A stretch of 51,568 nucleotides of DNA from an uncultured Planctomycetaceae bacterium (GCA_964433865.1 CAYSUC010000002.1:1-51568), one strand, 5' to 3'; positions 1-51,568 are shown, numbered from the stretch's first letter. Translations and numbers: made by a program. Notes: generated from the letters alone by a model not told the origin.

Positions 1-1549
1 GGAAGATCGTGGCCGACAGCAGGGCGGCGGCGGCGGCGATGCCGGGCCGAATCAGATTCAGACGCATGAAGACGAAGGCGATGACGGTGGTGGCGAAGAC
101 CTCGAAAAAGCCTTCGACCCACAGATGCACGACCCACCAGCGCCAATACTCGATCATCGAGAGATGCGTGTGCCGTCCCCAGGTGAGGCCGGCTCCGTAG
201 AACAGGGCGATGGCGCCGGTGGCCACGGTGAGCAGGGCGACCAGTTGTTTTTGCTCTCCCTGCTTCTTCAGCGCCGGCCGCACGGCGCGGACCATCAGCA
301 ACAGCCACAACAGCAAGCCCGCGAACAGCGCGATCTGCCAGGCGCGCCCCAGGTCGACGTACTCGTAACCCTGATGGCCGAAGTAGAACGACGCCGCGTC
401 GGTCAGCTTGTTGTGAATGCTCAGCCACTCGCCGGTGAGCGAACCGACGACGACCAGCAGCAGCGCGAGAAACAAGACGTTGACGCCCAGACGCTGAGCT
501 TTAGGTTCCTGTTCGCTGACCAACGGGCCGATGAACAGCCCGGCGGCCAGCCAGGCCGTGGCGATCCAGAACAGGCCCATCTGGATGTGCCACGTGCGAG
601 CCACGCTGTACGGCAGCCACTGCGAGAGCGGAATGCCGTAGAAGCCGTCCCCCTCGACGCCGTAATGGGCCACGATCACGCCGAGCAGCATTTGTACGAG
701 AATCAGCGCCGAGACGACCCAGAAATATTTGACGGTCGCGCGCTGCGACGGCGTCGCCGACCACGTCGCCAGCGGATCGACCTCCGGCGCCTCGCGCGGT
801 TCTTCGCCGTCGCGCTTCGAGGCATGCCACCACGCCATGGCGGAAATCCCCGCCAGCAGCAAGATGATGCTCACGCCGGTCCAGACCACCGTCTCGCCCG
901 TCGGGCGGTTGCCGACCAGCGGTTCGTACGGCCAGTTGTGCGTGTAGCTGATCTTGTCGTCGGGCCGATCGGTTTTCGCGGCCCAGGCCGTCCAGAAGAA
1001 GAAGGCCGAAAGTTTTCGCAGCCGATCGGCGTCGGTCACCGCGCCCTTGGGAATGGCGTACTCGGTTCGCCCGTCGGAGAACACGTCGGAGTAATGAGCG
1101 AGGTTCGCGGCGTAGGCTTCGGCGACCACCGGATCGACCGTGATCGTGCGATTCGCGGCATCGTACGTGTTGGCTCGCAGCAACTGCGTCAGCCGTCCGC
1201 TCAGCCGGGCTTGGGTTTCCTGGTCGAGTTCGGCGAACGGCCGGCCGTGGTCGGTCGTCGACCAGCGGTCGAGGATGAACACCGCCTCGCGATGCAGCCA
1301 GTCGGCCGTCCAGTCGGGAGCGACGTAGCTGCCGTGCCCCCAGACCGAACCGACTTCCATTCCGCCCAACGTTTGCCAGACATTCTGGCCCGCGGAAATC
1401 TCGCCCGCGGCGACCACGACCCGGCCGTCGGTCGTCACCACGCGATCGGCCAACGGCGGGGCCTCCTGATAGATTCGCGTTCCGATCCAGCCCAAGATCG
1501 AAAACGACACGATCAGCACCAGAACGAATGCGAGCCAAAGCCGATTCAT
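1..1549 (-). CDS. norB: Quinol-dependent nitric oxide reductase (qNor, NorB/NorZ type), N-terminal ~516 codons; the C-terminus lies beyond the window start
   Basis: Absent from the ORF track because it runs off the window edge. My translation of the minus strand from ATG 1549-1547 gives MNRLWLAFVLVLIVSFSILGWIGTRIYQEAPP... It has one N-terminal TM, a long periplasmic extension without CxxCH, then a polytopic core. The core ends ...GRHTHLSMIEYWRWWVVHLWVEGFFEVFATTVIAFVFMRL, which I recognise as the NorB signature helix. Track ORFs 125..1567(+) and 501..1538(-) are Arg/Pro-rich shadow frames of this gene. Confidence 0.85.
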   Translation of the reverse strand, partial: MNRLWLAFVLVLIVSFSILGWIGTRIYQEAPPLADRVVTTDGRVVVAAGEISAGQNVWQTLGGMEVGSVWGHGSYVAPDWTADWLHREAVFILDRWSTTDHGRPFAELDQETQARLSGRLTQLLRANTYDAANRTITVDPVVAEAYAANLAHYSDVFSDGRTEYAIPKGAVTDADRLRKLSAFFFWTAWAAKTDRPDDKISYTHNWPYEPLVGNRPTGETVVWTGVSIILLLAGISAMAWWHASKRDGEEPREAPEVDPLATWSATPSQRATVKYFWVVSALILVQMLLGVIVAHYGVEGDGFYGIPLSQWLPYSVARTWHIQMGLFWIATAWLAAGLFIGPLVSEQEPKAQRLGVNVLFLALLLVVVGSLTGEWLSIHNKLTDAASFYFGHQGYEYVDLGRAWQIALFAGLLLWLLLMVRAVRPALKKQGEQKQLVALLTVATGAIALFYGAGLTWGRHTHLSMIEYWRWWVVHLWVEGFFEVFATTVIAFVFMRLNLIRPGIAAAAALLSATIF

Positions 1550-1592
1550 GATCTGCCTTTCAACTGAAACGCTGCGGCGACGAACGACGAGG

Positions 1593-2015
1593 TCAGGTCC
1601 GAGCGCCGCCCGAGGAATCCGTTCGCAACACCGTAAATAACGGGCATTCCGCCACGCCGCCGCGACGCTCGCACCGCGACGCGATCGCAGCCAGCGCCCG
1701 CTTCATCGTCGCCAGCGATTCGATCCGTTCTTCGATCTCCGCGATCTTGGCCTGCGCCTTCTTCCGCACGTCGCAGCATTTCGTGCGCGGATCGAACCAC
1801 AAGGCCAGCAACTCTTTGATCTCCGACAGTCGAAAACCGAGGTCCTTCGCTTGGCGAATGAATTGTAGGCGGGCCACCGACGACTCGTCGTACACGCGGT
1901 AACCGGACGCTTTCCGCGTCGGTTCTGCCAGCAGTCCGCGACGTTCGTAGAAACGCACCGTTTCCACGCCGACGCCCGTCCGCTTGGCGACCTGTCCGAC
2001 GGACAACGACTTCAT
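1593..2015 (-). CDS. MerR-family transcriptional regulator with the mercury-type three-cysteine pattern
   Basis: 140 aa, ATG at 2015, GGAGGG about 8 nt upstream. N-terminal wHTH: VGQVAKRTGVGVETVRFYERRGLLAEP...YRVYDE. Coiled-coil dimerisation helix. Cys80/81, Cys115 and Cys124 have spacings of ~35 and 9, as I recall for Tn501 MerR C82/C117/C126. The C-terminal CERRGGVAECPLF resembles MerR C..RRGNVSCPLI. Confidence 0.88.
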   Translation of the reverse strand: MKSLSVGQVAKRTGVGVETVRFYERRGLLAEPTRKASGYRVYDESSVARLQFIRQAKDLGFRLSEIKELLALWFDPRTKCCDVRKKAQAKIAEIEERIESLATMKRALAAIASRCERRGGVAECPLFTVLRTDSSGGART

Positions 2016-2038
2016 CGTGAGCCCTCCGATTGCGCGCG

Positions 2039-2070
2039 ATTGTAAAGCTCGTACCCTACTACGGAGTCAA
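2039..2070 (-). promoter_or_regulatory. MerR-type promoter/operator resembling merO; long spacer between -35 and -10
   Basis: Minus strand reads TTGACTCCGTAGTAGGGTACGAGCTTTACAAT. -35 TTGACT (2070-2065), 20-nt spacer, -10 TACAAT (2044-2039). The spacer holds an imperfect dyad TCCGTAG-N4-GTACGAG. As I recall, the Tn501 merO/PmerT core is TTGACTCCGTACATGAGTACGGAAGTAAGGT, so positions 1-11 and 17-21 are identical. It points toward the merR-like gene and norB. Confidence 0.55.
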
Positions 2071-2531
2071 GGGGTCGGCCCGGGAATGCCGCCTCGACGC
2101 CGCGCAATGATAACCGTCCGGCGGCACCCGTCGGTCAGGTCGGCAGTCGCCGGTCGGGAAGCCGGTTCGTAGTGCCGCGAGGTCGGAGCGAGGCTTGCAG
2201 ATGCGGCAGTCGGGCGACGCGGTCGCGAACGTACCGGAACGAGCCGTCGATTCGTGGGTCGGACATGCGGCCGACGAACGTAGGGTGCAGACGATCTACT
2301 ACGACCTGTCCGACGTGGATTCCCAGGCCTTCATGTTGAAGGTCGAGATCGGAGACGGCGCACCGGCGGTCGCGTGCGGGCTTTGTCGGATCGCGCCCTG
2401 CGCGTCGACTTCACTCGGCTTCGCGGAGAAATCACCCGCGAGACAGCCGCGGAACAAATCGCCCGCAGAAAAACTGCGGCCTTCCGCAACTACTCAAAAT
2501 CCAGCAGTTACGGAAGGCAATTCTCACAAAG

Positions 2532-2613
2532 CGGAGGGCATGGGACTCGAACCCACAACCGGTTGCCCGGCACGACATTTCCAGTGTCGCCGCTAGCCAT
2601 TCGCTTACCCTCC
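2532..2613 (-). tRNA. tRNA-Ser (anticodon GGA)
   Basis: Reverse complement: GGAGGGTAAGCGAATGGCTAGCGGCGACACTGGAAATGTCGTGCCGGGCAACCGGTTGTGGGTTCGAGTCCCATGCCCTCCG. Acceptor GGAGGGT/GCCCTCC, anticodon arm CGACA-CTGGAAA-TGTCG (GGA), long variable arm CCGG-GCAA-CCGG, T arm GTGGG-TTCGAGT-CCCAT. No encoded CCA. I could not fold the D-arm cleanly and position 8 looks like A, so the ends may be off by 1-2 nt. Confidence 0.78.
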
Positions 2614-2745
2614 GGGCGAGTCGTTCAATTCTAGCTGCTGTTCCGCGATCGTGCCACGCCTTCCGCAAGTTGCGTCGTCGCGGCCGACGTGCGACATTGC
2701 CGTTTCCCGCCCCCCGCCCCCGATCCCGCCCCTGGAGTCTCGCAC

Positions 2746-4212
2746 ATGATTCGACGCTGCTCCCTTCTCGTCCTCCTGTGTTCGTTCGCGGCGGCGATGT
2801 CGGCCGATCGGGCCTGCGCCGCGGAACGGGTCTTTCGCGCCGGGGCGGCCGCCGCCAACATCACCCCTCCGATCGGCACCGAGATCATCGGCGGCTTCAA
2901 TCCGGCCCCCTCGACGCACGTGCACGACGAACTGCATGCCCGAACCCTGGTGCTCGACGACGGCACCACGCAACTGGCGATCGTCGTGTGCGACCTGCTG
3001 GGCGTGGGACGCGACCTGTGCGCCGTCGCCGCCGAACGTATCGAAAAAGAATGCGGCATCCCGCGGGCGCACGTCCTGATCGCCGGCACCCACACGCATT
3101 CGGCGGCCAGCGCCCTGGGGGGCGATCGCATGAATTGGGAACGTCCCGAACTCGACGAGTACCAACGCTTCGTCGTCGGACGGATCGTCGACGGCGTTCG
3201 TCGGGCGCAGAACCTGCGCGAGCCGGCGCAGATCGCCTGGGGCGCCACCGACGAACCGCGCCACGTCTTCAATCGTCGCTGGCATCTCAAGCCCGGCACC
3301 ATGCCCGTCAATCCGTTCGGCAACACGACCGACGTGGTGAAGATGAACCCGGGGCGCGGTCCGCACCTGGTCAAGCCGGCCGGTCCGGTCGATCCGCAGG
3401 TTTGGACGTTGTGCGTGCGCGCGAAGAACGGCGGGCGCCCGATCGGGCTGCTCTCGAACTACTCGCTGCATTACGTCGGCGGCGTGGGGGCGGGGCATAT
3501 CTCGGCCGACTATTTCGGCGTCTTCGCCCGCCGCATCGTCGAAGTGCTCGCTGCCGAGCGACAGGAGCCGCCGCTCGTCGCCTTGCTATCCAACGGCACC
3601 AGCGGCGACGTCAACAACAACAACCTCACCGGGCCGAGCGAACGCCTCGCGCCGTACGAAAAGATGCGGATCGTGGCCGACGACGTCGCCCGCGCCGCCG
3701 TGGCCTCGCTCAAGGATGCGACGTGGCACGACTGGGTTCCGTTGGCGGCCGTGCGGCGCGATCCGATCATCGCCTCGCGACCGCTGACGAAGGAACAGAT
3801 CGAGCGAGCGCGGGGCGTGTTGTCGTCGCCGGCCGATCCGGCCAAGCCCGCGTCGCTCGAAAGGATCTACGCCGACCGCGTGGTGCGTCTGAGTCGGTGG
3901 CCGGCCGAAGTGCCGGTCCCCCTCCAGGCGCTGCGCATCGGCGACCTGGCCATCGGCGCCTTGCCGTGCGAGACGTTCGCCGAGACGGGGCTGGAACTCA
4001 AGGCCAAGAGCCCGATCCGGGCCTATTTCACGATCGAGTTGGCCAACGGTTACTACGGCTACCTGCCGACTCCGCCGCAACACGCACTCGGCGGCTACGA
4101 GACGTGGCCCGGCACGAACCGCCTCGAGGTCGACGCTTCGGTCAAACTCACGGCGCAACTGCTGGAGATGTTGGACGAACTGGTGCGGTCGAAGCCGGCG
4201 GCGGGCGAATAG
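2746..4212 (+). CDS. Secreted neutral/alkaline ceramidase-like hydrolase (N-terminal ceramidase domain family)
   Basis: Internal ATG 2746 of ORF 2689..4212 gives the signal peptide MIRRCSLLVLLCSFAAAMSADRACA. Family-like motifs: AGAAAANITPPIG, HDELHARTLVLDDG, IAGTHTHSAAS (compare the ATHTHSGP zinc site of neutral ceramidases). Confidence 0.55.
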   Translation: MIRRCSLLVLLCSFAAAMSADRACAAERVFRAGAAAANITPPIGTEIIGGFNPAPSTHVHDELHARTLVLDDGTTQLAIVVCDLLGVGRDLCAVAAERIEKECGIPRAHVLIAGTHTHSAASALGGDRMNWERPELDEYQRFVVGRIVDGVRRAQNLREPAQIAWGATDEPRHVFNRRWHLKPGTMPVNPFGNTTDVVKMNPGRGPHLVKPAGPVDPQVWTLCVRAKNGGRPIGLLSNYSLHYVGGVGAGHISADYFGVFARRIVEVLAAERQEPPLVALLSNGTSGDVNNNNLTGPSERLAPYEKMRIVADDVARAAVASLKDATWHDWVPLAAVRRDPIIASRPLTKEQIERARGVLSSPADPAKPASLERIYADRVVRLSRWPAEVPVPLQALRIGDLAIGALPCETFAETGLELKAKSPIRAYFTIELANGYYGYLPTPPQHALGGYETWPGTNRLEVDASVKLTAQLLEMLDELVRSKPAAGE

Positions 4213-4258
4213 CCCGTCGCACGCCGCAGCGCGGCGATCGACGTCGGCCCGCGCGGAA

Positions 4259-5464
4259 TCATCCCCGTTCGTCGGCCGCGTGTTTCGGCTTGCGCCGCCG
4301 CAGCGCCTCTTGCGGATTCATCAACTCCTCGGCCGTGGCGACGTCGGTGACCAGGTGCGTCCAATACCGCAGGTGCTGCAACAGCGGCACGATCGCCGGC
4401 GTTTTCGTCGCCTGACACTTGCGACACGGGCCGGCGCTGATGACCAGAAACCGATCGGGCCGCGCGGCGTAGCTCTCGAAATCGTCCCAGTCGAACAGCG
4501 TGACGGCGCGGCGTCCGGGCGTTTGCTTCGTCAGCCGAATCGGCCCCTGATGATGATACGGCAGATACTGGAGGTCGCCGGCCAGGTCGCGTTCATCCAC
4601 CGACGACGGTCCGTACTTGCGGCTGTCGATATACTGCCGGATCAGGCCGTGCTCGTCGTCGGCCGATCCCAGGCTGCTGATGACGATCTCGATGTCGTCG
4701 CGCAGCTTGAACGCGCGGCGGATGTTGTCGTCCTGCCGTTGCAAGTCGCCGTAGGCCGAACACTCGACGGTCGCGGCCGTCGGCAAGTCGACGTACTCGA
4801 TCGGCTTGTTCTCGTCGAACAGTCGAAAGAACGTCACCGGCGACACCATCGGGTCGCTGATCGTCGCCGTCAAGGCGTGCAATCGCAGCCGCGGGCAGAT
4901 CGGCATCTGGTTGATGAGCTTCGCCAGGTGCGACACGACGGCCAACGAGCTATGCCCGGCTCCCAAACCGATGCTCACCGGTTTGGTTTCTCGGTCGTGC
5001 TCGGGCGGGGCCTTGGCCGCGGCGTCGGCGTGTTTGGCCGCCAACCGTTTGATGAGCTGAAAGGCCAACTCCGCCGTGGCCCGCGCCACCATCTCGTTCA
5101 CGTCTTCGGCGACGTTCACGACGCGCACGTCGAAGCGCTTCGGATCCAGATCGTAGCGCAGCAACACGGCCCGGCCGATCTCGACCGCCTCGGGCGGGTT
5201 GAGATGCACGAATCCGCGACGAACCGCCTCGCGGACGATCTTGTAGACGCGATAGCGCGTCAGATCGATCTTCCGCTTCTCACCCCAACGCAAATCGATC
5301 CAGGGGAGGTCGTCGCCATGCTCCTCGACGAGCCAGGCGGCGATCCGCGTCGTGATTTTTTTCTGATCGTCGCCCGAGGCGTTGAGCCAGCGTTTGGCGA
5401 CTTCGAACACCAGCGCGTCGCTCAGATCGACGACGCGCGATTCGGCCTCGTGCGGTTGGGCCAT
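4259..5464 (-). CDS. SorC/DeoR-like regulator with a putative sugar-binding domain
   Basis: I prefer ATG 5464 (MAQPHEAESR...); the 50 residues upstream in the track ORF look non-native. HTH-like LTRYRVYKIVREAVRRGFVHLNPP. Sugar-binding-domain-like IGLGAGHSSLAVV, VISSLGSADDEHG, LAGDLQYLPYHHQG. Confidence 0.5.
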   Translation of the reverse strand: MAQPHEAESRVVDLSDALVFEVAKRWLNASGDDQKKITTRIAAWLVEEHGDDLPWIDLRWGEKRKIDLTRYRVYKIVREAVRRGFVHLNPPEAVEIGRAVLLRYDLDPKRFDVRVVNVAEDVNEMVARATAELAFQLIKRLAAKHADAAAKAPPEHDRETKPVSIGLGAGHSSLAVVSHLAKLINQMPICPRLRLHALTATISDPMVSPVTFFRLFDENKPIEYVDLPTAATVECSAYGDLQRQDDNIRRAFKLRDDIEIVISSLGSADDEHGLIRQYIDSRKYGPSSVDERDLAGDLQYLPYHHQGPIRLTKQTPGRRAVTLFDWDDFESYAARPDRFLVISAGPCRKCQATKTPAIVPLLQHLRYWTHLVTDVATAEELMNPQEALRRRKPKHAADERG

Positions 5465-5763
5465 GTCGGACCTCCGGCCGCGCAGCCGCGACACGATCCG
5501 CAACCGGAACGCGACGACGCCGAACGGGGCGAACGGGGGCGATGCGAAACTGTGGACCTGCCGCACGAAATTTTGTGGCAGCCCGACACGGACGTCAATA
5601 GTCCGTCGAAACACGAGCCACGGGACCGATTTCCCCTTCCGAATCGTCCGACGATTTTCTCCAATGAACGGCCCCGTTTCCGCGACGAGGGCAGATCCGC
5701 ACCCCCCCCGGGGCGCGCCACCCGCCGCGCCTCGTGTTTTTCCTATACGTCCGGGGATGTCCC

Positions 5764-6885
5764 ATGACCGCGTCTCTCCATCCCGTTCCGCGGACCACGG
5801 CGACGCTCGAACGACAAGCGGCCGAGGGTTTGCACATCGGCGCGCAAGTGTTCGTGTCGCGCGGCGGCGAAGCGGTCGTCGACCTCGCGCTCGGCCGCGC
5901 CCGCTCCGATGTGCCGATGTCGGTCGACTCGGTGATGCTGTGGTTGTCGTCCGGGAAGCCGATCGCCGCGGTCGCCGTCTTGCAACTCGTCGAGCACGGC
6001 GCGCTGGGGCTCGACGACCCGGTCGAGCGCCTGCTCCCCGAGTTCGGCGCCAACGGCAAGCACGCCGTTACCGTTCGCCACCTGCTGACGCACACCGCGG
6101 GCTTTCGCTTTCTCGACGTCGGTGATGCCGCAACTGCCTGGGACGAAATCCTGCGTCGCATCTGCGTCGCTCCGCTCGAACGCGATTGGACGCCCGGTCT
6201 ACGAGCCGGCTATCATCCCTATACCTCGTGGTACGTCCTCGGCGAGATCGTTCGCCGCGCGTCGGGCCTGTCGTATTCCGAGTATGTTCGCCGGTTCGTG
6301 TTCCTGCCGCTCGAGATGCACGACTGCTGGGTCGGCATGCCCGCCGAGGTGCGCGAGGCGTATGGTCCGCGTCTGGGCGAACTCGTGAACACCGAACGGC
6401 CGGGAACCGGTCCGCACCAGTGGAGCACGCCCGACGGCGTCGTCGCCTGCGCGCCTGGCGGCAACGCTCACGGACCGATGCGCCAGTTGGCCCGATTCTA
6501 CGAGGCGTTGCTCGAAGGCGGCCGTCGCGGCGCGGCTCGCATCTTGTCGGCAGCAAGCGTCGCGCAACTGGTCGCGCGCGAGCGCGTCGGCCTGTTCGAC
6601 GAAACCTTCAAGCACACGCTCGATTGGGGCCTCGGCATCATTCCCAACAATCGGCGGTACGGTCTCGCCACGGTTCCCTACGGTTACGGACGTCACGCCT
6701 CGGACGCCGCATTCGGACACGGCGGCAGCCAGTCGTCGGCGGCCTTCGCCGATCCCGAACACGGTTTGGCCGTGGCCGTCGTCCTTAACGGAACCTGCGG
6801 CGAACGCCGTCATCAGCCCCGCATGCGCGCCGTGCTCGAGGCGCTGTACGAAGACCTCGACATCGTGCGCGCCGACGAAAGCTGA
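5764..6885 (+). CDS. Serine hydrolase, beta-lactamase/PBP4*-type (class C-like) family
   Basis: ATG 5764 (MTASLHPV...). SxxK motif in WLSSGKPIAAVAVLQL. RHLLTHTAGF is typical of the family. Confidence 0.7.
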   Translation: MTASLHPVPRTTATLERQAAEGLHIGAQVFVSRGGEAVVDLALGRARSDVPMSVDSVMLWLSSGKPIAAVAVLQLVEHGALGLDDPVERLLPEFGANGKHAVTVRHLLTHTAGFRFLDVGDAATAWDEILRRICVAPLERDWTPGLRAGYHPYTSWYVLGEIVRRASGLSYSEYVRRFVFLPLEMHDCWVGMPAEVREAYGPRLGELVNTERPGTGPHQWSTPDGVVACAPGGNAHGPMRQLARFYEALLEGGRRGAARILSAASVAQLVARERVGLFDETFKHTLDWGLGIIPNNRRYGLATVPYGYGRHASDAAFGHGGSQSSAAFADPEHGLAVAVVLNGTCGERRHQPRMRAVLEALYEDLDIVRADES

Positions 6886-6925
6886 ACTTCGTTCGAAGTA
6901 CGCGGCCCGCCGAGTGCCCGGTCGT

Positions 6926-8314
6926 TCACTCGCCGAACTGCAACCGCAGCAGCAACCGTTTGACGTCGGTCATCGCGATCGTGTCGCATTCGATCCGCCG
7001 GTTCGAGGCGATGAACGTCGGCCCTTCGGAAAGTTCTCGACCGGGGCGCGGCAGCCGGCCGTGGCTGCCGCCGACGATCGATCCGTCCAGACCGATGACG
7101 TCCATGTAATAGCGAAAACCCAGCAGCTTCCGCGCCAGTCGACCGGCCACTCGCAACCGCGGAAACCGCAACTTCGGGTCGACGAACAGTTCGACCGGAT
7201 CGTAGCCCGGCTTGCGGTGAATGTCGACCGTTCGGGCATAGTCGGGCGCCAGCCGATCGTCGAGCCAGAAGTAGTAGGTGAACCACGACCGTTCGTCGGC
7301 GACGACGACCAGATCGCCGGCGCGCGGATGGTCGATGCCGAGCTCGCGCTGGGCCTCGCGGTCGAGCACCCGTTCGACCCCGTCGACGCGCCGCAACAGC
7401 GCGGCCACGGCCGGCAGATCGTCGGACCGCTCGACGTAGACGTGGGCCACCTGATGATCGGCGACGGCGAACGCGCGGCAGGCCCCGCAGTCGAGCGTCT
7501 CCCAACCCAAAGCTTCGCGCCGCACCTGCACGAAGCCGTGCTCGCGCAGGACGCGGTTCAGATGAACCGGCCGATCGACGGGAGTCACGGCGTATTCCGA
7601 CACCACGACGACTTCATAGCCCCGCTCTCCGGCCGCCTCGATCAGCCGGCCCGCTTCGGCGTCGACCTCGCGGAGGCTGCGGCGCGAGCGCGGATCGGCG
7701 GGGCCGAACCGCTGGAAGTCGTAATCGAGGTGCGGCAGGTAGACCAACAGCAGCGTCGGACGAAATCGACGTTGCACGTCGAGCGCGGCGTCGACGATCC
7801 AACGGGTGCTGGCGACGTCGGTCCCCGGCCCCCAGAACTTCAGCAGCGGAAACACGCCGAGCTGCGCCTGTAGTTCGTCCTTCAGTTCGGCCGGCCGACT
7901 ATAGCTGTCGAACACCTTTCGGCCGTCGGCCGGATAGCTCGGTCGCGGCGTCATCGACCATTCGACCGGCGCGTACATGTTGTACCACCAGAACATCTTG
8001 GCGACGGTGTAGGTCGGGTCGCGCCGCCGGCCGGCCTCGTACACGCGCTCGCCGGCGACGAGCTTGTTCGACTGTCGCCAAAACAAGACCTCGGCCAGGT
8101 CGCGAACATACCAGCCGTTGCCGACGATGCCGTGGTCGCGCGGCAGCAGCCCGGTGAGCATCGTCGCCTGGGCCGAGCAGGTGACCGCAGGCAGCACGGT
8201 TCCCATCGGTCGCAGGAATCCGTCGGCGGCGAGCCGCGCCAGGTGCGGCGTCTCGGGCCCCACGCAGTCGGGTGAAAGTCCCACGACGTTGATCACGATC
8301 AGCGGCTTGGTCAT
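6926..8314 (-). CDS. Alkaline phosphatase-superfamily protein (nucleotide pyrophosphatase/phosphodiesterase-like)
   Basis: ATG 8314 (MTKPLIVINVVGLSP...); the track start 8332 is a TTG. Motifs: VLPAVTCSAQATMLTGLLPRDHGIVGNGW (nucleophile Thr/Ser region), LLLVYLPHLDY, GSHG near the C-terminus. Confidence 0.62.
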   Translation of the reverse strand: MTKPLIVINVVGLSPDCVGPETPHLARLAADGFLRPMGTVLPAVTCSAQATMLTGLLPRDHGIVGNGWYVRDLAEVLFWRQSNKLVAGERVYEAGRRRDPTYTVAKMFWWYNMYAPVEWSMTPRPSYPADGRKVFDSYSRPAELKDELQAQLGVFPLLKFWGPGTDVASTRWIVDAALDVQRRFRPTLLLVYLPHLDYDFQRFGPADPRSRRSLREVDAEAGRLIEAAGERGYEVVVVSEYAVTPVDRPVHLNRVLREHGFVQVRREALGWETLDCGACRAFAVADHQVAHVYVERSDDLPAVAALLRRVDGVERVLDREAQRELGIDHPRAGDLVVVADERSWFTYYFWLDDRLAPDYARTVDIHRKPGYDPVELFVDPKLRFPRLRVAGRLARKLLGFRYYMDVIGLDGSIVGGSHGRLPRPGRELSEGPTFIASNRRIECDTIAMTDVKRLLLRLQFGE

Positions 8315-8479
8315 GCGACCGATCGTACGCAAAACCCCGCCCGTCGGCCATCCCGCGACGACGACCGGTTCGCGGGCTGCGGCCGCCGCCGGGTTTCCGC
8401 TTTCCTCGCCCGCGGCGAAGTGTAAGAATTGTCACGCAGTCGCCTTTCAAGAGCATTCACCCGACGGCGAGGGACGGCC

Positions 8480-9772
8480 ATGAAACGAACCGGGACGTGG
8501 GGGGCGATCGTCGTCTGCCTCGGGTGCGGAACGTGGCAACTGAACGACGTCGAGGCCGATCCGGCGTCGGCCGCCGTCGCGCTGGGGGACGATCCGACTC
8601 GGCCGACCGACGGCGACTGGCCCGCCTATCGCGGACCGCATCGCAACGGCATTTCGACCGACGGCGACTGGCAAACGACCTGGCCCGCCGCGGGACCGAA
8701 ACGCCTGTGGACCGCCGAAGTCGGGCTGGGCTACTCGGCCGTCAGCGTCGCCGACGGCAAGGCCGCGACGTCGGGCCACCGCGACGGCGAGGAAACGGTC
8801 TACTGTTTCGATGCCGCCGACGGCCGCGTACTTTGGAAGCATTCTTATCCCGGCAAGTTGGTCGACAACCTGCACCTGGGCGGGCCCGGCGCGTCGCCGA
8901 CGTTCGACCGCGGCCGGCTGTTCACGCTCGGCAAAGAAGGGCAACTGCACGCCTTCGACGTCGAGACGGGGCGCGTGTTGTGGAAGGTCGACGTCCGCGG
9001 CAAGTTCGAGACGCCGCTCCCCGAGTGGGGCTTCACGTCGTCGCCGTTGGCGGCGGGAGATAAACTGCTGATCGATGTCGGCGGTTTGGCGGCGCTCGAC
9101 GTCCGCACGGGCGAAGTCGTCTGGCGCGGTGCGACGTATCGCGCAGGTTACGGCTCGCCGGTGCTGATGAAGTCGGCCGTCGATGCAGCGCCGCTCGTCG
9201 CGCACGTCACGAACGACGGCCTCGTCATCGTTCGCCTGGACGACGGCCGAGAAATCGCCCGTTACGATTGGACCAGTCAATACGTCACGACCGCGACGAC
9301 TCCCATCGTCCGCGGACGAACGATCTTTCTGAGCACCGGCTACGGCGGCGGTTGCGCGCTGCTGGAGTTCGACGGCGCGAGGCTCACGGAACTCTATCGC
9401 AACGAGGCGCTTTCGACGCACATGAACACGCCCGTGTCGCTCGGCGGCCGCCTGTACGGCATCGACGGCAACTCGCACACGCCCCGGCAATGCAAGTTGG
9501 TGTGCCTCGATCCGTCGCGCGGCGAACGACTGTGGGAACAACGGGGCTTCGGCTGCGGAGCGCTCTCGGCCGCCGGCGGCAAGCTGCTGATCATGAGCGA
9601 CGACGGTTTCCTGAGCGTTGCCGAGGCCTCGCCCGACGGGTATCGCGAACTCGCCAAGACCAAGGTCTTCGACGACCATACCTGGACGATGCCCGTCTTG
9701 GCGCGCGGCCGGATCTATTGCCGCAGCGAGTCGGGACAGGTCGTGTGCCTCGACGTTCGCAAGCCGCGCTGA
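8480..9772 (+). CDS. Secreted PQQ-like beta-propeller repeat protein (BamB-like fold family)
   Basis: ATG 8480 (MKRTGTWGAIVVCLGCG...). WPAYRGPHRNG, then repeated ...DG(R/K)VLW... blades: YCFDAADGRVLWK, HAFDVETGRVLWK, ALDVRTGEVVWR, CLDPSRGERLWE. Confidence 0.72.
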   Translation: MKRTGTWGAIVVCLGCGTWQLNDVEADPASAAVALGDDPTRPTDGDWPAYRGPHRNGISTDGDWQTTWPAAGPKRLWTAEVGLGYSAVSVADGKAATSGHRDGEETVYCFDAADGRVLWKHSYPGKLVDNLHLGGPGASPTFDRGRLFTLGKEGQLHAFDVETGRVLWKVDVRGKFETPLPEWGFTSSPLAAGDKLLIDVGGLAALDVRTGEVVWRGATYRAGYGSPVLMKSAVDAAPLVAHVTNDGLVIVRLDDGREIARYDWTSQYVTTATTPIVRGRTIFLSTGYGGGCALLEFDGARLTELYRNEALSTHMNTPVSLGGRLYGIDGNSHTPRQCKLVCLDPSRGERLWEQRGFGCGALSAAGGKLLIMSDDGFLSVAEASPDGYRELAKTKVFDDHTWTMPVLARGRIYCRSESGQVVCLDVRKPR

Positions 9773-9796
9773 CGGCGGCATCTCGCGGCGATTTTT
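9763..9796 (+). terminator. Possible intrinsic terminator after the beta-propeller gene
   Basis: GCCGCG (9763-9768) pairs with CGCGGC (9784-9789), followed by GATTTTT. The 15-nt loop contains the stop codon. Weak stem. Confidence 0.3.
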
Positions 9797-10066
9797 CGAA
9801 ATTTTTCTCCGCCAAGTCGGCCCGGGGCGAACTTCGCGCCCCCAGTTGAGTTCGCTTCTCAATCGACGCCGGCCGCGTCGCCGGACGTGCCGAAGGGGGC
9901 TGGGTCCGAACGATTCTCGGGCCGGCCGACCTGCGACGTCGTATCAACTGCCGCGCGGCGGGGGCGGCGACGGTCGGCATCCCCTAGACGCCGCGCCCCG
10001 CCGACTTCTAAAATCCCTCGGCACGTAAAGTTCTGCGCATCATCCGATCTCTCGGGAGCCGAATTC

Positions 10067-10552
10067 ATGCAAGGTCAACAACCGATCATCGACGCGCTGA
10101 ACGCCGCGCTGACGATCGAACTTACCGCGATCAACCAATACTTCTGCCAAGCGAAGATGTGCAAGAACTGGGGCTTCAGCAAGCTCGGCAAAAAGCACTA
10201 CCACGAGTCGATCGGCGAGATGAAGCATGCCGACATGATTATCGATCGGATCCTGTTTCTCGAAGGAACTCCGGAAATCGCCCGCTACGACGTCATTCGC
10301 GTCGGCACGAACGTCAAGGAGCAGTTCGAGAACGACCTGGCGCTCGAAACCAAGGGGGTCAAGGCATACAACGCGGGCGTCGACCTTTGCATCCAGCTCA
10401 AGGACGGCGGCACCCGCGACCTGATGGAAAAGATCCTCGTCGAGAGCGAAGAACACGTCGACTGGCTGGAAACCCAACTCGGTTTGATCGGCGAAATCGG
10501 GCTGGCCAACTATCTGCAATCGCAGATGGGCGAAGAGGAAGCAGGCCACTAA
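10067..10552 (+). CDS. bfr: Bacterioferritin
   Basis: ATG 10067 inside ORF 9887..10552: MQGQQPIIDALNAALTIELTAINQYFCQAKMCKNWGF..LGKKHYHESIGEMKHADMIIDRILFLEG... Ferroxidase E/H ligands and the heme-ligand Met in IGEMKHAD. 161 aa. Confidence 0.92.
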   Translation: MQGQQPIIDALNAALTIELTAINQYFCQAKMCKNWGFSKLGKKHYHESIGEMKHADMIIDRILFLEGTPEIARYDVIRVGTNVKEQFENDLALETKGVKAYNAGVDLCIQLKDGGTRDLMEKILVESEEHVDWLETQLGLIGEIGLANYLQSQMGEEEAGH

Positions 10553-10795
10553 AACGCCGCGCAGGCAACCCGACGCCGCAAGACGCAGGAATTCGGCATG
10601 CGCCGGAGGTTTGCGTCGTTCGCGGGACGTGCGAGAGGCGAGGCCTCGACGCCCGCGGGGTTGTGTGTATGCAGGCCCTTCTCCCGGCCGGAGAAGGAAC
10701 TCGCTCGCCTCTCCCGCCGCGAGAGTCAGGACGCGGCCGCGTCCGGTGAGCGGAACGATGAATGATGAATGCGGAACGTAGAACAAGACCGTGAA

Positions 10796-10816
10796 CCCTC
10801 ACCCTATCCCTCTCCC
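10796..10816 (-). other. Canonical G-quadruplex motif on the minus strand (C-tracts on the plus strand)
   Basis: Plus strand reads CCC TCA CCC TAT CCC TCT CCC. This gives four G3 tracts with 3-nt loops on the minus strand. Confidence 0.5.
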
Positions 10817-10862
10817 TGGAACAGAATCCAGCGGAACACGAAGTCTCGCGCCAGGGAGAGGG
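10808..10862. repeat. Perfect 12-bp inverted repeat with a 31-nt spacer
   Basis: CCCTCTCCCTGG (10808-10819) and CCAGGGAGAGGG (10851-10862). A second hairpin follows directly: GGGACCAAAC...GTTTGGTTCCC (10861-10908). Confidence 0.8.
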
Positions 10863-10910
10863 GACCAAACACGCAGCGCAGTTCGCGCCTCGCGCAGGTT
10901 TGGTTCCCTC

Positions 10911-11166
10911 TCCCCGGCGCGTGTCTCGATCGGCGAGCGGACGATCCTCCGGGGAGCGGGTTAGGGTGAGGGGCGGGCGACGTCGGAACGTCCGTTCCGC
11001 TCGACACCTTCCCAGGTTCACCGTCTCGGTCTTTCGCCTCCCCGGCGCGTGTCTCGATCGGCGAGCGGACGATCCTCCGGGGAGCGGGTTAGGGTGAGGG
11101 GCAGGCGACGTCGGAACGTCCGTTCCGCTCGACACCTTCCCAGGTTCACCATCTCGGTCTTTCGCC
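10911..11166. repeat. Tandem direct duplication, 2 x 128 bp, non-coding
   Basis: 10911-11038 and 11039-11166 differ at only two positions that I can see (g/a at 10975 vs 11103; g/a at 11023 vs 11151). Each unit carries GGGGAGCGGGTTAGGGTGAGGGG (10951-10973 and 11079-11101; copy 1 extends through a fifth tract, CGGG, to 10977) and a CGGAACG-TC-CGTTCCG palindrome. Track ORFs across it (e.g. 10900..11097, 11049..11642) are Arg/Gly-rich artefacts. Confidence 0.9.
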
Positions 11167-11257
11167 GGCATTCGACCGGTTCACAGCGTCGGCACCGTCA
11201 GAAAAGTGTCATACGCCAGCAAGCGGACGTAAGTAAGTGCCGTGTGTGCAATGCAAT

Positions 11258-11300
11258 GCAACGAATTAACTCATTGCGGTGTCAGGAGTTAATTCGTTGC
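11258..11300. repeat. Perfect 15-bp inverted repeat (hairpin) in a locally AT-rich patch
   Basis: GCAACGAATTAACTC (11258-11272), 13-nt loop, GAGTTAATTCGTTGC (11286-11300). A flanking T/A pair extends it to 16 bp. Preceded by (TGCAA)x3 at 11247-11261. Confidence 0.85.
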
Positions 11301-11357
11301 ACGCCGTTGCCGACGGCGCGGATCGGTAAAACCCGGTCGCGCGCCGACCGATCGGTC

Positions 11358-12455
11358 CTAGGCGGCTCGGCGAGCCTGGGCGGTGGCCGCCGCGCGGCGG
11401 AAGAAGGCTTGGTAGCGTTCGTAATAGGCCCGCTTGCCTGCCGAGAGGCGGTCGCAGAGTTCGGCGTCGCCGGCCAGCAGCCGCTCGGTCAGACGATCAA
11501 GCTTGGCGAACTGGCCGAAGCGCAAGGGACGAATCGACAGGTCGTCGAGCGCAAACGTGCGGATGAAGCCCAAGCCGCGCCAGTCGACGCCGACCGGAAT
11601 GACCGGCTTCCCCAACCCCAGCCCCAACAGGGCCGCGTGTAGTCGGAATCCGACCACGCCGCACGAGTCGTCGAACCGCTCGATCAGCTCGTCCAGTCGG
11701 TCGGTATGAAACACCTCGGTTCCCGCGGGAATCCAATCGCGGGTGATCTCACGATCGCGGGCTTCGTGCAGCGTGACGACGACCGGTACGCCGCGACGTT
11801 CGAGCCGGCGAACGTATTGCATGGCGCCGGCCATGAAGCGCCGGCCGAAGAACCGTTTGACGATCCGCGACGGCGGGAACGACACCAACAACGGGCGCGA
11901 TCCGGACTGCGGCGTCACCGGCCGATCGGTCAGGAACGTCACGGGGCAAGCCGTGCATTCGGTGCGGACTCCGATCCGCGCCAGCGCGTCGACCGTCGTC
12001 ACGTCGCGGACCGAGGCCGCCGTCGCCCGCGCGAAAAACGTCCGAATCTCCTCGGCGGCGCGCGGATGGTACGGCCGCACGGCCTTGCCGAATCCGCTGC
12101 CGCTGCCCATGCCTGCCGAGACGAGCGGCACGCGCAACGCGCGCAGCGATTCGACGTCGGTGAACACGCCCCAGTGCGGCTCGTCGGGTCCGGCGTCGCG
12201 GCGCGGCTTCCGCGGCTCGAGCATGTTCGAACCGCCGACGAGCACCCAATCGGCTTCGGCGTTGGAACGGGCGACGTTCGCGCCGACCAACCCCGCCGGA
12301 CGATCGGTGCCGCGATAGCGGTCGTTCGCCGGCATGTCGACGAACTCGCAGGGTCCGAAGTGCCGCACGAACTCGTGGCGCAAGGCCCGAGCCACCAGCG
12401 CATCGCCGACGTTGTCGCTTCCCAGGGGAAAGTAATGATGCACGACGGCGGCCAT
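11358..12455 (-). CDS. Polysaccharide pyruvyl transferase family protein
   Basis: ATG 12455 (MAAVVHHYFPLGSDNVGDALVARAL...). LVGGSNML and GFRLHAALLGLGLGKPVIPV are typical of CsaB/WcaK-type pyruvyl transferases. The upstream 47 codons of the track ORF are Arg/Ala junk. Confidence 0.68.
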   Translation of the reverse strand: MAAVVHHYFPLGSDNVGDALVARALRHEFVRHFGPCEFVDMPANDRYRGTDRPAGLVGANVARSNAEADWVLVGGSNMLEPRKPRRDAGPDEPHWGVFTDVESLRALRVPLVSAGMGSGSGFGKAVRPYHPRAAEEIRTFFARATAASVRDVTTVDALARIGVRTECTACPVTFLTDRPVTPQSGSRPLLVSFPPSRIVKRFFGRRFMAGAMQYVRRLERRGVPVVVTLHEARDREITRDWIPAGTEVFHTDRLDELIERFDDSCGVVGFRLHAALLGLGLGKPVIPVGVDWRGLGFIRTFALDDLSIRPLRFGQFAKLDRLTERLLAGDAELCDRLSAGKRAYYERYQAFFRRAAATAQARRAA

Positions 12456-12703
12456 CGAAAGTTCTCGCGCGGTGAGCCGAAGGAAGCGCGGAATTCTGCG
12501 GCAAGCCGCCGCGGGGGGCAAGGTCAATCGGGCTCGACCTCGCCGAGTGCCGGCAGGCCGGGCCGCGACGGCAACTGCTCTTGGTCGTGCCGGCACGATC
12601 GGCTATCACTGGGACCGCTTCGAACGGATCGACCGCGGCGCAGGCCCAAGCCTTGCGCCTGCCGCCGTCGCTCGATCGTCGGCCCCACGAAGGATTCTCG
12701 GCC

Positions 12704-13645
12704 ATGGAAGGCATCCTCGCGCCGCCGCGCCACGCCGCGCCGACGTCGCAATCCGCCCCGACGGCGACGCTCGACCTCACCGTCCTGCTGCCGGCCTACA
12801 ACGAAGAGCGGGCCATCGAACACGTGCTGCACGAGATCGTCGACGCGCTCGACGATCTGCCGACGCGGTTCGAGATCCTCGTCGTCGACGACGCCTCGAC
12901 CGATCGCACGGCGGTCTACGCCGAACGCTTCGCCGCGGACTGCGCGCGGTGCGACGTTCGCGTCGTTCGACGTCAGGAAAACGGCGGAGCCGGCGCGGCG
13001 CGCAAGACCGGAGTCCGCCTCGCCCGCGGCGTGGTGATCGTGATGCTCGACGCCGACGGCAGCTATCCGGCCGTCGCCATTCGCGACCTGCTGCCGCACT
13101 TTCCGCAGTACGACCAAGTGAACGGCGCACGCACGTCGGAACAAGGAACGCTTCCCTGGCTGCGCGCCCCGGCGAAGTGGTTCATTCGCAAGCTGGCCTG
13201 TTATCTGACGGGCCGCGACATTCCCGACCTGAACACCGGCCTGAAGGCCTTCAAACGCGACGCCATGCTCCCCTGGCTGTGGTGCGTTCCCGACGGCTTC
13301 AGTTGCGTGACGACGATGACGCTGGCCTTTCTGACCAACGGCCACCCGGTGAAGTACGTGCCGACGGCGTATCGGCGCCGCATCGGCCGTAGCAAGTTTC
13401 ATCCGCTCAGAGACACGTTGGCCTATCTGAACACGGTCGTGCGGATCACGTCGTACTTCCGTCCGCTGCGGGTGTTCCTGCCCGCGGCCTGCGCGGCGTT
13501 CGTCCTCGGCGGGGCGAAAAGCGTGTGGAGTTGGCGGACGACCGGCACGATGCAGGAGTCGGACGTCGTGCTCCTGATCGCCGGTTTCCTCACGGCCATG
13601 TTCGGCCTGCTGGCCGAGATCGTCGTGGCGCATCACCGACGTTAG
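12704..13645 (+). CDS. Family 2 glycosyltransferase, polyprenyl-phosphate sugar synthase type (GtrB/ArnC/DPM1-like) with C-terminal TM helices
   Basis: ATG 12704 (MEGILAPP...). LTVLLPAYNEERAI, ILVVDDASTDRT, MLDADGSY (DxD). Two C-terminal hydrophobic helices (FLPAACAAFVLGG, VVLLIAGFLTAMFGLLAEIVV). Confidence 0.8.
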   Translation: MEGILAPPRHAAPTSQSAPTATLDLTVLLPAYNEERAIEHVLHEIVDALDDLPTRFEILVVDDASTDRTAVYAERFAADCARCDVRVVRRQENGGAGAARKTGVRLARGVVIVMLDADGSYPAVAIRDLLPHFPQYDQVNGARTSEQGTLPWLRAPAKWFIRKLACYLTGRDIPDLNTGLKAFKRDAMLPWLWCVPDGFSCVTTMTLAFLTNGHPVKYVPTAYRRRIGRSKFHPLRDTLAYLNTVVRITSYFRPLRVFLPAACAAFVLGGAKSVWSWRTTGTMQESDVVLLIAGFLTAMFGLLAEIVVAHHRR

Positions 13646-13658
13646 GAGCCGCGCCGCG

Positions 13659-15428
13659 ATGTCCGCCTTTTCCCGCTCTGCGACTCACGGCGCGTCCGAC
13701 GTCGCCGCGTCGCCGACGTTTCGCGACCCGCTCGGGCGCGGCGAGTATTTGAAGCCGTTCCTCCGCGCCGTGCCGCGACTGTTGGCCTCGGTCGACCGCA
13801 ACCCGTACGGACCTTCGTACGGCTGCTGCGATCGACAGTATTGGCATTACCGCACGGCGGCGTTTCCGTCGGAGATGTATCAGGAGGCCGCGTTGCCGTT
13901 GGCCTTGGCGTACGTCCGCCGGTTGCCGGGAAATCGCTGGTACGGCGAGCCGCGACTGGCGGAAGCCGCGACTGCGGCGATTCGCTTCTCGGCCCGCACG
14001 GCCCACGCCGACGGCTCGGCCGACGACTATTACCCTCAGGAGCGAGCGCTCGGCGCGGTGGTGTTTTCGTTGCAAGCCCAGACCGAGGCGTATCGCCTGC
14101 TCCGATCGGACGATGCCGAACTCTTAGGCTTCTTCCGTCGCCGGGCTCGGTGGATCGCCGAGCACGGCGAGTCGGGCCGGTTGACGAATCATCATGCGCT
14201 GGCGGCCTTGGCCTTGTGGCGGACCGCCGACCTAACGGGCGACGACGGGCTGCGCCGCGCGGCGCTGGCGAAAGTCGACGACGTCGTCGCTTCGCAACAC
14301 GGCGAGGGTTGGTTTCCCGAATACGGCGGGGCCGATCCCGGCTATCAGACCGTGACGATCGACTGCTTGGCCAAGCTTCGTCGACTGGCCGACTTGCCGC
14401 AGCTTGACGAACCGCTCCGCCGGGCGACCGAGTTCGCCCGCTGGTTTCAACACCCCGACGGCGGCTACGGCGGCGAATACGGCAGCCGCGGCACACGACA
14501 CTTCCATGCCCACGGCTTCGAGCTCGCCGCGGCCGACGCGGCCGACGCCGCCGACGCCGCCGACGCCGCCGACTTGGCCGACGGCTTTCTTCGCAGTCTG
14601 GCCGACGACGCGGCCGCCGAACTCGCCGACGATCGGATGTACGCGCACCGACTGGCGGGTCTCGTCGAGGCTTACGAAGACTGGACGCCCCGGCGTCCGC
14701 CCAGTCGGACGCGGCCGACGTCGCAGTGGTTTGCCGGCGCCGGGTTGTTCATCCATCGCGACGACCGTTGTCACGTCATCGTGTCGACGGCCCGCGGTGG
14801 TGCGCTGCACGTGCATCGGGTCGACGGCGCGGCGCCGCCGTTGGTCGACGCCGGGCTGGTCGTCGAGACCGCTGCGGGCGACGTCGGGGTTTCGCAAACA
14901 CACGACCTGACACGGCAGGCGACGATCGAGCCGGTCGATGACGCGCCGCAAGGCGAAAACGAGCGGCTCGGCGAGCGGCGCGAGGTCGCCGCGATCACCG
15001 TCGTCGACTCGCTGCGCCGGGTGCGCTTCGAGCGTGCCACGCCGTTCAAGCAGTCGCTGCTGCACCTGGGAATGACCCTGCTGGGCCGGGTCGGACGCAC
15101 GGCGGCACGAACGTTTCTCCAGCGGCGAACCATCGCTGCCGGACGAATTCTGCCGCTGCGGCACGCGCGCCGCGTTCGCCTCGTGCGTCGCCACGACGTC
15201 GGGCCGGTCGTCGCCGTCGAGATCGTCGACGAGTTGGATCTCCTCGATCCGGTGCTGCGCGTCCGACGGCTGTCGTTCGCCACCGATTTGCAAGCCGCCT
15301 ACACCGCCGCGGCCGAGACGTATCAGCATTCCATCCTTCAACCGTGGCACGATCTGGCGGAACACGTCGACGCGCTCAACACGCGACGCCGGACGGTCGT
15401 GCGACGTACGATCGAGGTGGGCTCGTGA
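13659..15428 (+). CDS. Hypothetical protein, 589 aa, no family recognised
   Basis: ATG 13659, 13 nt after the GT2 stop. Its stop overlaps the next gene's GTG (GTGA at 15425-15428). Codon usage and composition look protein-like (DRQYWHYRTAAFPSEMYQEAALPLALAY, GGADPGYQTVTIDCLAKL). It contains an (AAD)n low-complexity insert. Confidence 0.6.
   Translation: MSAFSRSATHGASDVAASPTFRDPLGRGEYLKPFLRAVPRLLASVDRNPYGPSYGCCDRQYWHYRTAAFPSEMYQEAALPLALAYVRRLPGNRWYGEPRLAEAATAAIRFSARTAHADGSADDYYPQERALGAVVFSLQAQTEAYRLLRSDDAELLGFFRRRARWIAEHGESGRLTNHHALAALALWRTADLTGDDGLRRAALAKVDDVVASQHGEGWFPEYGGADPGYQTVTIDCLAKLRRLADLPQLDEPLRRATEFARWFQHPDGGYGGEYGSRGTRHFHAHGFELAAADAADAADAADAADLADGFLRSLADDAAAELADDRMYAHRLAGLVEAYEDWTPRRPPSRTRPTSQWFAGAGLFIHRDDRCHVIVSTARGGALHVHRVDGAAPPLVDAGLVVETAAGDVGVSQTHDLTRQATIEPVDDAPQGENERLGERREVAAITVVDSLRRVRFERATPFKQSLLHLGMTLLGRVGRTAARTFLQRRTIAAGRILPLRHARRVRLVRRHDVGPVVAVEIVDELDLLDPVLRVRRLSFATDLQAAYTAAAETYQHSILQPWHDLAEHVDALNTRRRTVVRRTIEVGS
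14532..14585 (+). repeat. In-frame 9-bp tandem repeat (GCCGACGCS x ~6) inside the 589-aa ORF
   Basis: gccgacgcg gccgacgcc gccgacgcc gccgacgcc gccgacttg gccgacggc, encoding AADAADAADAADAADLADG. Confidence 0.9.
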
Positions 15429-16339
15429 CGCGAACGGCACTGAAAATCGCCGCGACGTTGATCCTCTGCGCTGCCTTGTATGCGGCCGCCGATTGGCGCG
15501 AGGTGGCAGGCCACTTGGCTGCGATCGACGTGCGACTCCTCGGCCTCGCGCTGCTGCTGTTCGTTCCGCAGACGCTGGTCTCGGGCTGGCGGTGGCGGGC
15601 GCTGGTCCGGCCGGAGGCGAAGATCGGACTGCTGGAAGGGGCTCGACATATTCTCGTCGCGTCGGCGGCGAACCTGGTGATGCCCTCGCGATTGGGCGAT
15701 TTCTCGAAGGCGGCCCTGCTGCCCGGGCTCGATGCCGCGGGGTGCAAGCGGGCCGCCGCGATCGTGGTCGCGGAAAAGGTCGTCGACATGGCCGTGCTGG
15801 CGCTGGCCGTCGGCGTCGGGATGCTCGGCGCCCAGGCCTGTTGGATCGTCGCGGCGGCGGGGGTTCTGCTCTGCGCGACCGAGCCGATGTTTGAGAAGTC
15901 GAACCGTCGCCGCGGGGCGGCGCTCGTCGGCGGAACGATCGTGCTCTGGTCGTTGCACTTGTGGCAATTGCACCTGTTCGTGCGTTGCTGCGGCGTCGAC
16001 GTGCCGCTGTCGACGTCGGTCGAACGGATTCCGGCGGCGCTGGTCGCCGGGGTGTTGCCGGCGTCGTTCTGCGGGATCGGAACTCGCGATGCGGCGCTGG
16101 TCTGGTTGTTTCGCGATGTCGCACCCGCCGCGACGATGTCGGCCGTCGGTATGCTCAGCGCGCTGCGCTATCTGATTCCCGGCGCGGCGGGCATTCCGCT
16201 GTGGTGGGCCGGAAGGAAGCTTGCGACCGCGGCTACCGCGACGACGTCGGCGCAAGCCGGGCCGTCGCCCCATCGAGCCGATAGATCACGCCGTACGGCT
16301 CGGCTCTCTCGATCGGCAGGCTCCGAAGAACGCCGCTGA
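15425..16339 (+). CDS. Flippase-like integral membrane protein (UPF0104 / LPG-synthase TM-domain family)
   Basis: GTG 15425 overlaps the upstream stop. Sequence: VTRTALKIAATLILCAALYAAADW...SGWRWRALV...NLVMPSRLGDFSKAALL..., about 8 TM segments. The last ~35 codons are non-hydrophobic and overlap the convergent gene. Confidence 0.6.
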   Translation: MTRTALKIAATLILCAALYAAADWREVAGHLAAIDVRLLGLALLLFVPQTLVSGWRWRALVRPEAKIGLLEGARHILVASAANLVMPSRLGDFSKAALLPGLDAAGCKRAAAIVVAEKVVDMAVLALAVGVGMLGAQACWIVAAAGVLLCATEPMFEKSNRRRGAALVGGTIVLWSLHLWQLHLFVRCCGVDVPLSTSVERIPAALVAGVLPASFCGIGTRDAALVWLFRDVAPAATMSAVGMLSALRYLIPGAAGIPLWWAGRKLATAATATTSAQAGPSPHRADRSRRTARLSRSAGSEERR

Positions 16340-17879
16340 CGATCGGACGCCGCAGCGCGCCGGCATGATCGGCGACGACGAGTCGGCGTGCTCCCTGGGC
16401 CGCGACGTCGTGCAATCGAGCGGCGAACTGCGGATCGTCGGCGTTCAGTGCCCAGCCGGTGCGACGACTGTAGTACAGCAGATCGATCGTCGAACCGTGC
16501 AACGTGGCGATCGGTTCGTCTTCGGCGGTCAACCGATCGACCAAACGTCCCGCCTCGACCACGCCCCGGTCTTCGCCGGGCGTTCGGAAGGCCGGACCGA
16601 TCGACAAGTACAGTGCCGCTGCAACGGCCGCCGCCGCGACGAGCGGTTCGCATCGCAACCACGGGGCGGGCACGATCGCACGCAGGCGCCGCCAGCCGCA
16701 ACCCGCCGCCAGAGCCGCAGGGGGCAACACGACGAGGAAATAGTAGTTGGCGTGAAAGAACTTCAACGGCAGCAGCACCGGCAGCGCCATGGCGAAGGCG
16801 AGCCAGGCGAGGAACTCGCGAAATCGCCGATCGCACGCCCCGACGCACGCCGCGATCAGCCCCAACGGCGTAAGCATCAGGCCCGCGATGAAGTACGCGA
16901 GTCGGGCATAGTAGGCGGGATCGAAGAGCAGCGGATGCGGGAAGCCGTGAACGGCGGCGCGGCTGAAAGGATGAAAATCGGCGGCCGGTCCGGACGTCGG
17001 CGAGACCTGCGCGACCCAGAGGTACCACGCGGCGACGGGGGCGAGCGCGACCATGTGCGTCGCGGCGGCGACCGTCGCCCGGCGGCGACCATCGTCTTCG
17101 GTTCGCAAGCGGCGCCACGCCGCGAGGCCGAGCACGCCGAGCATGCCGAGCAGGTAGATTTTGGTGACGACCAACAGCGCCGTCGCCCCGGCCGACGCAA
17201 CCAGGGCCGGAGGCCGCCGGTCGTGCAACCAAACGTCCAGCGCATCGACCGCCGATAGCGAGAGCGCCGCGATCGAGGCCTCGAGCATGAAGCTCTGTCC
17301 GTAGATGATGCTGACCGGAGCACAGGCCAGGACGAACCCGGCGACGCGGCCTTCGAGCTCGCCGAACTTGCGGCGTCCGAGCCGGTAGGCGCAGACCACC
17401 GCCAGGCACGTCCAGGCGATCGCCGTGATGCGGCCCCAGGCGTCGAGCGAACCGCCGCAGGTTCGCCAGACCAGCGACGTCAGGAAGGCCGAGGCCGGCC
17501 ATTCCATCAGATGCCACGATCGTTCGCCGCCGGAGAGGCAATCGAGCGTCGGCTGCCACGCCGGGGCGACACCTTCGGCCCAATTGCGCGCCGCCATGGC
17601 ATAAACGACGTTCTTCGTCGCGAAGTGCCCGACGAGCGGACGGTCGACGGCGACGATCCGCAGACCGACCGTGAGCGCCAGCAGCGCCAGGATTGCCCGC
17701 CGATCGTAACGCGCGGGCGCCGCAACTTCGGCAAACGGCGACGGATGGGGCGAACGGTTCACGATCGAATTCTTGAGCGACTGGCAAAAAGATGCGGACG
17801 ATTCCGATTGTGACGCCGAAATATAGCGATGCCCGGCCGATGGTCCCAGGTCGCTTGCCAAGCGCAGCGCCGCGGGCAC
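16233..17879 (-). CDS. GT-C fold glycosyltransferase (ArnT/PMT_2-like, polyprenyl-phosphate-sugar dependent)
   Basis: Polytopic N-terminal ~400 aa (RITAIAWTCLAVVCAYRLGRRKFG, FVLACAPVSIIYGQSFMLEASIAALSLSAV) plus a soluble C-terminal domain. The maximal ORF starts at GTG 17879. An internal GTG at 17762 (VNRSPHPSPF...) about 20 aa before TM1 is an equally plausible start. Confidence 0.6.
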   Translation of the reverse strand: MPAALRLASDLGPSAGHRYISASQSESSASFCQSLKNSIVNRSPHPSPFAEVAAPARYDRRAILALLALTVGLRIVAVDRPLVGHFATKNVVYAMAARNWAEGVAPAWQPTLDCLSGGERSWHLMEWPASAFLTSLVWRTCGGSLDAWGRITAIAWTCLAVVCAYRLGRRKFGELEGRVAGFVLACAPVSIIYGQSFMLEASIAALSLSAVDALDVWLHDRRPPALVASAGATALLVVTKIYLLGMLGVLGLAAWRRLRTEDDGRRRATVAAATHMVALAPVAAWYLWVAQVSPTSGPAADFHPFSRAAVHGFPHPLLFDPAYYARLAYFIAGLMLTPLGLIAACVGACDRRFREFLAWLAFAMALPVLLPLKFFHANYYFLVVLPPAALAAGCGWRRLRAIVPAPWLRCEPLVAAAAVAAALYLSIGPAFRTPGEDRGVVEAGRLVDRLTAEDEPIATLHGSTIDLLYYSRRTGWALNADDPQFAARLHDVAAQGARRLVVADHAGALRRPIVSGVLRSLPIERAEPYGVIYRLDGATARLAPTSSR

Positions 17880-17933
17880 GGCATGGTGCTCCCCCTTTCG
17901 TTCTCGAACATGCCCTCAGACAGAGGTCCGATC

Positions 17934-18257
17934 ATGAACGCTCGGTTGTGGCTCGGTTTGGTGGTCGTGGCGGCGATGAACTGCTGCGGCTGCTCGATCT
18001 GTTGCCCTTCGTACGACTACTGCGGCCCGACGAACCCGGGTGAAAGCAACTCGATTTGCTGCGGCCGGTCGCGTCGCGGTTCGATCTTCAACGGCGAGTA
18101 CGTCGAGTACTCGGGCGAGCCGATTCCGGCGGAAGAAGGACGACAGGTCGATCCGCTGCCGGCGCCGGAAGCTCCGCAGAACGCGCCGATGGTGCAGCCG
18201 ATGACGTCGAAGCCGAAGTCGGCGTTGGTGTCGATGCGTTCGTCGCGGCGGCGCTAA
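17934..18257 (+). CDS. Small secreted cysteine-rich protein (hypothetical)
   Basis: ATG 17934 inside ORF 17829..18257: MNARLWLGLVVVAAMNCCGCSICCPSYDYCGPTNPGESNSICCGRS... Signal-like N-terminus, 8 Cys within ~27 residues, then a Pro/Glu-rich tail. Confidence 0.45.
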   Translation: MNARLWLGLVVVAAMNCCGCSICCPSYDYCGPTNPGESNSICCGRSRRGSIFNGEYVEYSGEPIPAEEGRQVDPLPAPEAPQNAPMVQPMTSKPKSALVSMRSSRRR

Positions 18258-18350
18258 AGTCGGGGTAGCGGCGCAGGCTGCGGCGAGCCCCGATCGGAAG
18301 CGGCCGTTTCGTCGAGATTTCGCTTTACAGCCGACAGGCCGACGACTTTA
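18255..18350 (+). promoter_or_regulatory. Candidate structured 5' leader RNA upstream of the Nramp-like transporter
   Basis: A perfect 8-bp closing helix, TAAAGTCG (18255-18262) with CGACTTTA (18343-18350), encloses three local hairpins: GGGG...CCCC 18262-18291; GAAGC-GGCC-GTTTC 18297-18310; GTCG...CGAC 18311-18335. See findings. Confidence 0.3.
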
Positions 18351-18394
18351 ATCGGGCGATCGTTCACGCCCGCCCCTCGGCCTGCAAGCCCGTC

Positions 18395-19804
18395 ATGACC
18401 GAATCCACTCCCTCGCCGGCCGTCGCGCCGCTGCCGCAAACCGAACTTCCGCCGACGACGCTCGGCGGCATCTTGCGACGTCTCGGGCCCGGGCTGATCA
18501 TCGCGGCGTCGATCGTCGGCTCCGGCGAACTGATCGGCACCACGAAAACCGGCGCCGATGCCGGCTATTCGCTGTTGTGGCTGATCCTGATCGGCTGCGT
18601 CATCAAGGTGTTCGTGCAGATCGAGTTCGGCCGCTACGCCGTGGCCGAGGGAGTCTCGACGATCGCCGGGCTCGACCAAGTGCCGGGGCCGCGATGGCGC
18701 GTCGGCTGGCTGGTGTGGGCCTGGCTGGCGATGTTCGTCACCAGCGCCCTGGGGCAACTCGGCGGCATTCTCGGCGGCGTCGGCCAGTTGCTGACGTTCA
18801 AGTATCCGCTGTCGTCGAATCCGCAGACCGACGACCTCGTCTACAGTTTCGCGGTCGCCGTGGTCACGGCGGTGTTGCTCGTCGTGGGGCGGTATCGCGT
18901 CGTGCAGAACGTGTCGACCGTCTTGGTCGCGGGGTTCACGGCCGTGACGGTGTTCAATGTCTTCGCGCTGCCGTCGTTTTCGCACGCTCAGGTGGGCTGG
19001 GACCATCTGCGTTCGGGCCTCACGTTCTCTTTGCCCGAGAAAGAGGGAGCGCTGACCACGGCGCTAGCGACGTTCGGCATCATCGGCGTCGGGGCGTCGG
19101 AGCTGATTGCGTATCCGTATTGGTGCTTGGAATGCGGCTATGCGCGGTTCACGGGCGTTCGCGATTCGTCGACCGCCTGGGCCGAGCGGGCCCGCGGCTG
19201 GATGCGCGTCATGCGGTGGGATGCTTGGTGTTCGATGGTCATCTACACGTTCGCCACCATCGCTTTCTACGTTTTGGGTGCGGCCGTGTTGCACCCGCGC
19301 GGCCTGTCGCCGGCTCGCGAGGGCATGATTTCCACGCTCGCCACGATGTACGAAGACGTCTTTCATCCGTGGGGCGACGAGGTGTTTTTGTTCGGCGCCT
19401 TCGCCGTGTTGTATTCGACGTTGTTCGTGGCGACGGCCGGCAATGCGCGAGTGGCGGCCGACGCGCTGGGCGTGTACGGCCTGGTCGATCGGAGCGATGC
19501 CGCGCGGCGCCGTTGGACGCGCTATCTGTGCGGAGCGTTTCCGTTCCTGCAATTCGGCGTCTACTGGTGGTCGAAAGACCCGGTGGCGCTGGTCATCGTC
19601 GCGGGCCTGGCGCAGGCCATGCTGTTGCCGCTGCTAGGAGGCGCGGCGCTGTATTACCGCTACCGACGTTGCGACCCGCGGATCGCTCCGGGAGCCGTGT
19701 GGGACGCTTTCCTGTGGCTCTCGACGGCGGGTCTGGCCGTGGCCGGCGTTTGGGGCGCCTACGCCGAACTCGCCAAGATTTGGAAAGCGGCGACCGGCGG
19801 CTGA
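18395..19804 (+). CDS. Nramp-family-like metal ion transporter with a non-canonical first metal-site motif
   Basis: LGPGLIIAASIVGSGELIGTTKTGADAGYSLLWLILIGCVIKVFVQIEFGRYAV parallels MntH LGPGFL...DPGN...G..GY.LLW. About 11 TM. DPGN is replaced by GSGE. Confidence 0.6.
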   Translation: MTESTPSPAVAPLPQTELPPTTLGGILRRLGPGLIIAASIVGSGELIGTTKTGADAGYSLLWLILIGCVIKVFVQIEFGRYAVAEGVSTIAGLDQVPGPRWRVGWLVWAWLAMFVTSALGQLGGILGGVGQLLTFKYPLSSNPQTDDLVYSFAVAVVTAVLLVVGRYRVVQNVSTVLVAGFTAVTVFNVFALPSFSHAQVGWDHLRSGLTFSLPEKEGALTTALATFGIIGVGASELIAYPYWCLECGYARFTGVRDSSTAWAERARGWMRVMRWDAWCSMVIYTFATIAFYVLGAAVLHPRGLSPAREGMISTLATMYEDVFHPWGDEVFLFGAFAVLYSTLFVATAGNARVAADALGVYGLVDRSDAARRRWTRYLCGAFPFLQFGVYWWSKDPVALVIVAGLAQAMLLPLLGGAALYYRYRRCDPRIAPGAVWDAFLWLSTAGLAVAGVWGAYAELAKIWKAATGG

Positions 19805-19905
19805 CACGCGATTCGCAAGCTGCACGAACCCCGGCGGCTCCGATACGTTCGTCGGGTTGAACGTCGGGCGACATCACAACCAAGGCTGATGCCGAAGGAT
19901 CGGTC

Positions 19906-20286
19906 ATGACCGAACATTCACGAGGCGACGGTCGGAAGAGCGTCACCGGACTGGCGCTGCTCATCATCACCGTGGGCGTGGGTTGGCTGCTCAGCGCATT
20001 GGGCATCGGCGAGGGAATCAACTGGGTCTGGACGCTCGGCCTGGGCATGGTCGGCATCGGAACGTTCGCGATCGGCGGCGTCGATAAGGCCAGCGTCGTG
20101 TTCGGCCCCCTATTCCTGGCGGCGAGCGTCCTCTCCATCCTGCGACAAGCGGGCAAACTTCGTCTCGACACCGAGATTCCTCTGCTTGTGATCCTGATCG
20201 GCGTGCTGCTGTTGGTCGCGCAATCGCGACGCATTCGCGCGCCGAGCTGGTACGCCGACGACGCCCCGCGGTCGCGCGACGATTAA
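19906..20286 (+). CDS. Small integral membrane protein (hypothetical, ~4 TM)
   Basis: ATG 19906. Gly-rich hydrophobic segments: LALLIITVGVGWLLSALGIG, WVWTLGLGMVGIGTFAIGG, FGPLFLAASVLSIL, LLVILIGVLLLVA. Confidence 0.5.
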   Translation: MTEHSRGDGRKSVTGLALLIITVGVGWLLSALGIGEGINWVWTLGLGMVGIGTFAIGGVDKASVVFGPLFLAASVLSILRQAGKLRLDTEIPLLVILIGVLLLVAQSRRIRAPSWYADDAPRSRDD

Positions 20287-20314
20287 TGGCGGTCTGCGAA
20301 CACGCCGCCTCCGG

Positions 20315-21106
20315 TCAGCCGGCATCTTTGCAACGCCGGGCCAGCAGGCAGGTCGCCGCGTCGAGGTCCAAGTCGGCGAACAGCAGTCCTTCGACGCCGT
20401 ACGGCTGATGACACTGTAACGTACCGTCGGGTCGAACGACGGCCGAAGTCGTCGGCGAGCCGGCACCGGCACAGTTGACGCTCGCCAGATAGCAGGTGTT
20501 CTCCGCTGCGCGGCACAACAATGCCTTCTCGTGAAACGTGTTGGCCGGATCGGCGAACGTCGTCGGACGATACGCTCCGGGTTCGGCTTCGTCGTAATGC
20601 GGATGAAAGACGACCTGCGCACCGCGACGAGCGGCCCAGCGCACCGTTTCCGGATAACGAAACCCTTCGTGACAGATGACGACGCCGAAGGTCAACGGTC
20701 CGATCGAGAACAGGCTCCGCCCGGTTCCGGCCGAGTAGGTCGCTTCCTCGGACGGATCGAGTTGGACCTTGTCTTGCCTCCCCGCAATGCTTCCGTCGGG
20801 AAGGAAGACGACGGCGGAGAGCAACAGACGCTCGGCGTCGACGCGTTCGGTGCCGAGGACGACGCCGATGCGGGATCGGGCCGCGGCCGCGGCGACGGTC
20901 CGTATCGCATGACTCAGAAAAGCGGCGTCGGGGCGCGGGGCGGCGCGGCCGGGCCAGCGATACCCCGGCACGAAGGCCTCGGGAAAACAGACGATCTGCG
21001 CCCCGCCGTCGGCCGCCTCGCCGATCGCCTGCTCGGCCGCTGCGACCGCCTCGGCGCCGCTTTGCGGATACCTCAGATTCGCCAGTGCGATTCGATACGG
21101 GGTCAT
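20315..21106 (-). CDS. Carbon-nitrogen hydrolase (nitrilase superfamily)
   Basis: IVCFPEAFVPGY (Glu), RQDKVQL (Lys), FGVVICHEGFRYPE (Cys). 263 aa. 19 nt downstream of the pirin gene on the same strand. Confidence 0.8.
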   Translation of the reverse strand: MTPYRIALANLRYPQSGAEAVAAAEQAIGEAADGGAQIVCFPEAFVPGYRWPGRAAPRPDAAFLSHAIRTVAAAAARSRIGVVLGTERVDAERLLLSAVVFLPDGSIAGRQDKVQLDPSEEATYSAGTGRSLFSIGPLTFGVVICHEGFRYPETVRWAARRGAQVVFHPHYDEAEPGAYRPTTFADPANTFHEKALLCRAAENTCYLASVNCAGAGSPTTSAVVRPDGTLQCHQPYGVEGLLFADLDLDAATCLLARRCKDAG

Positions 21107-21125
21107 GCTGCGAAGCTTCGTACGG

Positions 21126-21824
21126 TCAGCCGAGGTCGAACAACAGGCATTCCGCGCCGGTCGTCGAGGCGAGCGTCAGTTCCGACTCCTGCTCCGCCGC
21201 TGCGCCGTCGCCGGCGTGCAACTCGACGCCGTTCAGCATCCCCGATCCGCGCAGCAACTGCAACCAAGCGTAACGCCCGGGCCGCAGCGGATGCACCACT
21301 CGGCGGCCGGCCTCGAGCGTCGCCAAGTACGCCCGGGCATCCTGGTGTATGTGCAACGCCCCGTCGTCGCCGTCGGGCGCAGCGACGAGTTGCAGTCGGT
21401 TGAGTCGCCCGGCTTCGTCGAATCGCCGCTGCTCGTAGCTCGGCGTATGCCCCCGACGGTCGGGCAGCAGCCAGATTTGGTATAGATGCACCGGTTCGGT
21501 GGGCGACGGATTGAATTCGCTGTGCGTGATGCCCGTGCCGGCGGTCATGCGCTGAAACTCCCCGGGGCGCAGCACCTCGCCGTTGCCCATCGAGTCGCGA
21601 TGTTCCAAGGCTCCGTCGAGCACGTACGTGACGATCTCCATGTCGCGGTGCGGATGCGTGCCGAACCCTTGTCCCGGCGCGATTACGTCTTCGTTCATGA
21701 CGCGCAGGGCTCGAAATCCCGTCTGTTGCGGATCGTAATACGAGCCGAACGAGAACGTATGGCGGGTATCGAGCCAGCCGTGGTTGAAATGTCCGCGCTC
21801 GCCGGTCTTCCGCACGTGAATCAT
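21126..21824 (-). CDS. Pirin family protein (bicupin)
   Basis: ATG 21824 inside ORF 21126..22097: MIHVRKTGERGHFNHGWLDTRHTFSFGSYYDP...GFGTHPHRDMEIVTYVLDGALEHRDSMGN... Confidence 0.9.
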   Translation of the reverse strand: MIHVRKTGERGHFNHGWLDTRHTFSFGSYYDPQQTGFRALRVMNEDVIAPGQGFGTHPHRDMEIVTYVLDGALEHRDSMGNGEVLRPGEFQRMTAGTGITHSEFNPSPTEPVHLYQIWLLPDRRGHTPSYEQRRFDEAGRLNRLQLVAAPDGDDGALHIHQDARAYLATLEAGRRVVHPLRPGRYAWLQLLRGSGMLNGVELHAGDGAAAEQESELTLASTTGAECLLFDLG

Positions 21825-22120
21825 GTGAATGCTGCCCTCGACGGACGACGGTCGGCATGGCGACCGCCTGGAACGGGACGATCGAGTCCGGAGCATTCTA
21901 CGCAGGCGACCATGATTCGTCGCAGCGATCGTCCGCGACCGAAAAGCGATGCCGTGTCGGCACCTCGGGGGTGGCGGCAAGCGGCCGACGACGTCGCGAC
22001 GAGGACGAGACCCGTGCGGCGACGGAGAAATCGGCCCTCGACGCCGCGTCGCGGTCGTCGTAAGTTGGTCGCGCGTCGGAATTGCGACGCCCGACATCCA
22101 CGACGTTCGCCGAGGTTCGC

Positions 22121-22885
22121 ATGCGATTGAAACACAAGGTTGCGCTGGTGACGGGGGCGGGAAGCGGCATCGGCCGCGCCATCGCCGAGTTGTTCGCCGC
22201 CGAAGGGGCAGCGGTCGTCGTGGCCGATGTGAATGCCGAGGGGGGCCGCGCGACGGTCGACGCCGTCGCAGCCGCCGGCGGCCGCGCCGCGTTCATCTCC
22301 TGCGACGTCGCGCGCGACGCCGACTGTCGTGCGGCCGTGGCGTTCGCCGTCGAGCGCTTCGGCGGCTTGAACATCGTCGTCAACAACGCCGCCGCCTTCA
22401 TCTACGGCAGCGTCGAGTCGGCGACCTACGAACAGTGGCACAAGGTTTGGGACGTGAACGTCGTGGGTCAGGCGCAGTGCGTGAAGGCCGCCCTGCCCGA
22501 ACTTCGCAAGGCCGGCGGGGGCGCGGTGGTGAACATCGCGTCGCAGAGCAGTTTCATCGCTCAGGCGAACTACGTTCCGTACAACTCATCGAAGGCCGGG
22601 GTATTGCAACTGACGCGCTGCCTGGCGATGGACCTGGCGGTCGACGGCGTACGGGTCAACGCGGTTTCGCCGGGGACGATTCGCACGCCTGCCGTGGATA
22701 CCTGCATTCGCACGCTGGGGATGACGCTCGAGGAGGGCTACGATCGCTTCGGCCGCGACGCCGTGCTGAAACGCTTGGGCGAACCGCGAGAAATCGCCTA
22801 CGCGGCCCTGTTTCTGGCCTCGGACGAGGCCTCGTACGTCACCGGCGCCAACCTCGTGGTCGACGGCGGAGCGACGATCGACTGA
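22121..22885 (+). CDS. SDR-family oxidoreductase
   Basis: ATG 22121: MRLKHKVALVTGAGSGIGRAIA... NNAA, and YNSSKAG (YxxxK). Confidence 0.88.
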   Translation: MRLKHKVALVTGAGSGIGRAIAELFAAEGAAVVVADVNAEGGRATVDAVAAAGGRAAFISCDVARDADCRAAVAFAVERFGGLNIVVNNAAAFIYGSVESATYEQWHKVWDVNVVGQAQCVKAALPELRKAGGGAVVNIASQSSFIAQANYVPYNSSKAGVLQLTRCLAMDLAVDGVRVNAVSPGTIRTPAVDTCIRTLGMTLEEGYDRFGRDAVLKRLGEPREIAYAALFLASDEASYVTGANLVVDGGATID

Positions 22886-22973
22886 ATCGGCCGCGCCCCC
22901 GGCGACTCGGCGCCGTGCGACGAGTTACAATGCATCGTAGGGGTTCGTTTCTCGTTGCGCGTGCGCGGATTCC

Positions 22974-25900
22974 ATGTCGACTCCTGCTCCGGCTCCCGGC
23001 ACTACCGGACTTTTGCGCGAGGCGTGCGCCGACCTGGTCCGGCGTCTGCGGCGCGGCGAAGCGGCCGCTGCGGAACAGTATCTGCAAACGTTTCCCGCCT
23101 TGGCTGACGACACCGACGCGGCCGTCGAGCTGATCTACTCCGAGTTCGCACTGCTCGACGAAACGGGACGCCGCCCAGACGAGGCCTCGTTCCTGGCTCG
23201 TTTTCCGCGCTGGTCGACGCAACTGCGCCGGCAGTTCGAGATTCACCGCCTGTTGAACGGCGATGCGGCCGCCGACGCCGCGGTCGACCCGACCGGAGAC
23301 GGCACGCAGCCGCTCGACGCGGAACGCTTCGGAGCCTACGAGGTCGTACGCCCGCTGGGGCGCGGCGGCATGGGCGTCGTCTACCTGGCGATCCATCGCG
23401 AGCTCGGCCGGCCGGCGGCGTTGAAACTGCTGCACGCCCCCGTCGGCGACGATGCTCGATCGCTCGAACGTTTTCGCAGCGAAGTCCGTTCGGCGGCGGC
23501 CCTGGTGCATCCGGGCATCGTGCAATTGTACGAACTCGGCGAGACGAGCGCCGGCCGACCGTTCGCGGCCTTCGAGTTCGTCGACGGAGGCACGCTGCGC
23601 AGCGCGCTCGCCGGTCGGCCTCGTCCGGCCTTCGCCGCGGCCGAACTGCTGCGCAACTTAGCCGAGGCGGTCGAGTGCGCGCATCGGGCCGGCATCGTGC
23701 ATTGCGATCTCACGCCGGCGAACATTCTGCTGGACCGCGACGGTCGGCCGAAGATCGGCGACTTCGGGCTGGCTCGCTGGCCGCGACGCGCCGATCCTGC
23801 GGCGAGCGCGGGGGAACCGGGCGCGGGCGACGATTCGTCGCCGGCGACGTCTCCGTCCGCGGCCTCCGACGGCGGCGAAGGTTCGAGCGTCGCGCTGGCG
23901 GGAACGCCCGGTTATCTGGCACCGGAACGCATCGACGATCCGGAGATCGCCGCGCCGTCGGTCGATGTGTACGGGCTGGGGGCCGTGTTCTACGAGTTGC
24001 TGACCGGCCGCGCGCCGCACGTCGGTTCCACGCCCTGGGAGACGTTGCGGCAGGCGAAGGAATTCGATCCTCCCTCGCCGCGCGAGTTGGTTCCGAGCAT
24101 TCCGCGCGACGCGGCGACGATTTGCCTCAAGTGCCTCGAACGCGATCCCGCGCGTCGCTACGCCGACGTCGCCGCGCTGACCGCCGATCTGCGTCGATTG
24201 CAGAACGGCGAACCGATCGCGGCCCGTCCGGTCGGAGTGCTCGAGCGAGGTTGGAAATGGGCCCGCCGCCGCCCGGGTTCGGCCGCGGCGCTGGTCTCGA
24301 TCGGCACGGCGCTGGTCGTGCTGCTGTTCGGCGGCGCTTGGTACAACCTTCGCCTTCGCCAGGCACTCGAGCAAACCACGGTCCAGCAGCGCCAGATCGA
24401 CGGCCAGCGGACCGAGTTGCAACGCCGCGTCGACCGCCAACGTCGCGACCTGTTCACCTTGCAACTCAATCAGGCCGAGGCGCTGGTCGAACGGGCGCCG
24501 CATCAATCGCGGGCCTTGCTCGACGACGTCGCGCATTGCCCGATCGATCTGCGCGACTTCGCTTGGGGACTGCTGCGGCGGCGAGCGTCGCAAGAGCGGC
24601 AAACGTTGCTGGGGCATACGGCTCCGGTACAGGCGGCGGTCGCCGCGAGCGACGGCAAGCTGCTCACGGCCGGAACCGACGACCGAGTGCTGACGTGGGA
24701 CGTCCGCCGCGGCACGGCGGTGAACGAGCGACTCGTGGATACGTCGCAAGCGACGCAACTCGTCTTGTCGCCCGACGGTCGGCGTCTGGCCGTAGCTCGG
24801 CCCGACGGCGCCCTGGCTTTGTGGAGCCTTTCCACGGCCGAACCGGTCGAGCGGCCGTTGCTGGGGCACTCCGGGCTCATTGCGGCGCTGCGATTCTTTC
24901 CCGACGGCAAATGGCTGGCCTCGGCGGGCGAAGCGGGAGATCTGGCGGTGTGGGACCCGGCCGGCCAACGGGTCGCCTCGATTCCGGCCGCCGAAGCGGG
25001 CGAGATTCTGTCGCTGGCCGCCGCCCCCGACGGGTTGCACGTAGCGCTCGGTTTGACCGGCGGGCGCGTGCGCATCGTCGACGTCGTCCGAGGTTCCGTC
25101 CGCGACGAATGGACCGAGGCCGGCAGCGCCGCGGTCGCGTACTCGCCCGATGGCCAGACGCTCGTGTCTTCCGATCTGGTCGACGGTCGGATCGCGTTTC
25201 GCGACACGAACGACGGTCGACTGCGCAAGACGCTGGAGTTTCCCGGCGTCGTGCTGCGGACCATCGCCCTCGATCCGACCGGCCGCTTGCTGGCCTATGC
25301 CGATGCGGATCAAACGCTGGCTGTCGTCGCCTGGGAGACGGGCGACGTCGTCGCCGAATACCGGGGACACGCCGATCGGATCGGGGCGCTCGCGTTCTAC
25401 GCCGCCGACGCCGTCGTCTCCGCCTCCGACGATCGGACCGTGAAGGTGTGGGACGTTCCCGGCAGGCCGGCCGCCGAGTCGCTTGCCGCCGACGATTCGA
25501 AGACCCTGGCCGCGACCATCGACCATGCGGGCCATCGACTGGCGACCGCCGGATACGACACCACGATCCGGCTGACGGCCTTGCCGCAAGACGCCCGCAC
25601 GGCCGACGTGCCGCCGGACAACGACGCACAGTTGCTTTCCGGACATTCGGGGGCCGTGTACGCCGTCCGTTTCCTGCCCGACGATCGGCGGTTGCTGTCG
25701 GGCAGCGAAGACGGCTCGCTGCGGCTCTGGAACCTGACGACCGGCAAGACGACACGCACTTGGGAACATCCCGATTGGGTGCTCGACGTGGTCGTCGACC
25801 CGACGGGCAACCGCTGCTGGAGCGGCTGCGCCGACGGTAAGATTCGCGAGTTCGCGCTGGATGCGGCCCGGCCGATCCGCGAGTTTCAGGCCCACGAGCA

Positions 25901-26402
25901 GGCCGTGACTTGCCTGGCGCTCGATGTCGACGACGCGGGCAGGTTGCGAATCGTTTCCGGTTCGCGAGACGGCTCGATTCGCACGTGGGACGCCTCGGGC
26001 GAACCGCTGCGGTCGCTGACGTCCGCACCCGTCGCCGTCACGGCGCTGGCGGCACGGCGCGGTTGGATCGCCGCCGGAAACGAAGCGGGCGTCGTCACGG
26101 TTTGGCCGTCCGACGGCGGTCGGCCCGGCGTCCTTCGCGGCCATACGCGCGGAGTGTACGCCGCGGCGTTCAGTCCCGACGGCAAGAACCTGGCTACCGC
26201 TTCCGGCGGAAGGTGGATTCAGAATGCCGGCGAGTTGAAGCTTTGGGACACCGCCACCGGTCAGGTGCATGCGACGTTGCCGGGCCTGACCGCACCGCTC
26301 GTGTTTCGCGGCGACGGCCGGATGTTGGCGGCCGCGGACGAGCCCCGGCGTCGGATGGTCGTGTGGGAAGCGGCCCCCTACGCCGCGGAGCATCGGCCGT
26401 AG
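22974..26402 (+). CDS. Membrane Ser/Thr protein kinase with a large C-terminal WD40 beta-propeller region
   Basis: Kinase: LGRGGMGVVYLA, AALKLL, HCDLTPANILL, IGDFGLARW, GTPGYLAPE. TM at AAALVSIGTALVVLLFGGAWY. Then many WD40-like repeats (GHTAPV..., GHSGLI..., GHADRI...VKVWD, GHSGAVYAV...LRLWN, AHEQAVTCL...IRTWD, GHTRGVYAAAFSPDG...LKLWD). Confidence 0.9.
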   Translation: MSTPAPAPGTTGLLREACADLVRRLRRGEAAAAEQYLQTFPALADDTDAAVELIYSEFALLDETGRRPDEASFLARFPRWSTQLRRQFEIHRLLNGDAAADAAVDPTGDGTQPLDAERFGAYEVVRPLGRGGMGVVYLAIHRELGRPAALKLLHAPVGDDARSLERFRSEVRSAAALVHPGIVQLYELGETSAGRPFAAFEFVDGGTLRSALAGRPRPAFAAAELLRNLAEAVECAHRAGIVHCDLTPANILLDRDGRPKIGDFGLARWPRRADPAASAGEPGAGDDSSPATSPSAASDGGEGSSVALAGTPGYLAPERIDDPEIAAPSVDVYGLGAVFYELLTGRAPHVGSTPWETLRQAKEFDPPSPRELVPSIPRDAATICLKCLERDPARRYADVAALTADLRRLQNGEPIAARPVGVLERGWKWARRRPGSAAALVSIGTALVVLLFGGAWYNLRLRQALEQTTVQQRQIDGQRTELQRRVDRQRRDLFTLQLNQAEALVERAPHQSRALLDDVAHCPIDLRDFAWGLLRRRASQERQTLLGHTAPVQAAVAASDGKLLTAGTDDRVLTWDVRRGTAVNERLVDTSQATQLVLSPDGRRLAVARPDGALALWSLSTAEPVERPLLGHSGLIAALRFFPDGKWLASAGEAGDLAVWDPAGQRVASIPAAEAGEILSLAAAPDGLHVALGLTGGRVRIVDVVRGSVRDEWTEAGSAAVAYSPDGQTLVSSDLVDGRIAFRDTNDGRLRKTLEFPGVVLRTIALDPTGRLLAYADADQTLAVVAWETGDVVAEYRGHADRIGALAFYAADAVVSASDDRTVKVWDVPGRPAAESLAADDSKTLAATIDHAGHRLATAGYDTTIRLTALPQDARTADVPPDNDAQLLSGHSGAVYAVRFLPDDRRLLSGSEDGSLRLWNLTTGKTTRTWEHPDWVLDVVVDPTGNRCWSGCADGKIREFALDAARPIREFQAHEQAVTCLALDVDDAGRLRIVSGSRDGSIRTWDASGEPLRSLTSAPVAVTALAARRGWIAAGNEAGVVTVWPSDGGRPGVLRGHTRGVYAAAFSPDGKNLATASGGRWIQNAGELKLWDTATGQVHATLPGLTAPLVFRGDGRMLAAADEPRRRMVVWEAAPYAAEHRP

Positions 26403-26442
26403 GCCGCCCCCTGGGCGGCGCTTCGGAAGCCGGTTTCGTTTT
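26403..26442 (+). terminator. Probable intrinsic terminator after the WD40 kinase
   Basis: GCCGCCC-cct-GGGCGGC (26403-26419), a second small hairpin GCTTCGGAAGC, then the T-rich CGGTTTCGTTTTCC. Confidence 0.4.
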
Positions 26443-26511
26443 CCGCCCGCCGATCGCATATACTAAGGCGACGGTCCGCCCGCGACCCGATTCGTCGCTC
26501 GGCGGCAAGCC

Positions 26512-27675
26512 GTGGTCGAGGCCTCAGGACGGACGAACGTGGCCCCAGCGTCGGCGATTCTCCAAGGCGAAGCGGCGTCGGCGGTAACCGATGTGCGGCT
26601 GGCGAACGTCGTCGCAACGCCGGTCGTCCTCGGCACGTTGCGGGCTGAAGTCGTATCCGACGCAGCACCGGCAGCCGATCCGCGAAGCGAGGCGGAGCGC
26701 GGCGCACGAACCTCGCCGCCGGCGGCGTGTGCCGCGGTCGCTCCACGCGTCGAAGCCGTCGCCGACTGGCTGTTCTGCGCTCGCCGGGCTCTGTTCGCCT
26801 CCAGCGGCTCCGCACTGTTTCATCTGGCGGTGATGATCGCGCTGGGGCGACTGTGGGCCGCCGATTTCGGCCTGGCTTCCGGAACCGTGGTCCGTCCGGT
26901 GTTGCAATCGACGCAACTCGAGTTGCCCCGGCCGACTCCGGAACTTCCGCCGACCGAGTTCAAGTTGAACGTCGCCGTGGCGCCGCAACCGGGGAAGCAA
27001 GCGCACGGGCTCGGATCGGCAGGGGTCGGAGGCGGACGCGGCGGCGGTGCGGTCGGCGGCACGACGCTTGCCGGTCTCTCGCTCGGTCCGCCCCAAGCGG
27101 CCGGCGGCACTCGCGGCTTGGGCACCGACGCCGTCTTCGGCCAAGACCTGCTGGGCGATGTCGGCGAAACACCCAGCGGCGCCACCTTCTTCGGCGTGCG
27201 AGCCGAAGGAACGAAATTCTGCTTCGTCGTCGACACCTCCGGCAGCATGGCGCAAAACAGCCGTTTCTTGCGCTGTCGGCACGAACTGCTTCGTTCGATC
27301 TCGTCGCTCCACTATCGGCAACAGTACTACATCTGTTTCTTCAACCACCTGATGTTCGCGATGCCCGAGAACAAACTCGTGGAAGCTCGACCCGTGCAGT
27401 TGCGCAAGACCTCGAAGTGGATCAAGTCGGCATTGCCCGCGGGCTTTACGAATCCCTGGCCGGGCCTTCAGCAGGCCCTCGAGATGAAGCCCGACGCGAT
27501 CTACCTGCTCACCGACGGCGAGTTCGATCCGGCGGTGATGCAATGGGTGATTGCCGCGCAACCGCAATCGAAAAAGATTCCCATCCACACGATCGCCTTC
27601 GAGAGCCAAGCCGGCGAACCGACGCTGAAGACCATCTCGCGCGTGACCAACGGCGTCTATCGCTATGTCCCGTAG
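26512..27675 (+). CDS. Membrane-anchored von Willebrand factor A (vWA) domain protein
   Basis: GTG 26512 (start uncertain). TM at ALFHLAVMIALGRLW, Gly-rich linker, vWA MIDAS FCFVVDTSGSMAQ, ...IYLLTDGEF. Confidence 0.7.
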   Translation: MVEASGRTNVAPASAILQGEAASAVTDVRLANVVATPVVLGTLRAEVVSDAAPAADPRSEAERGARTSPPAACAAVAPRVEAVADWLFCARRALFASSGSALFHLAVMIALGRLWAADFGLASGTVVRPVLQSTQLELPRPTPELPPTEFKLNVAVAPQPGKQAHGLGSAGVGGGRGGGAVGGTTLAGLSLGPPQAAGGTRGLGTDAVFGQDLLGDVGETPSGATFFGVRAEGTKFCFVVDTSGSMAQNSRFLRCRHELLRSISSLHYRQQYYICFFNHLMFAMPENKLVEARPVQLRKTSKWIKSALPAGFTNPWPGLQQALEMKPDAIYLLTDGEFDPAVMQWVIAAQPQSKKIPIHTIAFESQAGEPTLKTISRVTNGVYRYVP

Positions 27676-27851
27676 CGCTGCGTCGTCGCACGGCGAGCCG
27701 ACGACGGCAGTCCCCGGTAGTCCGTTCCAGGTCGTGAAAGCACGGGTCGACGACGCCGACCCGCGCCACCGTTCCGGCCTGCGCGTTGACCCGACCTGTC
27801 GGGCCGGGCATATTGCAACCGTCGCAGCGTCGGTCGATGATCGACTGCTCG

Positions 27852-27863
27852 CCCCCCCCCCCC
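27852..27863. repeat. Homopolymeric C12 tract in the sulfatase-fusion upstream region
   Basis: gCCCCCCCCCCCCgg, ending 31 nt before ATG 27895. Confidence 0.95.
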
Positions 27864-27894
27864 GGATTTTCGTCGTCCGATCAACGAGGCCTGC

Positions 27895-30261
27895 ATGCGC
27901 ATTTCCCTTCCTCACCGGCAACCTTGTCCGCGAAGCTCGCCGCACCGTCGTGGGACCGGACTGACGCCGCTCCTGACGGCCGCGGCGGCCTTGCTGCTCG
28001 GCGCCGATCGGGCTTGCGCCGCCGCAGCGGGCGATGCGGCGCCGCGAACGAACGTCGTCGTCATTTACGCCGACGATCTGGGGTGGGGCGATCTCGGATG
28101 TTACGGCAACAAGAAGTTCCGCACGCCGCATCTCAATCGGATGGCGGCCGAAGGGGCTCGGCTCACGAACTTCCAAAGCGTATGCCCGGTCTGTGCTCCG
28201 TCACGTTACGGACTGTTGACCGGCCGCTATCCCGCGCGCGGCATGCCGACGAATCCGGCCCCCGACGCCGGCCCCGACGTCGACGCCCTCGGCATCGCCG
28301 CCGACGAGCGCACGCTCGGCGAGGTGTTGCAATCGGCCGGGTATCGAACGGCGTGCATCGGCAAATGGCACCTCGGGCATAAGCCGTCGTTCCTGCCGAC
28401 GCGCCACGGCTTCCACGAGTATTACGGCATCCTGTACAGCAACGACATGCGCCCCGTGCAGGTGCTCGACGGCGAACAGGTCGTCGAGTATCCGGTCGTT
28501 CAGGCCACGCTCACGTCGCGGTACACGGAACGCGCCGTGCGCTTCATCGAAGAGAACCGCGAGCGCCCGTTCTTCCTGTACTTTCCGCAGCCGATGGTTC
28601 ACAAGCCGTTGGCGGTGTCGGGACCCTTCTACGGCAAGACCGGCGCGGGTTTATACGGCGACGCGCTCGCCGAGTTGGATTGGAGCGTGGGGCGCGTCTT
28701 GCAGAAACTCGACGAGCTGAAACTTTCCCAGCGGACGTTGGTGCTCTTTTCGAGCGATAACGGACCGTGGTTCGGCGGCAGCAGCGGCGGATTGCGCGGC
28801 ATGAAGGCGCAGGCGTTCGAAGGAGGCCTGCGCGTGCCGTTGTTGGCGCGGATGCCGAAGACCATCCCGGCGGGTCTCGTCAGCGACGCGCCGGCCGCGA
28901 TCATCGACCTGTTTCCGACAGTGCTGAAAGCGGCGGGTGTCGACGTTCCGAACGATCGACCGATCGACGGCCGCGACCTACGGCCCCTGTTGACGACGCC
29001 CGGCGCCGCGACCCCGCATGAATTCATCCTGGCCTTCAATGCCCGAGGGGAAGCGGCGACGGTTCGCGAAGGGCGTTGGAAGCTGCACGTCGGCGGACCG
29101 TACGGCCGAGTCAAAATGCCGGCCGACGGCTCGCGCTGGATCGATCCGCGCGGGCCGGACGGCGTGACGATTCTCGCTCCCTACGAACAGCCGCAACCCA
29201 GCGAGTTTCCGGGCATCGAAAGCGGCGACCCGATCGACGGACCGACGCTGTTCGACTTGGCCGCGGATGCGTCGGAGCAGAAGAACGTGGCCGCGGAACA
29301 TGCCGACGTCGTGGCGCGTCTGAAGGGTTACGTACGACGGTTCGAGCGCGAGGTGCCGCGGCCCCCGGAGCGGCAGCGCGTCCATCCGAAAACTCCGGCG
29401 GCGGCCCGCGCCGCCGGCGAAGCCTCGACCGCGCTCGTGTTGCACCCGCGGCGCCGCGCGGCGGTCGCCGGAGGATTCGAAGTCGCCGAGGTCGAAGAGC
29501 GATGGAAGCCGGCCGAGACGTGCGTCATCGTGTGCGACATGTGGGACGCGCACCACTGCCTGAACGCCGTGCGACGTTCGGTCGAGATGGCGCCGCGGAT
29601 GGATGCGTTTCTCAAAGCCGCCCGCGATCGCGGCGTGCTCGTCATTCACGCCCCCAGCAGTTGCATGCAGGCGTACGAAGACACGCCCGGTCGGAAGCTC
29701 GCGACGTCGGCGCCGAAGGCGACGAACCTTCCGGCCGAAATCGACCGCTGGTGCCGACACATTCCGGCCGAAGACGGCGGCGTCTATCCGCTCGATCAAT
29801 CCGACAGCGAGGACGACGATCCGGACGAGCACCGCAAGTGGCACGAAGAACTCGCCGCGCGGGGCCGCAATCCGAAGGCCCCCTGGGTTCGACAGATGGA
29901 GCACCTGACGATCGCCGACGGCGATGCGATCAGCGACTCGGGCATCGAGATCTGGAATCTGCAAGAGGCTCGCGGCATCAAGAACGTGATCTTGTTGGGC
30001 GTGCATACGAACATGTGCGTGCTGGGGCGTCCGTTCGGCCTGCGTCAGATGGCCAAAAACGGTCGTCGCGTGGTGCTGGTCCGCGACCTGACCGACACGA
30101 TGTACAATCCGAAGCAGCGACCGTTCGTCAGTCATTTTCAAGGGACGGAACTGATCGTCGAGCACATCGAGAAGTTCGTTTGTCCGACGATCACGAGCGT
30201 CGACCTGCTGGGAGGCGAACCGTTTCGCTTCTCGGCCGATAAGCGAACGGTGAAACCCTAG
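27895..30261 (+). CDS. Secreted sulfatase fused to a C-terminal isochorismatase-like (cysteine hydrolase) domain
   Basis: Signal peptide, then sulfatase motifs: VVIYADDLGWGD, formylglycine box C100-A-P-S-R (SVCPVCAPSRYGLLTGR), GKWHLG, FSSDNGP. After a ~55-aa linker comes a second domain from ~aa 535: CVIVCDMWDAHHC (Asp), ...NVILLGVHTNMCV (Cys), the D/K/C hydrolase pattern. One uninterrupted 788-aa frame. Confidence 0.72.
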   Translation: MRISLPHRQPCPRSSPHRRGTGLTPLLTAAAALLLGADRACAAAAGDAAPRTNVVVIYADDLGWGDLGCYGNKKFRTPHLNRMAAEGARLTNFQSVCPVCAPSRYGLLTGRYPARGMPTNPAPDAGPDVDALGIAADERTLGEVLQSAGYRTACIGKWHLGHKPSFLPTRHGFHEYYGILYSNDMRPVQVLDGEQVVEYPVVQATLTSRYTERAVRFIEENRERPFFLYFPQPMVHKPLAVSGPFYGKTGAGLYGDALAELDWSVGRVLQKLDELKLSQRTLVLFSSDNGPWFGGSSGGLRGMKAQAFEGGLRVPLLARMPKTIPAGLVSDAPAAIIDLFPTVLKAAGVDVPNDRPIDGRDLRPLLTTPGAATPHEFILAFNARGEAATVREGRWKLHVGGPYGRVKMPADGSRWIDPRGPDGVTILAPYEQPQPSEFPGIESGDPIDGPTLFDLAADASEQKNVAAEHADVVARLKGYVRRFEREVPRPPERQRVHPKTPAAARAAGEASTALVLHPRRRAAVAGGFEVAEVEERWKPAETCVIVCDMWDAHHCLNAVRRSVEMAPRMDAFLKAARDRGVLVIHAPSSCMQAYEDTPGRKLATSAPKATNLPAEIDRWCRHIPAEDGGVYPLDQSDSEDDDPDEHRKWHEELAARGRNPKAPWVRQMEHLTIADGDAISDSGIEIWNLQEARGIKNVILLGVHTNMCVLGRPFGLRQMAKNGRRVVLVRDLTDTMYNPKQRPFVSHFQGTELIVEHIEKFVCPTITSVDLLGGEPFRFSADKRTVKP

Positions 30262-30276
30262 CGAGGCCGGCCGTCG

Positions 30277-33200
30277 ATGAACTCTGCGAGTCGTTGGTTC
30301 CGTGCCGCCGCCGTCGTCGCCGTCATGGTCGGATCGCCGTTCGCGGCTGCGATACACGGCGAGGAATCGGCGGTTCCGCCCGTCGATTTCGCCCGCGACG
30401 TCTTTCCGATCTTGCGACGTTCCTGCTTCGAGTGCCACGGACCCGAAAAGCAGGAAGGGGACTTGCGGCTCGACGAACGGGCCGCGGCGCTACGAGGCGG
30501 CGCAAGCGGACCGGCCTTCGTCGCCGGAAGTCCGGAAGCGAGCGAACTGCTGCGCCGCGTACTGTTGCCGAAGGACGAGGCCGAAGTGATGCCCGCCCGC
30601 GGCGAGCGCCTCGCGGCGCGCGAGATCGCGACGTTGCGACGATGGATCGCCGCCGGGGCCGACTGGCCGCAGCGGGTCGAAGTCGCGCGGCATTGGGCCT
30701 ACGTCCAGCCGCAGCGTCCGCAACCGCCGACGCTCGACGACCCCTGGATCCGTGCGCCGATCGACGCTTTCGTGCTCGATCGGCTTCGCCGCGAAGGCCT
30801 GAAACCCGCCCCGGAAGCGGCGCCCGAAACGCTGATCCGTCGCCTGCATTTCGACCTCGTCGGCCTGCCGCCGTCGCCGGAGGAAGTGGAGACGTTCGTT
30901 CGCGCGTACTCCTCGACTGCCGCGACACCGTCCTCCCGTTCCGTTCCAGCAGTAACGGCGAGCGGGAGCATGGCGGAGCGGGAGCGGGTCTATGCCGCGT
31001 TGGTCGACAAGCTGCTGGCATCGCCCCAGTTCGGCGAGCGGTGGGCCCGCCCCTGGCTCGACCTGGCCCGCTACGCCGACTCGCACGGTTTTCAACGCGA
31101 CGACCTGCGGACGCTCTGGCCGTATCGCGATTGGGTGATTCGCGCCCTGAACGACGACCTGCCGTTCGATCGGTTTACGATCGAGCAGATCGCCGGCGAC
31201 TTGCTGCCCGATGCGAACGAAGCGACCCGCATCGCGACGGGCTTTCACCGTTGCACGACGACGAACGTCGAGGCGGGCAGCGAGCCCGAGGAGACTCGCG
31301 TCAACCAAGTGTTCGATCGCGTGAACACCACCGGCGCCGTGTGGCTCGGTACGACGTTCGAGTGCTGCCAGTGCCACGATCACAAGTACGATCCGTTCAC
31401 GCAGCGCGACTACTACCGGCTGTTCGCTTACTTCAACAATACGGAAATCGAGGCCGACCGGGCGAATCCGAAGGTTCCCGGCTCGATCGCCTTTCGCGGC
31501 CCGTCGATGGACCTACACGACCCGGAGGTCGCCGCGCGACGGGCTGCGCTGGAAGCGAAAGTCGCGGAGCTTCACAAGCGGTTGGAAGCCCGGCGAGCGG
31601 AACTCGCGGCCTCGCTCGACGATTGGGAGTCCGACCTCGGCGCGACGACCGCGACGGCCCCGCAATCGCACGTCTTGCGCCCCACGACCATCGACTCGAC
31701 CGAGGGAAGCGAGGGCGTGCTGCTCGACGACGGCTCGATCTTGTATGCCGGTGAAGATCCGCCGGCGACCGACGTCTACGAGTACGCCGTGACGACGACG
31801 TTGACCGACGTACGAGCCGTGAAACTCGAAGCTCTTACCGACCAGCGGCTGCCGGGGGAAGGGCCGGGGCGCGGCGATCCGAACCGTCCGAACTTCGTGC
31901 TCCACGCGTTCGAGGCGACGGCCGCGCCGGTCGACAAACCGACGGCGGTCGTGAAGATCGCCTTCGCGAAAGCAGCGGCGAGCTTCGCGCAATCCCGCTT
32001 CGACGTCGCCGGCGCGATCGACGACGATCCGCAAACCGCCTGGGCGATCAATCCGCGGTTTCACCAACCGCATTGGGCCTTGTTCGAGACGGCGAAGCCC
32101 GTCGGTTTCGCCGGCGGCACGGTCCTTCGCTTTCGTCTGGTGCAGAACTTCGGCGGGTCGCGGCTGATCGGCAAGGTGCGCCTGACGGCGATTACCGGAA
32201 CCGCCGGGGGCGCGGAGTTACCCGCGGCGGTCGCCGCCGTGCTCAAAACTCCGGCGGCGGCGCGAACGAAGCAGCAGCGCGAGGTGTTGCTCGACCATCG
32301 GTCGGGCCTCGATCCGGAAGTCGTGCGGTGGAAGCGCGAGCAGACGGCCGTCGAAGCGGAATTGCGCGACGTAAAGCCCGTGGCCACGCTCGTGATGCGG
32401 GAAGTCGAGCCGCGTCCGTCGGCCGTATTTTTGCGGGGCGTCTACACGTCGCCGGGCGAACGGGTCTCGCCGGGCGTGCCGTCGGCGTTGCATCCGCTGC
32501 CTGCCGACGCGCCGGACGATCGGTTGGCGCTCGCCCGCTGGTTGGTCGATCGCGACAACCCGCTGACGGCGCGCGTCACGGTCAATCGCTGGTGGGCCGA
32601 GGTGTTCGGCCACGGCCTGGTGACGACGGTCGAAGACTTCGGCCTGAAGGGAGAGCCGCCGACGCATCCGGAGTTGCTCGATTGGCTGGCGGTCGAACTC
32701 ATGGAACCGAGCGTCGCGGCCGAGGGGCGCACGCCGCCGACCGCGTGGTCGATGAAACACGTGTTGCGGCTGATCGTGTCGAGTTCGACGTACCGTCAGT
32801 CGTCGACGCTGACGCCGGAAGCCGCCGAGCGCGACGATCGCAATCTGCTGTACGCGCGCGGGCCGCGCCTGCGGCTCGATGCCGAGGCGATTCGCGATAA
32901 CGCCTTGGCGATCGCCGGATTGTTGTCGAAGAAGCAGTTCGGGCCGCCGATCAAGCCGCCGCAGCCCGACGGACTATGGACCAAGGTCGGCGGCGAACGC
33001 TACGAGTACGTCGTCAGTCCGGGCGAAGACAAGTATCGGCGGGGTCTGTACGTCGTGTGGAAACGCGGGAGTCCGTATCCGAGTTTCATCAACTTCGATG
33101 CATCGCAGCGCACCGCCTGCACGGTGAAGCGTTCGCGATCGAATACGCCGCTCCAGGCGTTGACGTTGCTGAACGATCCGGTGTACGTCGAGGCGGCGCA

Positions 33201-33438
33201 GGCCTTGGCACGACGAGTCGTCGCGGAGCGGCCGGGCCCGGACGTCGACGAGCGGCTGACCTTCGCCTTCCGGCTGTGTACGGCCCGGCCGCCGAACGCG
33301 CGAGAGTCGGCGGTGCTGCGACGGCTGTACGCCGACGAACGCGCGGCCCACGGAGCCGCGAAAGACGCCGACGACCGGGCCTGGTACGCCGTCGCGACGG
33401 CGCTGTTGAACCTGGACGAGACGATCACGAAGGAATGA
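30277..33438 (+). CDS. PSCyt1 / PSCyt2 (DUF1549) / PSD1 (DUF1553) domain protein
   Basis: N-terminal signal, then the planctomycete cytochrome-c-type motif FPILRRSCFECHGPEKQEGDLRLD, DUF1549-like RRLHFDLVGLPPSPEEV, central CCQCHDHKYDPFTQRDYY, and a DUF1553-like C-terminal third. Confidence 0.85.
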   Translation: MNSASRWFRAAAVVAVMVGSPFAAAIHGEESAVPPVDFARDVFPILRRSCFECHGPEKQEGDLRLDERAAALRGGASGPAFVAGSPEASELLRRVLLPKDEAEVMPARGERLAAREIATLRRWIAAGADWPQRVEVARHWAYVQPQRPQPPTLDDPWIRAPIDAFVLDRLRREGLKPAPEAAPETLIRRLHFDLVGLPPSPEEVETFVRAYSSTAATPSSRSVPAVTASGSMAERERVYAALVDKLLASPQFGERWARPWLDLARYADSHGFQRDDLRTLWPYRDWVIRALNDDLPFDRFTIEQIAGDLLPDANEATRIATGFHRCTTTNVEAGSEPEETRVNQVFDRVNTTGAVWLGTTFECCQCHDHKYDPFTQRDYYRLFAYFNNTEIEADRANPKVPGSIAFRGPSMDLHDPEVAARRAALEAKVAELHKRLEARRAELAASLDDWESDLGATTATAPQSHVLRPTTIDSTEGSEGVLLDDGSILYAGEDPPATDVYEYAVTTTLTDVRAVKLEALTDQRLPGEGPGRGDPNRPNFVLHAFEATAAPVDKPTAVVKIAFAKAAASFAQSRFDVAGAIDDDPQTAWAINPRFHQPHWALFETAKPVGFAGGTVLRFRLVQNFGGSRLIGKVRLTAITGTAGGAELPAAVAAVLKTPAAARTKQQREVLLDHRSGLDPEVVRWKREQTAVEAELRDVKPVATLVMREVEPRPSAVFLRGVYTSPGERVSPGVPSALHPLPADAPDDRLALARWLVDRDNPLTARVTVNRWWAEVFGHGLVTTVEDFGLKGEPPTHPELLDWLAVELMEPSVAAEGRTPPTAWSMKHVLRLIVSSSTYRQSSTLTPEAAERDDRNLLYARGPRLRLDAEAIRDNALAIAGLLSKKQFGPPIKPPQPDGLWTKVGGERYEYVVSPGEDKYRRGLYVVWKRGSPYPSFINFDASQRTACTVKRSRSNTPLQALTLLNDPVYVEAAQALARRVVAERPGPDVDERLTFAFRLCTARPPNARESAVLRRLYADERAAHGAAKDADDRAWYAVATALLNLDETITKE

Positions 33439-33490
33439 GTCGCGGAACGTAATCAGTCGTCGGTATTCGGTTTTCTCCGAGGGCCTCGAC

Positions 33491-33988
33491 GTGCCACCTC
33501 GAACGGAAAACAACTCTTCGGGGCTGCCATATGTCAAACGCTTCAGCGATCCGGCCGTTTATCGGGCGGTTCGATCGCTTCAACAAGCGACGTTCGAAGC
33601 AACCCGGCGATTTCCGAAAGAGGAAACATACTCGCTCACGGACCAAATTCGACGTGCCGTACGATCGATCGGTGCCCAGATTGCAGAGGCTTGGGGCAAA
33701 CGCGATCATCCTCGGAGTTTCGTGAGTAAGCTTTCGGATGCCGATTCCGAGCAACTGGAGGCGCAACATTGGATCATTGTCGCCGTCGATTGCGGATATT
33801 TGACCCGCGACGATGGAGAAGCCTTGTTCGTTCGCTGTAAAGAGATTGGTCGAATGCTCGCCGGCATGAAACGCACCGCCGATCGATTTTGCAGATCGCC
33901 CCGAAGGAATCGAACGCGCGCTCGAACCGAAGATGCAAAGCCGCGCGACGCGACCACCGAACACTCCGTATCGAACACTGAACACTAA
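33491..33988 (+). CDS. Four-helix-bundle protein (23S rRNA intervening-sequence protein / Avd-like family)
   Basis: GTG 33491 (start uncertain). Family pattern: AVRSLQQATFEATRRFPKEETYSLTDQIRRAVRSIGAQIAEAWGKR...FVSKLSDADSEQLEAQHWIIVAVDCGYL. The C-terminal ~35 aa Arg-rich tail looks non-native. The gene is visibly more AT-rich than its neighbours. Confidence 0.7.
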   Translation: MPPRTENNSSGLPYVKRFSDPAVYRAVRSLQQATFEATRRFPKEETYSLTDQIRRAVRSIGAQIAEAWGKRDHPRSFVSKLSDADSEQLEAQHWIIVAVDCGYLTRDDGEALFVRCKEIGRMLAGMKRTADRFCRSPRRNRTRARTEDAKPRDATTEHSVSNTEH

Positions 33989-34009
33989 AGCCCCCGGACG
34001 AGAACTCTC

Positions 34010-35434
34010 ATGAACCGAATCGATGCGCTACGACGTCGGGCGTTCCTGGGCGAATCGGCGCGGGGGTTCGGTGCGATCGCGTTGGCCGAGTTGCTGAACT
34101 CCGGAGGCGCTCGCGCCGCGACGAGCGACGACCCTGCGATCGCTCGTAAGCCGCACCATGCGCCCCGGGCCAAGCACGTCATCTATCTGCACATGATCGG
34201 CGGGCCGTCGCAACTCGACCTGTTTGAGCCCAAGCCGGAGTTGACGAAGCGCGACGGCGAGAAGTGCCCGGAAGAGCTGACCCGCGGCAAACGCTTCGCC
34301 TTCATCGGCGACAACCTGACGCTCGCCGGCAGCGCGTTCCGGTTTGCGAAGCACGGACGGTCGGGCCTGGAATTCTCCGAACTGTTGCCGAACCTGGCAC
34401 GCAGCGCCGACGACGTCTGCGTGCTGCGGTCGGTGCATACGGAAGAGATCAACCACGCGCCGGCGCAGATGTTTCTGCACACCGGCTTCGGACGCGGCAA
34501 CCGGCCGAGCGTCGGTTCGTGGGTCACCTACGGCCTGGGCTCGGAATCGAACGACCTGCCGGCGTACGTCGTGATGTTGTCGGGTCCGTTGGGCGGAGCG
34601 GGGACGTCGCTCTGGAGCGCCGGATTCCTGCCGAGCGTCTACCAGGGGATCCAGTTCCGTTCGAGCGGCGAGCCCGTGCTGTTTCTTACGAACCCGTCGG
34701 GGGTCGCCCGGGACGATCGTCGGCGAGTGCTGGACGCCGTCGAGGCGCTCGATCAGGAACGATTGACGGCGGTCGGCGATCCGGAGATCGCCACTCGCAT
34801 TCGGCAATACGAGATGGCGTTTCGCATGCAGACGTCGGTGCCGAACCTGATGGACTTCGCGGACGAGTCGGCCGAGACGCTGGCCGCCTACGGCGCGGCG
34901 CCGGGCAAGCCTTCGTTCGCAGCCAACTGTCTGCTGGCGCGGCGATTGATCGAGCGCGGCGTGCGGATCGTCGAATTGTACGACGCCGATTGGGATCATC
35001 ACAATTCGCTGGCCACGCGGCTGCCGGCGAAGTGCAAAGACGTCGACCGGCCGATGGCCGCGCTCGTCGAAGACCTGAAGCAACGCGGGCTGTTGAACGA
35101 GACGCTCGTCGTGTGGGGCGCGGAGTTCGGCCGCACGCCGCTACGGCAAGGGATCGACGCCGCCGGAACCGAGACGAAGCCCGGACGCGACCATCACAAA
35201 GACGCTTACTGCATGTGGCTGGCCGGCGGCGGCGTGAAGGGAGGCGTCGCCTACGGGCGGACCGACGACTTCGGCTTCAACGTCGTCGACGAGGGGGTTC
35301 ACGTTCACGATCTGAACGCGACGATTTTGCACTTGTTGGGTCTGGATCACGAGCGGCTGACGTACAAGTATCAAGGCCGCGAGTTCCGGCTGACCGACGT
35401 CGAAGGTCGCGTGCTGAGCGAAATTCTGACCTGA
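34010..35434 (+). CDS. DUF1501 domain protein (sulfatase-like fold) with a Tat signal
   Basis: MNRIDALRRRAFLGESARGFGAIALA (twin-Arg). HVIYLHMIGGPSQLDLFEPKP, ...DHH..., GRDHHKDAYCMWLAGGGVKGG. Confidence 0.85.
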   Translation: MNRIDALRRRAFLGESARGFGAIALAELLNSGGARAATSDDPAIARKPHHAPRAKHVIYLHMIGGPSQLDLFEPKPELTKRDGEKCPEELTRGKRFAFIGDNLTLAGSAFRFAKHGRSGLEFSELLPNLARSADDVCVLRSVHTEEINHAPAQMFLHTGFGRGNRPSVGSWVTYGLGSESNDLPAYVVMLSGPLGGAGTSLWSAGFLPSVYQGIQFRSSGEPVLFLTNPSGVARDDRRRVLDAVEALDQERLTAVGDPEIATRIRQYEMAFRMQTSVPNLMDFADESAETLAAYGAAPGKPSFAANCLLARRLIERGVRIVELYDADWDHHNSLATRLPAKCKDVDRPMAALVEDLKQRGLLNETLVVWGAEFGRTPLRQGIDAAGTETKPGRDHHKDAYCMWLAGGGVKGGVAYGRTDDFGFNVVDEGVHVHDLNATILHLLGLDHERLTYKYQGREFRLTDVEGRVLSEILT

Positions 35435-35458
35435 CGTTCGCCGTCTCCGCGAAGGGGG

Positions 35459-36076
35459 CTAGTTGTTCTCCGGACCGGGGGGCGAGTCCGGGCCGTCGCC
35501 GCCGCGGGTTTCCTCGAACTTCCGCCACGTGCGGATCAGCACCTCGAGCAGCGCCGGTACCTGAGGCGCGGCCATGAACACGCGCGACGAGACGACCGAC
35601 TTCGGATAGATGTTGGCGATGAAGTCGAAACAGAACTCGGCCGCGGCATGGCCGATCATCACGGCGTTGGCGTAACTGCCGCTGAGCATTTCGTCGCTCA
35701 GCTTGAGCTGGTCGTAGAGCTCCTCGATCGAATCGGGGGGCGGATCGTTGGCGGGTACTCGCGACACCGGCATCAGCGGTAGTTCGGAAAACGCCTGCTC
35801 GTACAATCGCAAGTTCTCTTGCAACGCCGCGATGAACCGCGGCACGACCGACACCGGCAGGACGATCCGCGTCACGACCTGGTGCGGATGCGCCAGCTTG
35901 AGGATGAAGTCGATGATGAACTCGTCGGGCCCCTGCAAGACGATGGCCCCGGTGGCGAACACGCCCCGAGCCACGCGCTCCGGAACCCGGGCGCTGACCG
36001 GCGTGAACTGAAACTCTTGCTGGATGTGGTCCGGTTCGTCGTCCGAATCGTCCGGCGGCGGGGTGTCGTCGGTCAT
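35459..36076 (-). CDS. Tandem DUF3467-like protein
   Basis: Two related modules: GVFATGAIVLQGPDEFIIDFI...VVTRIVLPVSVVPRFIAAL and GSYANAVMIGHAAAEFCFDFIANIYP...SRVFMAAPQVPALLEVL. Acidic/Pro-rich termini. Confidence 0.55.
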   Translation of the reverse strand: MTDDTPPPDDSDDEPDHIQQEFQFTPVSARVPERVARGVFATGAIVLQGPDEFIIDFILKLAHPHQVVTRIVLPVSVVPRFIAALQENLRLYEQAFSELPLMPVSRVPANDPPPDSIEELYDQLKLSDEMLSGSYANAVMIGHAAAEFCFDFIANIYPKSVVSSRVFMAAPQVPALLEVLIRTWRKFEETRGGDGPDSPPGPENN

Positions 36077-36223
36077 GCGCTGCTCGACTTCTGCGAGGCT
36101 GCCGCGAAACGTCGCTCGCGGTCGGTATCCGCATCATGGGTGTCGGGCCGCGCCGCGTCAAGCCGCCGCCGCTTGTCCGACGTCGCACCGCCCCCTATTC
36201 TCTGATCGTTCAGCGTTTCGTCG

Positions 36224-36955
36224 ATGCGAGACACTCCGGCCATGTCGAAAGCGCCGCCGCTGCTCCGGCTTCAAGACGTCGGCAAGACCTACCACATGGG
36301 CGAGGTGGCGGTCGAGGTGCTGAAGCACGTGACGATCGACGTCGACGCGGGGCGCGTCTTGGCCGTGTTGGGCCCCAGCGGTTCGGGCAAGAGCACGCTG
36401 CTGAACCTGATCGGCGGACTCGACCACGCTTCCTGCGGACGCATCTGGTTTCGCGATCGCGAGATGACGAAGTTCTCGCTGCGCGAACTGACGGCCTACC
36501 GGCGCGAAACGGTCGGGTTCGTCTTTCAGTTCTACAATCTCGTGCCGAACCTGACGGCCCGAGAGAACGTGATGGTGTCGACCGAGTTGAGCCGCGACCC
36601 GCTGGACGTCGACGAGGCGCTGCGGTTGGTGGGTTTGACCGAGCGCAGCGGTCATTTCCCGTCGCAGATGTCGGGCGGCGAACAACAGCGGGTGGCCATC
36701 GCCCGCGCGTTGGCGAAGAATCCGGAGTTGTTGCTGTGCGACGAGCCGACCGGCGCGCTCGATTTCGACACCGGCAAGCGCGTGCTGCGGCTGCTGGTCG
36801 ACGCCTGCCGCACGCTGGGAAAGACCGTGGCGGTGATCACGCACAACGCGGCCATCGCGCAAGTGGCCGACCGCGTCATCCGCTTCCGTTCCGGCGAGAT
36901 CGTCGAGGCCCACGAGAACGAATCTCCCGCCGCGCCGGAGGAGATCACGTGGTAG
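36224..36955 (+). CDS. ABC transporter ATP-binding protein (MacB/LolD/YbbA type)
   Basis: Walker A GPSGSGKSTLLN, signature MSGGEQQRVAIARAL, Walker B LLLCDEPTGALD. An alternative ATG at 36242 (MSKAPPLLRLQDVGKTY) is equally likely. Confidence 0.9.
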   Translation: MRDTPAMSKAPPLLRLQDVGKTYHMGEVAVEVLKHVTIDVDAGRVLAVLGPSGSGKSTLLNLIGGLDHASCGRIWFRDREMTKFSLRELTAYRRETVGFVFQFYNLVPNLTARENVMVSTELSRDPLDVDEALRLVGLTERSGHFPSQMSGGEQQRVAIARALAKNPELLLCDEPTGALDFDTGKRVLRLLVDACRTLGKTVAVITHNAAIAQVADRVIRFRSGEIVEAHENESPAAPEEITW

Positions 36956-36957
36956 GA

Positions 36958-39330
36958 GTGCTCGACCGCAAGCTGTGGCGCGACCTGAAAGGCACGGGCC
37001 TGCTACTGGCGGCGGTCGGCAGCATCATGGCGATCGGCGTCTCGGCGTACGTCGCCTTGGGCGTGGCGTATCGCAATCTGACGACGGCGCAGCGGCTGTA
37101 CTATGTGCAGTGCCGCATGGCCGACTTCACGCTTGACCTCAAGAAGGCCCCGCTGGCCGACGTGCAACCGGTCGCCGACCTGCCGGGAGTCGTCGAAATC
37201 CGACCGCGCATTCAGTTCCTGTCGGTCGTCGACCTGGAAGACGTCGACGAACCGATCAACGGCATCGTGCTTTCGCTGCCCGATCGCCGCGAGTCGGTCA
37301 TCAACGACGTCGTGCTTCAGCAGGGGAGCTACTTCACCGACCGCAGAGACAACGAGGTGATCGTCAACGACGCCTTCGCTCGGGCGCGCAACCTGTATCC
37401 CGGCATGTGGGTTCACCTGCTGCTGAACAACCGACGTCAGGAACTGTTCATCGTCGGCACGGCCATCAGCAGCGAGTTTACGTACTTGGTCGGTCCGGGA
37501 ACGATGGTTCCCGACGCCCGGCGGCTGGGCGTGTTCTACCTGAAGCAGACGTTCGCCGAAGAGGTGTTCGATTTTCAAGGGGCCTGCAATCAGGTGGTCG
37601 GCCGGATGTCGCCGCGTGAAGCCGCGCACCCCCGCGAGACGTTGCGACGCGCCGAGGTCCTGCTCGACGCCTACGGTGTGTTGAACACCGTGCCGCTAGC
37701 CGACCAACCTTCGAATCGGTTTCTGAGCAACGAGATCATGGGCCTGCGGGCGTTCGGCGTCATCAACCCGGCCATCTTTCTGGCCGTGGCGGCTTTGGTG
37801 CTCAACGTACTGATGTCGCGACTGGCCGAACAGCAGCGGGTCGTCGTCGGCACGCTCAAGGCGCTGGGCTATTCCGACTTCGCCGTGTTCCGCCACTTCC
37901 TGATGTTCGGGCTGGTCGTCGGTGCGCTGTCGGGTGTCGCGGGGTGCGGGCTGGGCTACTGGCTGGCCGCGGGCATGACCGCCATGTACGACACGTTCTT
38001 TCAGTTTCCGACGCTCGAAAACCGCTTTCACCTCGACATCACGCTGCAAGGATTCGTCATCGGCCTGGTGTGCGGCGTGCTCGGGTCGCTGCACGGCGCG
38101 CGCGAGGTATTGAAGCTCGAACCCGCCACGGCCATGCGACCGAAGCCTCCGCCGTCGGGCGGCGCCGTCTTGCTCGAGCGCTGGACCGGCCTGTGGAACC
38201 GGCTGAGTTTCGCCTCGCGGATGGCTTTGCGGAACATTTTGCGAAACCGACTGCGGACCGCCGCCGGACTGTTCGCCTCGGCCATGGGGGCGACCTTGTC
38301 GGTCGATGCCCTGCTGCTGGCGGTCGAGACGATCCACATGGTCGACTTTCAGTTCGAGTTGGTGCAGCGGTCCGACCTCGATCTGACGTTCAAGGACGAG
38401 CGCGGCCGAGCGGCGCTCGACGAGGCCCGACGTCTGCCGGGCGTCGACCTGGCCGAACCGGTGTTCGACGTCGGTTGCACGTTCGCCAACGGTTCGCACG
38501 TGCGCAAGGGAACGATCACCGGCGTGGCGGTCGACGCCGTACTGACCCGGCCCCGCGACTCGCAAGGTCGCCCGCTGCGGATTCCCGAGTCGGGCCTGTT
38601 GCTGACGAAGAAGATGGCGGAAATTCTGCACGTCGGCCGCGGCGAATCGCTGACCGTTCAAACGACGCGCGGGCTGCGCGATACGTACGTCGTGCACGTC
38701 GCGGAGATCGCCGACAGCTTTCTGGGCATCGGCGTGTATGCGAGCGCCGAGTTCCTGGCCCGCTTGTTGAAAGAGGAATTCGCGCTGAACGGAGTGCAGT
38801 TGCTCGTGCGTCCGGGCGAGGAAGCCCGACGAGCGTTGTACCGCGAGATCAAGCAACTTCCGGCGGTGCAGGGCGTGTCGGCCCGCGCCGACGTCGTCCG
38901 CAACGTCCGCAACACGCTGGTGAAGAATCAGCACGTATTCATCGGACTGCTGGTGTTCTTCGCCGGCATCATCTTCTTCGGCAGCGTGCTGAATTCGTCG
39001 CTTGTCAGCCTGGCCGAGCGGCGGCGCGAGGTGGCCACGCTGCGGGTCCTGGGCTATGGTCCGTGGCAGGTCGGGGCGTTGTTTCTGCGCGAAAGCCTGA
39101 TCGTCAACGTCGCCGGAACGTTGCTCGGCCTGCCGTTGGGGTTCCTGCTGAACTACGCCGTGCTGCTGGCGTACGATACCGAGATGTTTCGTATTCCGCT
39201 CGTGAACCCGACCGGCGTATGGCTGCTGGTCTTGGCGTTGGGCGTCGCTTTCGGACTGGCCGCGCACCTGTTCGTGCAGCGGAGCATCCACAAGATGGAT
39301 TGGCTCGACGCGCTGAAGACGCGAGAATAG
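36958..39330 (+). CDS. ABC transporter permease with two FtsX-type modules (YbbP/MacB-like)
   Basis: Only the part of track ORF 36136..39330 after the ATPase stop is real. GTG 36958 gives (M)LDRKLWRDLKGTGLLLAAVG...; GTG 36949 is an alternative. Pattern is TM1, large periplasmic domain, 3 TM, repeated twice (~790 aa). Confidence 0.8.
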   Translation: MLDRKLWRDLKGTGLLLAAVGSIMAIGVSAYVALGVAYRNLTTAQRLYYVQCRMADFTLDLKKAPLADVQPVADLPGVVEIRPRIQFLSVVDLEDVDEPINGIVLSLPDRRESVINDVVLQQGSYFTDRRDNEVIVNDAFARARNLYPGMWVHLLLNNRRQELFIVGTAISSEFTYLVGPGTMVPDARRLGVFYLKQTFAEEVFDFQGACNQVVGRMSPREAAHPRETLRRAEVLLDAYGVLNTVPLADQPSNRFLSNEIMGLRAFGVINPAIFLAVAALVLNVLMSRLAEQQRVVVGTLKALGYSDFAVFRHFLMFGLVVGALSGVAGCGLGYWLAAGMTAMYDTFFQFPTLENRFHLDITLQGFVIGLVCGVLGSLHGAREVLKLEPATAMRPKPPPSGGAVLLERWTGLWNRLSFASRMALRNILRNRLRTAAGLFASAMGATLSVDALLLAVETIHMVDFQFELVQRSDLDLTFKDERGRAALDEARRLPGVDLAEPVFDVGCTFANGSHVRKGTITGVAVDAVLTRPRDSQGRPLRIPESGLLLTKKMAEILHVGRGESLTVQTTRGLRDTYVVHVAEIADSFLGIGVYASAEFLARLLKEEFALNGVQLLVRPGEEARRALYREIKQLPAVQGVSARADVVRNVRNTLVKNQHVFIGLLVFFAGIIFFGSVLNSSLVSLAERRREVATLRVLGYGPWQVGALFLRESLIVNVAGTLLGLPLGFLLNYAVLLAYDTEMFRIPLVNPTGVWLLVLALGVAFGLAAHLFVQRSIHKMDWLDALKTRE

Positions 39331-39393
39331 ACGCGGTCCCGCTCCGCCGCCCGCGCAAGAACGAACACCGAGAACCGAGAATCGAACCTGCCC

Positions 39394-40755
39394 ATGCGCT
39401 GGATCCTGGCCGTCGTCGCCTTGTCGCTGCTCGCCGCGGCGGTCGTCTACTCGTCGCTCACGGCCGGAGCGGTCGTCGAGTGCGCTCGGTCCGAGAAGCG
39501 CGAGATCCGCGAGTTCGTCGACGAGCAGGCTCAAACACGGCTGCCGATCTCGCATCTCATCACGACGCCGTTCGAGGGGCGAGTGGAAGCCGTCGGCCTG
39601 GCCGAAGGAAGCGCGGTCAAGAAGGGGGACGTCGTCGCCACGCTCGTGCCTCGCGACCTGGAACTATCGCTGGAAGAGGCGCAGGCCGCGAAACGACGCC
39701 TCGACGCCTCGATCCGCGAGAGCGGCGACAAATCGGTCGAGAAGACCACCTGGACCCAGTCGCTCGAGTACGTCAAGAGCATGGTCGCCACGGTGCAGGC
39801 GGCCCAGGCCCGCGTCGAGTCCGGACTGGCCAAGCTCGACTACGCCAATAAGACGCTGGCCCGCACTCGAGCCTTGAGAGAACTGAACAACGCCAGCGAA
39901 GATCAATTGAACTCCGCCGAACTGTCGCAGGTCGAGGCGCAGGTCGACTACCGCCAAGACCAACTGGTGCTCAAGGCGCTGGAAGCGATGCTCGCCGCCA
40001 CGCAACTGGTGCCGACCGTCGTCGAACGTTACATGGATCGTAAAGACCTGACCGTGGCGGTGCTGGAGAACGAACGGGCCCAGGCCGACGTCCGACTGCG
40101 GATCGAACAACGCGACATGGAGCGGGGCGTCATGCGCAGCCCCGTCGACGGCGTCGTGCTCGAACGGCTCGAGCAGAACGAGCGTTTTCTGCCCGGCGGT
40201 ACCGTGCTGCTGAAGATCGGCGCCACGGAGCAACTCGAGGTCGAAGCCGATGTGCTGAGCCAGGATGTGGGCCGAGTTCGCGCGGGGCAGGAGGTCGAGA
40301 TCTACGGCCCCGCCGTCGGGTCGGAATCGGTGCGGGGAACCGTCGATCGAATCTATCCGGCCGGCTTCACGAAGGTCAGTTCGCTGGGCGTCGAGCAGCA
40401 GCGGGTCAAGGTCATCGTACGATTCGCCTCGGCCGATCTCGTACGATTGGTCGCCCAGCGGAAGTTGGGCGTCGGCTATCGCGTCCGCGTGCGCATCTTC
40501 ACGCAAGTCAAACCGCAGGCGCTGGTCGTGCCGCGGGCCTCGTTGTTTCGCGGCCCCGACGGTCGGTGGCGGGTGTTCGCCTTGCGCGACGGTCGGGCGC
40601 GACAGGTCGTCGTCGACGTCGGCCTGATGAACGATCAAGCGGTCGAGATCGCCGGCGGGGTGAACGAAGGCGAACTCGTCGTCCTGGCTCCGGAGTCGAC
40701 GCTCGTCGACGGGACGCGGATTCGCCCGGCCGAAACCGGCGGCAACTCGCAATAG
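39394..40755 (+). CDS. HlyD-family periplasmic adaptor (membrane fusion protein)
   Basis: N-terminal TM, lipoyl-like PFEGRVEAVGLAEGSAVKKGDVVATL, long coiled-coil hairpin, beta-barrel SPVDGVVLER, ...VRIFT...ALVVPRASLF. Confidence 0.85.
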   Translation: MRWILAVVALSLLAAAVVYSSLTAGAVVECARSEKREIREFVDEQAQTRLPISHLITTPFEGRVEAVGLAEGSAVKKGDVVATLVPRDLELSLEEAQAAKRRLDASIRESGDKSVEKTTWTQSLEYVKSMVATVQAAQARVESGLAKLDYANKTLARTRALRELNNASEDQLNSAELSQVEAQVDYRQDQLVLKALEAMLAATQLVPTVVERYMDRKDLTVAVLENERAQADVRLRIEQRDMERGVMRSPVDGVVLERLEQNERFLPGGTVLLKIGATEQLEVEADVLSQDVGRVRAGQEVEIYGPAVGSESVRGTVDRIYPAGFTKVSSLGVEQQRVKVIVRFASADLVRLVAQRKLGVGYRVRVRIFTQVKPQALVVPRASLFRGPDGRWRVFALRDGRARQVVVDVGLMNDQAVEIAGGVNEGELVVLAPESTLVDGTRIRPAETGGNSQ

Positions 40756-40773
40756 TCGCTACGCAGGCACGCC

Positions 40774-41538
40774 ATGCAAATCCGCGATCGATCGTTTCTC
40801 GTGACCGGCGGAGCTTCGGGACTGGGCGCGGCCTGCGCGCGAATGTTCGTCGCAGCCGGCGGAAGCGTGGTCATCGCCGACGTCGACGAGCCGCGCGCCT
40901 CGCAACTCGTCGCCGAGCTCGGCTCGGGCGCGCAGTGTTTGCCGACCGACGTCGCCGATCACGCGGCCGTCGACAGGGCCGTCGCGGCCGCCGAGCGACT
41001 CGGTCGTTTCGCCGGAGCCGTCGCTTGCGCCGGAATCGCTCCGGCGGCCAAACTCGTGGGCCGCGACGGTCCTCACGACGCGGCCCTCTTCGAGCGAGTC
41101 GTTCGCATCAACCTGCTCGGCACGTTTCACCTGCTGCGGGCCGCAGGGGCCGCGCTGCAACAGGTCGAACCGACGACCGACGGGGAACGGGGCGTCATCG
41201 TTTGCACTTCCTCGATCGCCGCCTTCGACGGACAGATCGGTCAGACGGCCTACGCGGCCTCGAAGGGGGGCGTCGCCGCCATGACCCTCCCCGCCGCTCG
41301 CGAATTCGCCCGCTTCGGAGTCCGCGTCGTCGGCATCGCGCCGGGGATCTTCGAGACCCCGCTCGTCGCCGCAATGCCCGAGGAAGTACGAGCCTCGCTG
41401 GCAGCGCAGGTCCCCTTTCCTCCGCGCTTCGGCCGACCCGAGGAATTCGCCTCGCTCGTGCGGCACGTCTTCGAGAATTCGATGCTGAACGGCGAGGTCG
41501 TGCGACTCGACGGAGCGGTACGTCTCGGCCCGCGTTAG
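40774..41538 (+). CDS. SDR-family dehydrogenase (3-hydroxyacyl-CoA dehydrogenase type-2-like)
   Basis: FLVTGGASGLGAA. SSIAAFDGQIGQTAYAASKGGV (S...YxxxK). IAPGIFETPL. Confidence 0.82.
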   Translation: MQIRDRSFLVTGGASGLGAACARMFVAAGGSVVIADVDEPRASQLVAELGSGAQCLPTDVADHAAVDRAVAAAERLGRFAGAVACAGIAPAAKLVGRDGPHDAALFERVVRINLLGTFHLLRAAGAALQQVEPTTDGERGVIVCTSSIAAFDGQIGQTAYAASKGGVAAMTLPAAREFARFGVRVVGIAPGIFETPLVAAMPEEVRASLAAQVPFPPRFGRPEEFASLVRHVFENSMLNGEVVRLDGAVRLGPR

Positions 41539-41541
41539 GTC

Positions 41542-41595
41542 GACAAGGTCGTCCGGTTGCCCGGTCAGCCTTGTCCATTTTCCGATTGTCTTTTA
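41542..41595 (+). terminator. Hairpin plus T-rich tract between the SDR and the KS-like gene (terminator or attenuator)
   Basis: GACAAGG (41542-41548) pairs with CCTTGTC (41569-41575), with an inner CCGG-TTGC-CCGG helix. Followed by CATTTTCCGATTGTCTTTT. Confidence 0.45.
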
Positions 41596-41606
41596 CCCTT
41601 GCGAAG

Positions 41607-42863
41607 ATGAACGAATCGGTCGTAGTCACGGGCGTGGGGATCGTTTCGCCGATCGGCATCGGCGTCGGGGCCGTACGTGCGGCCGTAGCGGCCGGTCGGA
41701 GCGGCGTGCGGAGCTTGCAGGCGTTCGAGCCCGTCGGTCTGCCGATGCGGATCGCCGCCGAAGTGCTCGACTTCGACCCGAAGCAGTACGTCAAGCCGCG
41801 GAAAAGTCTGAAGGTGATGTCGCGCGAGATCCAACTCGCGTTCGCCGCCGCCGACGAGGCCTTCGCGCAGGCCGCGATTCCGCCGAACTCGATCGATCCG
41901 GAACGCTTCGGCGTCACGCTCGGCAGCGACCTGATTCAGCCCGACCCGCACGAAACCTGGCCCGCGTTCACGGCCTGCATGGTCGACGGCCGGTTCGACT
42001 TCGCGCGGTGGGGCGAGGCGGCCATGCGAGCCGTTTCGCCGTTGTGGATGCTCAAATACCTGCCGAACATGCCGGCCTGCCACATCGGCATCGCGCTCGA
42101 TGCTCGCGGGCCGAACAACACGATCACGCTCGGCGAGGTTTCCGGCCCGACGGCCGTCGCCGAGGCCGCGCATGCGATCGAACGGGGGGCGGCCGACGTC
42201 ATGTTGGCCGGCGGGACCGGATCGCGATTGATGCCGACGACCCTGTCGCGTCACGCAGTCGGCCCGGTATCGCGCCGCAACGACGAACCGGAGCGAGCCG
42301 CTCGGCCGTTCGACGCCGATCGCGACGGCGAAGTGCTCGGCGAGGGGGCGGCGGCGCTGCTGCTGGAAAGCGAACGCTCGGCCCTGCGACGCGGCGCGCC
42401 GATCTTGGCGCGCATCGCGGGATTCGGTTCCGCCTTCGGTCGTCGAGCCCACGGGGGCGTCACCTCGACGGCGGTCGAACAAGCGATCCGGCGTGCCCTC
42501 GGCGACGCCTCGCTGCACGCGCACGATCTGGGTGCGGTCGCTCTGCACGGCCGCTCGACCCGCGCCGACGATCCGGTCGAGGCCGCCGGGGTTCGGGCCG
42601 TGTTGGGGGACGTACCCTGCACCGCGATGTCGAGTTACTTCGGCAATCTCGGTTCCGGCGGCGGGGCGGTGGCGGCGGTCATGATGATCGACGCCCTAGC
42701 GACGGGCCGCATCCCGCCGACGCTCAACTACGAGCGGCCCGACCCGGAGTGTCCGGTGCGGATCGTCTCCTCCGCCGGGCGGCCGTTCGACCGGCCCGCG
42801 GTTCTGGTACTCAACCAAACGCCGACCGGGCAAGCGACGGCGTTGGCGCTGGTCGGCGCGTAA
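41607..42863 (+). CDS. Beta-ketoacyl synthase (FabF/KAS-II fold) homologue lacking the Cys-His-His triad
   Basis: ATG 41607 inside ORF 40566..42863: MNESVVVTGVGIVSPIGIG... By hand alignment to E. coli FabF, RGPSISIATACTSG corresponds to RGPNNTITLGEVSG (Cys -> Glu177, codon 42135-42137). HGTST corresponds to HGRST (His kept). KSMTGH corresponds to SSYFGN (Lys -> Ser, His -> Asn347, codon 42645-42647). Confidence 0.75.
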   Translation: MNESVVVTGVGIVSPIGIGVGAVRAAVAAGRSGVRSLQAFEPVGLPMRIAAEVLDFDPKQYVKPRKSLKVMSREIQLAFAAADEAFAQAAIPPNSIDPERFGVTLGSDLIQPDPHETWPAFTACMVDGRFDFARWGEAAMRAVSPLWMLKYLPNMPACHIGIALDARGPNNTITLGEVSGPTAVAEAAHAIERGAADVMLAGGTGSRLMPTTLSRHAVGPVSRRNDEPERAARPFDADRDGEVLGEGAAALLLESERSALRRGAPILARIAGFGSAFGRRAHGGVTSTAVEQAIRRALGDASLHAHDLGAVALHGRSTRADDPVEAAGVRAVLGDVPCTAMSSYFGNLGSGGGAVAAVMMIDALATGRIPPTLNYERPDPECPVRIVSSAGRPFDRPAVLVLNQTPTGQATALALVGA

Positions 42864-42906
42864 GGCACGTCGCACCCTCCGGCACGAGCCCGGCCCGAGC
42901 GGCGGT

Positions 42907-43545
42907 TCATCGTTCGGCCGCACCCAACTCGGGAAACACGTCGGGCGACAGGCGCCGTCGGCGGAGCGCGTCGCGCAGGCGTTCCAGAAAATCGAACTTG
43001 TAGTTCGCGACCTGCTGTTCCGATAGATTCAACGCGGCGGCCGTCTCCTTGTTCGGCAGCCCGCGCACGAACAGCAGTTCCAAACACGCCACGCGGTTCC
43101 ATTCGCCGCGCTCGCGCCAGCGGCCGACGATCTCGGTCAGGGCCTCGGCCAAGGCGGCCGACTCGAGTTCGCGCCGCTCGGCGCTGCGGACGTAACTGCC
43201 CGCCGAGCGCCCCGGGTCGGCGGGTTCGCGCAAGGGGGCGTCGGAATCGTCTCCCACGGTCAGCGGCACCGTCGGACGGCGCCCGCGTCGTCGCAGCACG
43301 TCGGTCAGCTTGTGCGCCGCGATCGTGAACAGGTAGGTTTCCAATCCGCGCGACGGGTCGAAATTCGGCAAGCTGACGAGGAACCCGAGAAACGTCTCTT
43401 GCACCACGTCGTCGACCGCCGCGGAGTCGTCCAGCCGGGCGCGAACGAACGCCGTCAATCGACCTTCGTAGCGCGCGATGAACTCGCGCCACGCGTCCGG
43501 ATCGCCCCGGCGAATCTGATCGAGAAACGTCGCTTCGCCCGTCAC
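42907..43545 (-). CDS. ECF-type RNA polymerase sigma-70 family factor
   Basis: GTG 43545, 3 nt after the upstream stop. Region 2: DAWREFIARYEGRLTAFVRARL...DDVVQETFLGFL, YLFTIAAHKLTDVLRRR. Region 4: ACLELLFVRGLPNKETAAALNLSEQQVANYKF. Unusually long linker between them. Confidence 0.88.
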   Translation of the reverse strand: MTGEATFLDQIRRGDPDAWREFIARYEGRLTAFVRARLDDSAAVDDVVQETFLGFLVSLPNFDPSRGLETYLFTIAAHKLTDVLRRRGRRPTVPLTVGDDSDAPLREPADPGRSAGSYVRSAERRELESAALAEALTEIVGRWRERGEWNRVACLELLFVRGLPNKETAAALNLSEQQVANYKFDFLERLRDALRRRRLSPDVFPELGAAER

Positions 43546-43548
43546 GCC

Positions 43549-44247
43549 TTATCTCCGTATGACGTCGACATGGCCGGCCCCCAGCACGAACAGCACGACC
43601 ACCACCACGAGGACCAGCAAGACGGCAACGCCCCAGCTTCGCCGCGCGGCGCGCGGCGCCGGACGAGCGCCGTTGCGAAAGCGTGCGAGGCCCGCGACGA
43701 TCGCCAGACCGACCATCAGGCCGCCGTAGCCGTAGGCGAAGTGCAGGAGTCGCGCGCGCCGCAACTCGCCGAGCGCCGCGGCCTCCCATTCGCGCCGCAA
43801 CTTGTCGTCGAACTTCAGCTGCGCATGCAGGTACACGAGTTCCATCTCGCGAGTTCGGATCGTCTCTTGCCAGAAGGGGCCCTCGACGACGCGCGGCCGG
43901 AGCGACTCGTACTCGAACGTCAGGTGTTCGGCCAAATCGGGGCCCAAAACTTTGAAGGCGTACGTGCGAACCGCATCGACGACGGCGTCCGGCAGCTTTC
44001 GCTCGCATTCGGAACGAGTCGCTTCCGGGCCGACGAAGGTCTTGGCATAGTACGCGCCCCCGCGCAACTCGGGCGCGGCATCGACCCACTTCGGACGTTC
44101 GAACGAAACGACCGCGGGCCCGTTCGCGCCGGCGGGCGGCTCGGCAGTCGTCGGTGCCGGGCGCTCGGTCGACGGTTCGGGCGTGTCGGGTGCCGCCGGC
44201 GCCGTCAACAGCAGAACGCCGAACATGCCGAGGGCGGCGAGGGTCAT
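43549..44247 (-). CDS. Hypothetical envelope protein (signal peptide, ~150-aa exported domain, two C-terminal TM helices)
   Basis: The real gene is the 3' third of track ORF 43549..46107. ATG 44247 overlaps the upstream TGA (ATGA). MTLAALGMFGVLLLTAPAAP..., C-terminal YGGLMVGLAIVAGLA and WGVAVLLVLVVVVVLFVLGAG. Confidence 0.6.
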   Translation of the reverse strand: MTLAALGMFGVLLLTAPAAPDTPEPSTERPAPTTAEPPAGANGPAVVSFERPKWVDAAPELRGGAYYAKTFVGPEATRSECERKLPDAVVDAVRTYAFKVLGPDLAEHLTFEYESLRPRVVEGPFWQETIRTREMELVYLHAQLKFDDKLRREWEAAALGELRRARLLHFAYGYGGLMVGLAIVAGLARFRNGARPAPRAARRSWGVAVLLVLVVVVVLFVLGAGHVDVIRR

Positions 44248-45704
44248 GCGGCACCTCGTCGACCGGTCGATGCGAACCGCGCGACTTCGTCGCCGCGCGG
44301 GGCGGCGAACTGCACCGTCAAGACGATGGTCGCCTGAGCGAGCATGCCCCAAGGCTGCGGAAACGGAACGATGAAGTGGACCGCGCCGGCCCAGAGCACG
44401 GCGACCGCGGCGTAGGAAAAGTCGAAGGTTCCGCGGCGATGTCGACCGCGGGGCAGGTTGTGCCACCAGGCGGTGAGGAACGACGTCAGACCGAAATACA
44501 GGACGAACGCGGGCCAGAGGGGCGACGACGACGCGTCGTAACATTCGCTCCATTGGCGCACGCCGACGCCCCACTCGCCGTACTCGAACGGGAGGTCGAC
44601 GTGCAGATATCGATACACGCACCACGAGACGAAACCGGCGAAACAGCCCCCCAAAGCGTGCAGCATCCGACGTCGGGCCGGATGACGGTCGGCATCGCCG
44701 CGGACCGACAGTGATTCGACGACGAGGACCGCCACGGCTGCGGCCGAGGCCGTGGCGACGAGCCAGGCCCACTGTTCGAGCGCCGGCCCGGCGCCGCGGA
44801 CGATGAGCACCAATCGAGCCAGGACGATGCTCGCACCCAGGGCGACGGCCGACGCTCCGACGATCGGGGCGAAGCGGGGCGCGCTCGGGCCGAAGTACAG
44901 CGCCGCATCCGGCAGCGAGCCGGAGCGGAACTCGTGCGTGGGATGCCCCTCGTCCGATCGCCGACGTTCGACGATTTGTCGACGCACCAGCCCGACGACT
45001 CCGCCGCCGATGAGCAGCAGCACGAGGAAGCCCATCCACGGCATGCGGACCGCGAACGCCTCTTGCGGCGTGGCGTTCGGAGCGGCGCCGCGGACCGCGT
45101 CGCGCTCCGCTTCCAACGTACGCAGCGTGCGAAGCCGTGCCTCGCGTTCGACGTCGGCGGCCGTTCCGCTCGGCGTCGCCGGGGCGTTCGACGGCGTTTT
45201 CCGATCCATGCGGACGATTTCCTGCCGCGCCTGCTCGATCCGTTCGGCCAACGCTTCTTCGCGCATGACCGTCGCGGCGACCTGCTGTTCGATGTTCGCC
45301 TTCCGGAAGAACCAAACGCCGAGCGTAAGCAGCATCAACGCCGCGAGCCCGGCGAGCACCGACGCCGACCGTCCTCGGACCGAAGGGGGCGCCGTGGCAC
45401 CCGAAGGTGCGGCGACGGAGCGACCGGGCCCCCGTCCGGCGATGCGATACGTCACGCCGACCGACGACATGAGCATGAGCAGCAGCAAGGTCTGCAGCGC
45501 CGAACCGGCGACGATGAACGCGAACCAAACGTACAGGGCCGTGGCGCAACCGATGACGAAGTAGATGATCTCGGGGGGCGGCAATCGGCGGAAGGCCGGG
45601 CGCGCAGCCGAGGGGGCGACGTTGCGCGCGATCGCCAGCAAGCCGATGGGGGCGAGCGCCGACGCAACGGCGATGACGAGGATCAGGCCGAGGCTCATGT
45701 TCAT
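44244..45704 (-). CDS. Hypothetical polytopic membrane protein (~10 TM) with a central coiled-coil loop
   Basis: Real 3' part of track ORF 44244..46631. ATG 45704 overlaps the kinase TGA (ATGA). MNMSLGLILVIAVASALAPIGLLAI... Loop: KANIEQQVAATVMREEALAERIEQARQEIVRMDRK...EREARLRTLRTLEAERD. Confidence 0.6.
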   Translation of the reverse strand: MNMSLGLILVIAVASALAPIGLLAIARNVAPSAARPAFRRLPPPEIIYFVIGCATALYVWFAFIVAGSALQTLLLLMLMSSVGVTYRIAGRGPGRSVAAPSGATAPPSVRGRSASVLAGLAALMLLTLGVWFFRKANIEQQVAATVMREEALAERIEQARQEIVRMDRKTPSNAPATPSGTAADVEREARLRTLRTLEAERDAVRGAAPNATPQEAFAVRMPWMGFLVLLLIGGGVVGLVRRQIVERRRSDEGHPTHEFRSGSLPDAALYFGPSAPRFAPIVGASAVALGASIVLARLVLIVRGAGPALEQWAWLVATASAAAVAVLVVESLSVRGDADRHPARRRMLHALGGCFAGFVSWCVYRYLHVDLPFEYGEWGVGVRQWSECYDASSSPLWPAFVLYFGLTSFLTAWWHNLPRGRHRRGTFDFSYAAVAVLWAGAVHFIVPFPQPWGMLAQATIVLTVQFAAPRGDEVARFASTGRRGAA

Positions 45705-46849
45705 CGTGGTGCGCCTCCGCGACGGAGCAGCCACACGCAAAGCGACGCAGGCACGACGAACAGCAGGGCATACGTCGCGAACATCTGCGGAAAGCGCAGT
45801 TCCCGACTCGCGGCCGACAAGCCGACCGTATCGGAAACGATCGCCAGCCCGATGAACGGCAAGGGGAGCAGCAGGTAGTGCCACCAGCGGCTGCCGAAGC
45901 CCGACGTCTCGGCAGCGTGCCCGGCGCGTCGGCCGACATCGGTCGGCACGTCGTCGTTCGCGGCGACGCGTCCGGCCCCGTCGGCGAAACCGAGGGGGAC
46001 CGGCGGCGCATCGGCCGACCACGAGGGATCGACGCGCTGCGCGAATTCGGCCACCGTTTGCGGCCGTTTCGCCGGATCCTTCGACAGGGCCGCGCCGACG
46101 GCCGCACGAAAACGTTCCGGAACGACCGCGAGATCGGGCTCGGCCGTGAGGTGCTTCATCAAGATCTCGCCGACGCTTTCGCCGTCGAACGGCACGCAGC
46201 CGGTGAGCAGTTCGTACAGGATCACGCCCAAGGCATAGATGTCGATTTGCTTGCCGTAGCGACCGTTGGCGATTTCCGGCGCCATGTAGTGCACGGTCCC
46301 CACGCTCTCGGTTTGTCCGCTGCGTCGGCTGACGGAGATGAACTTCGACAATCCGTAGTCGCCGATTTTGACGACCCCGTTTTCGAGAAACAGGTTCGCC
46401 GGCTTGAGGTCGCGATGCACGATGCCGTTGTCGTGCAGGTAGGCCGTGCCCGCGGCGATTCCGCGAAACCATCGTAGGGCGTCGTCCGTCGGCATGCCGC
46501 GAGGATGCTGCGTCAGGACTTCGGCCAGGCGCGGCCCCGACACGTATTCCATCACGATCCAGTGATTGCCGTCGGCGTCGAGCCGGACGTCGAACAACGC
46601 CACGAGATCGGCGTGCTTGAGATTCAGGCATTGCCGCACGCCGCGAAGTTCGACTTCGAGATTGCGGCGCACGAGCTTCAGCGCGACTTCCTTTCCGGCT
46701 TCGCTGTGCGCGAAGTAGACCTCGCCGAAGCCCCCTTGCCCCAATCCTCGCTTGATGACGTAGCCCGGCAAGGGCTGCGACCCCGGCGGATGGGTGAACG
46801 CCGGTGCGCGCGGGTGTTCGAAAGGCCGAACGTCGGAGCGGGAAGCCAT
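45701..46849 (-). CDS. Membrane-anchored Ser/Thr protein kinase (Hanks type)
   Basis: LGQGGFGEVYFA, VALKLV, HRDLKPANLFL, IGDYGLSKF, GTVHYMAPE. Two C-terminal TM helices (WWHYLLLPLPFIGLAIV, FATYALLFVVPASLCVWLL). Confidence 0.9.
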   Translation of the reverse strand: MASRSDVRPFEHPRAPAFTHPPGSQPLPGYVIKRGLGQGGFGEVYFAHSEAGKEVALKLVRRNLEVELRGVRQCLNLKHADLVALFDVRLDADGNHWIVMEYVSGPRLAEVLTQHPRGMPTDDALRWFRGIAAGTAYLHDNGIVHRDLKPANLFLENGVVKIGDYGLSKFISVSRRSGQTESVGTVHYMAPEIANGRYGKQIDIYALGVILYELLTGCVPFDGESVGEILMKHLTAEPDLAVVPERFRAAVGAALSKDPAKRPQTVAEFAQRVDPSWSADAPPVPLGFADGAGRVAANDDVPTDVGRRAGHAAETSGFGSRWWHYLLLPLPFIGLAIVSDTVGLSAASRELRFPQMFATYALLFVVPASLCVWLLRRGGAPR

Positions 46850-46884
46850 AGGGCCGGTGCCTTCAAGGAGCGTCCGGTTGCGGA

Positions 46885-47502
46885 TTACGGCAGCGGTTCG
46901 AATCGCAGGGCGAAGTCGGGGCCGCGCACTTGCGACGTCCGTTCGATCCGCGACGTTCCCGACGTCGGCCGTCCGTCGACATCATACGACCCTTCGGTGC
47001 GAAACACCAAACCGCCGTCGGGACGGCGGTGGACGATCAACCGGCGACGCCAGCCGCGCGCCACGACGTGGTTCGCGGCCTCCGGACCGATCAGGCACGT
47101 GTCGGCCAGCAGCAGCACGGCGTCGGCGTGCGGTTGCAGGCGATGACGGCTGACGACTTCGAGCCGGGCCGTCCGGCCGCACGGGTTCGGAGTCGTAAAC
47201 CGCAGCCGCGGACCGCTTCCCGCGGCGCCGAGTTCGAAGATCGAGTCTTCGGCCAAGCGCACGGGATATCCGATCGCGCGGTCGCCGTAGCGACAGGGTC
47301 GATACGGCTCGAACAGGTAGAACTCGCCGTCGCGTCGCACGGCGGCGTGACGGCGCGAGATGTCGGCCATGATCGGCACGTCGACCTCGGCCTCGGGCGC
47401 GGGCTGACCCAGCGTGACCGTCGGACCTTCGCAAACCAGGTAACCGCCGACGCCGTCGATCCACAGCATGAAGCGCGACGGCGTCGAGACGGACCGATTC
47501 AC
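46885..47502 (-). CDS. FHA-domain protein (one clear and one degenerate FHA-like module)
   Basis: GTG 47502 (alternative ATG 47469). Module 1: WIDGVGGYLVCEGPTVTLGQ...DVPIMADISRRHAAVRRDGEFYLFEP...FELG. Module 2: LLADTCLIGPEAANHVV...LVFRTEG...VDGRP...FALRFE. Confidence 0.7.
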   Translation of the reverse strand: MNRSVSTPSRFMLWIDGVGGYLVCEGPTVTLGQPAPEAEVDVPIMADISRRHAAVRRDGEFYLFEPYRPCRYGDRAIGYPVRLAEDSIFELGAAGSGPRLRFTTPNPCGRTARLEVVSRHRLQPHADAVLLLADTCLIGPEAANHVVARGWRRRLIVHRRPDGGLVFRTEGSYDVDGRPTSGTSRIERTSQVRGPDFALRFEPLP

Positions 47503-47541
47503 GGAGGCAACCTATCGGCGGGTCGGGGATCGGCAGTCGAT

Positions 47542-48354
47542 TCAACGAGCATCCGGTTCAGACGTCGCGGTCGCCACCGATTGCGTCGCGGCGGGCCGCG
47601 CAAAGTACTCGGCGATCCGCCGCACGACGTCGCCGGATTCCTCCGCTTCGAGCGGGATGCACTCGCCGGGAGTTTCCTCGAGCGCCACCAGCCGTTCGGA
47701 CGCCTTCAGCCGCGACTCCAAATCTTGCAGCAATCGTTTCGTTCGGCTCAGCCGACCGTCGTCCAAGCACAGTCGATTCGAGGTGTCGGCCGCCTGCACC
47801 ATCTTCAGGCGCGAATCCAGTTGCTCGAGCTCGACTTCCAACTGACGCTTGGTTGCGATCATGCCCGACATCTTATCGCGCGCGGCGGTTAAACTCTTGG
47901 TGCGGGCCTCGCGAATCTTCCGCAAATTCTCCAGGGTTTCGTCGGCCGTACGGTGCCGATCGAAGCGGCGGCTCAGGTCGTCGCGGACTTGCAGGGCCGT
48001 GTACTCGCGGCCCGCGTAGCGGAAGTGCGCCCGGCCCGACTCGACGTCGCGGCTGAGCCGAGTGATCTCGGCCTTGTCCTTGGTTTGCCGCGTTTCGAGG
48101 GCCGCGATCTCCGCGTCGAGCCGCTCCAGGCCCGCCTCGGCTTCGGCGATGGCCACGAGATTCTTTTTCACCTCGGGAACCAGGTCGCCCAGCATCGTAC
48201 GGGCCCGGGCGATCTCGAATTCCAGGGGCACCGCCGCTCCGGCGGCGTCGACGACCTGCCCCCAGCCGGTCTTGAAATAGGACCATCCTCCGCGACCGAC
48301 GATGGCCGCGGCCAGCGCCACCATCGCGATCGTTCCGACGAACTTGCGACACAT
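47542..48354 (-). CDS. Membrane-anchored coiled-coil protein (PspA/IM30-like architecture is only a guess)
   Basis: Real 3' part of track ORF 47542..49518; ATG 48354: MCRKFVGTIAMVALAAAIVGRGGW... About 200 aa of heptad-like sequence follows (LERLDAEIAALETRQTKDKAEITRLSRDVE..., LEVELEQLDSRLKMVQ). Confidence 0.55.
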   Translation of the reverse strand: MCRKFVGTIAMVALAAAIVGRGGWSYFKTGWGQVVDAAGAAVPLEFEIARARTMLGDLVPEVKKNLVAIAEAEAGLERLDAEIAALETRQTKDKAEITRLSRDVESGRAHFRYAGREYTALQVRDDLSRRFDRHRTADETLENLRKIREARTKSLTAARDKMSGMIATKRQLEVELEQLDSRLKMVQAADTSNRLCLDDGRLSRTKRLLQDLESRLKASERLVALEETPGECIPLEAEESGDVVRRIAEYFARPAATQSVATATSEPDAR

Positions 48355-48494
48355 GTTCCACCTCCGCGACGGTACGAAAAAACGCCTGGGCGATGCCGGA
48401 AGACCTCCGGCCTCCCGTTGTTCGTCGCACCCGGAGAAATCTTGGAAGTTATTCGTCGGAAATCGATGAGAATTCGCAGACGGGCCGCCGCCGT

Positions 48495-49487
48495 TCAATC
48501 GCGGGGCGAACGCGAGGCGGGCCGGTACAGCAGAATGCCGACGAACATCAGGCCGACGCCGACGAGCAGTGCCGCGGTCGTCGGCTCGTGGAAGAACAGC
48601 ACTCCCGCCATCGCCGCCATCGCCGTTTGCGAGGCGTTGACGACGTTGACGTAGGCGACGGGAATGATCTGCATGGCCCGCGTGAGCAGGAAGAACGCGA
48701 CGGCGTTGTACAGCCCTCCCTGGAGCATGACGGCCCAATCGCGGGGCGAGGTGGCGGCCATTCCGGACGTGCCGAGTCGCAGCCACGAGAGACCGCCGAG
48801 ACTCGCCACGCCGGCGATGCTGATGATGAGCAACGTGGCGTCGGGCCGGGCCACGCCGGTCACCATTCGGCGAATGACCGCGCCCAAGACGGCATAGGCG
48901 AGGCCGGAGAACAGCACGGTCGCCACGGCCAACGCTCGGGTGAAGGCGTCGGGTTCGCGACCGACGGTCGGGGCCGTCGTCGGCGCGCGGGCCATCTCGG
49001 TGTGCAGCCCCAACAGCGCGACGGCCGCGCAGAGCAACGCCAATGCGATGGCGGCGCGGACCGTAATGCCTTCGCCCAGCCAAATGCGTCCGAGCAGTGC
49101 TCCGGCGACCAGCAGGGTGCTGAACGTCAGCGGCACGGCCGCCGCGAGGCCGACGATGCCCAAACCCCACTGAAACGCGACGTTGCCGCCGATATGGGCC
49201 AGCAACCCGGTGAGGAACAGCCAAGCTTGAACTCGACGACTCGGCAGACTCGGCCGACCTTGCAACGCCGCCCAGGCGACCGACGGCGCGACCAACAGCA
49301 GGGTCGGCACCGCCTTCAGGCACGAGACCCAGTAAGGATCGCAATGCGCGGCGGCGCGGAGGCAGATGTTCGTGGCCGTATACAGCACCGCCGAGGCCAG
49401 CGCCAAGAGAACTCCTCGCGTCGCCGCCGGATGCACGGGGCGCGAGGTCGTCGACCGCGGCGCATCGGGTTCGGCGGCCGCGCTCAC
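48495..49487 (-). CDS. DMT-superfamily (EamA-like) transporter
   Basis: GTG 49487 overlaps the upstream TGA (GTGA). About 10 TM, two EamA-like halves (LLALASAVLYTATNICLR..., GLYNAVAFFLLTRAMQIIPVAYVNVVNASQ). Confidence 0.75.
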   Translation of the reverse strand: MSAAAEPDAPRSTTSRPVHPAATRGVLLALASAVLYTATNICLRAAAHCDPYWVSCLKAVPTLLLVAPSVAWAALQGRPSLPSRRVQAWLFLTGLLAHIGGNVAFQWGLGIVGLAAAVPLTFSTLLVAGALLGRIWLGEGITVRAAIALALLCAAVALLGLHTEMARAPTTAPTVGREPDAFTRALAVATVLFSGLAYAVLGAVIRRMVTGVARPDATLLIISIAGVASLGGLSWLRLGTSGMAATSPRDWAVMLQGGLYNAVAFFLLTRAMQIIPVAYVNVVNASQTAMAAMAGVLFFHEPTTAALLVGVGLMFVGILLYRPASRSPRD

Positions 49488-50620
49488 GCCGTTGCGTCCG
49501 GTGCGGGAAACGCGGCATCGAGAAAGCGACCGTTCTCGGCGATCAATTCACCGTCGGCGTAGACCCGCCCTCCCTGACGCAGATCGCAAACCATATCCCA
49601 GTGCAGGCCCGACTCGTTCTTGGCGCCGGTCTCGGGATAGGCGGCGCCGACGGCGGCGTGAAACGTCCCGCCGATCTTCTCGTCGAACAGCGTGTTCTTC
49701 GTGTAGCGTTCGATCGAGTAGTTCGTACCGATGGCGATTTCGCCGAGCGTGCGCGCCCCGGCGTCTTGATCGAGCATGGCGATGAGGAACGACTCGCCTT
49801 TGGCGGCCGCGGCGTCGACGACCTGCCCGTGGCGAAACGTCAGGCGAATGCCGTCGACTTCGCGGCCGTCGTGAACCGCCGGGAAGCTGTAGCAAACCGT
49901 TCCTTCGACGGCGTCCTCGATCGGTCCGGTGAAGACCTCGCCGTCGGGAAAGTTTTCGTGCCCGTCGCAGTTGATCCAACGCCGGCCTTCGACCGCCAGT
50001 CGGAGATCGGTCCCCTGCGGCGTCAGGAATCGAATCTCGCGCTTGTCTTGCAAGAAGTCGGCCAGACGCTGCTGTCGCTCGCTCAGACGGCGCCAGGCGG
50101 CCGGCGGGTCGTCGAGGTGCAACAGTCCGGCGCGGAACACGAACTCCTCGTACGCCGACAACGACATCTCGGCGTCTTGCGCCGCCGACTGACACGGAAA
50201 CTGAGTGCCGCACCAACGCAGCTTTCCCTCGGCGGCTCGCTGGAAGAACCGGCTCATCATCGGTCGACGGGCCTGCGCCGCCAGTCCTTGTCGACGAGGA
50301 TCGGCAGCCGTCAGCGACTTCGTGTTTTCGTCGCCCCACAGCGAGATCGAAACGTCGATCGCGTCGACCGTAAAGAGATCGATCGGGTTGGCATAGCGCA
50401 GTTGCTCTTCCGAGGCTTCCAGCAGACGCGTTTCCTGGCATTCGTCGAAACTGACCGACAGGAACGGATGACCGCCGGCGCGCACGACCGCGCGATACAG
50501 GGCCGACAACAGCGGACGACCGACGGCCGCGCCAACCAAGCGCACCAGATCGCCGGGTCGGACGGCCGTCGAATACCCGACGAGCACGCCGGCCAATTTC
50601 TCCAGTCGGGCGTCGATCAC
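49484..50620 (-). CDS. M29-family aminopeptidase (AmpS/PepS type)
   Basis: GTG 50620: (M)IDARLEKLAGVLVGYSTAVRPGDLV... NFPDGEVFTGP, LGEIAIGTN, DEKIGGTFHAAVG, HWDMV. Confidence 0.85.
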   Translation of the reverse strand: MIDARLEKLAGVLVGYSTAVRPGDLVRLVGAAVGRPLLSALYRAVVRAGGHPFLSVSFDECQETRLLEASEEQLRYANPIDLFTVDAIDVSISLWGDENTKSLTAADPRRQGLAAQARRPMMSRFFQRAAEGKLRWCGTQFPCQSAAQDAEMSLSAYEEFVFRAGLLHLDDPPAAWRRLSERQQRLADFLQDKREIRFLTPQGTDLRLAVEGRRWINCDGHENFPDGEVFTGPIEDAVEGTVCYSFPAVHDGREVDGIRLTFRHGQVVDAAAAKGESFLIAMLDQDAGARTLGEIAIGTNYSIERYTKNTLFDEKIGGTFHAAVGAAYPETGAKNESGLHWDMVCDLRQGGRVYADGELIAENGRFLDAAFPAPDATA

Positions 50621-50840
50621 GAAATGCCGCTCCCCCAGGGTAGGTCGCCGAGACCGATCTTGGCGAATGTAACGGAAATCTCGACGGGCAGAACCCCCCG
50701 CGCCCCGCGACGACGGCGAGAAGGCGGCGTTTCGGCGGCCGGGGCCGGTCGGCGGCGGACCCCGATTTGACCCCGTTCGTAGGTCGAACTAGGTTTGCGT
50801 GTCGCCCCTTCGTTCGGCGTCAATCGTTCTTGGTGTCGCG

Positions 50841-51020
50841 ATGCAAATCCTTCGAAGATTCCTGCGCAGCACGGACGCCGCCACCGCCGTCGAGTACGCC
50901 GTCGTGTTGGCCCTGATTCTCATGGCCATGCTGGGGACGATTCTGATCCTCGGCGGCCAGACCGGCACGCTCTGGGGGAACAGCAAGACCAAGCTCGACG
51001 CCGCCGGCTTCGGGTCTTAA
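50841..51020 (+). CDS. flp: Flp/Fap-family type IVb pilin
   Basis: ATG 50841 inside ORF 50799..51020: MQILRRFLRSTDAATAVEYAVVLALILMAMLGTILILGG... 59 aa. Flp motif ATAVEY plus a hydrophobic stretch. Confidence 0.8.
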   Translation: MQILRRFLRSTDAATAVEYAVVLALILMAMLGTILILGGQTGTLWGNSKTKLDAAGFGS

Positions 51021-51025
51021 CCGGC

Positions 51026-51544
51026 TCACGGTCGCTGAAGGTATCGCCGCTGGTACGTCCACAGCGCGGCGATCGTCTTGCCGTCTTCGATTTCACCCCG
51101 CTCGAGCATGGCTTCCAGTTCCTTCCAGGGAACCACGACGTTTTCGATTTCTTCGCCGGCTTCGCGTCGCGGAGGTTCGGACGTCAGGTCCGTCGCCACG
51201 AACACGTACATGCGTTCGTTCAAGATGCCGGGCGACATGTAGAATTCGACGAGCGGTTCGATGCGACCGGCGCGATAGCCGGTTTCCTCGAGCAATTCGC
51301 GCTCGGCCGTCTTCCGCGGAGGCTCGCCCGGTTCCAAGGTCCCCGCCGGAATCTCCAGCAGCGTGCGCTCGACGGCCACGCGACGGTTGCGAATCAGGCA
51401 CAACCGGCCGTCGTTCAGCACGGGCACCACCGCCACGGCGCCAGGATGCAGGATCACGTCGCGCGACAGCACCTGCTCGCGGATCGTGTAGGTTCGCCGA
51501 ACCACTTGAAATACGCGGCTTTGCAGCAACCGTTCGTCGCTCAC
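51026..51544 (-). CDS. NUDIX hydrolase (ADP-ribose pyrophosphatase-like)
   Basis: GTG 51544. Nudix box GTLEPGEPPRKTAERELLEETGY. Confidence 0.85.
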   Translation of the reverse strand: MSDERLLQSRVFQVVRRTYTIREQVLSRDVILHPGAVAVVPVLNDGRLCLIRNRRVAVERTLLEIPAGTLEPGEPPRKTAERELLEETGYRAGRIEPLVEFYMSPGILNERMYVFVATDLTSEPPRREAGEEIENVVVPWKELEAMLERGEIEDGKTIAALWTYQRRYLQRP

Positions 51545-51568
51545 GGCCGACCTCCACGATTTGCCTGA

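Follow-up and report, generated by a model that had tools for sequence, protein, structure and literature searches.

An operon of Planctomycetota joining a split Hanks-type kinase gene, a tandem FHA-like protein and an ECF sigma factor

[quoted passage not shown] Kinase-linked ECF sigma factors are known, and to our knowledge the mechanism of ECF43 alone has been worked out. An operon of an uncultured Planctomycetaceae bacterium, located in a stretch of 51,568 nucleotides (the window), encodes a Hanks-type kinase and an ECF sigma factor together with an FHA-like protein and further membrane proteins, and raises the question of how such a sigma factor would be controlled where no anti-sigma gene accompanies it. 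The window version, with its kinase gene split and its anti-sigma gene missing, is an uncharacterised variant of a kinase-linked sigma system. The reading to which the evidence leans, if by a modest degree, is that a signalling operon widespread in Planctomycetota was rearranged in the lineage of the window; control through the kinase and the FHA protein is proposed.

Layout and products of the operon

The operon consists of six minus-strand open reading frames (42907-48354), all of which translate cleanly; the coordinates, the two ATGA overlaps and the 3-nt gap given in the initial annotation were all reproduced by translation. The TGA of the kinase gene overlaps the ATG of the gene for a 486-aa protein at 45704-45701, the end of the latter overlaps the start of the gene for a 232-aa protein at 44247-44244, and 3 nt separate the TAA of this gene from the sigma GTG. 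A convergent ketoacyl-synthase gene ends 43 nt from the sigma stop. Rfam returned no match in 42-49 kb, and terminator-like sites were no commoner than expected by chance. Because PADLOC gave generic kinase-domain and coiled-coil matches only, and none for the FHA, 486-aa and 232-aa proteins or the sigma factor, a reading of the locus as an anti-phage defence system was dropped.

An ECF-type promoter-like motif, TTCCAAGAT-N14-CGAACAAC (48417-48447, minus strand), lies ~66 nt upstream of the ATG of the first gene, which encodes a coiled-coil protein, and no sigma-70-type promoter was found in 42.7-48.6 kb. In 42 of 75 related loci, compared with 0.7 in shuffles, the coiled-coil gene is preceded at a distance of 50-210 nt by the pattern CAA[GTA]A[TGA]-N13-15-CGA[AC]. 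Across 2.55 Mb of locus DNA the pattern has 42 strict matches, 30 of them within 300 nt upstream of that gene. A conserved ECF-type promoter in front of the first gene thus appears to drive transcription of the operon. A second promoter-like match upstream of an M29 peptidase gene (50809-50833, minus strand) was judged weak, as its flanks misfit the consensus.

The coiled-coil protein (47542-48354, minus strand) has, by translation and hydropathy, 270 residues with an N-terminal hydrophobic anchor, in agreement with the earlier description, and a long, mostly helical or coiled-coil remainder. Its supposed likeness to PspA is unsupported: Pfam gave no PspA_IM30 match at E <= 1, searches of Pfam, NCBIfam and PDB sequences yielded coiled-coil noise alone, and among PDB sequences neither PspA nor Vipp1 was matched by coiled-coil profiles of 3 and 44 sequences. 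The N-terminal anchor is another difference from PspA/IM30 (PF04012). Hydropathy is ambiguous on the membrane orientation of this protein, a point that counts against the explanation preferred here.

The second gene (46885-47502, minus strand) encodes a 205-aa cytoplasmic protein, assigned as tandem FHA-like on its family and predicted fold. It scores 13.3 bits against Pfam PF00498, under the gathering score of 20.7, and belongs to a family of at least 880 members, with PF00498 found in about half of the 120 listed. A PDB-sequence profile search with four sequences of the family gave nothing meaningful. The AF2 model (pLDDT 94.5) has two beta domains, and its top Foldseek matches were all FHA domains (probability 1.0; target-normalised TM-score 0.5-0.66). 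The original designation as an FHA protein thus fell below the Pfam cut-off but was borne out by the family and the confident model, on which the predicted tandem FHA fold is confirmed. Its further designation as a phosphothreonine (pThr) reader held for the fold only, since 78 of 92 family members, the window protein included, carry Gln at the position of the pThr-binding Arg in the GR motif, which leaves both a reader role and phospho-dependent binding uncertain; the FHA Ser and His are each kept in 89 of 92, and S49, R50 and H52 are retained. Over its full length the model aligns in Foldseek with the N-terminal tandem FHA of EssC from type VII secretion (PDB 5fwh, 1wv3, 9qks), the two-FHA architecture matching over ~220 columns, and phosphopeptide-binding residues are degenerate in both proteins. 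This likeness is one of fold only (identity 9-11%, high rmsd), and the window protein is free-standing, not ATPase-fused.

The third gene (45701-46849, minus strand) is the catalytic half of a split gene and encodes a 382-aa Hanks-type Ser/Thr kinase that ends in a two-helix membrane hairpin, with TM segments at 326-344 and 357-375 by hydropathy. All of the kinase motifs (GLGQGG, VALK, HRDLKPAN, DYG, APE) were found, and the initial identification is firm (Pkinase E = 6.9e-48). Compared with the long kinases of three related loci (L007-L009), it shows 71-79% identity to their kinase domains. A conserved Thr docking site in the juxtamembrane region (PTD motif) was rejected as a general feature, being confined to the close clade.

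The adjoining 486-aa polytopic membrane protein (44244-45704, minus strand) combines a conserved 6-TM domain at its C-terminus (residues ~257-486; 44247-44936, minus strand), which has the motifs RRR..H, LPFEYG, YFGL..WW and PFPQPWG, with a variable N-terminal half that contains TM helices and a loop in the form of a helical hairpin. The earlier count of about 10 TM helices was correct as to its polytopic nature, and the model counts ~11 membrane helices, with pLDDT above 90 in the C-terminal domain. No Pfam or NCBIfam family was found for the protein, Foldseek of its model against the PDB gave no match (best E = 0.37), and it has only three full-length relatives. An exhaustive search returned 235 cluster representatives, every match falling within the 6-TM domain, and an N-terminal Pkinase domain is present in 8 of the 10 long matches tested. 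The domain is 27-34% identical (E = 1e-16 to 3e-19) to the C-termini of the L008 and L009 kinases (586 and 636 aa) and, in the same range, to a 231-aa stand-alone protein encoded after the L007 kinase. Across 51 loci that carry it, the domain is fused to the kinase in one reading frame in 45 and split from it in 6. The 486-aa protein is therefore not the independent, unknown membrane component it was taken for, because its conserved C-terminal ~210 residues are a kinase-fused domain in most loci. Judged by sequence comparison, this conserved half belongs to the kinase as its C-terminal membrane domain, and the kinase and 486-aa genes are a split form of one kinase gene, coupled by the ATGA overlap.

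The fifth gene (43549-44247, minus strand) encodes the 232-aa protein, which by translation and hydropathy has a signal-peptide-like N-terminus, a ~110-aa domain and a TM hairpin, the latter agreeing with the two C-terminal TM helices originally proposed. The conserved ~110-aa domain is predicted to be periplasmic, and loop charges place a short basic loop of ~20 residues between the hairpin helices in the cytoplasm. Typical signal peptides occur in the orthologues of L001, L006 and L007. Profile searches of Pfam, NCBIfam and PDB sequences gave no match to the protein.

The last gene (42907-43545, minus strand) encodes a 212-aa ECF sigma factor, an identity as firm as that of the kinase (Sigma70_r2 E = 9.6e-17; 71.4 bits against TIGR02937, cut-off 42.9). 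The protein classes as an ECF (group 4) sigma-70 factor with weak region 4 matches, and it scores 51 bits, in the sigma2 half only, against the cut-off of 124.55 for TIGR02989, the Rhodopirellula/Verrucomicrobium ECF subfamily. Region 2.2 is acidic (AVDDVVQE), the linker between sigma2 and sigma4 contains Ser, and the C-terminal tail DVFPEL is conserved.

Distribution of the operon and the missing anti-sigma gene

An identical six-gene order was found in three relatives (L001, L004 and L006) at 48-87% identity. The wider family is present in hundreds of Planctomycetota genomes; among species-representative genomes, 555 or more stretches match it. Eighty loci were retrieved, all labelled Planctomycetota bar one titled 'uncultured bacterium', and gene counts are based on the 55 Planctomycetota loci with sufficient flank. 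The common order is that of genes for the coiled-coil protein, the tandem FHA protein, a kinase fused to the 6-TM domain, the periplasmic protein, the ECF sigma factor and a zf-HC2 protein. The kinase is found in 52 of the 55 loci, the 6-TM domain in 51 and a homologue of the 232-aa protein, sited between kinase and sigma, in 50, while in 64 of 67 loci the FHA gene is preceded by one for a coiled-coil homologue. In many loci the coiled-coil and FHA matches are separated by a large gap, owing to an N-terminal extension of ~300 aa on the FHA protein there, and an extra gene in this position was rejected. Since the order is kept in three relatives and the core in at least 50 of 55 Planctomycetota loci, the arrangement is more than chance. 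Comparison of related loci accordingly upholds the proposal of a conserved co-directional unit joining Hanks kinase, FHA protein, membrane proteins and ECF sigma factor. The sigma gene is present in 42 of the 55 loci, directly after that of the periplasmic protein, and the kinase belongs to the same operon in all 42.

The gene that usually follows sigma encodes a small, soluble zf-HC2 anti-sigma-like protein of ~135 aa. Of 37 members of this family, 25 match Pfam zf-HC2 (best E = 1.8e-6), and the family shows weak NCBIfam anti-sigma matches and invariant C, H, C and C residues; its PDB-sequence profile search gave nothing meaningful. No zf-HC2-like reading frame occurs within the 51.5-kb window or after sigma in the window's clade, and neither HxxxCxxC nor CxxC is found in any of the six proteins. 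The absence of an anti-sigma gene reported in the initial annotation is thus confirmed within the window by reading-frame and motif searches, although an unlinked anti-sigma gene may lie elsewhere in the source genome, beyond these 51.5 kb. What does not survive is its interpretation as a design in which a kinase replaces the anti-sigma factor: because the family normally carries the zf-HC2 gene (34 of the 42 sigma-bearing loci), the arrangement is a secondary loss. Loci without this gene are scattered across the sigma tree, which implies repeated loss, and these comparisons indicate that the gene was lost in the window lineage and in several others.

Control of the sigma factor

Under the preferred reading, the ancestral form would have held sigma under a zf-HC2 anti-sigma factor and a kinase, in the manner of mycobacterial PknB with RshA/RseA. 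In the window, one membrane sensor complex would be built from the kinase, the 6-TM domain now detached from it and the 232-aa periplasmic protein, and a signal from the envelope or periplasm would turn the kinase on. A role in envelope stress, as first suggested for the unit, is likewise an inference. The tandem-FHA protein would serve as adaptor or substrate, and the outcome would be an active sigma factor that re-induces the operon from its own promoter. With the anti-sigma factor lost, the kinase/FHA layer would then be the only post-translational control, and probably acts on sigma itself, for instance at a conserved Ser of the sigma2-sigma4 linker, rather than via an EcfP-like switch in region 2.2. 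The Ser residues of this linker are conserved in the 52-sequence family alignment. FHA domains, however, prefer pThr, and the fact that the conserved linker residues are Ser counts against the preferred explanation, as do the replacement of S117 by Gly in the window's clade and the Gln that stands for the phosphate-binding Arg in most members of the FHA family.

The model first put forward, that of an anti-sigma-free switch like EcfP/PknT in which the kinase phosphorylates sigma and so enables it to bind core RNA polymerase, is considered unlikely. The ECF43 pairs (Vibrio parahaemolyticus EcfP/PknT and Xanthomonas citri EcfK/PknS) do resemble the window in that an ECF sigma factor stands beside a membrane Hanks kinase and no anti-sigma factor is present, as is also the case in the three close relatives, and the repeated, independent loss of zf-HC2 suggests that the system can do without the anti-sigma factor and has a further layer of control. 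Similarly, the conserved linker Ser is situated where EcfK T106 and SigH T106/T110 are phosphorylated, and the window's linker Ser/Thr positions resemble EcfK T106 (PMC13147305). Region 2.2 speaks against this model: its DAED motif is replaced in ECF43 by uncharged QTTA or STTA with a conserved Thr, whereas the acidic pair E/D46 and D47 is found in 52 of 52 aligned family sequences (AVDD in the window; A-S/A-E-D in the operon family) (PMC13147305, PMC8103513). Because this region stays acidic, the sigma factor is, from its sequence, not a switch of the EcfP/ECF43 type. The ancestral and majority operon form also has a zf-HC2 gene after sigma, the operon has four further conserved genes, and the sensor part of its kinase is the 6-TM domain, not a periplasmic domain as in the ECF43 pairs.

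A bolder version of the preferred reading, which is held only tentatively, is that the anti-sigma factor is truly lost and has no gene elsewhere, that the split kinase and tandem FHA protein alone switch sigma by a non-EcfP route, and that the 6-TM/232-aa sensor is new. If so, this route could be linker phosphorylation or the phospho-dependent capture and release of sigma by the FHA protein, and the 6-TM domain with the periplasmic 232-aa protein would give Hanks kinases a sensor input of a new kind.

Less probable still is that the core genes have a process of their own to serve, in the envelope, in division or in secretion, with sigma as an optional neighbour that drives or shares their transcription. 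Thirteen of the 55 loci keep the core with no sigma gene within 9 kb, so that sigma may not be the sole or main output of the core, a point that also counts against the preferred reading, and the promoter motif is also kept in sigma-less loci, including L007, L052, L065 and L089; the tandem FHA protein, moreover, is similar to the pair of FHA domains in the secretion ATPase EssC, which is phospho-independent. The position of sigma directly after the periplasmic-protein gene in the remaining loci, at a gap of 3 nt in the window, speaks against an optional neighbour, as does the common encoding of ECF sigma factors alongside their regulators (PMC7826278). That one membrane protein is an unconventional anti-sigma factor, making the locus a disguised sigma/anti-sigma pair, is highly improbable: the 232-aa gene is always immediately upstream of sigma and tightly coupled to it, and many anti-sigma factors fall outside the known families (PMC7826278), but the conserved domain of the 232-aa protein lies behind a signal peptide, its sole cytoplasmic loop has ~20 residues and it is retained in sigma-less loci, while the conserved part of the 486-aa protein is the kinase's domain and the model shows its cytoplasmic loops as disordered, and searches of both proteins for H-x3-6-C-xx-C and for anti-sigma families in Pfam and NCBIfam found none, the cytoplasmic loops being short or disordered.

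Relation to other kinase-linked systems

The preferred reading finds its closest parallel for the ancestral form in Mycobacterium tuberculosis, where SigH/RshA and SigE/RseA with PknB combine an ECF sigma factor, a soluble zinc-finger anti-sigma factor and a Ser/Thr kinase layer (PMC8999054, PMC13147305). This arrangement matches the ancestral six-gene form of 34 loci. The mycobacterial kinase, a protein with PASTA domains, has its gene elsewhere, whereas the kinase studied here belongs to the same operon, and the anti-sigma factor is missing in the window.

The threonine-phosphorylation pathway of type VI secretion in Pseudomonas aeruginosa comprises PpkA, Fha1, PppA and TagQRST. There too, a Hanks kinase of the membrane is encoded together with an FHA protein and with accessory sensor proteins of the periplasm or membrane, but the output is the assembly of a secretion apparatus, not a sigma factor, and the window operon is without a PP2C phosphatase.

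Within the same phylum, the planctomycetal groups ECF59, ECF61, ECF62 and ECF217 are also ECF sigma factors linked to Ser/Thr kinases, typically without a co-encoded anti-sigma factor (Casas-Pastor 2021, PMC7826278). The window family, in contrast, mostly has the zf-HC2 gene. Its union of kinase, tandem FHA protein, periplasmic partner, sigma factor with an acidic region 2.2 and usual zinc-finger anti-sigma factor is an unusual combination. The presence of the kinase and the usual anti-sigma factor in one operon points to two-layer control, which contrasts with the published view of kinase-linked groups as anti-sigma-free, and the repeated loss of the anti-sigma factor together with the natural split of the kinase could show which control layer suffices. 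Its occurrence at no fewer than 555 genomic sites in Planctomycetota makes the operon a testable model system, to which the unnamed 6-TM domain of Hanks kinases, with its 235 cluster representatives, and the conserved, directly testable promoter motif are new additions.

Gene order and conservation of the operon

The operon consists of six minus-strand genes encoding, in order, a 270-aa coiled-coil protein (47542-48354), a 205-aa FHA-like protein (46885-47502), a 382-aa kinase (45701-46849), a 486-aa polytopic membrane protein (44244-45704), a 232-aa exported or membrane protein (43549-44247) and a 212-aa ECF sigma factor (42907-43545). Translation reproduces exactly the reading frames of the initial annotation, and the two ATGA overlaps and the 3-nt gap ahead of the sigma GTG are visible directly in the sequence. 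The kinase and sigma identities are likewise secure, the former from a Pfam Pkinase match (E = 6.9e-48) with every catalytic motif present, the latter from Pfam Sigma70_r2 (E = 9.6e-17) and from NCBIfam TIGR02937, whose cut-off is exceeded. Searches of Pfam and NCBIfam returned no family match for the coiled-coil, 486-aa and 232-aa proteins.

The 486-aa and 232-aa proteins have three relatives apiece in a collection of 5.8 billion proteins. All contigs of the 486-aa relatives carry the identical six-gene order with identical 4-nt overlaps, at 48-87% identity of the 486-aa protein. Among these close relatives the downstream flank is syntenic and the upstream flank differs in one locus (L001), which argues that the six-gene block moves as a unit. 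The window's relatives are metagenome-derived. Their downstream flank (36206-42863 in the window; also L001 and a second close relative, L004) encodes a ketoacyl synthase, a short-chain dehydrogenase, a membrane-fusion protein, an FtsX permease, an ABC ATPase (MacAB-like) and a DUF3467 protein. The ketoacyl synthase, absent from the L001 flank, is convergent on sigma in the window, and the other genes lie on the strand opposite the operon.

A profile of the FHA-like protein reaches a wider family with at least 880 members, about 200-250 aa in length. Scanning species-representative genomes gave at least 555 matching stretches, and none of these genomes exceeds 51% identity to the window FHA protein. 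Of the 80 loci fetched, one is titled 'uncultured bacterium' and every other carries a Planctomycetota label (Pirellulales, Planctomycetia, Thermoguttaceae, Blastopirellula). An HMM was built for each operon gene, all ORFs of the fetched loci were scored, and components were counted in the 55 loci in which the FHA gene has 7 kb or more of downstream flank. The kinase is present in 52 of these, a 6-TM domain corresponding to the C-terminal half of the 486-aa protein in 51, a 232-aa homologue in 50, the sigma factor in 42 and a small protein after sigma in 34; the coiled-coil gene lies upstream in 64 of the 67 loci with sufficient upstream flank. In the dominant arrangement, the coiled-coil gene is followed in turn by the FHA gene, the kinase with its 6-TM domain, the gene for the 232-aa-like protein, sigma and the small protein. 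Thus, the gene order is kept over a range far beyond the close clade. The split kinase and lost anti-sigma gene of the window are secondary rearrangements of this widespread operon.

Thirteen of the 55 loci (L007, L021, L052, L060, L061, L065, L069, L089 and others) have no sigma gene within 9 kb but retain the putative promoter motif described below, along with the genes for the coiled-coil, FHA, kinase and 232-aa proteins.

The divided kinase and its FHA-like and coiled-coil companions

The 486-aa protein, previously taken for a separate and unassignable membrane protein, is really the second half of the kinase. Over its C-terminal ~210 residues it shares 27-34% identity (E = 1e-16 to 3e-19) with the C-terminal ends of two kinases, of 586 and 636 aa, from two further loci (L008, L009) and with a 231-aa stand-alone protein after the kinase in L007. 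An HMM run exhaustively against 1.84 billion cluster representatives found 235 proteins at E <= 1e-3, in which the matched region is always the 6-TM domain, usually C-terminal in proteins of 560-850 aa; eight of ten long matches tested have an N-terminal Pkinase domain. Kinase and 6-TM domain occupy one ORF in 45 of 51 loci and are split in the window's clade. The AF2 model gives a confident six-helix bundle (pLDDT mostly >90 over residues 280-470), and the N-terminal half is of low confidence except for a helical hairpin at residues ~130-200. Foldseek found no related solved structure for the 486-aa model, and no Pfam family covers the 6-TM domain. Given the kinase homology, the shared ORFs and the absence of a Pfam or Foldseek match, the region is a membrane domain, so far unnamed, of planctomycetal Hanks kinases.

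The FHA-like protein scores 13.3 bits against Pfam FHA, where the threshold is 20.7. Its AF2 model, built with 92 homologues (pLDDT 94.5, pTM 0.90), has two beta-sandwich domains; the best Foldseek matches are all FHA domains (Ki67, Rv0020c, GarA, OdhI, EmbR), and the EssC tandem-FHA structures align with it over its whole length. The canonical Gly-Arg is replaced by Gly-Gln in 78 of the 92 family members, with Ser49, Arg50 and His52 retained. The protein is therefore tandem FHA-like, with putative phosphothreonine binding. The earlier FHA call holds for the fold and for the family, about half of whose listed matches carry Pfam FHA, but the window protein itself is sub-threshold and its Gly-Arg is changed. 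Two loci encode a tandem-FHA protein of ~500 aa (L010 9026-10597, L017 9068-10579) with an extra ~300-aa, Ala/Arg-rich N-terminal helical region that matches no Pfam family; relative to these, the 205-aa protein is a short form.

The coiled-coil protein has one N-terminal hydrophobic segment by hydropathy, and its membrane orientation is ambiguous. Profile searches of Pfam, NCBIfam, PADLOC and PDB returned coiled-coil noise only, even with a 44-sequence profile, leaving the former PspA-like label unsupported.

The ECF sigma factor and a putative promoter motif

Across 52 family members, sigma region 2.2 reads A-(S/A)-E-D-(V/I)-V-Q-E (AVDDVVQE in the window), with Asp47 invariant and Glu or Asp at position 46 throughout. 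In contrast, the phosphorylation-activated ECF43 sigmas have an uncharged QTTA or STTA in this region (PMC13147305, PMC8103513, PMC8999054), so the hallmark of an EcfP-type switch is absent here. A pure switch of this kind is unlikely with an acidic pair in all 52 sigmas. The linker between sigma2 and sigma4 contains a Ser cluster, R-x-A-S-S-x-x-R-S-G-E-R, of which S118 and S122 are conserved in about 94-98% of the 52 members and S117 is replaced by Gly in the clade of the window; linker phosphosites are known in EcfK and SigH (PMC13147305). Past region 4, nearly all 52 members end in a tail, L-S-x-D-V-F-P-E-L (window 42907-42960), that is kept with or without a zf-HC2 gene after sigma and may be a docking motif.

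Of 75 loci, 42 share a conserved motif, T(T/C)CCAA(G/T)AT-N14-(G)CGAA(T)(A)AC, at a distance of 50-210 nt upstream of the coiled-coil gene, compared with 0.7 in shuffles. The 2.55 Mb of locus DNA contain 42 strict matches, 30 of them at that position. The 17-nt spacing of the AA and CG cores agrees with the architecture of ECF promoters. In the window, the copy (TTCCAAGAT-N14-CGAA) is at 48417-48447 (minus). Scans of the operon for sigma-70-type promoters and Rfam families found none, and terminators showed no excess. We infer that the operon's sigma factor probably autoregulates through this motif. Loci that lack a neighbouring sigma gene have the motif as well. That the core module mainly serves a purpose other than sigma is considered improbable.

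In the predicted 5' leader between motif and coiled-coil start (48375-48410, minus), a GC-rich hairpin, CCGGAGGTCTTCCGG (48410-48396), is followed ~10 nt beyond by a six-T run (48385-48375), where the terminator scan gave no flag. A T-rich, TTTCGTTGACCC-like element is found at a comparable place in several other loci. Ahead of the operon on the same strand are M29 aminopeptidase and EamA genes, and upstream of these the promoter pattern has another, weaker match (50809-50833, minus), which is kept in L004 but has flanks off consensus.

Anti-sigma-like genes and proposed control of the sigma factor

The 232-aa protein is homologous to 238-307-aa proteins between kinase and sigma in distant loci. 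Its orthologues begin with a typical signal peptide or TM hairpin, a conserved ~110-aa domain follows, and only a basic loop of ~20 residues, between two C-terminal TM helices, is in the cytoplasm. Because a signal peptide or TM hairpin precedes the domain and the cytoplasmic part is a short loop, the predicted topology is that of a periplasmic partner and not of an anti-sigma factor of the usual kind. With only this loop in the cytoplasm, and with neither membrane protein matching a Pfam or NCBIfam family, an anti-sigma factor hidden among them is very improbable.

The initial annotation saw no anti-sigma factor, and in the window this is correct: neither HxxxCxxC nor CxxC occurs in any of the six proteins by motif scan. 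An anti-sigma-like gene is, however, usual in the family, encoding a soluble ~135-aa protein no more than a few dozen bases downstream of sigma in 34 of the 42 sigma-bearing loci. The protein is highly conserved (consensus LEAYLDEAL...RRDAG.HSLGEIWRRHRLSCP...FHLE..GCR.C.ANL.DL...RR.KYFQSSAGYLR), with one His and three Cys invariant. Pfam zf-HC2, the zinc finger of anti-sigma factors, is matched by 25 of 37 members (best E = 1.8e-6), and NCBIfam anti-sigma models match weakly. These models match either half of the protein (L009 12476-12886 and the same place in 33 other loci), as though the N-terminal motif of anti-sigma factors had been duplicated within it; the C-terminal RR.KYFQSSAGYLR tail is strongly conserved.

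A profile built from this small protein has no match in the 51.5-kb window, L008 or the close relatives L001, L004 and L006. In the window, only 43 nt separate the stop codon of sigma from the end of the convergent ketoacyl-synthase gene, so a zf-HC2 gene cannot fit after sigma. On a neighbour-joining sigma tree, loci without the gene are scattered (among them the window's clade, which has a long branch, L008/L050, L079, L032, L078, L085 and L015), a distribution that points to several losses or relocations. Since the anti-sigma gene appears repeatedly lost, the kinase layer is probably able to control sigma alone.

In the proposed mechanism, one sensor would consist of the kinase, the 6-TM domain split from it and the 232-aa periplasmic protein. 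The kinase would signal through the tandem-FHA protein to sigma, which would re-induce its own operon. Ancestrally, sigma would have been under double control by the zf-HC2 anti-sigma factor and the kinase, analogous to mycobacterial PknB acting on RshA and RseA (PMC8999054); in the window, the kinase layer would be the sole post-translational control.

Established kinase-linked groups are ECF43, ECF59-62, ECF217, ECF267 and ECF283 (PMC7826278), and four such groups are planctomycetal (PMC8999054). The papers covered by the literature search contain no description of a conserved partnership with tandem-FHA, coiled-coil and periplasmic proteins, a kinase 6-TM domain and, in most loci, a zf-HC2 protein, nor of its combination with an acidic region 2.2.

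Elsewhere in the window, a second, unrelated Ser/Thr kinase of ~1150 aa (22941-26402, plus) has a large C-terminal WD40 beta-propeller region, a typical planctomycetal architecture. A sulfatase gene (27841-30261) and genes for a PSCyt1/PSCyt2/PSD1 protein (30262-33438, plus) and a DUF1501 protein (33989-35434, plus) are planctomycete hallmarks.
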